A stretch of 64,000 nt of DNA from positions 10,664,001 to 10,728,000 of the forward strand of contig NC_135903.1 of NCBI RefSeq assembly GCF_964194155.1, written 5' to 3'. The stretch comes from Cetorhinus maximus (lineage: Eukaryota). Shown here one piece after another: positions 1 to 64,000 of the stretch. Numbering within the stretch: the stretch's first letter is position 1; each line of letters opens with the position of its first letter. Below the pieces are notes generated by a model. It saw nothing but the letters and a program-made list of their open reading frames with translations, made no database searches and had not been told where the DNA came from. Made by a program: the position numbers and the translations under genes.

Positions 1-1313
1 GAAATGTCCTCATTTCCCTGTTGGATTTGTTAGTAATTATGTTATTCTGTGTCAAAACCTATTCTCCCCTCAAAGAATCTGATATTCCAAATCTATCCAA
101 CGCTTGAATAGATCAGTCCTATATCTGGGCAGCTCTTCCATCACCTCTCTGTGCCTGCACCCGTGCATATGAGGATGATCCCAGGTTAAATTCCTAATCA
201 GCTGAGCTCAACTGAGGCTGCAGGAACTATCTTGTACATACAGCCCCTGGTTCTGGATTCTCCCACAAGTTGAAACATTCTCTCTATATTTATCCTGTCC
301 AACAAATCAATAATTTGAAAGACCATTTCAGGTCTCCTCTAAGGCTTCCCCTACAGAGGTCTAGTGGCTCAGTAGCTAGTGTCCCTACCTCTAAGCTAGA
401 AGCTCTGAGTTCAAGCCCCACTCTGGGACTTTTTGGTTACAAAAAGTGTGTTCATGATGTGGTTCAAGCAGGTTGATAATCAGCCTGCTAACCCTGCCAC
501 TACTCCCCAAAGTGGGGAAAAAGGTGTATGCAAAAATACAAAACAAATAAGTCTTTTTTTACCAAAGAATACTGGCACATATTGTGGTACAGGACTGGCA
601 CTTGGAGTGGCATCACAACAGAGCATGGTGCTGTCCCTATCAGGTGTCCACGAAGTTGCACTTTCCAGCAAGGGGTCACTGTGTAGCGATTAGGAGTAGA
701 AAATATATCTGAATCCTCATCTCTTAGCTTCCTCCCCAAAGAAAGTGATTGTAGTTTCTTCAATTAGGGCCTCAGTTGAGCTCAACTAACTAGTAATTGA
801 ACTTAGGCTCTTCCTCATCTGTATCAGTGCAGACAGAGCCTGGTGCAGAGGTTCTGGAAGAGGTCCCCAGATACAAGATTGACATTCAACTGTTGGATGA
901 TTTGGAGTGTTTTGAGGGGGGAACAGTTTTTGACACAGAATGAGAAAACCAGCTTCTCCAGCAGCTTCAGTCATGTGTGACTTCCACTTGGGATCCGAGG
1001 GGTTGACAAGGCCAGGGATGTTAATATCAGAGGGGGTTGGGGTGGAGCCGTCGAGGGGCAATGTTGGAAGCTGCTGATTAGACTTGTGTGAGTGATAAAG
1101 ACCTTGTGGGAGTGATTTACACCATTGCTGCCTAACAGGCAGCAGTTGCTTGGGTAGTTAGAATCCCCGGGTCAGTCACTCCCCACCCCACTAAACCACT
1201 GGTAGTTGACTTGAGATTTTAGAGAGGAGATGATAAGGATACTTACCCAAAACCAGCATCTATTAATCATACCTGTGTTTAACTTACTGTTCTTGGGTTT
1301 GTTTACTTTCTAG

Positions 1314-1400
1314 TGCAACTACTGAGAATGTGGAGAGAGAGCTAAATATGGACCTCAATACAGCTCACTCTGCCTGCTCAGTTCTTCAGTCAGTTAAAAG
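1314..1400 (+). CDS. GIP: GIP-like (gastric inhibitory polypeptide precursor) internal exon, equivalent to human exon 4
   Basis: tttctag| 87-nt exon |gtgagt. Only the phase-2 frame is open: xATTENVERELNMDLNTAHSACSVLQSVK+AG. Arg-Glu falls at the same position as in human DWKHNITQRE. Lies upstream of SNF8 on the same strand, as GIP does in human. Confidence 0.7.
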
Positions 1401-2161
1401 GTGAGTTGTAGCTTCTGAGACTATGTAAAATGAAGAAAGTAGGCAAATAACCATGAATAAACCCAATGGTCTGGCAATAATAACTCCAAGGGACAACAGT
1501 GAATATCTAATGACTTTGTTTTTTTTGTTTTCATCTTTGAAAGGCCTGCATTTATATAACCCCCTTCACAACCTCAGATATACCAAAGGCCTGAGTGTAG
1601 TCACTGTTTTAAGGTAGGAAAAATGACAGCCAATTTACACACAGCAAGCTCCTACAAACAGCAGTGCAATAATAGCCAGATAATTTGTACTAGTGATGTT
1701 AGGTGAGGGATAAATATTGATCAGTACACCAAGAAGAACAGCTCTGCTCTTCTTCTGATAGTGCTGTGGGAAATTTTGTCTCCCTGAGTGCAGGTGAGGC
1801 CTGGATTTAACGTTTGATCTAAAAGATGGTAACTCTGACAGTGCAGCATTCTCTCAGTAGTCAGCCTGGATTACGCACTCAAGTCCCTGAGTGGCACTTG
1901 AACTCACAATCATCTGACTCAGAGCAAGCGTGCTACCCAGTGAACCAAGGTTGATATTTACAAGCACAAGTAACAGAAACGTCAACCTACTTGTAATTCT
2001 GCAGGATGTTACCAAACGCATGTCTAGATGTCAGTGGCAGTACCAGAGGTTTCTAATCCTTCAGGATTGTCCTGGAATCTTCAGGAATTAAAGATAATAT
2101 TGGTTTATAATGTTCCTGTGAAGCGCCTGAGGACATTTTATTATGTACAGGTGTTACATAA

Positions 2162-2945
2162 GCCATAAGACCATAAGACATAGGAGCAGAAATTAGGCCT
2201 GATAAGTTTCTCAACCCCATTCTCCCGCCTTCTCCCCGTAACCTTTGATCCCCTTACCAATCAAGAACCTATCTATCTCGGTCTTAAATACACTCAATGA
2301 CCTGGCCTCCACAGCCTTCTGTGGCAATGAATTCCATAGATTCACCACTCTCTGGCTAAAGAAGTTTCTCCTCATCTCTGTTCTAAAAGGTCTTCCCTTT
2401 ACTCTGAGGCTGTGCCCTCGGGTCCTAGTCTCTCCTACTAATGGAAACATCTTCCCCACGTCCACTCTATCCAGGCCTTTCAGTATTCTGTAAGTTTCAA
2501 TCAGATGCCCCCTCATCCTTCTAAACTCCATCGAGTATAGACACAGGGTCCTCAAACGTTCCTCACATGTTAAGCCTTTCATTCCTGGGATCGTTCTCGT
2601 GAACCTCCTCTGGACCCTCTCCAGGGCCAGCACATCCTTCCTGAGATACGGGGCCCAAAATTGCTCACAATATTCTAAATGTGATCTGACCAGACCCTTA
2701 TAAAGCCTCAGCAGCACATCCCTGCTTTTATATTCTAGTCCTCTCGAAATAAATGCCAACATTGCACTTGCCTTCCTAACTACCGACTTAACCTGCAAGT
2801 TAACCTTAACAGAATCCTGGACTAGGACTCCCAAGTCCCTTTGCACTCCAGATTTCTGAATTCTCTCCCCATTTAGATAATAGTCTATGCCTCTATTCTT
2901 CCTACCAAAGTGCATGACCTCACACTTCCCCACGTTGTATTCCAT
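2162..2945 (-). mobile_element. Young 5'-truncated CR1 LINE (end of ORF2 plus microsatellite tail)
   Basis: Uninterrupted 244-aa ORF (KCEVMHFG...HLEYCEQFWAPY...RNFFSQRVVNLWNSLP) and (TCTTATGG)n tail. Confidence 0.92.
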
Positions 2946-4179
2946 TCTTTTTTTTTGCCAAAGTTGTTGCTGTTATTAATCTCCTGGGCGTTACTGTAAG
3001 GAACTCTTAATAGAAAAATCATAGAAAGCATTAAAAAGATGTGTTTTATTCATTTTCTTTAAACTCTCTTGTTATTAGTTATAAAAAGATTGGAGATGGG
3101 AAAGTAGGCTGTTTGACAGGGTGCGGCAGTTAGAGGCATTATGGTCACATGATGAAACCTCCAGGAATGTATCCAACTAGAGTTGGCGACACTGGGTAGC
3201 ACAGACTATCTTGAAGGCATAAGGGAGTTGGGATTTGCCTATGTTAGTGATCGAAAAGTCAGAGGTGGGAAATTCTGGAGAAAGTTAGCATTAAAAAAAA
3301 AGGCAACAAAATTAGAGCAAATCCTTTCAGTTCAGGGAGAAAACTGAAAAAAAAAACATGTTCTTAATGAGTTTGATGCAAAATTGGATGAATTTCTGAC
3401 TAAATGCACCACTGCGCTTCAACACCAGGGGTCATGTGTCACTTACTGGCCAGGAACCAGAAGTGGGAGTCCAGGAAGTGTTCTAATTAGTGCCAACAGA
3501 CAGAAAGGTAAAACTTTCATTTATATAATGCCTTTCATGACCTGAGAATGTCACAAAACACTTTATAATAATGTATTAATAGAATGTAAAATCTAAGACA
3601 GTTAAAGGTACACTCTCTTTACAAAATAGTGTTTGACAAAATCTTTTTCCTGCAATTATCTAAATAATGTAACGTTATTGATTCACTTTTGTACACTGCC
3701 ATTACAATAAATGAACTAGCATTTATACATCACCTTTCACATAGTCAAGGGTTACATGAATCAGAAAGGAAAGTGGAGTTGAGGCCACAATCAGATCAGT
3801 CATGATCTTACTGAATGGTGCAGCTGGCTCGATGAGCCGAATGTCCCACTCCGGCTCCTCAGTCTCGTGTTGTGTTCTTGTACTCGGGATGACCCAAAGC
3901 GTTTTACAGTCAGTCCCATACTTCGGAAGAGTGGTCACTGTTACAATGTAGAAAACACAGCAACCAATTTGCACACAGAAAACATTAACATTGCTAACAG
4001 CGATATGATCCTGAGCAGATAATCTGCTTTTGGTGATGTTGATTAAGGGATAGATATTGGCTCAGGATACGAGGAAGAATTCCCCTGCTCTTCTTGTAAT
4101 AACGCTGGAAGTAATAAACAGGGCCTCAGTTTAAGATCTCATCTGGAAAACGGCACCTTTGACTGCACAACACTGAAGT

Positions 4180-5100
4180 AACATGGAAACATAGAAAATA
4201 GGAGCAGGAGTAGGTCATTCAGCCCCTCGAGCCTGCTCCACCATTCAATACGATCATGGCTCATCCTCTATCTCAACGCTGTACTCCTGTGCTCTCCCCA
4301 TACCCCTTGACGCCTTTAGATCTAGAAATTTATTTATTTCCTTCTTAAATATATTCAGTGACTTGGCCTCCACAGCCTCTGTGGTAGAGAATTCCACAGG
4401 TTCATCACCCTGAGTGAAGACGTTTCTCCTCATCTCAGTCCTAAATGGCCTACCCCATATCCTGAGACTGTGACCCCTTCTTCTAGATCACCCCCAGCCA
4501 GAGGAAACATCGTCCCTGCATCCAGTCTGTCCAGCCCTGTCAGAATTTTATACGTTTCAATGAGATCTTCTCTCATTCTTCTAAACTCCAGTGAATACAG
4601 GCCTAGTCGGCCCAATCTCCTCATACGATAATCCTGCCATCCCAGGAATCAGTCTGGTGAACCTTCGCTGCACTCCCTCTATGGCAAGTATATCCTTTCT
4701 TAGGTAAGGAGACCAAAACCGCACACAATACTCCAGGTGTGGTCTCACCAAGGCTCTGTACAGCTGCAGTAAGACATCTTTGTTCCTGTACCCAAGTCCT
4801 CTCGCAATGAAGGCCAAGGTACCATTTGCCTTCTTAACTGCTTGCTGCACCTGCATGCTTGCTTTCAGTGATTAGTGTACAAGGATACCCAGGTCCCTTT
4901 GTACATCAACATTTCCCAATCTATCACCATTTAAATAATACTCTGCTATTCTGTTTTTCTGACCAAAGTGGATAACTTCACACTTATCCACATTTATTGT
5001 ATCTGCCATGTATTTGCCCACTCACTCAACCTGTCTAAATCACCTTGAAGCCCCTTAGCCGAATAGCCTATTTCTGCTCCTATGTCTTATGGTCTTATGG
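4180..5100 (-). mobile_element. CR1 LINE fragment with an oppositely oriented CR1 tail at 5055-5100
   Basis: ORFs 4581-4856 and 4430-4624 (RPHLEYCVRFWSPYL), with tail repeats at both ends. Confidence 0.88.
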
Positions 5101-5160
5101 TTTCTTCTATTTTCACTGAGTTCTCCCATTCAGTGATTTCCACTATGTTTTATATTTTAG

Positions 5161-5262
5161 TGGTACTTGATCTGCAGATCCTGCTTATTCTCTCCTGAGA
5201 GATCAGCTTATCCAGGAGTTGCTGGACAGACTTAGAATTACCATTGAGGCCACCAACCAAAA
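5161..5262 (+). CDS. GIP: GIP-like exon 5 equivalent (C-terminal propeptide) with in-frame TGA at 5168-5170
   Basis: tattttag| acceptor. Phase-2 frame reads SGT*SADPAYSLLRDQLIQELLDRLRITIEATNQK versus human SSPAKNPSDEDLLRDLLIQELLACLLDQTNLCRLR, without gaps. 102 nt, followed by gcaagc at the expected donor position. Confidence 0.7.
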
Positions 5263-5540
5263 GCAAGCTGCTCACATGTCTGCCCTGAAAGGACATGAAA
5301 TGGGGAGGGGGGAGAGGCCGGTACCATAAAACAGTGACGGACAATGATCACTTGATGAACATTTTCTAACATGAAGCTCAACTCAAGCCCATATCCTAAC
5401 CCCATCACTCTTGGGCTCACTCAGAATTCCCAGACTGGCAACATCCTGATTTTTGAATCCAATCCTTGTCTTCCATTCTCTCCTTGGCCTTGCACTATAT
5501 CAAAAATGCTATATAAATGCAAGTCATTGATGCTGTTGTT

Positions 5541-5835
5541 GAGGAACAGCACCTTATCTTTCTACTAGGCACATTACAGCCTTCCAGCCTCAACCTTGAG
5601 TTAAACAACTCCAGATCGTAAGCACCCCTTTCCTTAAACAACTGTTGTGTGAATGGAGCTCCTGGGAGTGGAGGAGGTGTGGGCTGATTCTTGGGGTGGG
5701 GACCGCCAATGGTACATGGCTGGTGGTGACCTCCCACCACCACATTCTGCAAGCCATTTCCTCTTTACCAAATTTTCCACATTTCCCTCTCCCTCTGCTA
5801 GTCTGCCAGTCACCATTTACACTTTTTGTTCACAT
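5541..5835 (+). mobile_element. Penelope-like element fragment (end of the GIY-YIG endonuclease plus 3' region)
   Basis: EEQHLIFLLGTLQPSSLNLELNNSRS* at 5541-5621. Confidence 0.7.
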
Positions 5836-6098
5836 CTTTTGTGTCATTGTTTTAATGTAAGAAACATAGCAGTCAAGATGCACACAGCAAGCTCCCACAA
5901 ACAATAGTCTGATAATGACCAGATAATCTGTTGTTAGGATATTTATTAGCCAGGACACTGAGGAGAACCCTCCTACTCTTCTTCAAAATGATTCCATGGG
6001 ATCTTCCAAATCTACCTAAGAGGACAAGGCAGGGCCTCAGTTTAACTTCTCACCTGAAAGACACCACCTCTGACAACGCAGCATTCCCTCAGGACTGG

Positions 6099-6705
6099 AA
6101 TAGAAGCTGGAAAAGCTCAGCAGGTCTGGCAGCATCTGTGGAGAGAGAAGCAGAGTTATGTTTTGAGACCAATATGACTCTTCTTCTGAACTGAAGAGAG
6201 GTAGAAATGTGATGGTTTTATGCTGTTGTAAAAGGGGGGAGGGGCAGGTGGAGCAAAAGGGAAGGTCAGGGATAGGTTAGAGGGTGGGGGAGATTAAATG
6301 ACAAATATGTCATGGATCAAAAAGCAAAGAGAATGGTAAAGCAACCGAGATTGGTCCAGCGATGGTGTTAATAGCAGAGTAAAGGTCAGCACTATCTGAA
6401 AGCAAAACATGAGAACAAGATACACAAGAGGCACGAGGGGAAAAAAATTCCAAATGGAGGACAGAGTTCATGGTCTCAAGTTGTTGAACTCAATGTTGAG
6501 TTCAGAAAGTTGTAAAGTGCCTAATTGGAAGATGCGGTGCTGTTCCTCCAGTTTGCTCTGAGCTTCATTGGAATATTGTAGCAGGCTGAGGACAGAAATC
6601 TAAGCGTGAGACCAAGATGGGGAATTAAATGGCAAGGGACCAGAAGGTCGGGGTCATGCTTGCAGACTGAACAGAGGTGCTCCGCAGTCAGCCAGTCTGA
6701 GGTCT
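6099..6705 (-). mobile_element. Penelope-like element fragment nested in a SINE
   Basis: Minus strand SVLSLLQYSNEAQSKLEEQHRIFQLGTLQLSELNIEFNNLR. SINE sequence stops at ~6098 and resumes at ~6710. Confidence 0.72.
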
Positions 6706-7710
6706 CCCATAGTACTGCACTGGGAGCGTCATAGATTCATACATCACCATTCCATCACTGTCACTGGATCAAAATCCTGGAACTCCTTCCCAAACAGCAC
6801 AGTGGATGTACTACATGGAGTGCAGCAGTTCAAGCAGGTGGCTCACCATCATCTTCTCAAGGACAATTAAAGATGGGTAATAAATGTTGGCCTTGCCAGC
6901 GATGGCCACATCTCATGTAAATATTTAAAAAGTGCAGGATGAGGCCATTCAGCCTATTATGCCTGTGCTGGCTCTTTGAAAGAGCTATCTAATTAGTCCC
7001 ATTCCACTTCCCTTTCCCCACAGCCCTTCATTTTCTTCCCTTTCAGTATTTTTATCCAATTCCCTTTTGAAAATTATTATTGAATCTGTTTCCATCACTC
7101 TTTCAGGCAGTTCATTGCAGGTCACAACAAATCAATGTGCAAAAAAAGTCTCCTCATCTCATCTCTGATTCTTTTGCCAATTATCTTAAATCTGTGTCTT
7201 CTCGTTACTGACCCTTCTGCCACGGAAACAGTTTCTTCTTATCTATTGAAACCCTGACAGAAAAAGACCATTCAGCCCAACCAGGCTATGCTGGCATTTA
7301 TGCTTTGCTCAAGCCTCCTCCAATCCTTCATCCTTGAACGTTGTCAATATAACCCTCTATTCCCTTCTCCCTCATTGCTTGTCTAGCTTCACCTTAAACT
7401 ACTCCCTGTGGTACTGAGTTCAACATTCTCACCACTCTCTAGGTAAAGAAGATTTCTTTGAATTCACTATTTGATTTATTGGCGACTATCTTATATTGAT
7501 GGCCTTGTTTTGCTCTCACACAAGCGGAAACAAGTGTCTAATCTACCAAAACCTTTCATAATCTTAAAGATCTTTATCGGTGGCTTGTGCTCAGTGACTT
7601 CCTCCGAAGTTAAGGTATGAAGGAATTAAAGATGTGAATCCGTGCATGGAGGCTTTGTTGAACAGAGAATATAATTGGTTCCTCCTCTCACCCATGTGTG
7701 TTTCTTATAG

Positions 7711-7870
7711 GATCCAGGGAGCTGAGTGATATGATCACCAACTTGAAACTTGCCAATCACAAGAATGGCTTCACGGATACAAGTTAATCTTTGTCTTAGC
7801 AAATTTATAAAGATTTAGAAAAATGTAAATGTGATCAGTTAAATAATAAAAATCTACTCACCCCAAAACC
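7711..7870 (+). other. GIP: Candidate terminal exon of the GIP-like gene (ancestral stop TGA 7727-7729, AATAAA 7845-7850)
   Basis: tttcttatag| acceptor. The phase-2 frame gives (K)IQGAE*, a very short coding tail like human exon 6, with AATAAA ~115 nt later in unique sequence. Confidence 0.5.
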
Positions 7871-8019
7871 TTGCAATCACTTGCCTTCTTCCATTTCCTT
7901 AGTTCTTACGAGTCTCTAGGTAATCCATTCACCACTTTAAACATTCCCTCTGCTAATGGCGTAAATTTTGTGTGTACTATTGATAAAAAGCACTGTAATA
8001 ACTGCCAAGGCTTCTTTGT

Positions 8020-8290
8020 TAGCACCTCCCATCTAGCCTGCAAGTTCTACCACCTCGCAGGACAGAGGCAGCAGATGCAGGGGAACACCACCACCTGTAA
8101 GTTCCCCTCCAACCTGACTTGGAAATATATCGCTGCTCCTTCATTGTCGCTGGGTCAAAATCCTGGAACTCCCTCCCTAACAGCACTGTGGGTGTACCTA
8201 CAACACATGGACTGCAGCGGCTCAAGAAGGCAGCTCGCCACCGCCTTCTCAAGGGCAGAATTGGGCAATAAATGCACATCCTGAGAAATT
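8020..8290 (+). mobile_element. 3' fragment of a CR1/L2-group LINE (same family as 48055-50190)
   Basis: Shared GGGTCAAAATCCTGGAACTCCCTCCCTAACAGCACTGTGGG...GGGCAATAAATG end. Confidence 0.8.
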
Positions 8291-8587
8291 TTAAAATTGC
8301 GATTCTCAAACATGAAATAAAGTTTGCTTATTTTAGCTTTTCACTTGTTAAGATTAATTTAGTGAAATCTAAATAGGAAAAACACAACTGTTACAGATCC
8401 CTGGGCTCATCTATCAGGAGGCTAAATAAACACGTGGGAGAAGGAAATGGAATGGTATCTGCTGATGGGCTAGGATGAAATAGGCTGGAGGAGCCTCGTA
8501 TGGAGCAAACATCAACATTGGCCAGTTTCCCTGTGTGGAAACACAGTGATGGTGGATATGAAGGGAGAGGCTGAGAGAAAGTTGGAA

Positions 8588-8608
8588 GCACGATGGGAAA
8601 TGTAGTTT
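8588..8608 (-). promoter_or_regulatory. ZNF143/Staf-type promoter motif (ACTACAnnTCCCA) upstream of SNF8
   Basis: Minus strand AAACTACATTTCCCATCGTGC, ~420 nt upstream of the SNF8 ATG. Confidence 0.6.
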
Positions 8609-8769
8609 AATGTACAGCGGAAATGCTGCTGTTTAAAGGCTCCAGATTAAATAATGGTTAAAGAGGTTAGAGTTAAGAGGGTTGGAATGTGTTTACAATG
8701 TAACTAGAAATAGCAACAAGGAAACTGTAATATGCAGTAACGTTAGGAGTTACTACAGGGGGAGGGAGA

Positions 8770-9077
8770 GAGGGAGAATCGCTGATATTGGGGTTACTAC
8801 TTTATCCGCTGGTGTTGCCATTAAATTCGCTGCGGGTTTTGTTGCCGCCTCCGTGTCGCAGGCGGATGGAGTCAGTGTGGAACCGGCAACAAGGCGGAGC
8901 CGGAGACCGAGACAGAGACGGGGAAGCGGGGCAGGACTGGAGAGCGGAGCTGGTGAATCGGGTTCCCGGTTTCTGATTATTGTCTTTCAGCAAAAAAAAA
9001 ACCAGACCCAAAGTTCTGCAAAGATGCACAGAAGGGGAGTTGGAGCCGGTGCCATCGCCAAGAAGAAACTGGCAGAA
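8770..9077 (+). promoter_or_regulatory. CpG-rich promoter / 5' UTR of SNF8
   Basis: Local GC and CpG enrichment ahead of the ATG in otherwise CpG-poor DNA. Confidence 0.7.
9024..9077 (+). CDS. SNF8: SNF8 coding exon 1
   Basis: aagATG; [18 protein letters not shown] |gtaagt. Confidence 0.97.
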
Positions 9078-12000
9078 GTAAGTTACAATCTATTGCCCTT
9101 TTCCTCAGCGGGTACAATCTATTGCCCCTTATCCCCAGTCAGAATCCATTGCTCCATTTCTCCATTTACAATCTATTTCGTCTCTCTCCAGTCTATTTCC
9201 CCCTGCTCCAGTTACAATCTATTGTCCCATTTCCCCAGTTACAATCTATTGCCCCATTTCCCCAGTTACAATCTATTGCCCCATTTCCCCAGTTACAATC
9301 TATTGCCCCTTTCCCCATCAGTCACAATCTATTGCCCCATTTCCCCAGTTACAATCTATTGCCCCATTTCCCCAGTTACAATCTATTGCCCCATTTCCCC
9401 ATCAGTCACAATCTATTGCCCCATTTCCCCAGTTACAATCTATTGCCCCTTTCCCCATCAGTTACAATCTATTGCCCCATTTCCTCAGTTACAATCTATT
9501 GCCCCATTTCCCCAGTTACAATCTATTGCCCCATTTCCCCAGTTACAATCTATTGCCCCATTTCCCCAGTTACAATCTATTGCCCCATTTCCCCAGTTAC
9601 AATCTATTGCCCCTTTCCCACCAGTGTTGTGTGCCTGTTTTGTGAAAGGAGCTGTATAAATCTTAGTCTTTCATGAAGGGAGTTCCAATTTAAAAGACGA
9701 AGTGTGTAGTCCTGTATATTTCACACACCGGGGTGTCTTGGCACAGTATTATATACTGTTTCTATCGTGGATATTGCTGAAAGGAGAGACACGTTGCCAA
9801 AGCTGTTCCCCTTGGAATCACCAGGAAAAACACAAGCAGGCCAAATTTCAAAGGATCACAATTATACTGCAGGAGAAGAGGGTGTTGTAGTATAAATTGC
9901 GATCCTTTGAGCTTTGGCATTCTTGCATTTGTCCTGAGGAATGCAAGAGGAAAAGCTTTGGCAATATGTCTCTCTTTTCAGCAACATTCAAGTTCTGTTC
10001 TGCCAGGTGACTGTTTCTATCTTGTTAGTTGTATCAGAGATAAATATTTATTTAAAAACACAGGCAATGTTTAGTGTCACTTATAAAAATGAGCGTACTA
10101 TACCTATAAAGGATTTGGTTTTGGGGAGGAGGAGCATATTAAAGCATAGCCTGTCAGGAGGAGAGGGATTGTTGCCTTGTCAAACTAATATTAGAGGATC
10201 AGTGAATGGAGGACGTGCATCTTGCAGAGAAAATCAGCGCTGCTGGGCCTGCCTCCATGGGTAGTATTCTTCCACCCCCCACCGCCCCACACCCCGAGTA
10301 AAAAGGTGATAGGTACAAGCCCTGTTCTAGAGATTTGAGCACAAAACCTAGCTTCACATTCCAGTGCAGCACTGCCACTCAAAACAAATCCTGTGTAAAA
10401 AATCGCCAGAACTTTCCAACAAGCACCAAGATGTAGCTTGGCTGGTGGTGAGAAAGGCCCTCCCCGTCAGATCCTTCCAACATGCCAGGAGTCTCACCCC
10501 CTCTGCACATTGCCCTCGAGGTTGCTGTGGTGGGGAAGAGACCGTTGTTCACCTCCTTGTGGATTGTGCCTTTGCAAAGAAGGTCTGAAGAGAGATGCAG
10601 TGGTTTCTGTCGAGGTTCATCCCGAGCAGTTCTGTGACACAGGACTCCGTGCTCTATGGGCTGTTCCCAGGGACACACACCAAGACAAACATCAACTGCA
10701 GCTGGAGGATCATCAACTCAGTAAAAGACGCTCTTTGGTCAGCCCAAAACTTGTTGGTCTTCCAGTGCAAAGAGTTGTCCACGACCGAGTGTTGCAGACG
10801 GGCACATTCCAAGGTCCAGGACTACGTGCTGAGGGACGCACTAAAGCTTGGGGCAGCCGGCACAATGTGGAAAGGTCGCTGTCTAAGACCTTTCTGCCAT
10901 AGTGCACTGAGAGGCTGGGAACTGTTGAGAGCCCCTCGGGCTGTACAGTTCAAAATGAATGTATGCATTAAATACTAAATGTATTATAATTGTATTGAAG
11001 CACCTCAGAGTGCAACATGATGTATGTTGATAACTCCAATACCATTGCACCTCGTGATCCATGTGTAAAAGTTGAATATGATTGCACTTTTTGTGATGGC
11101 AATTTAGAAATGTTTTGTATTGTTCTTTCAGATATTTTATGAATAAAGTATATTTTATGAATTTAAAAAAATCCTGTGTATGAATATTGAAATATAACTT
11201 CTGACTTCCATTTTTTAAAATTAGAACTGTCCTTAAAAAAACAAGTGTTTGCATTTATATAGTGCCTTTCCAGCCTCAGGATATCTCGAAGGGCTTTAAA
11301 GCTAATGAAGTATTTTTGAAGTGTAGTTACTGTTGTAAAGTAGGAAAAGTGGCAGCCAGTTTGGTGCAGAGCAAGCTCCACAAATCATAACCAACATCAC
11401 AAAAACAGATTATTTGGTCAAGGGATAAATATTGTCCATGACACCAGGGATAACACTCCCCTAATGTTCTTTGAAATAGTGACAAGGGATCTTCTACGCC
11501 CACCTGAAAGGGCAGATGGGCTTCAGTTTAATCCGAAAGACAGTACCTCATACAGTGCAGCACTCCCACAGTACTGCACTGGGAGCGTAGGCCTGGATTA
11601 TTTGCTCATGTGCGGTATGGGACTTGAGGTAAATGTTATTGACTCACAAGACACCCAGGACATCTTTGTCTGCATGCACTGTTAGGATGGTTTCAGTGGC
11701 CTGGGAGATGGAGGGGGTGGTAAATCAGCCAGAGTCTTTGCTCTGTTCACAATTTGGTGATACCTGCTGAATGGTTGATGAGAACGGGACCAATCTTTGC
11801 AGTGATCAGCCTGCTCGTTCCTATGTGAATTGCCCTCCAATCCAGGGCCAGATGTAGAGTTCTGACTTGGGCATACTGAGCTACAGGAGGGTGCGAAAAA
11901 GGAACATGAGAACTAGTGATGGGGAATTGATGGAAAGGGATTTTGCAGATCACTGTAATACTGTTGTTAATTGGAACACTGTAGTACAAAGTACCATGGA

Positions 12001-15000
12001 GAGACCTTGAGGTTAAAATCTAGGCTGACACAACCAATGCAGGATTGAGGGAACATGGCACTGTCAGGGTTGTCATCTTTTGGATGAGACATTAAACCAA
12101 AGACATTCTGCCTGCACTCTTGGATCACAATGGCACTATTTTGAAGCAGAGTAGGGAAGTTAGTCTTGGTGTTATAAGTCCAATATTTGTCCCTCAACCA
12201 CCATCACAAAAAACAGTTTATCTGGTCATTATCAGATTACTGTTTGTGGCATCTTGCTATGTGCAAATTGGTTTTTGTGTTCCCTACATTCCAACACTGG
12301 CTTCATTTCAAAAGTTCTTCTTTGGCTGTGAAGTGCTTTGGGATGTCCTCAGATCGTGAAAGGTGCTATAGAAAAGCAAGTCTGCCTGTGTTTGCTTTCT
12401 TAATCTGTCAATGTTATTTTGCTGCCTAACATTTCCTAACTGGATTTGCTTTAGGCCAAATATAAAGAGCGAGGAACAGTGATGGCTGAAGATCAGCTGG
12501 TTCAGGTGAGTGGATATACTCTTAAACTCAATCAATTCATTGATCTTTTTACTGTCTGATGCTGACACTTTTAGTTTCAGCACCTTCTAGTACTGAGGGA
12601 CCAGTGGTCCTTGTGATCCAAATCTTACTGAATTTTTCTCACTGTGCAGATGTCAAAGCAGCTGGAAATGTTCAGGACACATCTGGAGGAATTTGCCAGC
12701 AAGCACAAGCAGGAGATTCGGAAAAGCTCACAGTTTCGTGTTCAGTTTCAGGACATGTGTGCAACAATTGGAGTGGACCCCCTCGCTTGTAATCCTGTTT
12801 ACTCATATCTCTCCAATTTCCTTTTGACTTCCCATCTCCCCTGATCTCAGAGTGTTTGGGTCATTCTAGAGAGAGCTTTACTCTGTATCTAACCTCGTGC
12901 TGTACCTGTCCTGGGAGTGTTTGATGGGGACAGAGTAGAGGGAGCTTTACTCTGTATCTAACCCCGTGCTGTACCTGTCCTGGGAGTGTTTGATGGGGAC
13001 AGAGTAGAGGGAGCTTTACTCTTTATCTAACCCCGTGCTGTACCTGTCCTGGGAGTGTTTGATGGGGACAGTGTAGAGGGAGCTTTACTCTGTATCTAAC
13101 CCTGTGCTGTACTTGTCCTGGGAGTGACGGGGACAATGTAGAGGGCGCTTTACTCTGTATCTAACCCCATGCTGTACCTGTCCTGGGAGTGACGGGGACA
13201 GTGTAGAGGGAGCTTTACTCTGTATCTAAGCCTGTGCTGTACCTGTCCTGGGAGTGTTTGATGGGGACGGTGTAGAGGGAGCTTTACTCTGTATCTAACC
13301 CTGTGCTGTACTTGTCCTGGGAGTGACGGGGACAATGTAGAGGGCGCTTTACTCTGTATCTAACCCCATGCTGTACCTGTCCTGGGAGTGACGGGGACAG
13401 TGTAGAGGGAGCTTTACTCTGTATCGAACCCTGTGCTGTACCTGTCCTGGGAGTGTTTAATAGGATGGTGTAGAGGGAACTTTATTCTGTATCTAAACCA
13501 ATGCTGTACCTGTTTGGAAGTGGTGATGCAATTTGGGAGGAGTTTTTAAAGAGTTCTGTTTCTCTGCATTAATGAACAAAGAAAATTCACTCAAAAATGA
13601 TGTCATATATACAAGTTTATTTTTAATTTCCTATATGCAGCTGGCAAAGGATTCTGGTCGGAGATGCTGGGCGTTGGAGACTTTTACTATGAACTGGGAG
13701 TGCAGATTATTGAAGTGTGTCTGGCTCTGAAACACAGAAACGGAGGTGAATCTCTCATTATCAGTTGTTTGTCAGTTCGGTGATTTGCTTGAGGCTGTGG
13801 CCATGAGCAGAGATATCATTGTACTTTAACCCAGGTTGAACTCTTGTTTTCTGAATGCAGCCTGTTGCAGGGTTCTAAAGTGCAGAACTTTAGTTTAAAA
13901 TGTGTGGGAATCTGTTGTGCAACTACAACTTGCATTTATATAGCGCTGTTAATGTAGTAAAGCACTTTTCTAAATCTGATACTGAGTCACATAAGGAGAT
14001 ATTGGTACAGGTGACTGAAAGCTTGGTTAAAGAGGTAGGTTCTAAGGAGTGACTTGTAGAAAGAGAGAGCTAGAAATATGGAGGGGTTTAGGGAGGAAAT
14101 TCCAGAGGTTAGGACCCAGGCGTATGAAGGTACAGCCACAGTGGTGGAGCAATGAAAATTGGAAATGCGCGCGAGGCAGATTTTGGAGGTTGGTGGGGCT
14201 GGATGTTACAGAGATAGGGAAGGGGCGAGACCATGGAGGGATTTGAACACAATGTTAAGACTTTTAAAACTGTAGCGTTGCTGGACTGGGACCTAGTAGT
14301 AGGTCAGCAAGCATGCAGGTGATGGGTGAGCGGGAGTTGGGCGAAAATGATTGGGAAAAGTTTCTCATGCTGTATCCTTAACTTTGCCAGGTCTGATCAC
14401 ACTGGATGAGCTGCACCAGCGTGTGCTCAAAGGTAGAGGCAAGTTTGCTCAAGACGTCAGTCAGTGAGTACAACTGAGAACCCTGAATGAAGTGGATTGA
14501 TTCATTGACTAAGTCTGCTCCTGCCCTCATTACCATGGGACTAACTGTTATTGTTCAGTAACCAAGATCAGCTGAGATTACATTTCAGACTCGGAGAAAT
14601 TTAGAGCACAGCAGGAAGCCATTTGGCCCATCGTATTTATACTGGTTCTTTGAAAGGTGCACTGATAGAATGTTGATAGGAGTTTGGAGCTCTCTTCAAA
14701 CGGCAATTGATTCTTGATCAGTTGATAATTTTAAATCTGAAATTGATCGATTTTTGTTAGCCAAAGGTAGTTCGGGATATCAGAAAAAGGCAGGTATATG
14801 GAGTTAGGTTGCAGATCAACCATGATCTTATGGATTGGTGGAACAGGCTTGAGGGACTAGATGGCCTCCTGTTCTGTTGTTGACATTGACTGATTTTATT
14901 AATTCTGACGCCCACCTACCCTTTGAGCAATGACTTTGGCCCAACTTCTTCCTCTCTTACCTTCCATATCCAGGGACGATCTCATTCGGGCCATAAAGAA

Positions 15001-17749
15001 ACTGAAATCCTTGGGTAATGGCTTCAGTATAATCCCAGTGGGAGGCAGGTACCTGGTGCAGTCTGTCCCTGCAGAGCTTAACATGGATCATACGGTGGTG
15101 CTGCAGATTGCTGAGGTAAGTGACGTCATTTGTTTTGTGAGGCTGCTGTTGGACTGAGAGATTATTCAGTAACAACCTGCACCTTTTCATGTAGTAAAAT
15201 GTCCCAAGGTACTTCACAGGAGCAATTGTGAAATAAAATTCAACACATAAGGAGATATTAGGACAGGTGATCAAAAGCTTGGTCAATGAGGTTAGTTTGA
15301 AGGAGTGGCTTAAAGGAGGAGAAGGAGGAAGAGACTTGGAGAGACGTAGGGAGGGAATTCCAGAGTTTAGGGCCTAGGCGGCTAAAGGTATGGCCACCTA
15401 TGGTAGAGCAACTAAAATTGGGGATGTGTAAGAAGGTACGTGTGCGAGAGAGATGCCGTGTTCAGGTTTTGTAAGGTGACCTAAGGTGACAGAGCTGTCC
15501 TTGCAACCCCCTTGTTTTTTTTTTTGCCTTCGCATCATTCACACACTTCAGATCAAGCTTGTGTGTAGGCTCCCTCCCTTATTGTTCTGGATTGGGTACT
15601 GAAGCCAAGAAAATGCATTTTAAGCACGTGATGGAGGGTATGTTTCTCCTCGAGGCCTTAATGGTAAAGAAAGATTTGCATTTATATAATGCCTTTCATG
15701 ACACTCCAAAATGCTTTTTTTTTCTTTCATGGGATGTGGGGGTGACTGACTAGGCCAGAATTTATTGCCCATCCCTAATTGCCCTTGAGGTGGTGGTGAG
15801 CTGCCTTGAACTGCTGCACCCACGTGGTGTACGTACACCTACAGTGCTGTTAGGGAGGATGTTCCAGGATTTTGACCCAGTGACAGTGAAGGAATGGTGA
15901 CCTAGTACCATGTAGGGATGGTGTGTGGCTTGGAGGGGAACTTGCAGGTGGTGGTATTCCCATGTGTCTGCTGCCCTTGCCTTTCTAGGTGGTAGAGGTC
16001 ACAGGTTTGGAAGGTGCTGTTGAAGGAGCCTTGGTGAGTTGCTGTCGTGCACCTTGTAGATGGTACACATTGCTGCCACTGTGCATCAGTGGTGGAGGAA
16101 GTGGATGTTAAAGGTGGTGTCAATCAAGCAGGCTTTTTTGTCCAGAATGGTGTTGAGCTTAGTGTTGTTGGAGCGGCACTTCTCCAGGCAAGTGGAGAGT
16201 CTTTCATCACACTCCAGACTTATGTCTTGTAGATGGTGGATAGGCTTTGGGGAGTCAGTTTAATGTTCTCATTCATAAGACAATGCCTCTGGTGCAGCAC
16301 TCCCTCAGTACTGCACTGGGAATGTCAGCTTAGATTCTTGTGCTCAAGTTTCTGAAGTGGGACTTGAACATGTGACCCTCAGACTCAGGGGAGGTGTTAC
16401 CCACTGAGCCCTTCAAACTGTACTTGATCACAGTGATGAGACAAGACAAAGGGCATGAATGAGAAACTGGGGGTAAAACTATCCTCCGTCTGTTGTTTCA
16501 CAGCATTTTTGTTATGATGTGGAGATAAATCAAACTCATCCACTTCATGTCTTACAGAAAAATGGATATGTGACAATCAGTGAAATTAAATCCAGCCTGA
16601 AGTGGGATACTGAACGCACTAACCAGGTGTTGGTACGTATATCTATACACCTGATGCAGTATTCTCTCTCTCTTAGTGTCCTATTCTGTTATGGTCAGGA
16701 TTAGACTGTCCGCTGATGCTAACCGCATTCCACCTTTCATAACCTGATAGAACGAGGGGGAATGGTATCACTGGAGTGAGCCGGAGTCACAATGTTGATT
16801 CTATTTCTCTATCAAAACGTGGATCTGCTTCTATTTGCAAAGCTGCTTTCTTTCAAATAAGAGACACTGCTAATAAAGAATGAATGGCCCATCTAAATTA
16901 ACAATGCCTGTCAGCAAGTTTAAACTACAGTTTCAAAATTCCTGCCTATAAAACATTGAATATCTCATGGTGTCCATTGGCAATGGAATGCTTCCAACAA
17001 ACTGTTGGACCTCACTTGATCATACATTGGAGTCAGTTGGAATACCATAGATTGAAACAAAGATGAAAGGGTGGAGAAATCTTCCCTTGTGATCTTGGTC
17101 CACAGTGATTAGTCAAAATAGCCACTTTCAATATGGATGATAAATATGAAGCATGTCAATAAAAGCACTGGTCATTATACTTTGTACGGACTTGGATCTG
17201 TAGGAAAACTTCAGTACAATACCTTCCTTTAGTTCTTGGTTAAAAGTTGCTGTTCACGTTCAACACTTTCATATTTTAGATTCTTCATGACTTTTCCACC
17301 TTAGCAAGTTACCTAGAATTATTGTATTTAAAGCACAATCACAGGTCCATGCCAGTATTCATGCTCCCACCCTACTTTATCTCACGCCATCAACATATCC
17401 TTTCTCCCTCATGATTAACTAGTTTCCCATCCATGCTTGTCACCTCAAACACTCCTTATAGTGTTGAGTTCCATTATCTCACCACTCTCAAAAGTAGTTT
17501 TATTTTAATTACAGCTTGGGAGAATGGGAAATTAGCTGATTCCCATGAATAAATAGTCAATAAGTTAATTGAGAACTGTGTCCTAAACCTTAGAGTTATA
17601 ACCTCTTTCAGGAACATTTGTTGAAGGAAGGCTTGGCGTGGATTGACAAACAAGCTCCTGAAGAGCCTCAGTACTGGTTGCCTGCACTCTTCTCTGATCT
17701 ATACTCCCAAGATGTCACTCCAGAAGAAGCTGATGAAAGTTTGCCGTGA
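9024..17749 (+). CDS. SNF8: SNF8 / EAP30 / VPS22, ESCRT-II subunit; 8 coding exons, 777 nt, 258 aa
   Basis: Exons 9024-9077, 12455-12505, 12650-12788, 13641-13745, 14391-14463, 14974-15115, 16558-16632 and 17612-17749 join in frame: [25 protein letters not shown]...[25 protein letters not shown]. Confidence 0.98.
9081..9620. repeat. 27-bp minisatellite at the start of SNF8 intron 1
   Basis: Unit AGTTACAATCTATTGCCCCATTTCCCC, ~19 copies, with occasional ATC-insertion variants. Confidence 0.95.
10398..11168 (+). mobile_element. 5'-truncated Tx1/L1-clade retrotransposon with 12-bp TSD
   Basis: C-terminal zinc-binding region [29 protein letters not shown]..., AATAAA and A-tail. AAATCCTGTGTA at 10386-10397 and 11169-11180. 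Confidence 0.85.
12455..12505 (+). CDS. SNF8: SNF8 coding exon 2
   Basis: ctttag| [17 protein letters not shown] |gtgagt. Confidence 0.97.
12650..12788 (+). CDS. SNF8: SNF8 coding exon 3
   Basis: gtgcag| [46 protein letters not shown]+T |gtaatc. Confidence 0.95.
12872..13515. repeat. 65/69-bp tandem repeat in SNF8 intron 3
   Basis: Unit GGAGCTTTACTCTGTATCTAACCCCGTGCTGTACCTGTCCTGGGAGTGTTTGATGGGGACAGTGTAGAG, ~9.5 copies. Confidence 0.95.
13641..13745 (+). CDS. SNF8: SNF8 coding exon 4
   Basis: atgcag| (S)[34 protein letters not shown]+G |gtgaat. Confidence 0.97.
14391..14463 (+). CDS. SNF8: SNF8 coding exon 5
   Basis: tgccag| (G)[23 protein letters not shown]+CA |gtgagt. Confidence 0.97.
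14974..15115 (+). CDS. SNF8: SNF8 coding exon 6
   Basis: atccag| (Q)[47 protein letters not shown] |gtaagt. Confidence 0.97.
15720..16258 (-). mobile_element. 3' fragment of a CR1/L2-group LINE in SNF8 intron 6
   Basis: Same 3' sequence as the 48055-50190 and 54300-55340 copies. Confidence 0.82.
16558..16632 (+). CDS. SNF8: SNF8 coding exon 7
   Basis: ttacag| [25 protein letters not shown] |gtacgt. Confidence 0.96.
17612..17749 (+). CDS. SNF8: SNF8 coding exon 8 (stop)
   Basis: tttcag| [48 protein letters not shown]. Confidence 0.97.
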   Translation, partial: EHLLKEGLAWIDKQAPEEPQYWLPALFSDLYSQDVTPEEADESLP

Positions 17750-18437
17750 GAAAAATGAAAACTGAATTCAATCTGGGGAGTCAAAAAAGTCTGCAACTTT
17801 ACAGTTCTGGTACCAGCATGAAAGATTAGTGTAAAACTGTGGCTGTTCAAATTCTGGGATTGTTAAGGGTCTTTTTGTAGGTGGCAACTTCCAGTATTGC
17901 TGTATGTGATACTTGCACAGTCAAACAGTAGACCTTTCTCTGTCTTTCCATCTCAGCTAATTGAGTTTGTGTCCAGAAGTGACTGTAAAGTGCTGGTGGC
18001 AGGGTTTTGATTTTGAGAGGAGGAGGTGGGGGGGAGAAGTCCTTTGACACAGTTGTGGTTAAAAAGCATATTTCAGAGAACTGAAGGCGAGGCAATGTTG
18101 CTAAAGCAAGAGTCAGGAGCAACGCAGTTTGACCTGCAGAACATCTGGATAAGTCAACCGAACCATTAAACCTCTTTAAAACTTTTAATTTTGTTAGCAA
18201 TACAATGGGCAGGAAAAGACCAGCTGAGTCTGTCATAAACATTGAGACTAAATGTTTCCTACTCTTTTTCACACACCATCCCCCTCAACCCCACCGGCTG
18301 AGGGAGGAGTCACCGCCTGAGGAGGAAGAACCCTGTCACCAGCAGCTGGGCTTTGTAATTCAAATCTTTCAATTAAATTTTGTGAAAACAAACCAGCTAA
18401 TGAAGAGGGGTTTTTTTTTGCACTGTGTTTAAAAAGT

Positions 18438-18443
18438 AATAAA
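18438..18443 (+). terminator. Candidate proximal poly(A) signal of SNF8
   Basis: First AATAAA I found after the stop codon (~690 nt downstream). Confidence 0.5.
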
Positions 18444-21400
18444 CAGTTTCCAGCAGCGCACACATCATTTCCCTGTGATTCATTAACAGCAGCTTGCTGA
18501 AATCTAGCTCTTATGATTGAATCCAAATGCAGATCAATACTGACCGAGGATCGAGTTTTTTTCCTTTCCTTCTGCTAATCAGGATGGCCCTATGCCCTGA
18601 AGCAGTTGGCAATCATATAACTGGCTTTTGATCACTCAAAGTGTCATTCTAAACAGTTGAACTAACCGAGTTAGGTCACCCTCTGAATATCTCCTTCCTG
18701 CCTCCAGGGCAGTTCGTGACTTGACTTAGTCTCTTCCGTCGTCACAAACTACCCAGTGTAGTGGTTCATTGTGCAAACTGCAAACCAACAGCTGCTAGAA
18801 ACTAAGCTTTGCTTATATGTTGCTGTCAGGGGAGGGAACAGGCAGCTTGCGATTCCAAGCCTCAATTTTAAAATTCTCGCTCAAATCGCTCCATAGTGTC
18901 ATCTCGCTCTATCTGTGGGCTTTACTGGGGGAGGGGGAAATTAAAATCAGCCAGGATTCCTTCTGCTAAGCATTATTCCATGATTCATGCTGAATTTGCA
19001 TGTGTGCCAAATGAAGACAGGACATTCCTCTCAGCTGAATAGTCTGTGTGACACTTGCCAGCTCGTCTCCACTACCACTTGCTGGTGTTATTAACTGAAG
19101 AGAAATCGGAGCAGAAAAAATCTCTAATAGGGCAATCTCTTAAATCTCCTCTGCGCCCTCTCCAGGTTAATAGAAGTATACAAGAGTTTTGATAAAGTAA
19201 ATAGGAGGGTTAGATTTAAGGTAATGGCGAAAGAATTGGGGGGGTGGGGAAGAAAATGAGAAGTTCATTTACACAATAAGTTGTTACAATCTAAAATGCA
19301 CTGCTGGAAAAGTGGGGTGGAAACAGATTCAATAATAACTTTCAGAAGGGAATTTGGATAAATACTTAAAAGAAATCCTTGCAGAGCTACAGGAAAGAAC
19401 AGGGGGAATTGGATAGCTCTTTCAAAGAGCTGGCACAGGCACAGGCACGATTGGCCAAATGGCTCTCTTCTGTGCTGGGATGTAAGCTTGTTGCTTTAAA
19501 CAACCAATAACCGCGACAAACCCATTGGCCCCTCTCTGGTGATGCATTATAAACAGAATGAAGCAAAGTATGAGAATCATGCAATTTAGTAAATTTTCCG
19601 TCATCAGCAAATTTTATTGCACCAAAAATTTGAATTGTCACTTATATACAATATAAACATCAGTGCTTTTTCCTAGTTTGCATATTAGTTGTTAACCACG
19701 ATTAGACAGTCTTTAACCAGCTGCATCTGTTAAATTGGTGTCGTAGCCCAGTCTAACCAACATTACTGCATTGGCAAATTCACTGGTGCTTTACCTTCCC
19801 CTCCCTGTTACCTTGAATGAAGTACCAGCTCAATAACGTGTGTATAACCCACAGTGAGTAAACCAGTAGGAAAATTACACCCAGCACCCACTTCAGGGGT
19901 GCCACGACAAGCTGGTGAATGAATTACCACCAACCAAGTATGGGAGTTCTTCACGAGAAGAGGGGAGACAAGTAGAGACAAACTACCACAGCAATGCATC
20001 TGGTACTTAAAATACCCAGACACTCTCCAGTGCCCATCTGGCCCAGGTGGTTTATTTTATAAGGCATCATAACAGTGAGGTGTAGGTAACATGAGAAACC
20101 ATGGTAATAAAAAAAACGTTTAAAATCTAAAGGAGCTGTGCTTTATATAAAACTCGTCCTCAGGTGATATTGTCTTTTCCTCACTGCTGAAGTGCAGCTC
20201 ACAGACACTAGTGGCCTATTCAGGACCTCCTGCAAATAGCCATTGCTCACTGCTTAAGCTTCTGCAGTAACTGTTGGCAGTGTGTTTGGCCAAGGGCATA
20301 GTGAGTCACTGGTGGCAAAGTGCTTCTTTTTGCCTGACGCACAAGCACTTTTCCAACAGGTGCCATAGTGTGTGTCTGGGGATGGCAAGGCTGGCTGAGT
20401 ACTGAGGCCAATTGCTAGCAACTCCACTCAAACTAGGGGATGAATCAGAGAATATCTTGCTCTAGATGGTCCAGTAACACTCCACATTCACCCATCCAAG
20501 ATTACACCAGATATCAAATGTTGGATAATATTACAATTCAGTCCCTGCAACTGAGTTTAACAGAAAAGAAGTGAAAGGTAACATTAACGCAGAGAAGGAA
20601 TTGGAGGGGGGGAATCAAAGTACACCAGTGGAAGGCTGTGAATACTGTCCCGGGGGAAAGGGGGGGGGGAAAAAACCCTTGGAAAATCTGACCGAAATTA
20701 ATTTCATGTCCATCCTGGTTCATAGAGTCATAGAGGTCTACAGCATAGAAAAAGGCCCATCGAGTCTGTGCCGGTCAAACAAGTACCTAGCATGTTGTGA
20801 AAGGAACTCTGGTTACTAAGCATTTAAAAGAGGAGCCTCCCTTTTAAGCAAGAAACATTTCTTACATTAACTATATCTCGTAGCTCCATACACATAGCAC
20901 TCCCTTGACATGGTGCTTTAAGCAGCTTTAACTCTGATTATACTCCATCATCTCCAGCCTTGGGAACTCCCCTTTGTGGCTGTCAAAGGGTCACAGGTGG
21001 TGACTATTTGCTGTCTTGCCTGGTATGGGAATCGGAAACAGTTGTGTGCCACAGTTTAAGGTGAGGCCCTAAACTGAAACAAACTTCTGTCACCAGCAAC
21101 CATATTGAATGCATCACTCAATTAAACAGAACAAGCAGCAGCAGCAGGGATGACTGAAATACAAAATGTGTCTCCTGGGTGAATTTTGGCAATTCAATAA
21201 TAGTTTTAAAAAGGAGGCACAGCATGCTATAAGCACTCGATTAAATCCCAACCAGTATTTCAACATTACCCTGATGAATACACCATAGGCCAATGCTTTG
21301 GCGTTGAATTTTTCAACTTTCTCTTCCACCCCAACCCCCATCTTTCACATTCTACTGGAGATCATGTTCCAAGCCCATTAATGCAATGTTGGTTATTCTG

Positions 21401-21506
21401 TTTGGAGATGTTACATTTTTGTAGCAGACAAAACTCATACAAGCCTTTTAGTTACAAATATAACTTACCTATCCTGGATGTTAACAGAGCTACTCCCTTC
21501 AATATG

Positions 21507-21522
21507 TTTATTGTACAATAAA
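21507..21522. terminator. Palindromic bidirectional poly(A) signal, candidate UBE2Z 3' end
   Basis: TTTATTGTACAATAAA is its own reverse complement and gives TGTA-C-AATAAA on both strands. Confidence 0.45.
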
Positions 21523-24500
21523 ATTCCAGTTTGACAAACTACAGCTCAATCCTCAAATGACCAGAATTCCATGCGACTAGTCAAACACTATGTTAATTTG
21601 TAACTGACCAATCATATTAAAATATATCTGTTGAAAGCATTTGTTCCATTCTAGTGACAGGATTGAGTCGAGAGGACACTTGCTTTAATACATAGTTGGT
21701 TTCTGGTCAGAAGGACAAACCTGCTTGAAAGCAGAAAGAAATGCAGCACCAGTTCTGGATTGAAGTCAGTAACTGCACTGATCGGTCAACCGTTCTGGGT
21801 GCAGTGAAACATTTCCATTGCAAATGAGATTTAACTGTGAAAGGGGTTCTGCTTTTTGTAACGAGCTAGGATTTGAATATGTGCAGCGTAAACTAGGCTA
21901 TGAACTGAAAGTGGTATCACATCCCTGCCTTCCTTTATTGGACTATTGTTCTGTTTTGTTATGCATTTGGTAGGAGCCTGAATGGTAACAGTACATTATG
22001 ACATAGATTATAAAATACACACAAACTGCAATGCAGGTCTTCGGATCTCTTTTGTGATGTGATTTTGCAGCAAAATAGTGGGTACAGGATCCCTGGCCAA
22101 CATTCTAACAGAAATCACAAGGCTGCTACAGTGTTCTGAAATTCATTATGACTGGAAACATTAACCATGTGGATCTTAACACTCAACCAGAAAGTGATTT
22201 GTTGTTCTATGTATATCAAACCTTCACACAAGTCTTTGCCATTAATTGGAGTGTACTGCTTAACATGAGAAGGACAACAGGAATGATCATCTCACTGGAT
22301 ATCATCTTCGATGTGGTTTAATTTTAGGGAATTTAGAAATATTTTACCAGACAAAGGTATTTCCACAAAACAATCCCCCATCTAACTTTACCCTCTCCCC
22401 CCACCCCCGAATTCCCCATCTTTCCTGAAAGTACCAAACTCTTGCCAGGCATGTTTGCCAAGCAGCTGAGGGTCTATTGGTACCTTGTCCAAGATGCCAT
22501 TCTTAATAGGCAAATTGCAGGCTGCTTGACTGTGCCTCATCACACCTTAACCTGACCGAAACTCAACAAACGTGCACTTTCCAGCAGTGTTTCTGAACAC
22601 TGATCAGGAACAGGAACAGTGGCTGGATTGTTTCCTACATCCCTCACCCATGGATGCTGAGGTGAATGATAACAGCCCAAATGTTGCTACAGCCCAATGA
22701 CTTGGACCTTGGTGAGCTCTGGTCTGTGTGGCTTAGTTCCACAGTGGCAGGCATATTTACAAACTCAACTGGACAGGAGAGCTCATCAAACCATTTTAGG
22801 TTAATTGGAGACATCAGTTAGAGAGAAAAAAAATTGAGATGTAAAGTCTCTATGTCAAGTTTCAAATCATCTGCCTCAAACTTTAGACAAATCAGGATTC
22901 TTTTCCTTTATTACCCAAGGACGTTATACATTTATGGGTTTCTGGAGGCCTGTAGAACATAATAAATACTTTGTATTATTTTGAGAAAAAAGTTCAGGAT
23001 GACTGTCCATTAAGCAGTACACTCCAATTAATGGCTGCAGTTCAGTGTAATACTGCCTCCTGGGTAAACCTCAAAGGATTCATATCACATTCATTATGAC
23101 CAAGTGGTCCTTGGTGCTAAACATAGAAATTGTCTTCATTTTGGTCCGCCTGAAATGGTAATCGTGGTTGGGCGTCCAGGGACAAGCCCGATCTGTATGA
23201 TGCCATATGGTAACTGATATTCTTCAATTAGAACCAACCAACAGGGCTGACTCATTTTCTGCTGCGATCAGTCATAACACCCTAAGCCCCATTGCCCCAC
23301 TCACCATGGACCACCCAACCACCCGATCAATATTAAAGGCGACAAATCTCAGAAAACCACTGACTCCTAAACAGTTCCAAGCCCCTCACTCGAACTAGGT
23401 GCATGGCACCGTAACCAGCCACAGTTCACAGGATAAACAGCAATAGTTTAGCACACTACCATCATGTAGAGATTTGCAGTGGCTGCACTCCAGCCAATAT
23501 TTGGGGTGTTTGGGGATAATAAGTCATTGTAGATTTTAACCATAACAGTAGGGCATCAAATATCGCTGGGAGCAGTTCCACTCTTGTCTGCCTCTTGCAA
23601 CTTTTCCACGTGCAATTCCTAGTTAAACACTCCTGTTTCATTTGTCTGGGGCACTGTAGCTGTATCCAATCCATGTGCTCACGTGACGCTCATGTTCTGT
23701 AGGAGTCAAGGGCATTGATCTAGGATTGGAACTGCTGCCCTGCTGTTTGCAATTCCCAGGCATGGGGTGTTGAGAACAACTGTAGCACCGAGATCAGCTC
23801 AATCAACACCAGCCGGGGACCGTCCCAGTACTGTGCCACACACAGTATGGCCGGTGGAGTGACTATAAGTTGCAAACACCTGCAAGAGTAATTTTGCAGT
23901 AAGCTCCCAGCAATGTTGTCACAAATACTTCCCAGTAGCATACTGTGCTGAGATTTAACTTTAAAGAAGCTCTGTTGGTCACTTTTGCAGAGTGATCATA
24001 AGAAGTGAAGAGGTGGCTTATAATATCAACGTACAGATCAGGAGCTAAACACCCAGCACTAAATCATACTCTCCGTTCTGCCCCATGACCTGAGGTTTCT
24101 TTGCAGCTAACTGTACTGAAATATTGAAACTAAATGTTTATCTGATTCCATGAAAGTGAATCAAATGCTTAGATTAGTTACAGACAGGAAAACTTTATGG
24201 TTTGTCTCTTTGCAGTTTAACTTACACCAGCACAAACCACAGTGCATAGAATTGTACAATCATTCCTGTTTTCACATGGCTTGTGAGTGAATGGTGGAAT
24301 CACTTTTCAACATGGCAACAAATGGGTTAATCATTATTAACAGAATCTGGCATTATAAAGCAGCAAATTATTTAGAGAAGGCTAACTATCCCATTGCTCT
24401 AACTTATGTAACAATGGGTTAGATATTTTTAGTTAATGACAATAATATGATTAAGGTGGCTCCAGAAATGGGAATAAGGAGTAATAGTTATTTAAAGCAT

Positions 24501-27469
24501 AAAAGAACATGAGATTTTAAGCTATTATTGCTCCTTAGTCAATGGTTTGGGTTGAATCATTTGAAAATTCATTTTAGATTACTTGACTGACTGTAATATT
24601 GGGAATTAGATTATCAGTTGTGAGAATTGAGAGCTGCTTTACTCCTGACATGTTCTGAGCAGCTGAAGAAACAAAAGCAGTGTCTTTTTTCCTGAGGTTC
24701 AAATATGCTATTGTCTCCAACAGTGTACTTCAGCTGAAAGGCGCAGGTCTAGTAACATGGAGGGGAAGGTGTTAGCTGCAGTGAGCTGTCCCTGAACTCG
24801 CTTTAAATTGGATCAATGGAAACAAAGTGATGGGGTGAACAACTCTCAGCTGTACTTCTTGTGATATTGTGCAGCCACATGGGTGTACAAGCTTCTCAAA
24901 CTCTGGACCTGCAGTGTGGCCCTCTGACAGTGTTTGATGGGGAAAAGTCTGGTCTCCAAAAGACTCATTGCAGTCTGGTTAACTAGTCACTTAAGTACCC
25001 TGGACCTCGTCACTTTGCACACGTAAAATCTTGGCACCAAAATGCTTCTTTAAACATTGTATGACTGTGGAATACAGCAATGGTTGCCGTGTTTCAGGAG
25101 TGATATAAAGTGTGGCATCATAGCACTGGGACATCAGGTACAATGCTCCAGGTATTCTATATTTCTAGTGACTAGTTCACAGGACCAAGACCAGAGGAAC
25201 TGGGAGCAAGGCTTGGGAGACTCCCTTGTAATGATAGAGGACACAGGAACTCTCATTACTTCCAAAAGAGGGTGGGCATATGTTTCATTGATGTCAGTGA
25301 CCCCACCACTTTCTGAACTTTTCACCTAATAAACCCAGTAATGCACCTGTTCTGGTCTGACAAAAATTATTCCCATCAACAAACCTTGGTTGAACTTTTC
25401 GCCTTTCAGTCAGACACTCACAAGCAAAATCGGGTTTGTCCTGCCAGGAGTCATGAATGGGAGACATACAGAAATTATAAAATAAAAAATGTACTCAGTT
25501 TAAAAAACCTACTCTGCTTTGTAAAGGAAGGAAGTCAGTGGGAGTGGGGGTGGGGGTGGTGTGGGGAGAATGAAATCGTTACGAGCAGTGCTGAGAATTA
25601 TTCGATTGGGTGTGACAATTATTTATGGTGACGTCAGGTTTGTCCAAATAGAAACTAGAACCTCATTTTAAAAGTTTCCTGTGTTTGCAGACATAAGTTT
25701 ATAGTTGTTTGATAGTACAGAGCCTGAGCATTGCTGAAAAAAGACATGTCCTTTTTTCAGCAATACGTAAGTTTATATCATTCACCCAACTAGTAAATCC
25801 TGAATGGACAACAGTGAGTCAAACAGGTTAGAAAGACGCTGACTGGGTCAGACTGAGATGATAAAATTATAGCTTTGCAGTCTCTTTTCTTGGACTCTAT
25901 TTGAACCTGCATTTGAGAGAATGAGGGGGTAACACTGGAAACTCAGGGAATTGGTTGGGGTTGAGGGGGTCCAATCTCATTGGTATAGTACGTAGGCCAA
26001 ACTATATGAAAAAAGATTTATATTTACCTCAAGATTTAAGTCACTTAAACAAAATTGAACAACACATTGCTGAACCAGGACTGCATTTGTTATGACCACA
26101 AATCATCCCCAAATCTGACCTAGAGAGATGTGAAAGGAGGTCATCTACCTATAGATACACAATGTAGGACTTTGAGACAACTGGCCAATAGGATGTTTTA
26201 GCAGATTTTTCTAAAACAGTAATCTAAATTGCTCCTGGTTGATTTTTTATCATGGTTTCCACTTAATTCTCCACAGCCCTTCTCCTCATACAAGCCTGCT
26301 ATTAAACATGGATAACAGATCATAAAATTACCAGCCCACATACAACCTGTGTGATTAGAACACAGACTGAGATAAATTCATCTAGATTTGCCAATGTGTG
26401 GAATAAAGATGTCAAACTGCACTGAATGTCACATCAAGTCTCTCTCAATTGGGTGATCGGTTATATACTACAGCAGACATCTCCCTTTAAATAATATGCA
26501 TGATTGGGAAGCCCAATAAAACACATTATGATAAATCAGAGTCGTTTTTCCTTTAAAGTTTGTACTCTGCCAGGAGAGGGGACCATAAACACAAACTATA
26601 CAGTACCATAAGTCAGTGAGGGGTGTGTTTTGAGAGTTTTATAGAAATCCTCCATTAAAGAGAAACACGAATAATGCAGGTTTTATCCAAGTGAGTTAAA
26701 TGTGAGGAGCTATTGTTCATTACGGGAACATTTAAACTTTTACAATCAAATGTCATTAATGTGGACGCTTATAAAAAGCAACCTTTAGTAAACAATTTTT
26801 CTTTCAAGTTGTATCACTTGCTGTGCATTTAACAAAAGAGTGTTGGACTGTGTTAGCAAGATCAAAGGGTCTTTTAAAACAGGTACATGTGCTCATTTGC
26901 AACAGATCTGACAACATACTCAAGAAAAGTTTTCTTTGGAGTAAATTAATTCTGTAGCTTTTGAGGTTAACATTTAAACACAGTTGACAGAAACCAGCCT
27001 CAGGGCACTCCTCTACACGGTGCTGTTGCAAGATGACTAAACTTGTAACCTGTGAATACTTGGACGTTTCTCACGTGTATCTCAGTATAAAAAAACTCAA
27101 TTGTCCACACTGTCTCTTACAGGTGGTTATACTGATGTGGATGAGGCACAAGGCTAAATCTTGTGGGGTACACTGGACATTACAGAGCAACACTTTACAG
27201 TGAAACCAGTGCCCTGCAAAAAAGAGTATGGATTGGAGAGCTAAAATATTTTTTAAAATTATAATCATGTGATTCTTACCCAAGCCAATTCTCTCCTTTC
27301 TACCATTACAAAGCGAAAGCTGAGTAAAACAGGCTGCCCTCAAAGATGCCAGATCTTTGGTCTATGTACAAAACCATGCGAGAGGACTCGCTCCTGGACA
27401 CCTGAGCTTCAGCTCAGCTTCCCTTGGATCCTCACCATCACAGACATGGCCTGCCCCAGTGTTCGTATT

Positions 27470-27640
27470 CTAGGGGTGGGTAGTGCCTTGACTGTCTTGC
27501 TCAGTTCCTGAAGAGCTGCTGTCAGAGTCTGGCTCCATTGCTTCCTCTTCATTTTTCTTTTTCAATCGCTGCCTTATGGCCTGCAGGCGATTCAGTAAGG
27601 TCTGGTAATCAAAATGACCTCGCCTCTCCCCAAAAGGATC
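27470..27640 (-). CDS. UBE2Z: UBE2Z coding exon 7 (stop)
   Basis: tcacag| [59 protein letters not shown]. Confidence 0.97.
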
Positions 27641-30600
27641 CTGTGAAAGGAACAAAAACGTGCTCATGCATTTTACAGTGAATTTTTAAAAACAAATACC
27701 ATCTAATACATTGAACAAAAAGTGCCCCTGACATTTTCTTTTCTCTTTAACAATATACATCTCAATTTGAAACCACACCAGAAAAGACAGTTCTATTAAA
27801 CCAAAACAGAATTTGACTAGTTTCAGCTTTCAGTGGTTTTATGCTCCTGATCCATATAAACACAATTGTTTAGTTTTATTGATGCGTTTTACAAGCACTC
27901 AAGCGATAATCACTGTAAAAAAAACACACACACACAATTACTGACTGTTGTTAACATTTCAAAGTAAAAAGGTCGGAATGGGCAGAACAGTGCGTGTGAG
28001 CTGGGACATGGGACAGGAGGACATTGAGGAGCTAGGAAGATGGGGGCGAGAATGCCTTAAGGATTTGCAAACAAAGGCAAGGATTTGAATGTTTTGGGGA
28101 ATGTAATTTCAAAAGAGGACCGAGGTAGCTGCTGAGAAGGAGTAAACAAGCAAAAATCTACAGGACTGCTAGAACTAAACAAACAGAGGAAAAGCTGGAA
28201 TTACACAGGTACAGTCTGTTTGTGGAGAGATGCCTCCACAAGTGCTGCCCAACTTGTTGGTATTTCCAGTATTTGTTGTTTTTGTGGTGGTACAGGAGCA
28301 GCTATGGACAGTGGTGTTTTGAATGATTTGTAGGTTCTTCAGAGCCAGTGAGAAGAACATTGGCAAATTTGAGGCTGAAGATAATGAAGGGGTTTTGGTG
28401 ACAAAGGGGTTTGGATGGAGGTGGGTGTCATTACCTGTGGTGGAGGAAAATGGCGTTCTTTGGAATGGATAAGATATGGGGATCTAAAGCACAGGTCAAA
28501 CAGGACATGGAGATCATGTTGGTTTCAGAGTCAATCAGCAGCCAGTAACAGAGATGGAATTGGGGAAATGGGATGCAGTTTCCAGCAGAACTCAAACAGA
28601 ATGGCTTTTATTAACCTTGTTAATGTTAAGCAGCAGATAACACTGCTTTGCCCAAAATTTCAAGGTGAACAAGCAATCAGACAGCAGAATAACAGATTTA
28701 GGTGTCAGGGAAGTGAATCTGGTGTTGTCAGTGGGCATATAGAAGCTGACCCTCTGCTTTTGAAAAGATTGCAAACGAATGGCATGCAGATGTGGAATGG
28801 AAGAGGACCAAGGAAGGAACCTTGGGGTATTCTAAATGAAGAAGCAGCCATTAGGAGTATCCATCATAGGAGACACATTGGCTACCCTAGGACAGGTAAG
28901 ATGGTGGTGTTGGAGGATGGAGTAGTTGATCATATCCAAAGTCACAGAATGGTCAAGGAGGGATAATGCATTGCAGTCTCCCTGACAAAAGGAAGCAGCT
29001 GCTGACTTTCACCATAGCTATGTGAGCTGTGGCTCAATTGGTAGCACTCTTGCCTCTGAATCACAAAGTTCCATGTTCAAGTTCCACTCCAGGGCTTGAG
29101 TAGAAAAATATCAAGGCTGACACTCCAGGTAGTACTTGAGGGAGTGCTGCACTGTCAGAGCTGCCGTCCTTCAGATAAGGTGTTATGCTGAGGCCTCGTC
29201 TATCTGTTCAGGAGGATGTAAAAGATCCCATGGCACTATTTCAAGAAGGAGCAGGGGAGCTATTCCACAGTGTCCTGGATAATATTTATCCCTCAATCAA
29301 TATCACAAAAATAGATTATATGGTCATCATCACTTTGCTGTTTGTGGGAATTTGTGTACAAATTGGCTGCTGCATTTCCTGCACTGCAACAGTGGCTACA
29401 CTTCAAAAAGTACTTAATTGGCTATAAAGTGCTTTGAGACATCCAATATTCATGAAAGGCACAATACAAATGCATGTCTTTTTTATAATGATTTTTGTGC
29501 CATAAGCAAGACAGAAATCAGAGTGGCGGATTTTGAACAGGCAGCAATGTGAGACGAGCACAAAGCTGGGTGATGATACATATTCACAAGGAAAGGGTTA
29601 AGACAGTTGTCTTGAAATCTGCTGTTATACTGCTATTGATCTCATTATATTGTAGTGATGTGACCATCTGAGGAAGTATGAATTAATTTAGATGCAGTGA
29701 CCACCAAACCGATGAATTCTGACTGAGAAGCAATGGTCAGTTTAAACAATAAACCTAATTCAAAGACATTCCAGTAATTAGTTGGTAAGTTCTGAAGGGA
29801 TGACATTAACCTTTTCAAAAGCAGGAGGTTGATGCACAGGAAGAGGCAGAAAAGGCTCCTTTGTTAGGAAGGCCTAAAGATAAGAACCTGCCTGAGAAAG
29901 TTAAGTAGTGTAAAGAAGCCGAGGAGTTGTTCCGGACTATGGAAAAAGAGTTTGTTAAAACTCTTCCCCTTATCTTCTGTCTTGTTTGTTCTTCGAGGCG
30001 AAGTTGACCATATTAATCATCTGGGATGTTTGGTAGGGTTTCAATGGGTACATAGATGACTGTTAAGGCTGATCTGCGCCTGAAAGGTCATGTTGCAAAT
30101 AGGCCAAAATTGCATTTTGGGCATGCTGCTGGTTTGGGATTTCTTCTCCAAGCTACCAATAAGGGACAAGAGGCTAAATTGCATTAGGTAACGCAGAAAT
30201 GTGTGGTTTGTTACACCAAAGGATTAGAAAATAAAAGTACAAAAAAATTGGGTGTTAGAACAGATATTCAAGAATTTGAAGGGCTGACCAACCACGTACA
30301 GGTAGTTCAGAACTGGAACGTGAGAAAGTTTTGTCGCAAGTGCAAAATTAAGTGCTTGTTTAATTGTTGTCAATTATTACTGCACAATTAATAGATCTGT
30401 GAACATCTAACATATAATACTGCGAACCCTATTGTTTTGAGCAGTAAATTTTAAGTAAACATACTCCTTATCTATTAATCTTAGAAGGTGATAAGAATTA
30501 GGAATGGGGCAGTTAAAGTTTGGCTTGTTATAAAAGTTAGGGGCTGATGGAAGTCTTAAAGGGGCAGCAGGAATGATTTACATGGAAAGGGAGCTATTTA

Positions 30601-33600
30601 CAAAGTCAGTGATCATTTAGCTGAGGACAGAAGTGGTCAAGAGCTAAGTTGGGAGGGGTTTGAGGAGATACATCTGATTAGGGACAACTTGTGATAAGCA
30701 AGAGCAAGTGGAGAAGGAGATGATGATACCTGCATGGTCTGTCCCTGCAGATGAAGCCGGTCCTTACAAGACAGTTCATAGAAATCATAGAACTCCATGA
30801 AAGATTTCTCCATCACACTTCTGAGTGAACAGAAAACATCACAATAATTATCATTCAGTAGTTTAACTGTTGAATATTTCAGGTTGGTGCACCCATATTG
30901 AAATAAAATTTAATTTACTCCAGTAAAAATGCTTTCAGGTCCTATATTTACAGACTTTTAACTAATTTGCAAACCTAACCATGTGAAAAAACCATTAACA
31001 GAAATGTTCAGTAATTGATTAATGGCCTTGTAGCAAGTCTTTTGAGTAAACAGGGCAGAATCTTAGCTGTTTTGATCCATTCTGTGCAAAATCATGGACT
31101 TGAAATCTCCAAATTCCTTTTTCCAGTTATAAGCCAGAAGCTTGAGCGAGTCATTTCGAATACAGAATTTTATTTTTAATAATTGCCAAATTGTTGCTAT
31201 TGGGCCAAATTTAGGCACGCTATCAGGCAATGTCTTTGAGCGACTTTGTGATTTTCCTGTGTACTAAGCACAGTCTAAAAATAGAAAGTTACAGTGGTGC
31301 TGTCTTTTTTGTTACTTAATAAATGGTTAGTACCTGTTTTCTATATAACTATTCACTATTAACTGAAAGAAATCACTTCCAAATTGCGTACAGTCCATTG
31401 CTCCTAAATTGAAGCACTCACCAGATAGGTGGTTGAAAGGGATAAAGGGATCACTCTGCAAAGAAGCACTGTTTTCCTGTGCAACTCTCAGCCTCTGTGA
31501 TATTTGAGAACCCCATATTTGTCAGTTCATAAAATATATCTACTCATTGGACAACTGAGTTGCCTATAGAATTGGCTAAATGCTCTGTGCCTGTAACAGT
31601 TGCTACCAAGATTGCTAGGTTTAACTATGATCACAGTATTATGAACTTTGTGAGTCTTCAAAGAATCTGAATAAAAAAAAAGACATTTTAAAGTAAACCT
31701 AGGTAACCAACAAATCATTGTGCAAAATAGTAATAAGATAGTACAGAATAGAGAAAGAGGGGGCACAGATTTACAGTAATTGGCAAAAGCGATATGAGAA
31801 AAAACTTTTTCACGCAGCAAGTGGTTAGGGTTTGGAATGCACTGCCTGAGGGCGTGGTGGAAGCAGAATCAATCGAAGCATCAAATGGGAATTAGACTGT
31901 TATCTGAAATGAAAGAATGTGGAGGGTTATTGGGAGAAGGCAGGAGAATGGCAGTAAGGGAACTGCTCATTTGGACAGCCGGTGCAGGCATAATGGGCCC
32001 AATGGCCTCCTGCGCTGTTACAATTCAGTGATTCTGTGAATACCAACTGCCTCCTGCCCAGAATAAATCAACCACAAAACCCAAGAAAGATTAAATTCAA
32101 TGTGCTTTTGACTTCATTCCCATGCCAAATGTAATGCTATGCCACATGTGAGCCAACAATCTGGATTATCCATCAACTTTCATTATTCACCACGGGCCCT
32201 CCAATATGCCAGATGCAGTTATGATGGCTGAACAATTATATATGGCTTTGCTTACTTGATGTGATTTGGCAGTGCCTGGGTGAGAAACACAACAACAAAA
32301 GATCTATTTACATTTATAAAATGCTTTTAACCCACCAAAGTGCTTCACAATTGAGTTTCAGATCTGAGCGAGAGCAGGAAAGATGGGTCATGGAGGTCAC
32401 CAAGACACTGTTGAAAAGGTATTCTTTTGAAGAAACCTTTGAAGTTGGGGAAGAATGTAGTAAGTTGGAGGGAAGGGATTGCATAATGTAGGTGCTTCAC
32501 GGTTGATTAGAGCTACCAATGGTAGATTGGGAGGGGTGGGGGAAGAACTTTTGGTTCGTTTAAGTTGGAAGAGTGGAGTGATGCAGAATTGGAGAAGGTT
32601 GCAAGCAACTAAGGGCAAAGCCAAAAGAATGAGGTTGAAAATTTTGAAACTGATGTGTGAAGAATGGAGAAGGTCAATGGAGGTCGCCAAGGAGAAGCAA
32701 GATAGATAAGGGGAACATGGTGCAGTATAGGAAGTGGGTGGCAGGATCTGGAAGAATTAGGAGCTTATGTGGAGTCTATGCTGGAGATTATCGAGAAGTG
32801 TATTGGCAAAGCAGAGACTGAAGATGGCAAAGGAAATTATGAATTTTCAGGTGTTAGAGTGAGATAGGGATGGAGATGGATGACGTTTCAGGAGCTGCAA
32901 ATAGGCGGTATAGTGTTGACTGATGTGTAGTTTGCAGCCCAGCTGGTGATCAGGCTGGACATGGAGCTATGCTTCAGCCTTCTAGTGTTAAATGCTAAGC
33001 ACTACGCCGCATTTAAAAGGCAAGATTTGAGAATAGGTGTTTTGTCTGTTCTGTTCAGCTGTCTACAATATCCCTCTGAGGTCTAAAATGGAAGGGCAAA
33101 GATGATGAAAGCTTGCTTTACTTGGTGTAGGATTTAAAAATACTGCAGAAATTCCCAATGCAGCCAGAAGATGCCAGCAGAAAGATGCTGAACTGAAAAA
33201 TACCTGCTAGAGTAATTGCCAGTCTGCTCAGGGACAGAGGTGGGTTGCAAAAGTCAGGTAATAAAGCTCCACATTTTTTTAAAAATCAGAGATTAAAACT
33301 TTCTTCACGGACCACAGGATTCTAGAATGCATTCTAGTCTCACGCCGACAGCTGAAACTTGCTCAGAGTCCTGTTCCCTGTGTACTGAATGCAAACACAG
33401 CTGACTACTGCACAAATTAGACATGTGCTGTCCTCTGCAACATGTTTGAACAGGCAGGAGGTGGCTTTATGAAGAAGCTGCGTAATTTACTGGAAGTCAT
33501 GTATTATGTATAGTAATCTGCTTTCTGATCACAATATCAGTTATGCTCAGTGGGTACTCTCAGCCCTGAACCAAAAGGTTGTGGGTTCAAGCCGACGCCA

Positions 33601-36600
33601 GAGACTTAAGCACAAAATCTAAGCTGACAACACAGTGTAGTATTGAGAGAGAGTGTACTACATTGTTGGAGGAGTCACCTTTCAGGCAAGATGTTAAGCG
33701 AGGCCCCACTTATATATTCGGGTAGATGTAAAGGATCCACTGGCACTGGCCAAATAAGAGTAGGAACTTTTCCCCAGTGGTCTAGCCAAAATTGATTTGT
33801 TCAAGCAAAATCACCAAACAGATCAACTCAAAGCAGTTTACAGATTCTTGCTGTGTGCAAATTGGCTGCCGCATTGGCCCACGTGACCAAATGTAATTAA
33901 CTACAAAGCCTTTTGAGATACAAAGGCTCTGACACAGCACTATATAAAAGCAAGTTCTTCTTCCTTTACAAGCTTTTCCACCTATTGACTGTCAAAAAAT
34001 CTATAATGTTAGTTAAAAATCAAAGATTTAAAGCTTCGCTTTGGGTTTCGACAATTTTCCCACATAACTGATTGTCTGCTACATCTGCAGCTGGTTTGAA
34101 TGCAGCAATCTGTACACAGTTCACTGGAAAAGCATCTTTGTGTTGATTCAATTATTTTGTACACCCTCCTTCGCCTCCACCAACAAAGCAAGCACCTATA
34201 AACAATTTTTTTAGAAAGCAATACAGAATTCTGAAATATTTCAGTGGGAAAGTGTCAATATACCACAATAGTGAACTAGTAATTTGAAATAATAGAATGA
34301 TACAGCACAGATGCCATTCGGCCCACTGTACCAGTGCTGGCTCTTTGAAAGATAAGTCCTACTCAACCCCCAAATCTTTTCTCACAGCCCTGCAAATTTC
34401 TCCTTTTAAAGTATATATCTAATTCCCTTTGGAAAAATACTATTGAATCTGCTTCCACAATGCTTTAGGGCAGTGCATTCCAGGTCACAACCATTTGCTG
34501 CATTAAAAATTCTCATTTCTCCTCTTCTTTTTGCTAATTATCTTAAATGTGTCATCTGGTTACTGATTCTCCTGCTAGTGGAAACCGTTTCTCCTTATCT
34601 GCTCTTATTAAAAGCCTCAATTTAGAACATCAATTACCAAACCAATTCAATTTTACACAGAGTTAAACAGACCTATTATGCATGATAAGTCTAGCTCCAA
34701 TACAACAGTGGATGGTAGGTTACTAATTATACCTCTTAATGCAATATGTGATTTACCTTAGTGCGTCTGGACACAGACACTTGCCATCTAACATGTCGCA
34801 GACAGCTACTCTGAGAGATTCATGCCGTATGCATTCATTGTAGTTTTTACTATCTCCGGGATGCCTCTCCTAAACAGTAAATAAGTAAAAGTTTTATTTT
34901 GCAATTTACAGATGATGTGCAAATATATATCTTAAATATTTATTACACAGCACATTCCCTTTCCCTCCAATTTACCCTAACTTTAAGGTGCTAACGCCAG
35001 GGGTAGAATTTCAATGGGCTGGCGGTCTCTCTGTACTCAGCCTCACAACCAATCTTCTGTTCAGTGAGTGCTGGCAGACTATTCGACCATGGGAGCCACC
35101 ATAGTGAGTTCAATCCTGGCCACACAAAGGTTCACGCAAACTCACTGAAGGGGGAGTCGATGTGGGAACATTCAGGATTGCAACCTCTGGCACCTCGTTC
35201 TGAATCTAGGCAAACTGATAGCAACATGTTTCTTCAGAGAAAGACTGGATAGTGATCAAGGGAGTGGGTGTGGGGACATAAGTATGCAGTTCAAAAGAAA
35301 AAGATCAAATGTGTACCTGGATTTGAGAGTGTGATACCATACACCAACATTGGCAAGATGTTCTTGTTAAGGAAACGTTAGGAATACTTCATGTTGTCAA
35401 TTATACACGTAAAACTAAGCCCATCAACGATAAACAGTATTTTTTTTTTTTACTTCTCGTGAAGATCTTAAGAATTTGGTGGAGTTTTCATGCATCAACC
35501 CTGAATTCCTCATCCAGATGGTTATTACTCATGTGTGAGCTTTGATAGTGGATAGTGATAGGTATTTAACAAAGACACCACTCAAAATCGTTCCTTTAAC
35601 CCATGCACGCTTCTAGCAGAGGTCAATATATGGTGACTGGAATAACTAGATGCGTTTCCTTTTCCCAATACAAGATATCAAGGCCACCAGTCCTGTTGGG
35701 GTCAGCAAACTCGACACAGGTGCTGACCAGAACCCGGAACTGTCCCATCCTCTATGGTTCAATATCACACTGGGTAGACTTACAGATACGAGGGAAAGCA
35801 TTGGACTTTTTGAAACTGCAGATTAGTAGAGGGTTGGATTGACAGGAATTTTTAACTTGAAGCTTGTCAGGTACATAGCCCTGATCCCAGCACGTTTTAC
35901 ACATCCCAGCTCTCTGGAGATCATCAAGAATCTCTCAAGACATAATATTAGTGTTCCTACAGCATTGGAACAAGCCATTCAGCCCAACTGATTTATGCTC
36001 CATAGGCACCTGCCTTCACCCTACTTCATTTAGCTTCCAATGGATCCTTCTATCCCTTTCTTCCTCAAGTACTTATCCAACTATGCCTTAAAAGCTTTTA
36101 TTCTTAAATCAAAGTTACAAACGTAAAAGAAAATCTCAAAAGTTTACCAAGATTAAAAGGTACTTCAGCTCACCTGTTCAAAACCTGGCTCATTGTGATA
36201 TGGATTCTCAGTCATAAGGGACTGAATGGATATGAGTACAGAAGAGATGCTCTGGGCCGGGCTCCAGGCAGGCCCTGTCCATGTGCTTTAAAAGAAAAGA
36301 GTGTCTTAAAATACAGCAGAAAGTTCTTAGTAGCGGACTAGTGATGACTCAAAACCATCCCAATATTTTATGAACTATCACTTCAATTTCCGTTTCATGT
36401 GCAAAACTTAGGGATACTTAAAGTAGTCACTCTTTGAAACGATCAACAGCACTGGTTTGAATGGGTGTTCCAGACAGATTAAGCCTAGACTTCATCTCCT
36501 AGATAAACAGACATCATGACACCGTTGTGATATTCCTGAAAAGGACTAAACTGTAATTGCACATTTGCAGATTAAAATGCACAAATGTTTTGCATCTCTG

Positions 36601-39600
36601 ATGTGAAGGGCTGACTGTTGCTCTGTGCTTGTGAAATTGTATAGCTTCAACATCAGGGTCTCTTCATATGTGATCCAGGTTCCTGACACATTTCTTAGAA
36701 ATTTCAAAAAGCTATTTGCAAATATGAGACAAAATAAGGGATGGTTTAAGATGGGGGAGGAGGAGGGTTGGGGTGGGGGAATGTGAATCCCTTAATTGAT
36801 TTTTGTCTTTGGATTTAGCCCCAAATTTACTCAGTAGTTTACAGGCCAGGCCTGTTATTTACCCACAGCCCATTATTTTATATGCATGATCCACTCTTAG
36901 CTGTGATTTAATCTGTGCATACCCAAGTATGCTGAGGCACACTTTGCCATTCCGGTAGAAGTTTGGGTTAAACCGCACAGTGCTGTTTCCAGTTGTCATG
37001 AGCTTGACTCTCGGTGGGTGGATAGGATAGTCAGGAGGGCAGCGAAAGAGAAAAAGAAAAAAGCCTCCTTCATAAGGCGTGTCGAAAGGTCCTGTAATTA
37101 GTGCGTGAATCTGCAGGGAAAAGAAAAAGAACAGCAGTCCCAGTAAAGTAAATGCCCAGTAAAGTCTGCAGGGGGAAAGTTTCGAGTGTAAAATGGTGGA
37201 ATACATTAAACTGGTACCAAAACACTTTCTTATTGCATCCAATAGAGCATTACAATTACCACTACATCAACATCTCCCCATTATGGAAATGCTACTGGAC
37301 TAGTAATCCAGAGGCTCAGGCGAATGCTCTGGGGACACGGGTTCAAATCCCATCACAGCAGCTGGTGGAATTTAAATTCAATTAATTAATTACTCTGGAA
37401 TTGAAAGCTAGTCTGAGTAATGGTGCTCACGAAATTATCAATTGTTGCAAAAACCCATTTGGTTCACTAATTTTTAAAAATTCATTAACGGGGTGTGGAC
37501 GTCACTGGCTAGGCCAGCATTTATTGCCCATCCCTAATTGCCCTTGAGGAGGTGGTGGTGAGCTGCCTTCTTGAACCGCTGTAGTCCCTGTGGTGTAGGT
37601 ATACCCACAGTGCAGTTAGGGAGGGAGTTCCAGCATTTTGACCCAGCGACAGTGAAGGAACGGCGATATATTTCCAAGTCAGGATGGTGAGTGACTTGGA
37701 GGGGAACTTCCTGGTGGTGGTGTTCCATGTATCTGCTGCCCTTTTCCTTCTAGATGCAAGTGGCTCTCTAGAGAAGGAAATCTGCCATCCTTGCCTGGTC
37801 TGACCCACAGCAGACTCCAGACCCACAGCAATGTGACTCTTAACTGCCATCTGAAATGACCTAGCAAGCCACTCAGTTCAACAGCAATTAGTGATGAGCA
37901 ACAAATGCTGGCCTTGCCAGCGACGCCCACATCACCTGAAAGAATAAAGAAACAAAATCTTGATCTTCATCCTCCCTGTGCACTTTACAACTAATTGGAA
38001 GGAGCATCCTAAGGTAAAGTTGGAAATTTCCAGGTTCAATTCCTACCATGTACTGAGTAAGCTGATCTCAGTTAGGGAAGAATAAGACCCGTTTCAGGGC
38101 TACTGGGTTAGAGGTGGGGGAGACAGGGCGGGTGGTGCTGGCTATCAGCTGGAATTCCAGATCTAATTCATATTTGTCTGATCATTTTCTTGCTGGGGGC
38201 ATTGTAGTGGAGTACAGTTTATGCACATTCCTGCAAGGGGTTCAGTGGACCACTGCGGCAAGAGCCCTGGCTAATTTCCTCATCCCTGACAAGTCTCCCT
38301 GCCTTCCGAACCCAGGAATCCCACAGCCAATTGCAACACAACTACCACCCTGGTATTTACCCATTAGGCCAGTACATATCAATGATTTCTGGGTTTGTAA
38401 GTTTGAGTACCACACGAAGCAGTATGTACAAATCAACCCTTCAGGGCAGCTGCAGTAAATTTCATTCCCTAAACACAATCTGGCTGATGTTTCTCTTTAT
38501 AACATTGTGTTGTAATGATGTAAAAAAAAATCTTCCAAATGCACACTTCCTGTGAACTTTTACCACTGTAAATTCACATGTCCACTTTTGTAATACAAAA
38601 GGTGTATGTAAACTTCTTACACTCTAAGTGAAGTGCAATCCACTTCCTGTGCTGTAATGTCACTGAAAGAAGGGTGCGATTATCTGGTAATACGTTCACA
38701 CAAGCAGCTTCCATTATAAATATTGTTCCAGAAATTTGTAATGGAATATAGAAAAATCTGACTGTAAAATGGGGAGTGAATTACATCTGCACACATGATC
38801 TGCTACCTTCAAACTTTGTTTCGCCTGATCACCACACTATTCCACGATTCAGTGCATGCAACACCACAGACATTGTGTAGCTTTAATTTTATCTATACAT
38901 ATGGAATCATAGAATGATACAGCACATAAGGCCATTCGGCCCATCATGCCTGTGCCAGCACTTTGAAAGAGTTATCCAATTAGACCTATTCATGTGCCCT
39001 TTCCCCAAAGCTTTGCAAATTTTGCCTTTTCAAGTATTTATCCAATTCCCTTCAGAAAGTTACTACTGAATCTGCCCTTTCAGATAATGCATTCCAGATC
39101 GTAACAACTCACTACTTAAAATATTCTAATATTATCTCTGGTTTTTGCCAATTAATTTAAAATAAATATATACTGGAGTAATGAATCCAAAGCTTTAATA
39201 TTGTTCAGATAATGCTGGAAACACTCAGCATTGGTTAATGCTTCAATTTCTGATGTAAGATTACAAAACTAAAACATTAACTTTATTTCTCTTCACAGAT
39301 GCTGCCTGACGGGCTGAGTACTTCCAGCATTTTCTGTTCATATTTCAGGTTTCCATCATCTGCAGTTATTTTGTCTTTTAACGTTCTAGCTGTTTGGATG
39401 CTACATTAAATACTGCACCGTGCACCAGGTAACACATCTCCATCGCACCTTAGTCATATCTTGCGGGTCTGGGACAACAAACATCCCTGGTGGTGGTTCT
39501 TTGTAAATAGACATGATATCCCTGCAGCACAAAATAAAGCAAAATATTAAAACATATTGAATGTTAAATTTGCAAAAGAATGGAAGAAAATGACAACCCG

Positions 39601-42600
39601 AACAATCATTCCAATAGAGGTCTTTAGAATTATGAAGGTGTATGAAAAGGGTAGATGTAGAGATAGTGTTTCTACTTGTTGGGGAATCTAAAACTAAGGG
39701 TCATAAATACAGCAATTTCTGCTCTCCTGACCCCATTTATTCCATCTCTCCTGAAGGCCTTGATTAGGCACTGCAGTATGATTTCGCAGCCGCTGCAGTC
39801 CTCCTGCGCTGTGGCCTTGTGACCATTCTTCATATAGCATATACAGCACCGTTAACATCGTAAGATATCCCAAAGAGCATTATCAAACAAAATCTGACAC
39901 TGAGCCACCTAGAGATGTTTGCTCCATTGTGCATGCGCCAGCTCTGTGAAAGCCCCTGTTCCCCTTTAGAGAAATGACAGAGGTGAGTTACTCAACCTGA
40001 CGATACAAGGTGAGCTGACGTTCTACTGAAACATGAGAATTTAAAGCGATTGTTTTCAGCACCCATAGTAAACTCTGCTCCCTCATAACTGACACCTAGT
40101 CATGCTCTCAGTCTGACTCATCTTCCTGTCCTATTTGCCCTAAAGCTGAGCTTCAAATCTACATCCTCTCAATCAGAAAAATTGTTCAGCTCCAGATTCA
40201 CACCATCAGCTCCTGTACTGCAGCTGATAAATCTTTATCCAATTCTCTAAGCCAGTTCTACACTTGATTTTCCCAACCTTCTCCTCCCAGCCTTCAATCC
40301 TCCAAAATTTATAAACTCCAAACCATTCAAAATTCAGACACCCACCTGTCCCACACTAATGACTGCTCAGATACTGCTGCCTGTCCCTAGTTGGTTCCGT
40401 TGCCAATGCGATGAATTTAAAATCCCCACCCTCACACCTTCATCTTCAAATCTCTCAATGGCTTTACCCCATCTCACTTCTTTCACCTCCTCCAGCCTTA
40501 TTTCCTTTCAGCATCCTTTATCCCTCTATCTCTCCATAGGCAGTAAGCCTTCAGTAGCCTTAGTGCTATTTTCTGGACCTTTCTTATTCACATCTCTTGA
40601 AACCAATCCAAGTGCCTAACTCTCCCATTATGGTTCAATATCCATTTTGTTTTATACTTCCTCCTGCTAACCCCTTGGGGCATTCTTCCACATGAAAAGG
40701 TGTGGTAACAAAGCAAGTTGTTAATTGAGCAATCTTGCTCTGTCAGGCTTAGCAATCCCTTCAAGTGAGCCCCAGAGTGGAGGTGGGCACTTAGCTTAAA
40801 AAGACATGGCAATCCATAACCATTCACCAAACTATTGACATGATGGGGCAGTCCTGGAACTGTGTCAATTGACAAAAATCACCATTTCACTTATGCATGA
40901 AGTTAGCACAATCAAAATGAAGAATGCCTATTCCAGTTCATCTCCCTGCCCAAGGACAGATTACACCTTTAAAGACAGACTTCAATGGAAATGGGGAAAG
41001 AAAACAAGAGAGAAGGATGTGTATACTGCTGAACATAGCAAACTTCACGGGTAGATGCAGATGAAAGTTAAGCAAATGCTTCAGCATCCGGACACCTCAG
41101 AGGTTCTTGACCTGCTGGTCAGAATATAATCCCGTGACATTCTTAATTAAAGTAAATTTCAATGGACGATGGTTATGGAACCTTCAGAGGCCATTTACAG
41201 AGCTAACTGTTTTGAATTTGCATTGTAAAGAGGTTACCATTGGATTACGGCCAGGAATCAGAAAGTCCTGCTTTCAGAGTGGACCATCACAGGTGGCGCC
41301 AGTCCAAATGGAGCTGCGTCTGCCACAAGCAAAGCAAGGGCAGTTAAACAATGGTTTGAGTTATCTTGAGCTTCTCTCACTCATCACCCAGGGACTGATA
41401 GCTCAGCAAATATCACAAGTTGCTGCTGTTGAAGGTTAGTAAACCAGAGTTTGAGAGTGCAGTGCAGTTTAGGGCTGCTTTATAAAGGCAGGGTTCGAGT
41501 GGCTGGTCACATTAAATTCCATTTTTTATTGCTTAGGATTCAGCAACTTTTCCCAGCATTATAGGATAGAATTCCACAATGCATTCTATTTCTCAAAGAA
41601 ATGAAAACTATGAGTCTCATAGAGCTATAAATTGTGTGTTGAGAAAGAGAGATTCCAGATTTAAGTAACCCAGCTTACTTCACCGTAACGCATTAATCAC
41701 TGGAACCCGGCAGTCGGGTAGGCTCTGAAGCCAGGTGACTGATTCATTGCAGCCCATAAGGCAGAACAATGGCAGCCGAAGACCGGACCTGGGGTTTGCA
41801 TTTCCAGCAACCCTCACAATAAGGTGCCTTAGAAGTTTGAAGGCAAATTCCAGATCCAACAGCTGAATGGATAACAGGTCCTTTATTAAGGCTCAAAAGT
41901 CTAGCTCCCCGGAATGTGGGCATCGCTGGCATTTGTTGCCCATCCCTAATTGCCCTTGAACTGACCTTGCCAAGTCGTTTCAGAGTCAACTACATTGCTG
42001 TGCGTCTGGTGTCACATGTAGGCCAGACTGGGTAAGGATGGCAGATTTCCTTCCCTAAAGAACATAACTGAACCAGACAGGTTTTTATAGCAATCGATGA
42101 TAGTTTCAAGGTTATCATCACTGAGACTAGTGAAATTTGAACCCATGTCCCCAGAGCATTAACCTGGGTCTCTGGATTACTAGTCCAGCGACATTACCAC
42201 TATGCCACCATCTTCCCTTGATCTTGGCGGTGCTCCCTTTAAGAATTTTATACATTTCAATAAGATCACCTCTCATTCTTTGAGAACATAGGCTAATTCT
42301 ACTCAATCTCTCCGCCTAGGACAGTCCTCTCATCCTTAAGGAGATCAAAACTGTACACAGAACTCCAGGTGTGGTTTCACCAAGGCCCTATATAATTGCA
42401 ACAAGACTTCCTTACCATTATACTGCAGCACCCGCAACACTACCCCCCCACCTCCCCTTGCAATAAAGGCTAACACATACAATTTACCTTCCTAACTGCT
42501 TGCTGTAAATACATGCTAACTTCTTGTAATGTGTACAAGAACATTAAATCTCCTGAAACTCCTGTATTTAAAAGTCTCTCGTTGTTTTAAAAAATATTCT

Positions 42601-45600
42601 GCTTTTCCATTCTTCCGACCAAAGTGGCCACACATTATTCTCCATTTTGCTCAGTTAACTGGTATATATCTCTTTGCAGCTTCTTTGTGCTCTTCTCAGT
42701 TTACTTTCTCATTTACGTTAGGTATTAGCAATGGCTCAGTTGGTAGCATATTTGTCTCTGATTCAGTAGGTTCACAAATATCACGGCTGACAGTACAGTA
42801 CTGAAGGAGTGCTGCACTGCCGGAGCTGCTGTCTTTCAGATGAAACATTAAGCCAATGTTTCATCTGCCCCCTCAGTGGACGTTAAAGATCCTATGGCAC
42901 TATTTCAAAGAACAGCAGGGTAGTTATCCCCAGTGTCCTGGGCATTATCAATGAACATCACAAAAACAGATTGTCTGGCCATTATCACATTGCTGTTTGG
43001 GGGAGTTTGCAGGTTGTCTTTTTTAATATATCAGTGATTACAATTCAAAAAGTACTTATTTGGCTGTAAAATGCTTTGGAATGTCTGGAGGGTCATGAAA
43101 GGTGCTATATAAACGCCAGTTTTTTTATCATCAACAAACTTGGTTGTATTTATTCATTTATCTCTCTGTTTCCTATCATACTGGGTCCTCTCATCTAATT
43201 CACTAATATAGATTGTAAATAGCTGAGGTCCAAACACTCATCCTTATGGCACTCCACCAGCTACACTCTGCCCTCCCAAAAATAACCCATTTATTCTGTT
43301 TTCTGCCCTAAAACCATGCTGTTACCCCCAATCTCATGAACCCTAATCTTGGTGTGCTGTCATGTTACTGCCCAATTGTATTCATTGCAAAGATCCCACA
43401 GTGATCATTCAAACACGACCGTTCAAGAGACTAATACGCCTCTGGGACCGGTTGGATAGAACACGTGAACAGTATTCACCAGCTAGGCCTACAGTAACAT
43501 CAGATTTCAGCAAGGTGTTTCAGTTATCCTGTGAATAGAGAGAGGAAGCTTTAGTTGATACTTAACCAAAAGCTGCATTTCCCCATGGCCTTGTGTGAAT
43601 AAGAAGGTTTGCTGCGATTTGTTTCTTAGAATGTCAGCTATGAGTCATTTTGGGAGTAGCAACAGTAATCGCACAGAATTGCCAATCATTACTACGCCTC
43701 TATTTGAAAATTCTCATACTGGTATTCAAATCCTTTTATGGCCTCACTCTTTCCTATCTCTGTAACCTCCTCCAGCCCTACACCCAGTGAGATCTCTGTA
43801 CTCCTTCAGTCCTGGGGAAATTTCCTTCAGTCCTGGGGGGGATTTCCTTCAGTCCTGGGGGGATTTCCTTCAGTCCTGGGGGATTTCCTTCAGTCTGCCA
43901 TTACTGCCCATTCAGCTACGCAGCTGAAGACTTGCGTAGGCTTGAAGCCCTGGAATTCCCTTCAAAACTTTTCCGTCTCTCTCCCCTCCTATAAGGCGCT
44001 CCTAAAAATCCACCTCTTTGACCAAGCTTTTGGACACCTGTCCTGAGGTGGCTTGCTGCAAAGTTTTGTTTGATAGTGTTCCTGTGAAGTGTCTAGGGAT
44101 ATTTCACTGCATTAAAGATGTAAACTGTTATTGTTGAAAAAAATGGTTATTCCCAATATAGTTCGAATCTACTTATTTCCTTAATTCAAATAATATTCTC
44201 CCATCAGGATGTCTCACTGTGCTATCAACATTGATGCCTCTCTCCAGCAGCTGGTTGAACAGAATTCTTTGTCCAGAACAGCAGCATTGGCAGTTAAAAG
44301 TGAACCATAAACAAATTCTAAAACAGAACTTTGATCACATTCTAGCATTTAAAGTGCATTTGATCATGAAGACGAACAAATTGGCTGCTGTGTTTCCTAC
44401 ATTACGATGGCGACTACACTTCAAAAGTAGTTTGACTGTGAAGTGCTTTGGGATATTCTGAGGGCATGAAAGGCGCTATGTAAATGCAGGCTTTTTCTTT
44501 TTTAAGGCTCTCACTGGTACTTTTTTAAGAGATGGAACTAGCTACCCAGCCTCCAGCTCCACACTGCTCTTATTCCAGAAAGGTCTACGCTTGCTTGCAA
44601 ATAATGATTAAACCTCACCATTCAAGATTCCTAACAGGGCATTTAAAACTAGAGAAGACAAATGATGTTAAAAACGTTCAGCAGAACATCTGCAAACCAT
44701 TGAAGTGTTGACATGGTCTTGGTCAGCAATCGACACATACGAAGCCCAACGTCTGGGAGTTTAGACAGTGAAGAAGGGGAAAAGACCCCAAAACCGCAGC
44801 TGGGAGCGACCCAAGACCAGAAGCCCCACGCCGTCAACACATAATGAAAGCAAAGGTCAGAGATCCGGCCAAACCACAATCCCCGATCTCGGAGGAAAGG
44901 GCAGGGGTAGGTGGTTGGTTATTTACTGGGCTCAGAGGATAAAAAAATTTAACTGGATATTTTGAAAGTGGATGGGGAATTTTTAAGAATGAAAGAGGAC
45001 GCTGGTTGGGGAGCATTGGGTTTGGAAGGGGTGTGACTGGAGTTGCGGCTGAGCTGAGGGGACTACTGAACCACACCCACGGTCTCAGACTCCGCCTGTT
45101 TCTTCTCCTTCAGTCACCTGCACCATCTCTCCCCTTCTCCCAGCTTCTCCCTCCCCTGTCAACTTCACCTTCCCCCACAACCACTGTCTCACCCACCTCC
45201 CACCCTCAATTAGCCTTTATGATTGGAGTATAAAAGCAAAAAAGCTTTGCTGCAATTGTATAGGGATTTGTTGAGACCATACCTGGAGAAATGTGAACCA
45301 GTTTGAGTCTTCTTACCGAAGGGAAACTATACCTGCCTTAGAGGGAGTGCTATGAAAGTTCACTAGACTGGTTCCTGGGAGGAGTGGATTGTCCTTAAGA
45401 GATTGAGACTAGGTCTCTGTTCCCCAGAATAATAAAAAAAATCTCATTGAAACATAAAATGCTAAGGGGTTTGACAGGGAAGATGCTGAGTACCTTGTTT
45501 CCCCGCTGGCTGGACAGCCTAGAGCTAAGGGGCACAGTCTCAGGATAAGGGGCGGGACCGGCCATTTAGGACCAAGGAGGAGAAATATCTTACCGCAGAG

Positions 45601-47401
45601 GGTTGTGAATCTTGAAAATTCTCAACCTCAGAGTTGTGAATACTCAGTCGTTGAGAATATTCAGGCTCAGATCAGAAAATGCTTGGGCACCAAGGCTCCC
45701 AAACCATCCCTTCCCTCACCCCCCACCTCTCTTCCTCACCCACTGCCCTTCTCCCCCTCCCTGCTTCTCTCCACTCTCTCTGTCATCTCCCCTCCCCTCA
45801 CCCTCCTCTCTCCTCTCTTCCCCCCCAACCCCTTCTCTACCGTCCTTGTCCTCCCGACCCTCCTCTCCCCACCCCCACACCACCCCATCTCCACCGCACC
45901 CCTTCTCCCCTGTACTCACTGCCCCCTTCTCTCCCCCATCCCCTGCTCTACCCACCATCCCTCCTTATCCCCTACCCACCGCTCCCTCCTTATCCCTCCC
46001 CAGTCATACACCACCTCCTCTCCCCCCCTCACTTACCCACCACCCTGCTCTCCCCGCACCCCTCCCCTCTTCCCCACACTCCTTTCCCCCCCACACCCTC
46101 CTCTCCCCCCGCACCCTCTTCTCCAACCCCTCCTCTCCCCCGCACCCTCTCCTCCAACCCCTCCTCTCCCCTGCACCCTCTCCTCCAACCCCTCCTCTCC
46201 TCCGCACCCTCTCCTCCACCACTATCCTCTCCTCCCGCACCCTCTCCTCCAACCCCTCCCCCCACACCCTCTCCTCCAACCCCTCCTCTCCCCCATACCC
46301 TCCTCTCCCCCGCACCCTCTCCTCCACCACTATCCTCCCGCACCCTCTTCTCAAACCCCTCCACTCCCCCACACCCTCCTCTCCCCCCACACCCTCTTCT
46401 CTAACCCCTCCTCTCCCCCATACCCTCCTCTCCCCCGCACCCTCTCCTCCAACCCCTCCTCTCCCCCGCACCCTCTCCTCCACCACTATCCTCTCCTCCC
46501 GCACCCTCTCCTCCAACCCCTCCCCCACACCCTCTCCTCCAACCCCTCCTCTCCCCCATACCCTCCTCTCCCCCGCACCCTCTCCTCCACCACTATCCTC
46601 CCGCACCCTCTTCTCAAACCCCTCCACTCCCCCATACCCTCCTCTCCCCCGCACCCTCTCCTCCAACCCCTCCTCTCCCCCATACCCTCCTCTCCCCCGC
46701 ACCCTCTCCTCCAACCCCTCCTCTCCCCATACCCTCCTCTCCCCCGCACCCTCTCCTCCAACCCCTCCTCTCCCCCATACCCTCCTCTCCCCCGCACCCT
46801 CTCCTCCACCACTATCCTCCCGCACCCTCTTCTCAAACCCCTCCACTCCCCCATACCCTCCTCTCCCCCGCACCCTCTCCTCCAACCCCTCCTCTCCCCC
46901 ATACCCTCCTCTCCCCCGCACCCTCTCCTCCACCACTATCCTCCCGCACCCTCTTCTCAAACCCCTCCACTCCCCCATACCCTCCTCTCCCCCGCACCCT
47001 CTCCTCCAACCCCTCCACTCCCCCATACCCTCCACTCCCCCACACCCTCTTCTCTAACCCCTCCCCCGCACCCTCTCCTCCTTCCTGTCCCTTTTCCCAC
47101 AACCCCTCCTCGCCTCTCCTCTCCCTACCCCGCTAACACCAGCCCCCTTTCCGCTTCCACTCACCGCCCCCGCCCCCCCCGGGTTGTCCGGCTGTCTCTT
47201 GCTCCGTGTCCCTCCCCCGGATGATTATTACCTTTTGATCCGGAGCAGGCAGGGCTGTGAAGGCTTCTCGCTGTCCCAGTCGGTGCTGAGTGTCGGGTCC
47301 CAGGAAGTTGCGTGCAGCTGGCTCAGGAGGCCGGTTGCTACCGAGCCGGTGCCTGGTAACAGGATCGGGCTCACGCTCTCCTCCACTGGAGCTTCCGCCA
47401 T
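27470..47401 (-). CDS. UBE2Z: UBE2Z / USE1, UBA6-specific E2 conjugating enzyme; 7 coding exons, 918 nt, 305 aa
   Basis: Exons 47401-47232, 39521-39449, 37110-36923, 36285-36174, 34869-34757, 30820-30730 and 27640-27470 join in frame. UBC domain has [20 protein letters not shown] with the catalytic Cys. Confidence 0.98.
29025..29485 (+). mobile_element. tRNA-derived SINE, DeuSINE/SacSINE1-like (representative near-full-length copy)
   Basis: A box TGGCTCAATTGG, B box GTTCAAGTTCC, conserved core GAGGGAGTGCTGCACTGTC and L2-like tail. Related copies at ~1545-1950(-), 11250-11630(-), 12010-12385(+), 33543-33965(+), 42730-43125(+) and 63610-63950(+). Family name is from recollection. Confidence 0.75.
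30730..30820 (-). CDS. UBE2Z: UBE2Z coding exon 6
   Basis: actcag| (R)[30 protein letters not shown] |gtatca. Confidence 0.96.
34757..34869 (-). CDS. UBE2Z: UBE2Z coding exon 5
   Basis: gtttag| [37 protein letters not shown]+AG |gtaaat. Confidence 0.97.
36174..36285 (-). CDS. UBE2Z: UBE2Z coding exon 4
   Basis: ttaaag| (G)[37 protein letters not shown] |gtgagc. Confidence 0.97.
36923..37110 (-). CDS. UBE2Z: UBE2Z coding exon 3 (catalytic Cys)
   Basis: ctgcag| [62 protein letters not shown]+GG |gtatgc. Confidence 0.98.
37275..37950 (+). mobile_element. Second tRNA-SINE family, split by an antisense LINE 3' fragment (37480-37755)
   Basis: B box GGTTCAAATCCC. The body matches uninterrupted copies at 63270-63600(+) and 41920-42215(-), and the tail is shared with the LINE family at 48055. 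Confidence 0.72.
39449..39521 (-). CDS. UBE2Z: UBE2Z coding exon 2
   Basis: ctgcag| (R)[24 protein letters not shown] |gtgcga. Confidence 0.97.
42235..42700 (-). mobile_element. Decayed CR1 fragment
   Basis: CTGTACACAGAACTCCAGGTGTGG (HLEFCVQF motif) and flanking CR1-like sequence. Confidence 0.7.
43802..43895. repeat. 20-22-bp minisatellite, 4.5 copies
   Basis: TCCTTCAGTCCTG(n)ATT with a variable G-run. Confidence 0.9.
45230..45680 (+). mobile_element. Decayed CR1 3' fragment
   Basis: AGACCATACCTGGAG...CAGAGGGTTGTGAATCTT motifs, frameshifted. Confidence 0.7.
45705..47180. repeat. C/T-rich low-complexity tract with a compound tandem array (46090-47080) in UBE2Z intron 1
   Basis: Recurrent CCCGCACCCTCTCCTCCAACCCCTCCTCTCCCCCATACCCTCCTCTCC modules, almost no G on the plus strand. 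Confidence 0.95.
47232..47401 (-). CDS. UBE2Z: UBE2Z coding exon 1
   Basis: aatATGG; [56 protein letters not shown]+AG |gtaata. Confidence 0.94.
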
Positions 47402-47423
47402 ATTCCCCAACTCCAGCCCACAC

Positions 47424-47435
47424 TGCGCATGCGCG
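47424..47435. promoter_or_regulatory. NRF1 consensus site 22 nt upstream of the UBE2Z ATG
   Basis: TGCGCATGCGCG fits YGCGCAYGCGCR. Confidence 0.7.
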
Positions 47436-47447
47436 GAAAACCAACAA

Positions 47448-47932
47448 CAACAGCGCCACCCGCCGGTAACTCCGGGAATCACACCCCGCAAACATCGCCG
47501 CCAGCTGGTAACTCCGGGAATCACATCCCGCAAACATCGCCGCCAGCTGGTAACTCCGGGAATCACACCCCCGCAAACATCGCCGCCAGCTGGTAACTCC
47601 GGGAATCACACCCCCGCAAACATCGCCGCCAGCTGGTAACTCCGGGAATCACACCCCCGCAAACATCGCCGCCAGCTGGTAACTCCGGGAATCACACCCC
47701 GCAAACATCGCCGCCAGCTGGTAACTCCGGGAATCACACCCCACAAACATCGCCGCCTGCGGGTAAATCCGAGAATCACACCCCCGCATATAGCGCCACC
47801 CGCCCGATTACTCCCGGAATCACACGCCCACAAACAGTGCCGCCAGCTGGCTACTTCGGGAATCACATGCATCAAACATCGCCACCCGCAGGTAGCTCCG
47901 GGAATTACATCCCGCAAACAGCGCCAACTCCT
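47448..47932. repeat. 42-43-bp CpG-rich VNTR in the UBE2Z promoter
   Basis: Unit GGTAACTCCGGGAATCACACCCCGCAAACATCGCCGCCAGCT at 47465, 47507, 47549, 47592, 47635, 47678 and 47720, then diverged copies to ~47930. Confidence 0.95.
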
Positions 47933-48054
47933 GATCCTCTGCGTTGACAGGGAAAGGCGCCACCTGATGGCAGCCCGCATTGGGCTATCCCTCTACACAG
48001 GCAACAACACCACCACAGGCGCCAGGGTGAGATTCTATGTAAGTGCGACGATAA

Positions 48055-50190
48055 TTTTTTTTTATTCATTCACGGAATGTGGGCTTTGCTGGCTGGGCCA
48101 GTGTTTGTTGCCCATCCCTAGTTGCCCTGGAGGAGGCGGTGGTGAGCTGCCTTCTTGAACCTGCAGTCCCTGTGGTGTAGGTACACCCACAGTGCAGTTA
48201 GGGAGGGAGTTCCAGGATTTTGTCCCAGTGACAGTGAAGGAACGGTGGTATATTTCCAAGTCAGGATGGTGAGTGACTTGGAGGGGAACTTCCAGGTAGT
48301 GGTGTTCTCATCTATCTGCTGCCCTTGTCCTTCTAGATAGTAGTGGTCATGGGTTTGGAAGGTGCAGTCGAAGGAGCCTTGGTGAGTTGCTGCAGCGCAT
48401 CTTGTAGATGGTACACACACTGCTGCTACTGTGTGTCGGTGGTGGGGGGAGTGAATGTTTGTGGATGGGGTGCCAATCAAGCGGGGCTGCTTTGTCCTAG
48501 ATGGTGTCGAGCTTCTTGAGTCTTGTGGGAGCTGCACTCATCTAGGCGAGTGGGGAGTATTCCATCACACGCCTGACTTGTGGATTGTAGATGGTGGACA
48601 GGCTATGGGGAGTCAGGAGGCGAGTTACACGTCACACAATGACTAGCCTCTGACCTGCTCTTGTAGCCACAGTATTTACATGGTTGGTCCAGTTCAGTTT
48701 CTCGTCAATGGTAACCCCCAGGATGTTGATAGTGGGGGATTCAGTGTTGGTAATACCATTGAACATCAAGGGGTGATGGTTGGATTCTCTCTTGTTGGAG
48801 ATGATCATTGCCTGACACTTGTGTAGCGTGAATGTTACTTGCCACTTGTCAGCCCAAGCTTGGATATTTTCCAGGTCTTGCGCATTTGGACATGGACTGC
48901 TTCAGTCTCTGAGGAGTCGCGAATGGTGCTGAACATTGTGCAATCCTCAGCAAACATCCCCACTTCTGATCTTATGATGGAAGGAAGGTCATTGATGAAG
49001 CAGCTGAAGATGGTTGGGCCTAGCACACTACCCTAAGGAACCCCTGAAGTGATGTCCTGGAGCTGAGATGACTGACCTCCAACAACCACAACCATCTTCC
49101 TTTGTGCTAGGTATGACTCCAACCAGTGGAGAGTTTTCCCCCCGATTCCCATTGACTCCTGTTTTGCTAGGGCTTCTTGATGCCACACTCGGTCAAATGC
49201 GGCCTTGATGTCAAGGGCAGTCACTCTCACCTCACCTCGGGAGTTCAGCCATGTTTGAGCCACGGCTGTAACAAGGTCAGGAGCTGAGTGGCCCTGGCAG
49301 AACCCAAACTGGGCATCAGTGAGCAGGTTATTGCTAAGCAAGTGCCGCTTGATAGCACTGTTGATGACCCGTTCCATTACTTTACTGATGATCGAGAGTA
49401 GACTGATGGGACATTAATTGGCCAGGTTGGATTTGTCCTGCTTTTTGTATACAGGATATACTGGGCAATTTTCCACATAGCCGGGTAGATGCCAGTGTTG
49501 TAGCCGTACTGGAACAGCTTGGGTAGGGGCGCGGCAGGTTCTGGAGCACAAGTCTTCAGTACTATTGCCGGAATGTTGTCAGAGCCTTTGGAGTATCCAG
49601 TGCCTTCAGCTGTTTCTTGATATCATGTGGAGTGAATCAAATTGGCTGAAGACTGGCATCTGTAATGCTGGGGACTTCCAGAGGAGGCCGAGATGGATCA
49701 TCCACTCGGCACTTCTGGCTGAAGATTGTTGCCAATGCATCAGCTGTATCTTTTGCACTGCTGCTGTGCTGGGCTCCTCCATCATTGAGGATGGGAATAT
49801 TTGTGGAGCCTCCTCCTCCATTGACTTGTTTAATTGTTCACCATCATTCACGACTGGATGTGGCAGGACTGCAGAGCTTAGATCTGATCTGTTGGTTGTG
49901 GGATCGCATAGCCCTGTCTATCACTTGCTGCTTATGCTGTTTGGCACGCAAGTAATCCTGTTTTATAGCTTCACCAAGCTGACACCTCATTGTTAGGTAT
50001 CCCTGGTGCTGCTTCTGGCATGCCCTCCTGCACTCTTCATTGAACCAGGGTTGATCCCCTGGCTGGACGGTAATGGTAGAGTGGGGGATATGCCAGGCCA
50101 CCAGGTTACAGATTGTGGTTGAGTACAATTCTGCTGATGGCCCACAGCGCCTCATGGATGCCCAGTCTTGAGTTGCTGGATCTAATAATC
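48055..50190 (-). mobile_element. CR1/L2-group LINE, ~2.1 kb, reverse-transcriptase pseudogene
   Basis: AQFGFCQGHS, ALDIKAAFDRVWH, GVP*GSVLGPTIFSCFINDLP and MFAEDC (YADD-equivalent), with stops and frameshifts. Confidence 0.92.
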
Positions 50191-50529
50191 TAATAATGGC
50201 CAAGGTTCATGGAAGGACAAAATAAATGCATGGTGTAAGAGTTAATGCAGCTTAATGCTTTTTATGCAATTCTTCATCCCATCCTCAAAGCATCTTAAAG
50301 TGCTTCACCTATAATGAGTCAATTCTTGCCCCAACTTTCTTCGAAAGACTGATATTAGATAAATTAGTCAATCTGGCTTTAGTGACCAAAGTATTTTGGG
50401 GGGAAAAAATCAAACAAATTGGTGGCCACAATTACCCGACACAATGTGCAATGTTCTACCACATCTACACCGGCGAGAATCAAGGTGTCGGTGTGGCTCA
50501 GTGGGTAGCACTCTCACCTGAGTCAGTAC

Positions 50530-52605
50530 ATAAAAACATAAGAAACTGGAGGAGTAGTAGGCCATTTGGCCCCTCAATCCTGCCCTACCATTCAATAAGA
50601 TCATGGCTCATCTGCCCCAGGCCTCAACTCCTCTTTCATGCCAGCTCCTCATAGCCCTCAATTCCGTGATATTCAAAAATCTATCTACCTCCTCTTTAAA
50701 TACTTTGTGATCTAGCCTCCACAACTCTCTGGGGTAGAGAATTCCAGATATTCACTACCCTCTGAGAGAATAAATTCCTTCGCATCTCAGTTTGAAATGA
50801 GTGTCCCCTTATTCTGTAACTATGTCCCCTAGTTTGAAATTCCCCCAGTAGTGGAAACATCTTCTCAACATCTACCCTGTTAAGCCCCCTCAGAATCTTG
50901 GCGGGTCTAGCAGCATCTATTACCTGTCATACCTGCCATCTTGTCATACTGAAGAGTCATACGGACTCAAAACGTTAACTCTGTTTCTCTCTCCACAGAT
51001 GCTGCTAGTCCTGCTGAGTTTTTCCAGCATTTTCTATTTTTGTTTCAGATTTCCAGCATCTGCAGTATTTTGCTTTTATCCCCTCAGAATCTTGTACATT
51101 TCAATAAGATCACCCCTCATTCTTCTAAACTTTAATGAATAAAGGCCTAATCTGTTTAGCCATTATTGATAAGTCAACCCCATCATCCCAGGAATCAGCC
51201 TTTTAAACTGCTTCCACTGCCAGTATATCCTTTTTTAAATACGGGGACCTAAACTGTACACAGTATTCCAGGTGCGGCCTCACCAACACCCTGTACAGTT
51301 GTAACAAGACTTCCCTATTATTAAACTTCAACCCCCTAACAATACAGGCCAAAATTCCATTTGCCTGCTCAATTACTTGCTGCACCTACGTGCTAACTTT
51401 TTGTGTTTTGTGCACAAGAACACCCAGATCCCTCTGTGCTGCACTTTTTGGAGTCTCTCTCCATTTAAATAATAGTCTGCCTTTTGATTGTTCCTACCAA
51501 AGTACATGACCTGACACTTTCCTACATTAAACACCATCTGCCAAGTTTTTGCCCACTCACTTAACCTATCTATATCCCCTTGCAGACTCCTTATGTCCTC
51601 ATCACAACATGTCTTCCACTTATTTTTGAATAGTGAGCAAATTTGGATACATTACAATCTGCCCCCTCCTCCAAGTCATTAATATAGATAATAAATAATT
51701 GAGGCCCTAGGACTGATCCACCTGTTTGACTGTGTTAAGCTTCTCTAAATATCCTATTTCTTCCTTAATAATGGACTCTAGTGTTTTCCCAACGACAGAT
51801 GTTAGGCTGACTGGCCTATAGTTTCCTGCTTTTTGTCTCCCTCCCTTCTTGAACAGAGGCATCACATTAGTGGTTTTCCAATCCACTGGGTCCCTCCCGG
51901 AATCCAGTGAGTTCTGGAATATTTCGACCAATGCCTCCACTATCTCTGCAACCACTTCCCTTAAAACCCTTGCATGCATCCCATCAGGTCCTGGCGACTT
52001 GTCTGCCTTTAGTCCCATTAGTTTGTCAAATACTTTGTCCCTCGTGATAGAGACTGTTACAAGATCTTTCCTCCCATTAGCTCCTTGCTTACCTGATATC
52101 TTTGGGATTTTTATGGTGTCCTCCACCGTGAAGACCGATGCAAAATATTGGTTTAAATTATCTTCCATTTCCGTTTCTTGTTATCAATTCTCCAGTTACA
52201 TCCTCCAAAGGTCCCATGCTCACTTTAGCTACTCTCTTTTTATATACCTGTAGAAGCTCTTGCTGTTTGTTTTTATATTTCTTGCCAATTTACTTTCATA
52301 TTCAATTTTCTCCCTCTTTATTAGCTTTTCAGTCATCTGCTGCTGCTTCCTAAAAAATTCCAAATCCTCTGGCCTACCACTGGTTTTCTCTGCTTTGTAT
52401 GCCTTAGTTTTTAATTGGATACTCTCCTTGACCATCTTCGTTAACCATGGGTGGTTCATCCTTCTCATCGAGTCCTTCTTTTTGACTAGGATAAGTTTTT
52501 GCTGAGCATTATGAAAGATCTGCTTAAATGTCTGCCACTGCTCATCCACTGACCTTCCCCTTAGTCAATTTTCCCAGCCCACTTTAGACAACTCTTTCTT
52601 CACAC
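50530..52605 (-). mobile_element. CR1 LINE with internal deletion and a nested insertion
   Basis: KSPGPDGMHARVL...GNYRPVSLTSVVGK (51707-52168) and RPHLEYCVQF (51203-51385). The central RT segment is missing at ~51720. Confidence 0.92.
50901..51079 (+). mobile_element. Short Penelope-terminus-like insertion with a perfect 15-bp TSD
   Basis: CCCCTCAGAATCTTG at 50886-50900 and 51080-51094. Confidence 0.85.
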
Positions 52606-54299
52606 AAGCCAGAATTGAAGTAGTGCAGGGATCTTTGTGGGTTGTAGGGCTGGAGGAAGGCACAAAGAAAGGGTGGGGTGAGACAAGGGAGAGATTTTAA
52701 AACATCCGAGGACTTGGTGGAATACTAGATATGGGGATGGATTATTTTGTTGAGGACACATTATCTACTTCTGTAAATCATAGTTCAAATCAAACAGAAA
52801 AATGTCCATCATACAGTTCTGGTTTAACAGTATAACTCTCACCCAGCTCCAGTGGTCATAGATTCAAACCCCAATTATGGTGATCTCATTAGCTTGACTG
52901 ACAGTTCAACACAGTGCTCAGGTGATACACTGTATTGTCACTTGTGTCATGTCAAGAAATCAAACTGCATACCATCCTGATTTGGACATATGTTACTATT
53001 CCTTCACTGTCGGGTCAAAAACCTGGAACTCCTTCCTTTTAACCACACAAACTGCAAAAATTGGAGGCGGTGGCTCACTGTCACTGTCTCAAAGTCATCG
53101 CAGAATGAGTAATAAATGCTGGCTTTGCCAATGATGCACACATCCCAAGAACGAACTAAAGAGATTCCAGACAGTGAAATAAACCTTGTTTACTTGACCT
53201 TTTCACAAGAAAATAGGAGTCATTCATTCGAGTCTGCTCTTCCATTCCGCAAGATCATGGCTCATCTTCGATCTCAACTCTACTTTTCCATATTATTCTC
53301 ACATCCCTTGATTCCCTTAGTATCCAAAAACATAATCGATTTCCACCTTGAACATACTCAATGACTGAACATCCACAGCTTTCGGAGGTACAGAATGCCA
53401 AAGCATCACAACGCAGTGAAGAAATATCTCATCTTATTTCTAAATGGACAATCCCTTTTTGAGAAGGGTAAATTTATTAGTGACACATGCATCAAGAGAA
53501 TAAATTTTAGTAAAAGGTACAGAGCCCACATTTCCTGATGCTCTCTTCAATATTCTTCCCTCACCCATAAAGACAATTTTGAGATTGTTCAGTGTGTGCA
53601 AATTAACTGCCACATAACAGAATCCGCATTTCAATAATAGATCCTTCGTAATGTACTTTGGGATATCCATGGGACTTAATCGAGCTTCAATTTATGAATT
53701 AAATCTCTGTCGACACTAACTGCACTTTAAGGATCTGCATCGTATTCTACTTCTTAAAACAGCAAAAGCTCGTCAAATCTAAAACAACCCTCAGCCAATG
53801 CTGCTGCTGACACTCCTTTGGCAAGTCAATGCTGACTTGAAGTGATTCAGTGAAATGCCCAGTTTCTATGTCATTCGCAGAGTGCAGTCTCCTGCAATAT
53901 AGAGCTTGCTGCTGTCCCCACTGTAAGGGATGAATTTGTGTTCATATCTGTTTCAAATGGTTCTCCCCCTCCCCATTCTCAGTCCTCTCCATTAACTATA
54001 ATGGGATAGAGTACAACCTCATACTTTAGTACAGTTGCTCGAGTGGACATACGTGACTGGATTAAGTGCCATCTGGCAATTTCATTCCAGATCAGAACCT
54101 AATGCTGCCCCAGCTCATGTCTGATTTCCTGCACAATTCACTGGGCAGTGAGAAAAAAAACACCAATCTTACACCCAGGAGATATTAGGGGCCTTCATGG
54201 GCTGGATTAGTCAGCGCAATGGGCAACAGATTTATCTACTGAGTGACATGGGACCCTAGTTTAGGTTTGCATCACTCCAGGTGCAAGAATTTCTTTTTA

Positions 54300-55340
54300 A
54301 AAATTAATTCATGGAATGTGGGAGGCCAGCATTTATTGCCCATCTCTAATTGCCTTCGAGAAAGTGGTGGTGAGCTGCCTTCTTAAACAGCTGCAGTCCA
54401 TGTGTTGTAGGAACACCCACAGTGCTGTTATGGAGTTCCAGGATTTTGACCCAGCAACAGTGAAGGAACGGCGATATAGTTCCAAGTCAGGATGGTGTGT
54501 GACTTGGAGGGGAATATGCAGGTGGTGGTGTTCCTATGCATCTGCTGCCTTTGTCCTTCTCAGTGGTGGAGGTCATGGGTTTGAAAGGTGCTGTCAAAAG
54601 AGCCTTGAGGAGTTCCTGCAGTGCATCTTGTAGATGGTACACACTGCTGCCACTGTGCATCAGTGATGCAGGGAGTGGATGTTGATGGATGGGGTGCCAA
54701 ACAAGCAGGCTTCTTTCCCCTGAATGGTTTTGAGCTTCTTGATTGTGTTGGAGCTGCACTCATCCAGGCAAGTGGAGTGTACTCCATCACAATTGGTTGC
54801 TGGAGGTCAATTATGTTAGTCCTAGGACATTGCTGCAGGAGCTCTTCAGGGTAGTGTCCTAGGATGTTGACTTGTGCTTTGCAGTCAGGTGGTGAGTTAC
54901 TCTCTACAGAATTCCCAGCCTCCGACCTGCTCTTGTAGCCACAGTATTTTTATGGGTGGTCCAGTTCAGTTTCTGATCAATGGTAACTCCCAGACTGTTG
55001 ATAATAGGGGATTAAGTAATGGCAATGTCATTGAATGCCAAGGTGAGATGGTTAGATTCTCTTGGAGATGGTCAATGCCTGGCACATTGAATATTACTTG
55101 CCACTTGTCAGCCCAAGCTTTAATGTTGCCCAGGTTTTGCTACATATGGACATTGGCTGCTTCAGTATGAGGAGTTGCGAATGGTGAGCATTGTACAGTC
55201 ATTAGTGAACATCCTCACTTCTGACCTTATGATGGAGGGAGGTCATTGATGAAACTGAAGATGGTTGGGCCTAGGATACTACCGTGAAGAACTCCTGCAG
55301 CAATCTCCCAGGACTAAGATAATTGACCTCCAGGAACCAA
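54300..55340 (-). mobile_element. Rearranged CR1/L2-group LINE fragment
   Basis: Colinear with 48055-49090 apart from an interruption at ~54790-54870. Confidence 0.85.
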
Positions 55341-55906
55341 TTGGAAAGTTAAGCCACATGGAATATTTAGAGTCATATGGAATGGTCTTTCTGCATGGTT
55401 TGAAACGTTAGCAGAAGCAGATTCTAAAGCAACTTTCAAAGATAATTGATATGTAGAAAAGGAAAAATTTGCAGGACTATGGTGAAAGTGCATGGTCAGT
55501 GGGACTAATTGAATACCTTGTGCTATTTGATTCTATGGTGTGCTGCCCAGCTCCAAGTGGGCCACATAACTGGGAATTAGATCACTGCGGATCCAGTACT
55601 GGGGAAATCTAGTCTCAGTATTACAAGCAGAAACACAACTGGTTACGTACAAATTCTATACTCTTACCCTCAACGGGGAGAAAGCGGAGGAATAAAAACT
55701 AGAGCAGCAGGCAGCAAGGGACAATGTGCAAAAAGCAATCCCAAGTGCATTAATCCTCTGCCCCCATCCAAGTCTACATTGCTGCATCAAACCAATGATC
55801 TCATCTCCAAATACCACCCCCACCACCCCTCCTGCAAAGTGCCTCATTCCCAGAATGGAAACCCAGTTTCATTAATGAAATACACAAAATATACTTGTTT
55901 AACCAT

Positions 55907-55912
55907 TTTATT
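55907..55912 (-). terminator. Poly(A) signal of ATP5MC1
   Basis: AATAAA on the minus strand ~157 nt after the stop, followed by a U/GU-rich tract. Confidence 0.75.
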
Positions 55913-56068
55913 CAGACGGTGACCCCTGCAGGACTAAATCAGAGTTCTTACACAATTGGATTGAAAAAAATAATCCCATTTGAATACTTAGTGGTGACAG
56001 AGAGGCCAAAGCCACCCACTGCAATAATTTACTCTTCCCAGCCATCTTCCGGATTCTCCCACAGGAAT

Positions 56069-59627
<3,559 letters not shown>

Positions 59628-60369
59628 CATGATTTTACCTTTTAGAAAGAAAGGGGAAAAAATTCCAGTTACAAACAGGACTACAAATCTAATCTGCACA
59701 ATACCTGGTTAGAACTGGTCACTAATTACAAAGGTTAACCTGACAGTTACTGGTAGTGCTTGGCCCACTAGCTGCAGACTATTATCCAGGTAAAGCTTAG
59801 AGTTAGCAATACATGAATTTTCACCCAGAGAGCATCAAGGACATGAACTACATGATTTGAGTTCATTATTGGAGCCTATAAGTCAGCAACATGTCACTGA
59901 GCATAATGACCCTTTCTGCAATCTGGAGGTCAAGGCACAATACTGAAGGTATTAAATAAAAGCAGAAAATAAAACACAATCACTGTAGACCTTAAGAGGA
60001 ATATTATTGTATTAAAGACACTGAACAGCCAGACAGTAATACAGGGACTTCAGAAACCTAGCTAATTTTCTACATTTCCAGGCAGACTCCATTGAACGAA
60101 TTCTAATTGAGAGGTCAATGTTCAGAGAGCCCATCCCGCGGCAAAAAAAAAACTTGCATTAGAGGCAAGCGTGGATTATAATGGATTTAAACCCACTGCA
60201 ATAAACCAGGAGCAATCACTTGTAGAAGCTTCAGCTCCAAATCATTAATAGGTCAAGGCAACTCTCTAATGGGGCAAAGAAAATATTTAATGCAGAATAA
60301 AAATAGCAGAACAATTGTTATATTAATTCGTATTAATTTATATTTGCAAAAGCAATGGGAGTGGGGAAG

Positions 60370-60830
60370 GTCAAGCGTCACCCCCGGCCTATCGAGGGTT
60401 GGCCCGGGCTGGTTCCCAACTCGAGCCCCAGGCTTTGAGGCCTAGCGGGCCGAGGAAAGCGGTTGACTTAAGTTGCAACGGCGCCACATGGAGGGGCGGG
60501 GGGGGGCGGTCGTTACCCGGTCTCAGAGTCTCTCTGTCCTTCTCCCTCTCCTCAGCCTCGCTCCCCAATGGCGGCGCCGCTCACTCACCTTCTCCTTTAA
60601 GTCACCTCGAACCTCCCCGCTGCTCATTGGCTGCCGCCGCCGGACGTCCGGCCCACCACCTCCCACTTCCCCCTTCTCTGATTGGACACCTTTCCCGACT
60701 GGCACCTCGGCCACCCAATAAGAGCGCTAACAACGAGCAACGAGTGCTCTGGCCAGGAGAGAACTCTGGTGCGCTGGTGGCGCTGCGTCCTCCTGGTGGC
60801 TGGGAGGACCGATATGGCGGCAGTGAGCTG
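60370..60830 (-). promoter_or_regulatory. CpG-island promoter and non-coding first exon of ATP5MC1
   Basis: CpG-rich. Four CCAAT/ATTGG boxes (60565, 60626, 60681, 60715), YY1-like ATGGCGGC (60568, 60814) and a GC box (60492). Minus-strand donors CGG|gtaacg (exon end 60517) and AAG|gtgagt (exon end 60589). Confidence 0.75.
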
Positions 60831-61360
60831 CAATGTCCTTTCTCCCATACAATATTCTGGTGGCACTGTCAAGGTCATTGCAAACTGGGAGAAATTGACT
60901 GAGGTGAAGGGAGCTGTTGTTATTTATTGACTCTACGTTTTACTAGCACATAGAGAAATATGTCAGAATAATTAGGAAGGATGACAAGGCCTTGGAGAGT
61001 GTGGAAATGTTTAGCAGGATGATACTATGTGAATTTCTTCAGACAGAGGTTTGCTAAAATCTGGAATGCATCATCTGAAAGGATGGTGGTCCTGGTGGAA
61101 TCAGATTCTGTAGGAGCTTTCAAAAGGCAATTAATTTGCAGGGTTTTGAGAAAATCCTGGGGCCTCTGAGCAACCTGGACAGTTCTTTCAAAGAACCACT
61201 TCAATAAAGTCATAGTCTTCGAGTTATGCTGCACAGAAACAGGCCCTTCAGCCCATCGTGCCTATGCCGGCCATCAAGCACCTGTCTATTCTAATCCCAT
61301 TTCCAGCACTTAAATATTATTGTATTAAAGATGCAGAGCAGCCAGATAGTAACACAGGGA

Positions 61361-61543
61361 TACAAGCAAAATACTGCGGATGCTGGAAATCTGAAACAAA
61401 AACAAAAACAGCAGGAAAAACTCAGCAGGTCTGACAGCATCTGTGGAGAGGAACACAGCTAATGGACTCGAAACGTTAACTGTGTTCCTCTCTGCAGATG
61501 CTGTCAGACCTGCTGAGTTTTTCCAGCTATTTTTGTTTGTGTT
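61361..61543. mobile_element. Fold-back (inverted-repeat) Penelope-terminus-like element with 13-bp TSD
   Basis: GGAAAAACTCAGCAGGTCTGACAGCATCTG pairs with CAGATGCTGTCAGACCTGCTGAGTTTTTCC. TSD AGTAAYACAGGGA at 61348 and 61544. Confidence 0.85.
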
Positions 61544-62816
61544 AGTAATACAGGGACTTCAGAAACCTTCAGAATTTCTACACTTTCAGACTTCAAACTC
61601 CAAATAAACTTGGAGCTATTATATCAGGATTGTTATTCCTGCAGCTCCCTTGATGGGTTGGTTGGTTGAAGTAGTGAGTCACTCCAAGGATGTCCTCCGT
61701 TCCATTCTCAGAGTGAGCTGGGGGATGTGAAGGGAAAATCAGCTGGGGTTGGGGGGTTGGTCACCATCCAGTGACTCATTGATACCAACATTGTGTGAAA
61801 GCAGGATTAAGCTGAGCTGTGATAGCTTCCACAGTCAAATTGCTTGCCGACACTCACTGTCTAGGCTTAGAAGCAATGAATGGTTCCTGGGATGAGCTAC
61901 TAATAAACTTCTAGCACCCATGGAGATCAGAACAGCAGCAAGAGAGAAAGAAATAAGTAAAAGGAAAAAAGCACTTACAAAATAAACCTGTTAATGTGTA
62001 GTCAGGATCAAGCGAGAATGATGCATGATGAGTGATAGCATTTGATGTCTTTTTTGATATCACCAATCCCAAAAATATGGACCACAAACAAAATAGAAAC
62101 CACTCCATAAAAACCACAGGGTATAAATAACATACATCGAGGGATCTAATCTTCTCTTGCAAGTTAGATGAAAGTTGTAAACATTGCTGTTATGATAAAT
62201 GAAATAAATCATCTGATGAGATTACTACCTTGTAATTATTACTTAGTGATTTCTTCCTTGCTTCTTCTGCGATGTACAAATTGGGACCATATGGTGTAAA
62301 AGTGCAGGGACTCAGTATAAAATTAGAATAAGGATAATTCTGAACAATGGCTATCAGTAAACTTCAGTCATGTTATTCTAAGTGTCAGCCTTTGGTTAAG
62401 AAAATGAAGGGGATTATAACATGAAGAAATTGTTATCCTAATTTCTGCTACACTGATGACTGTCTGCTCCCTGTACCCACCCCCTTTAAAATTGGGATCA
62501 ATGTGACTGAGGAGGGAGTTGGTTAGGGTACAGTTACTGTGAGCTGGCTCTGGAGAGGGCGAGTGAAATAACATCTCCATGTGACATAGAAAAGTGATTT
62601 ATATACTATGTCATTTTTAATGTACCAACATTTCATGCTTTCAATATTTTGGATTTGTCATTTCAGACTTTTTATGTTTTGTTTGTCTCTCCAACACAAT
62701 TGAAGGAACATCCAGTTATTGTCTGTACAACAATTTGTTTTCCCACTCCAAGGATTTTCTGCTTTGAAAGTTTTCTATGTTGGTATATGAATCTAGTCCT
62801 ACTTGAGGGAGTTGGT

Positions 62817-63280
62817 AGACCATAAGACCATAAGACGTAGGAGCAGAAGTAGGCCATTTGGCCCATCGAGTCTGCTCCGCCATTCAATGAGATCATGGCT
62901 GATCTGATAATCCTCAACCCCACTTTCCTGCCTTTTCCCCATAACCCTTGATTCCCTTACTGATTAAAAATCTGTCTCTCTCAGCCTTTAATACACTTAA
63001 CGACCCAGCCTCTATAGCCCTCTGCGGTAAAGAATTCCACAAATTGACCACCCTCTGAGAGAAGAAATTCCTCCTCACCTCTGTCTTAAATGGGCACCCC
63101 TTTACTCTGAGATTATACGCTCTGGTTCTAGACTCTCCCACAAGGGGAAACAACCTCTCAGCACCTACCCTGTCAAGCCCCCTAAGAATCGTATATGTTT
63201 CAATAAGGTCGCCTCTCATTCTTCTAAATTCCAATGTGTACAGGCCTAACCTACTGAACCTCTCCTCATGTGGTAATGCC
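62817..63280 (-). mobile_element. Young 5'-truncated CR1 LINE 3' end
   Basis: ORF 62914-63282 ([13 protein letters not shown]...FFSQRVVNLWNSLP) and (TCTTATGG)n tail. Confidence 0.92.
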
Positions 63281-64000
63281 ACTGGGCTTTTAATTCAGAG
63301 GCTCAGATTAATGCTCTGGGGCACAGGTTCAAATCCCACCATCGCCGTTTGCGGAATTAATAAATCTGGAATTAAAAGCTAGTCTCAGTAATGGTGGCCT
63401 TGAAACTATCATCAGTTGTTGTTAAAACCCATCTGATTCACTAACGCCCTTTAGGGAAGGAAAAATGCCATCCTTACCCAGTCTGGCGTACATGTGACTC
63501 CAGACCCACAGAAATGTGGTTGACTCTTAACTGGCTGAGTAAACCACTCAGTTCAAGGGAAATTGGAGATGGGCCTTGCCAGTGATGCAAAGAATAAAGG
63601 AAAAAACTTCAGAGACTTGAGTACAAATTTCAGGTTGACACACCCGGTGCAGTACTGAGGGAGTGCTGCATTGTTGGAGGTGCTGTCTGCCCCCTCAGGT
63701 GGACGTTAAAGCTCCCATCGTACTACTTGAAAGAGCAGGTGAGTTCTCCCTGGACCAACATTTGTCCCTCAATCGACAGATTTTCTGGCCATACTCACAG
63801 TGCTGCATGTGGAGCTTGATTTATGCAAATTAGCTGCTGCCTTTCCTACATGACACCATGATTACACTTCAAAAGTATCTTCTTGGCGTTGAAAAGCTTT
63901 GAACATCCTGAGATCCTTTGAAGGGGCTACATCAATGCAAGTCCTTCCTTTTCAAGACTGAGCCAATTGGCACCAAGCTTGTTGTTTTAAAAAAAAATGT

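What the first reader, a model, noticed from the sequence alone, without database searches (positions are those of the whole stretch)
1314..7870. Hidden GIP-like incretin gene: three 3' exons, an in-frame TGA and a GC donor
Seen: three exons with good acceptors, all phase 2. The middle one encodes LLRDQLIQELL. Established (recalled): human preproGIP has LLRDLLIQELL in a 102-nt phase-2 exon 5, and GIP lies next to SNF8 on the same strand. Here the motif sits at the same offset (11 residues from the junction), and the 102-nt boundary falls exactly on AA|gcaagc. The Arg-Glu that ends GIP(1-42) is kept in the 87-nt exon. However, the fourth codon (5168-5170) is TGA, upstream of the best-conserved motif. 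Inference: either a functional allele with a truncated C-terminal propeptide and intact hormone, or incipient pseudogenisation, or readthrough, or a base-call error. The hormone exon itself lies upstream of this window.
Basis: partly seen in the sequence, partly recalled or inferred. Interest (0 to 1): 0.8.

Follow-up and report, generated by a model that had tools for sequence, protein, structure and literature searches.

The report
Broken GIP hormone gene in shark
This shark's gene for the gut hormone GIP has a stop codon inside the hormone itself, and a wrecked relic of what is probably its receptor lies elsewhere in the genome, so this lineage seems to be losing a whole insulin-boosting hormone system that other sharks still keep.

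Summary
The three exons, the TGA at 5168-5170 and the GC boundary are real, and the gene is the shark GIP orthologue: it lies between an IGF2BP gene and SNF8, and its exons match GIP of whale, bamboo and zebra shark. The 'intact hormone' reading fails. The hormone exon, about 690-565 bases upstream of the window, has a TAA at hormone position 26 (Leu in orthologues), seen unchanged in contigs of a run of the same species. The gene has also lost one dibasic cleavage site, altered the other, and lacks a 13-residue segment kept by carpet sharks and a frog; its hormone evolved faster than the whale-shark one (6 versus 0 sites, p=0.03). No second copy was found. An unplaced contig carries five exons of a glucagon-family receptor with two TGA stops and no TM2-7, beside MBOAT7: probably the relic of GIPR, which the literature calls lost in cartilaginous fish. 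Best reading: a unitary pseudogene decaying after receptor loss (0.8). Rival: a secreted 25-residue peptide (0.12). The exon-5 TGA itself, fixation of either stop, and expression were not verified.

The parts
1..1313 (+). In-window part of intron 3. The 5' half of the gene lies UPSTREAM of the window on G000 C26 (window base 1 = C26:10,664,001): TATAAA hexamers at C26:10,661,840 and 10,661,862 (candidate promoter; non-coding exon 1 not located); exon 2 at C26:10,662,197-10,662,282 (86 nt, ATG at 10,662,209, open signal peptide MLTPRFLVLLLSIMGSIWANEIES); exon 3, the hormone exon, at C26:10,663,311-10,663,436 (126 nt: LSIRGEPLEKR, YSEAMLASDYSKIAEAIMNKKFVDM, in-frame TAA at C26:10,663,420-422 = hormone residue 26, then IAAN; five residues with the first dibasic site missing); one ATTAAA at C26:10,663,534; IGF2BP-family ATG on the minus strand at C26:10,583,180.
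   Evidence: TAA matched by X1 contig piece L017:1200-2233, depth 70, 0 differences; Leu at that position in 5 of 5 non-mammalian orthologues
1314..1400 (+). Exon 4 (87 nt): ATTENVERELNMDLNTAHSACSVLQSVK; Glu-Arg where carpet sharks have Lys-Arg
   Evidence: 11/25 to 12/27 identical
1401..5160 (+). Intron 4, with reverse-transcriptase-like repeat fragments; no trace found of the 13-residue segment that carpet sharks and a frog encode between the exon-4 and exon-5 homologies
   Evidence: best scores at shuffled level; no valid positive control
5161..5262 (+). Exon 5 (102 nt): GT*SADPAYSLLRDQLIQELLDRLRITIEATNQ, C-terminal propeptide
   Evidence: 21/32 identical to each of 3 carpet-shark GIPs
5168..5170 (+). 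In-frame TGA (precursor codon 99), Arg in 3 of 3 carpet sharks; downstream of the TAA, so without effect on the hormone
   Evidence: not verified in reads
5263..5268 (+). GC donor GCAAGC; the only GT(A/G)AG or GC(A/G)AG pentamer in 5161-5400; probably old and leaky: two carpet-shark models end 5 residues after this point (as splicing to 7711 gives), the third reads through it
   Evidence: splicing inferred, no RNA
7711..7870 (+). Exon 6: IQGAE, stop at 7727-7729, AATAAA at 7845-7850
9024..17749 (+). SNF8, downstream neighbour on the same strand (synteny marker)
   Evidence: exon positions; human SNF8, E 1.7e-18
36859..37266 (-). Ubiquitin-conjugating-enzyme exon, facing SNF8; the name UBE2Z is recalled from human synteny
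   Evidence: UQ_con, E 8.7e-17

Best explanation
A unitary pseudogene of GIP. The gene keeps its six-exon frame (signal peptide, Lys-Arg, hormone, C-terminal propeptide) but no longer yields a working hormone. Shown: a TAA at hormone residue 26 removes Leu26/Ile27 of the receptor-binding helix; further lesions lie downstream (TGA in exon 5, first dibasic site deleted, second changed to Glu-Arg, one 13-residue segment not found). Inferred: a spliced mRNA would be degraded by nonsense-mediated decay (stop 203 nt before the last junction); any 61-residue product would release a weak 25-mer. Inferred history: the receptor gene GIPR was disabled (relic on contig C2197: five exons, two TGA codons, no TM2-7), constraint on the ligand relaxed in the lineage shared with catsharks, and nonsense codons followed in this species' branch, while carpet sharks kept a conserved GIP.
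For: TAA in the assembly and in an X1 contig with 0 differences over 1,034 bases. Leu at that position in P0001, P0003, P0005, P0006, P0016. Phe22, Ile/Val23 and Leu26 are the conserved ECD-binding face (PMC3679108, PMC3500760; passages). One match only when G000 is searched with the hormone exon (1 candidate of 1 scored). Residues 1-25: whale shark 20/25 identical to frog, this gene 14/25, catshark 10/25; 6 changes private to this gene against 0 private to whale shark, binomial p=0.031. Hormone exon no better conserved than the propeptide exon (23/35 and 21/32 against carpet sharks). In organism B the exon-3 donor has drifted from AG|GTAAGT to TG|GTAAAC. Only three glucagon-subfamily TM3 exons among 19 matches, 47 of 47 candidates scored; four such ECD exons among 44 HRM matches, 34 of which I fetched and translated, one with a stop. 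Gipr reported lost in cartilaginous fish (PMC8312260, passage).
Against: No frameshift in five exons, ATG, signal peptide, first Lys-Arg and all splice sites intact: decay is recent or partial. Both changes listed for organism B before the stop are synonymous (chance about 0.07 if neutral; 135 rows were not shown, so the list is incomplete). GIP(1-14) can fully activate GIPR at micromolar levels (PMC3500760), so a 25-mer need not be inert. X1 may be the sample the assembly came from, and contigs drop rare alleles, so fixation is not shown. The state of the TAA and TGA in organisms B and C could not be read. The relic's identity as GIPR is not settled: exon 3 scores GLP1R and GCGR 47 bits, GIPR 41; exon 4 scores GCGR best and does not list GIPR; only the TM1 exon puts GIPR first, by 1.6 bits. 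The rate test was chosen after seeing the alignment and rests on 25 sites.
Confidence: 0.8

Rival explanations
1. Shortened but working gene: the transcript ends in intron 3, escapes nonsense-mediated decay, and the TAA replaces C-terminal cleavage, so a 25-residue GIP is secreted and acts on another receptor (GCGR or the C15 receptor); exons 4-6 are the only dead part.
For: Exons 2-3 open up to the TAA; ATTAAA about 110 nt past the stop; 2 of 2 listed pre-stop changes in organism B synonymous and its exon-3 donor decayed; the catshark record P0001 also ends at exon 3, as a 31-mer ending in Gly; short GIP fragments keep some activity; cross-activation is common among non-mammalian glucagon-family receptors (PMC10753361, passage).
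Against: Leu26 lost and Trp25 changed; rate acceleration in residues 1-25; ATTAAA is at chance frequency (1.6 such hexamers per kb of intron); the exon-3 donor here is a perfect consensus; P0001 is an unverified gene prediction; no RNA evidence (X15 has no depth on the bins holding exon 3 or exon 5).
Confidence: 0.12
2. A null allele carried by this individual; the species still has an intact allele.
For: One assembly and one probably identical sample; contigs collapse alleles.
Against: Two nonsense codons plus other lesions on one haplotype; the TAA-bearing contig has the same depth (70) as neighbouring unique contigs (67-83) and runs 1,034 bases unbroken.
Confidence: 0.06
3. One reading: intact hormone with a truncated C-terminal propeptide, or read-through or base-call error.
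For: The exon-5 TGA alone is unverified in reads and would not touch the hormone.
Against: The TAA lies inside the hormone and is matched by run X1; TAA is the least leaky stop and neither stop has a read-through context (established knowledge, recalled).
Confidence: 0.02

Closest known systems
GIP of carpet sharks: Rhincodon typus XP_048470622.1, Chiloscyllium punctatum GCC29389.1, Stegostoma tigrinum XP_059494639.1
   Same: Signal peptide, Glu-Lys-Arg before Tyr1-Ser-Glu-Ala, 16/25 identity in residues 1-25, exon-4 and exon-5 homology, same length of tail after the GC site; the zebra-shark model reads through the same GC site (27/40 identical).
   Different: They are open 154-161 aa precursors with Trp25-Leu26, Lys-Arg at 30-31 and 43-44 and a 13-residue segment before exon 5; here TAA at 26, TGA in exon 5, no site at 30-31, Glu-Arg, segment not found.
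Scyliorhinus torazame GCB67362.1 (P0001, 78 aa, hypothetical protein)
   Same: Closest match for exons 2 and 3 (18/24 and 25/40); shares Met25, the propeptide form and the five-residue gap; also fast-evolving (11 against 1 private sites, p=0.006).
   Different: No stop at 26; Phe at position 1; the record stops at the end of exon 3, so its 3' exons are unknown to me.
Human GIP and GIPR (PMC12259236, passages)
   Same: Six-exon gene with most of the hormone in exon 3; closest solved structure is the GIP-based agonist in 7vbi (E 1.2).
   Different: Human gene is functional, GIP(1-42) and (1-30)NH2; GIPR has 14 exons on chromosome 19, against five broken exons in the C2197 relic.
Joint loss of GIP and GIPR in most teleosts (PMC3679108, passages)
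   Same: Ligand and receptor lost together.
   Different: There both genes are gone; here both are still readable as relics, and sister sharks keep an intact ligand.

Membership tests
Vertebrate GIP orthologue | Position between an IGF2BP gene and SNF8/UBE2Z | tested here: met
   the human gene order is recalled
Vertebrate GIP orthologue | Closest proteins are annotated GIPs | tested here: met
   3 of 4 hits are GIP-type (names; P0002 is an unrelated repeat protein); 3 hits of 1,049 candidates
Vertebrate GIP orthologue | Signal-peptide exon, hormone exon and C-terminal exons, all phase 2 | tested here: met
Vertebrate GIP orthologue | Tyr1, Glu3, Asp9, Phe22, Val23 after a basic cleavage site | tested here: met
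   defining residues from PMC3500760 passages
Functional GIP hormone | Open frame through Leu26 to at least residue 29-30 | tested here: not met
   TAA at 26
Functional GIP hormone | Dibasic C-terminal cleavage sites as in other sharks | tested here: not met
   30-31 site deleted, 43-44 site reads Glu-Arg; a single Arg remains
Pfam Hormone_2 (PF00123) | Score above the 21.2-bit cut-off | tested here: not met
   14.3 bits; missed among 10 matches of 68 candidates in the genome search
Functional GIP hormone | Expression in gut endocrine cells and receptor activation | not testable with these tools
   the one RNA-guess run laid (X15) has no depth on exon 3 or exon 5 bins; tissue unknown
Unitary pseudogene | Disabling lesions | tested here: met
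   two nonsense codons; TAA matched in X1, TGA assembly only
Unitary pseudogene | No intact copy elsewhere in the genome | tested here: met
   1 match of 1 candidate; the assembly may be incomplete
Unitary pseudogene | Lesion fixed in the species | tested here: inconclusive
   one sample, contigs only
Unitary pseudogene | Neutral evolution of the coding sequence | tested here: inconclusive
   rate acceleration p=0.031 against 2 of 2 listed synonymous changes in organism B
GIPR (for the C2197 relic) | Glucagon-receptor-subfamily extracellular domain and TM1 | tested here: met
GIPR (for the C2197 relic) | Closer to GIPR than to GCGR, GLP1R, GLP2R or GCRPR | tested here: inconclusive
   disagree between exons; only mammalian references were available
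GIPR (for the C2197 relic) | Position in the human chromosome 19q paralogon | tested here: inconclusive
   neighbour is MBOAT7, single copy; its human position on 19q13 is recalled; one neighbour only, contig unplaced
GIPR (for the C2197 relic) | Complete seven-helix coding sequence | tested here: not met
   two TGA codons, TM2-7 exons not found on the contig, and no fourth TM3 exon genome-wide

The most novel reading that the evidence does not exclude
The stop at residue 26 is a redesign, not a loss: after GIPR died, this shark lineage kept exons 2-3 as a short transcript that secretes a 25-residue GIP needing no C-terminal cleavage and signalling through another glucagon-family receptor, while exons 4-6 and the GIPR relic decay.
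Probability: 0.12. Interest if true: 0.72.

Novelty: new member of a known kind. Interest (0 to 1): 0.47.

Why it matters
The open-access statement I could read says GIP is found in most vertebrates while its receptor was lost in cartilaginous fish and birds (PMC8312260), which leaves open why sharks keep the ligand. This locus shows they do not all keep it: whale-shark GIP is 80% identical to frog in residues 1-25, the catshark copy is drifting, and this species' copy is broken. A readable five-exon relic of the probable receptor makes the order and date of ligand and receptor loss testable across shark genomes, and suggests that 'Gipr absent' partly hides relics on unplaced GC-rich contigs. 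With no GLP1R found either, this shark may lack both classical incretin receptors, though that rests on an incomplete assembly. It is a specialist result in endocrine evolution, not a new mechanism.

Tried and rejected
Pfam search of the genome found proglucagon, VIP, GHRH, PACAP and secretin loci (names from reading the translations) but missed this exon; a glucagon-based profile scan over 164 kb also missed it; looser motifs found it. Word-indexed protein searches were weak: 0 of 33 candidates, 1 of 44, 3 of 1,049, so the absence of other shark GIPs from these lists says nothing about their genomes. Alignment A1 held a row one base out of frame and was replaced by A2. Search for the missing 13-residue segment: best score 13 in protein space, 1.9 in DNA space against a shuffled maximum of 12.5; my intended positive control scored -20.7 and is not valid. 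Read laying (4 of 24 listed runs): could not read the TGA in X1 (the listed piece starts at L017:7127), nor either stop in B or C; X15 gave repeats only. The ELNMD match between exon 4 and SNF8 is chance (score 20, shuffled maximum 22). The C15 receptor first looked like GLP1R but lies tail to tail with IFT140 and 8 Mb from a FAM83 gene, which fits GCRPR better (FAM83G link from PMC3679108 supplement; FAM83G name recalled). 200 kb around SAYSD1 hold no receptor exon, but neighbours there look rearranged, so this does not prove GLP1R loss. Atlas searches gave no usable hit for the relic exon and only a 0.81 lead (TMEM204) for the C15 neighbour. Earlier findings of the scan: none. No fold or complex prediction was run.
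Full report
OBSERVATION. The three exons are as described: 1314-1400 (87 nt), 5161-5262 (102 nt, TGA at 5168-5170, boundary AA|GCAAGC) and 7711 onward (stop 7727-7729, AATAAA 7845). Exon 5 scores 96-105 and exon 4 44-49 against 3 of 3 carpet-shark GIP proteins, above shuffled maxima of 34-38 and 33-38.

IDENTITY. The window is G000:C26:10664001-10728000. In 100 kb upstream a motif scan found the hormone exon at C26:10,663,311-436 and a signal-peptide exon at C26:10,662,197-282. The 36 open residues of the hormone exon gave 4 hits among 1.84 billion proteins: a catshark protein, whale-shark GIP (cluster with bamboo and zebra shark), vole GIP, and one unrelated repeat protein. An IGF2BP gene starts 80.8 kb upstream on the other strand, SNF8 follows at 9024, and a ubiquitin-conjugating enzyme faces it. 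This is the GIP orthologue. Exons 2 and 3 are closest to the catshark protein and share Met25 and a five-residue gap with it, so the animal is a shark nearer to catsharks than to carpet sharks (inference from one gene).

LESIONS. After Lys-Arg the exon reads YSEAMLASDYSKIAEAIMNKKFVDM and then TAA (C26:10,663,420-422), where 5 of 5 non-mammalian orthologues have Leu26. Phe22, Ile/Val23 and Leu26 form the conserved face that binds the receptor's extracellular domain (PMC3679108 and PMC3500760, passages). The TAA is codon 62 and lies 203 nt before the last junction, the usual trigger for nonsense-mediated decay (established knowledge). Downstream: the Lys-Arg at 30-31 of carpet sharks is deleted, the one at 43-44 reads Glu-Arg, a 13-residue segment present in carpet sharks and the frog Ascaphus was not found in intron 4, and Arg at precursor codon 99 is TGA. 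There is no frameshift. A genome search with the exon returns only this place.

READS. I laid 4 of the 24 listed runs. X1 (organism A) has one contig piece over L017:1200-2233 with depth 70 and no difference, so the TAA is not an assembly error; X1 may be the source sample and contigs drop rare alleles, so this is neither independent nor proof of fixation. The listed X1 piece for exon 5 starts 7 bases after the TGA, so the TGA is unverified. Organism B shows three listed changes in exon 3 (two synonymous before the stop, one in the junction codon) and two more in the donor, giving TG|GTAAAC; the TAA lies near contig ends there, and 135 rows were hidden, so its state in B and C is unknown. X15 has no depth on the exon-3 and exon-5 bins.

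RATES. Over residues 1-25 whale shark matches frog at 20, this gene at 14, catshark at 10. With frog as outgroup, 6 sites are private to this gene and 0 to whale shark (p=0.031); 11 and 1 for catshark (p=0.006). The hormone exon is no better conserved than the propeptide exon (23/35, 21/32). Against this, the two synonymous changes in B have a neutral chance of about 0.07.

GC DONOR. It is the only donor-like pentamer in 5161-5400. Splicing to 7711 adds five residues and a stop, the same length as in the whale- and bamboo-shark records; the zebra-shark record instead reads through with a sequence matching the intron start here. The site is therefore probably old and leaky, not a lesion. No RNA shows it.

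RECEPTOR. PMC8312260 (passage) states that Gipr was lost in cartilaginous fish and birds. A hormone-receptor-domain search gave 44 matches (106 of 106 candidates scored); I fetched and translated 34 and found four glucagon-subfamily exons. Three belong to genes with open matched exons: C25:48.58 Mb (GCGR-like), C25:11.8 Mb (GLP2R-like) and C15:82.8 Mb (the first two names rest on my reading of the translations). The C15 gene scores best with GLP1R but sits beside IFT140 and 8 Mb from a FAM83 gene, which fits GCRPR (PMC3679108, section 6 and supplement passages). The fourth, on unplaced contig C2197, is a relic: signal exon, three extracellular exons and the TM1 exon (minus strand, about 42,815-35,304), with a TGA in exon 3 and another in TM1, and no TM2-7 exon on the contig or among 19 genome-wide TM3 matches. 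Its neighbour is the single MBOAT7, on human 19q13 by recall; human GIPR is on chromosome 19 (PMC12259236). Sequence alone does not decide: TM1 ranks GIPR first by 1.6 bits, exon 3 GLP1R/GCGR, exon 4 GCGR, exon 2 is non-significant. I put GIPR at about 0.7. Its stops were not checked in reads.

MECHANISM. Most likely (0.8) the gene is a unitary pseudogene: receptor disabled, ligand freed from constraint, nonsense codons gained later. The order is inferred; carpet sharks keep a conserved GIP, so either they retain a receptor or GIP there acts on another one. The main rival (0.12) is a short transcript ending in intron 3 and secreting a 25-mer; GIP(1-14) can activate GIPR at micromolar levels, but the only ATTAAA is at chance frequency.

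LITERATURE. Ten full-text searches (listings of at most 20 each) showed no title or abstract start on a shark GIP pseudogene or a GIPR relic. I read passages of PMC8312260, PMC3679108 (also section 6 and supplement passages), PMC4362833 (no GIP transcript in catshark pancreas, brain or liver; gut not among the three tissues), PMC12259236, PMC11931254, PMC3500760, PMC12714231, PMC5207463 and PMC10753361. The key survey of Gip and Gipr (Irwin 2020, PMID 31582191) is not held; I recall it as saying cartilaginous fish keep conserved Gip genes without Gipr, and it or its supplements may already mention broken copies.

VERDICT. Observation confirmed, interpretation partly supported. A new case of a known kind (ligand-receptor co-loss), of real interest to comparative endocrinologists; interest 0.47.

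Noticed in passing
G000:C2197:35304-42815 (-) (L056, L057): Five-exon relic of a glucagon-family receptor with two TGA codons and no TM2-7, beside MBOAT7; probable GIPR pseudogene.
   Followed up: partly
G000:C15:82.82-82.86 Mb (L061-L064); C12:28.78-28.98 Mb (L097-L116): The receptor that looks like GLP1R by best hit lies beside IFT140/TMEM204 and is probably GCRPR; no true GLP1R was found in the assembly, and no GCRP ligand appeared among the 10 Hormone_2 matches.
   Followed up: partly
G000:C15:82889922-82890227 (+) (L081/L082): An inverted near-copy of one transmembrane exon of the C15 receptor, about 50 kb from the original.
   Followed up: no
P0001 (Scyliorhinus torazame GCB67362.1): Highly diverged GIP with Phe1; the predicted frame ends ...Asn-Gly-stop at the exon-3 donor, which would give an amidated 30-mer if unspliced.
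   Followed up: partly
P0004, P0007-P0015: Vole GIP records carry two or three tandem copies of the hormone exons and lack the last propeptide exon in the 4 of 10 read.
   Followed up: no
window 2211-2972 and 4581-4871 (-): Reverse-transcriptase-like repeat fragments inside GIP intron 4; very high contig depth there.
   Followed up: no
G000:C11:77.763-77.767 Mb (L012): Only three glucagon-like exons of proglucagon were matched, while four are described for cartilaginous fish (PMC8312260); the fourth may have been missed.
   Followed up: no
G000:C311:341169 and C355:317083; C3:98163329 and 98204102: Calcitonin-receptor-like extracellular exons occur as identical or near-identical pairs, on two unplaced contigs and twice on C3 (one downstream match with a TGA); haplotigs or duplications.
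   Followed up: no
L017:7097-7126 (window 5147-5176): The X1 contig over exon 5 has its first 30 letters unlisted, exactly across the TGA; contig overlap or a real allele difference, unresolved.
   Followed up: partly
window 1338-1352 and about 15073-15087: Exon 4 and SNF8 share ELNMD; at chance level.
   Followed up: yes

Follow-up and report, generated by a model that had tools for sequence, protein, structure and literature searches.

A perfect 26-bp inverted repeat between the convergent genes SNF8 and UBE2Z, probably an old one-step inverted duplication without function

Template switching is reported to create perfect stems in a single step (PMC8794818). In apes, the lengths copied by such events have a median of 12 nt and a maximum of 128 nt (Walker et al. 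2021, PMC7954356). Inverted templated insertions of at least 25 bp occur and segregate in the human germline according to Osia et al. 2021 (PMC8421209), a survey in which templates were searched only within 100 bp. According to Ranz et al. 2007 (PMC1885836), staggered breaks can leave non-repetitive sequence duplicated in inverted orientation. Chen et al. 2017 (PMC5398296) report that non-repetitive inverted duplicates form a very large class in vertebrates and that a small fraction of this class is expressed. On the RNA side, STAU1 is described as preferring long-range, bulge-free, AU-rich duplexes in 3′ UTRs (PMC10164587).

The inverted repeat described here, found in organism A and in its relatives B, C, and D, takes on properties of several of these systems. 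As in the template-switch (MMBIR) insertions of Walker et al. and Osia et al., a short, perfect, and sharp-ended reverse-complement copy of nearby unique sequence is present. Its 26 nt fall within the ape range (PMC7954356), whereas the template would lie ~750 nt away, further than the 100-bp range that Osia et al. covered (PMC8421209). With the staggered-break inversions of Ranz et al. (PMC1885836) it shares a segment that is flanked by inverted copies of non-repetitive sequence, but it is far smaller than the gene-containing cases treated there, and no inversion is seen relative to B, C, and D. The vertebrate class of Chen et al. (PMC5398296) likewise comprises arms of at least 10 nt in non-repetitive DNA, with spacers not exceeding 1 kb. 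The pair here is longer and more perfect than that loose threshold requires, and the density reported for the class cannot serve as a base rate for it. With the STAU1-bound duplexes (PMC10164587) it has in common a bulge-free, AU-leaning stem, a span above 100 nt, and a position in the 3′ region of a gene. The difference is that the present pair is known from sequence and predicted folding, and UBE2Z is absent from the main text of that report. No publication on the structure of this locus was found in the literature, nor was either of two 14-nt pieces of the arm; the repeat is of a kind that is common among vertebrates, and is probably neutral.

The window, which is the whole 64,000-nt stretch of DNA that was analysed, contains the repeat and its immediate surroundings as follows.

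Left arm, 22238-22263, + strand: 38% GC; the inner edge ends in TTAA; organism B has A>G at 22262.
Right arm, 23010-23035, - strand: exact reverse complement of the left arm; organism B has C>T at 23015.
Interior, 22264-23009, no strand assigned: 746 nt that do not themselves end in inverted repeats; oriented alike in B, C, and D.
12-bp direct repeat, first copy, 22141-22152, + strand: second copy at 23089-23100; judged incidental.

The two arms are complementary at 26/26 positions across the 746-nt spacer, exactly as the original prediction had described them, and they constitute the longest of the 87 inverted pairs in 17-28 kb. Their pairing is purely Watson-Crick, without a G-U pair in organism A. 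The analytic chance expectation for a pair of this kind, loops being limited to 1 kb, is 2e-8 per window, or ~1e-3 per 3 Gb, which places the observed pair far beyond chance. The arm sequence was said to occur nowhere else in the window, and this holds: only two matches are found at three or fewer mismatches, the next-best ungapped match has nine, and two arm matches were reproduced in 0 of 100 shuffles. Outside the window, the first 20 nt of the arm had no exact match in metagenome or viral contigs, and the last UBE2Z exon gave 598 pattern matches but no confirmed locus in metagenome contigs; genomes of this type are not expected in such collections, and these blanks are uninformative. Similarity breaks off abruptly at both ends of the arms. 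Fifteen exact inverted repeats of at least 20 nt were tested in total. In 13 of them the arms are present at 3-7 copies in the window, so that these repeats belong to dispersed families. Two arm copies are found only for the 26-bp pair and for 51037-51060, and the latter adjoins other multi-copy pieces. The 26-bp pair is therefore unusual among the tested inverted repeats in that it consists of unique sequence.

The 12-bp direct repeat had been thought to bracket the pair. Both of its copies exist, but they are placed asymmetrically (the first ends 85 nt before the left arm, the second begins 53 nt beyond the right one), and direct similarity between the two 200-nt flanks scores 139 against a null mean of 138.6. 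As a meaningful bracket the repeat was rejected, being at chance level. The identity of the heavily decayed repeat that had been seen in the interior (~22380-22790) was not confirmed. An alignment of 22376-22800 with the similar-looking 18751-19150 scores 159, where the shuffled maximum is 179, and only the fragment 22582-22626 matches other loci, in three short records of a DNA run from organism C.

The inverted repeat is located midway between two convergent genes, SNF8 (+) and UBE2Z (-), ~4.4-4.5 kb from each stop.

SNF8 earlier exons, 12650-12787 and 14975-15115, + strand: Pfam EAP30 matches.
SNF8 last coding exon, 17612-17749, + strand: stop at 17747-17749; the left arm follows 4489 nt downstream; alone without Pfam match.
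Palindrome of 16 nt, 21507-21522, no strand assigned: AATAAA on both strands; candidate shared or bidirectional poly(A) signal of the convergent genes.
UBE2Z presumed last coding exon, 27470-27640, - strand: stop TAG at 27470-27472, ~4435 nt from the right arm; alone without Pfam match.
UBE2Z upstream frame, 36862-37266, - strand: Pfam UQ_con match.

The EAP30-family gene is taken here to be SNF8, and the ubiquitin-conjugating enzyme gene is presumed to be UBE2Z, a name adopted from the original prediction. The repeat had been assigned to the UBE2Z 3′ UTR. This placement is plausible, but the similar distance to both stops leaves it unproven, and no transcript end was observed; the repeat could fall in the 3′ tail of SNF8, of UBE2Z, of both, or of neither. 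If UBE2Z ends at the palindrome at 21507-21522, the assignment is right. Candidate poly(A) sites are 18438, 20106, and 21517 on the + strand and 21507, 20051, and 19613 on the - strand. Organism B differs just outside the palindrome, at 21523. The contigs of the relatives run through 21507-21522 without a poly(A) loose end or a coverage stop and continue to 21384, where they break; the repeat branch at that point has a loose end that matches nothing in the window. Strand skews and the counts of TGTA and ATTTA give no strand call. No Rfam family reaches the gathering threshold in the window, and the four sub-threshold matches in 21000-24000 (E 0.95-4.4) all lie off the arms. Separately, 21234-21435 is a repeat of low copy number. 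Near-identical paralogues occur in the DNA run of C, where matches to other loci cover 21300-21426, and in the transcriptome-sized assemblies of B, C, and D, and at 21435 the same branch into sequence absent from the window is seen in the assemblies of all three relatives.

A run search with 21000-27650 listed 24 runs from organism A and the relatives B, C, and D, 20 of which contain the stretch or part of it; most of the listed runs contain about a third of the query words. Four of the 24 were compared over 21300-23400, namely X5 (B), X6 (C, DNA), X15 (C), and X18 (D). X5, X15, and X18 are assemblies of 77-155 Mb with unstranded contigs, compared to 2.9-5.5 Gb for A and C. They look like transcriptomes, which is a guess from assembly size for X5 and from automatic labelling for X15 and X18; none of the three is on record as RNA. 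Both arms are covered in contigs of B, C, and D, and the interior has the same orientation throughout, without joints. In X6, of which ~48% was read, no contig covers the arms or most of the interior, not even its own orthologous copy, and this blank carries no information on copy number. In X15, both arms lie colinearly on a single contig of 4216 nt, which extends ~2.2 kb towards UBE2Z. The arms of B and C are free of indels (all gap letters lie outside them), as is the left arm of D, and the D contig that holds the right arm has one unplaced 1-nt gap. Divergence from A over the region amounts to ~2% in B and to 2.9% and 3.1% in C and D, respectively. Because the arms and the colinear interior recur in B, C, and D, the repeat is neither an assembly artefact nor a recent inversion, and it predates the split of the four organisms. 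An inversion in lineage A is ruled out by the same colinearity, with which an older inversion is compatible. Transcription of the region, on which the original prediction depended, is suggested by its coverage in the transcriptome-sized, putative RNA assemblies of the three relatives.

The comparison of substitutions covers 40 of the 41 differences in organism B and 40 of the 97 in C and D; one difference in B, at 21369, was left out of the rate, as it lies on another contig. Among the differences listed in B, an A>G at 22262 and a C>T at 23015 fall within the arms. At these positions, the two arm places visible in C and D, both relatives agree with the window, and the changes are thus derived in B; 22262 A>G is possibly RNA editing instead of a derived allele. 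B shows 24 lineage-specific changes in 1916 nt, 22 of them outside the arms in 1864 nt. The two substitutions in 52 nt of arm compare to 0.61 expected at the flank rate, and at least two are found with P = 0.13 under neutrality, two substitutions having little power. The arms of B hence change at least as fast as their flanks, with no sign of constraint at this low power. The partner of 23015, at 22258, is unchanged in B (all six G>A differences are listed and none is at 22258). The partner of 22262, at 23011, shows no change among the 40 of 41 differences listed in B, and the remaining one is, by subtraction, a T>C. That it is located at 23011 and compensates 22262 is judged unlikely, considering that differences further right on the same contig and at the same depth are listed. 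The change at 23015 is certainly uncompensated and the one at 22262 probably so; among the differences listed, compensation is visible for 0/2.

The two strands respond differently to these changes in predicted folding. On the UBE2Z strand both become A-C mismatches, by which the duplex goes from -43.2 to -35.0 kcal/mol, a cost of 8.2 kcal/mol, while the mean helix probability drops from 0.99 to 0.77 and the inner six pairs are lost. On the SNF8 (+) strand both become G-U pairs, with -41.2 compared to -43.2 kcal/mol and a helix probability that stays at 0.98. Given the spectrum of changes in B, two wobbles are expected by chance with a probability of ~0.12 on the + strand and ~0.31 on either same strand, and the pattern is a weak hint only. 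A neutral perfect 52-nt repeat survives a branch of 0.6-2.3% with a probability of 0.73-0.30. With ~3% divergence to C and D, the presence of the repeat in four species therefore needs no selection. As a separate matter, lineage-specific transitions in 21384-23376 lean from AT to GC in B (14 vs 6) and in A (5 vs 2), possibly a sign of GC-biased gene conversion.

The explanation that is considered moderately probable is an orphan inverted duplication, which would have been generated by one DNA-level event, a template switch or a staggered-break inversion, in the common ancestor of A-D and which would now be neutral. The wobble-free and sharply bounded match in unique DNA fits a single copying event. 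In the template-switch route, a polymerase would switch template at a microhomology during replication or break repair, copy 26 nt backwards from a site several hundred nucleotides distant, and then return, leaving a templated inverted insertion. In the other route, staggered breaks would invert the 746-nt segment, and fill-in would duplicate the 26-nt overhang at both ends. Neutral evolution would have followed, and decay has begun in B. The pair is probably transcribed together with one of the convergent genes, as part of its long 3′ tail, and in that case the arms would pair. A template-switch or inversion scar had been named in the original prediction as the alternative to a selected duplex, and it is the scar that fits better. 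All three relatives show only the state after the event, both arms with a colinear interior, which makes the event older than their split from A. The rather unlikely counterpart is that a repeat of the same copying origin was kept by selection as a duplex in a long 3′ extension of either gene, SNF8 (+) or UBE2Z (-), where it might compact the UTR or recruit dsRNA-binding proteins (Staufen, ADAR) and thereby alter stability or poly(A) choice. Such a role is consistent with both arms sharing one colinear contig of X15 and being covered in X5 and X18 (putative RNA), with the indel-free arms of B and C and left arm of D, with the G-U pairs that both B changes form on the + strand, and with the duplex preference of STAU1 (PMC10164587). 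The capacity to form a helix, which had been presupposed, is borne out in silico, as the predicted helix dominates the ensemble on both strands (mean pair probability 0.98 and 0.99). Against selection stand the rate of change in the arms of B, which is at least that of the flanks and without visible compensation among the differences listed, and the fold of the whole 921-nt region, which is no better than that of shuffles (z = -1.16). Long-selected RNA stems usually carry some G-U pairs, of which the arms of organism A have none. A selected duplex on the UBE2Z strand, as first proposed, fares worst, with two arm substitutions against 0.61 expected, none of them visibly compensated and both breaking the pairing on that strand. 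If a functional duplex exists, the changes in B speak for the SNF8 strand rather than the UBE2Z strand. It is quite improbable that the product of the copying accident was later recruited as an RNA switch acting over long range between the convergent genes, with the arms paired in an extended SNF8 (+) transcript. The pairing would then tolerate the G-U changes of B, loop out 746 nt, and mask a site at 23019-23026 that is complementary to nt 1-8 of miR-122. The A>G at 22262, which sits at the end of the stem in a UAA context, could be A-to-I editing, and the mirror duplex would form in an overlapping UBE2Z transcript.

Two further readings derive the arms from the ends of a mobile element or from the halves of a palindrome. 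It is improbable that the arms are remains of the inverted termini of a rare DNA transposon, or of a Ginger- or LTR-like element with foreign interior DNA. The locus does share with MITEs and other TIR DNA transposons a body of ~0.8 kb bounded by terminal inverted repeats, and its total length of 798 nt is MITE-like. The outer 7-9 nt would have to be trimmed to yield a formal duplication (TA, TTAA, or 6 bp with TG...CA) that is centred in a 12-bp palindromic empty site. A scan of trimmed ends does find formal duplications at trims of 7, 8, 9, and 10 nt, including a 6-bp one with TG...CA ends, but any self-palindromic word within an inverted repeat yields such a duplication, and a palindromic target is needed in addition. 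In contrast to MITEs, no target-site duplication lies flush with the outer arm ends, where no direct repeat of at least 4 nt was found with a slack of up to 5 nt. No other copy is present in the window, neither of the arms in 64 kb, even at eight mismatches, nor of the interior (best E 1.3). Perfect ends around an old-looking interior would also be unlikely (P 0.006 at 10% divergence), and to our knowledge the arms carry no recognisable transposon superfamily terminus. The earlier statements that a target-site duplication is missing and that the repeat is not an obvious young MITE are thus upheld. An origin from a perfect 48-bp palindrome (22-nt arms and a central TTAA) that was cut at its loop, with the interior inserted and TTAA duplicated, is very improbable. 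It would account for the TTAA at the inner edge of both arms; TTAA is self-complementary, however, and this follows from any inverted repeat that ends in TTAA. The interior, moreover, is carried by all three relatives and has no terminal repeats.

A neutral one-step inverted duplication would be an ordinary relic of DNA repair and would illustrate that slowly evolving genomes can share perfect repeats across species without selection. A mutation rate of 7e-10 per generation is reported for the epaulette shark (PMC10587355). Judging by its repeats, organism A gives the impression of a cartilaginous fish. If the organisms compared here are sharks with low mutation rates, the repeat would be old in years yet young in substitutions. 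If the duplex is functional, it would offer a datable long-range 3′ UTR structure that was born in one mutation, and a clean disrupt-and-rescue test.

Several smaller features accompany the locus. An 8-mer complementary to nt 1-8 of miR-122 (sequence taken from PMC6317650) lies inside the arms, at 23019-23026 (+) and 22247-22254 (-); it was rejected as a special site, since nine such 8-mers occur in the window. At 22137-22139, organism A is without 31 nt that are common to B, C, and D, and the deletion has a 3-nt TGA microhomology. A perfect 30-nt inverted repeat with its arms 51 nt apart (61414-61443 and 61495-61524) belongs to a multi-copy repeat with five copies in the window and is a hairpin-shaped, retroelement-like copy. 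Minisatellites with periods of 27, 69, and 42 nt are found at 9081-9619, 12867-13513, and 47449-47925, respectively. The first two are located inside the SNF8 gene span, the one at 9081-9619 directly after the first coding stretch.
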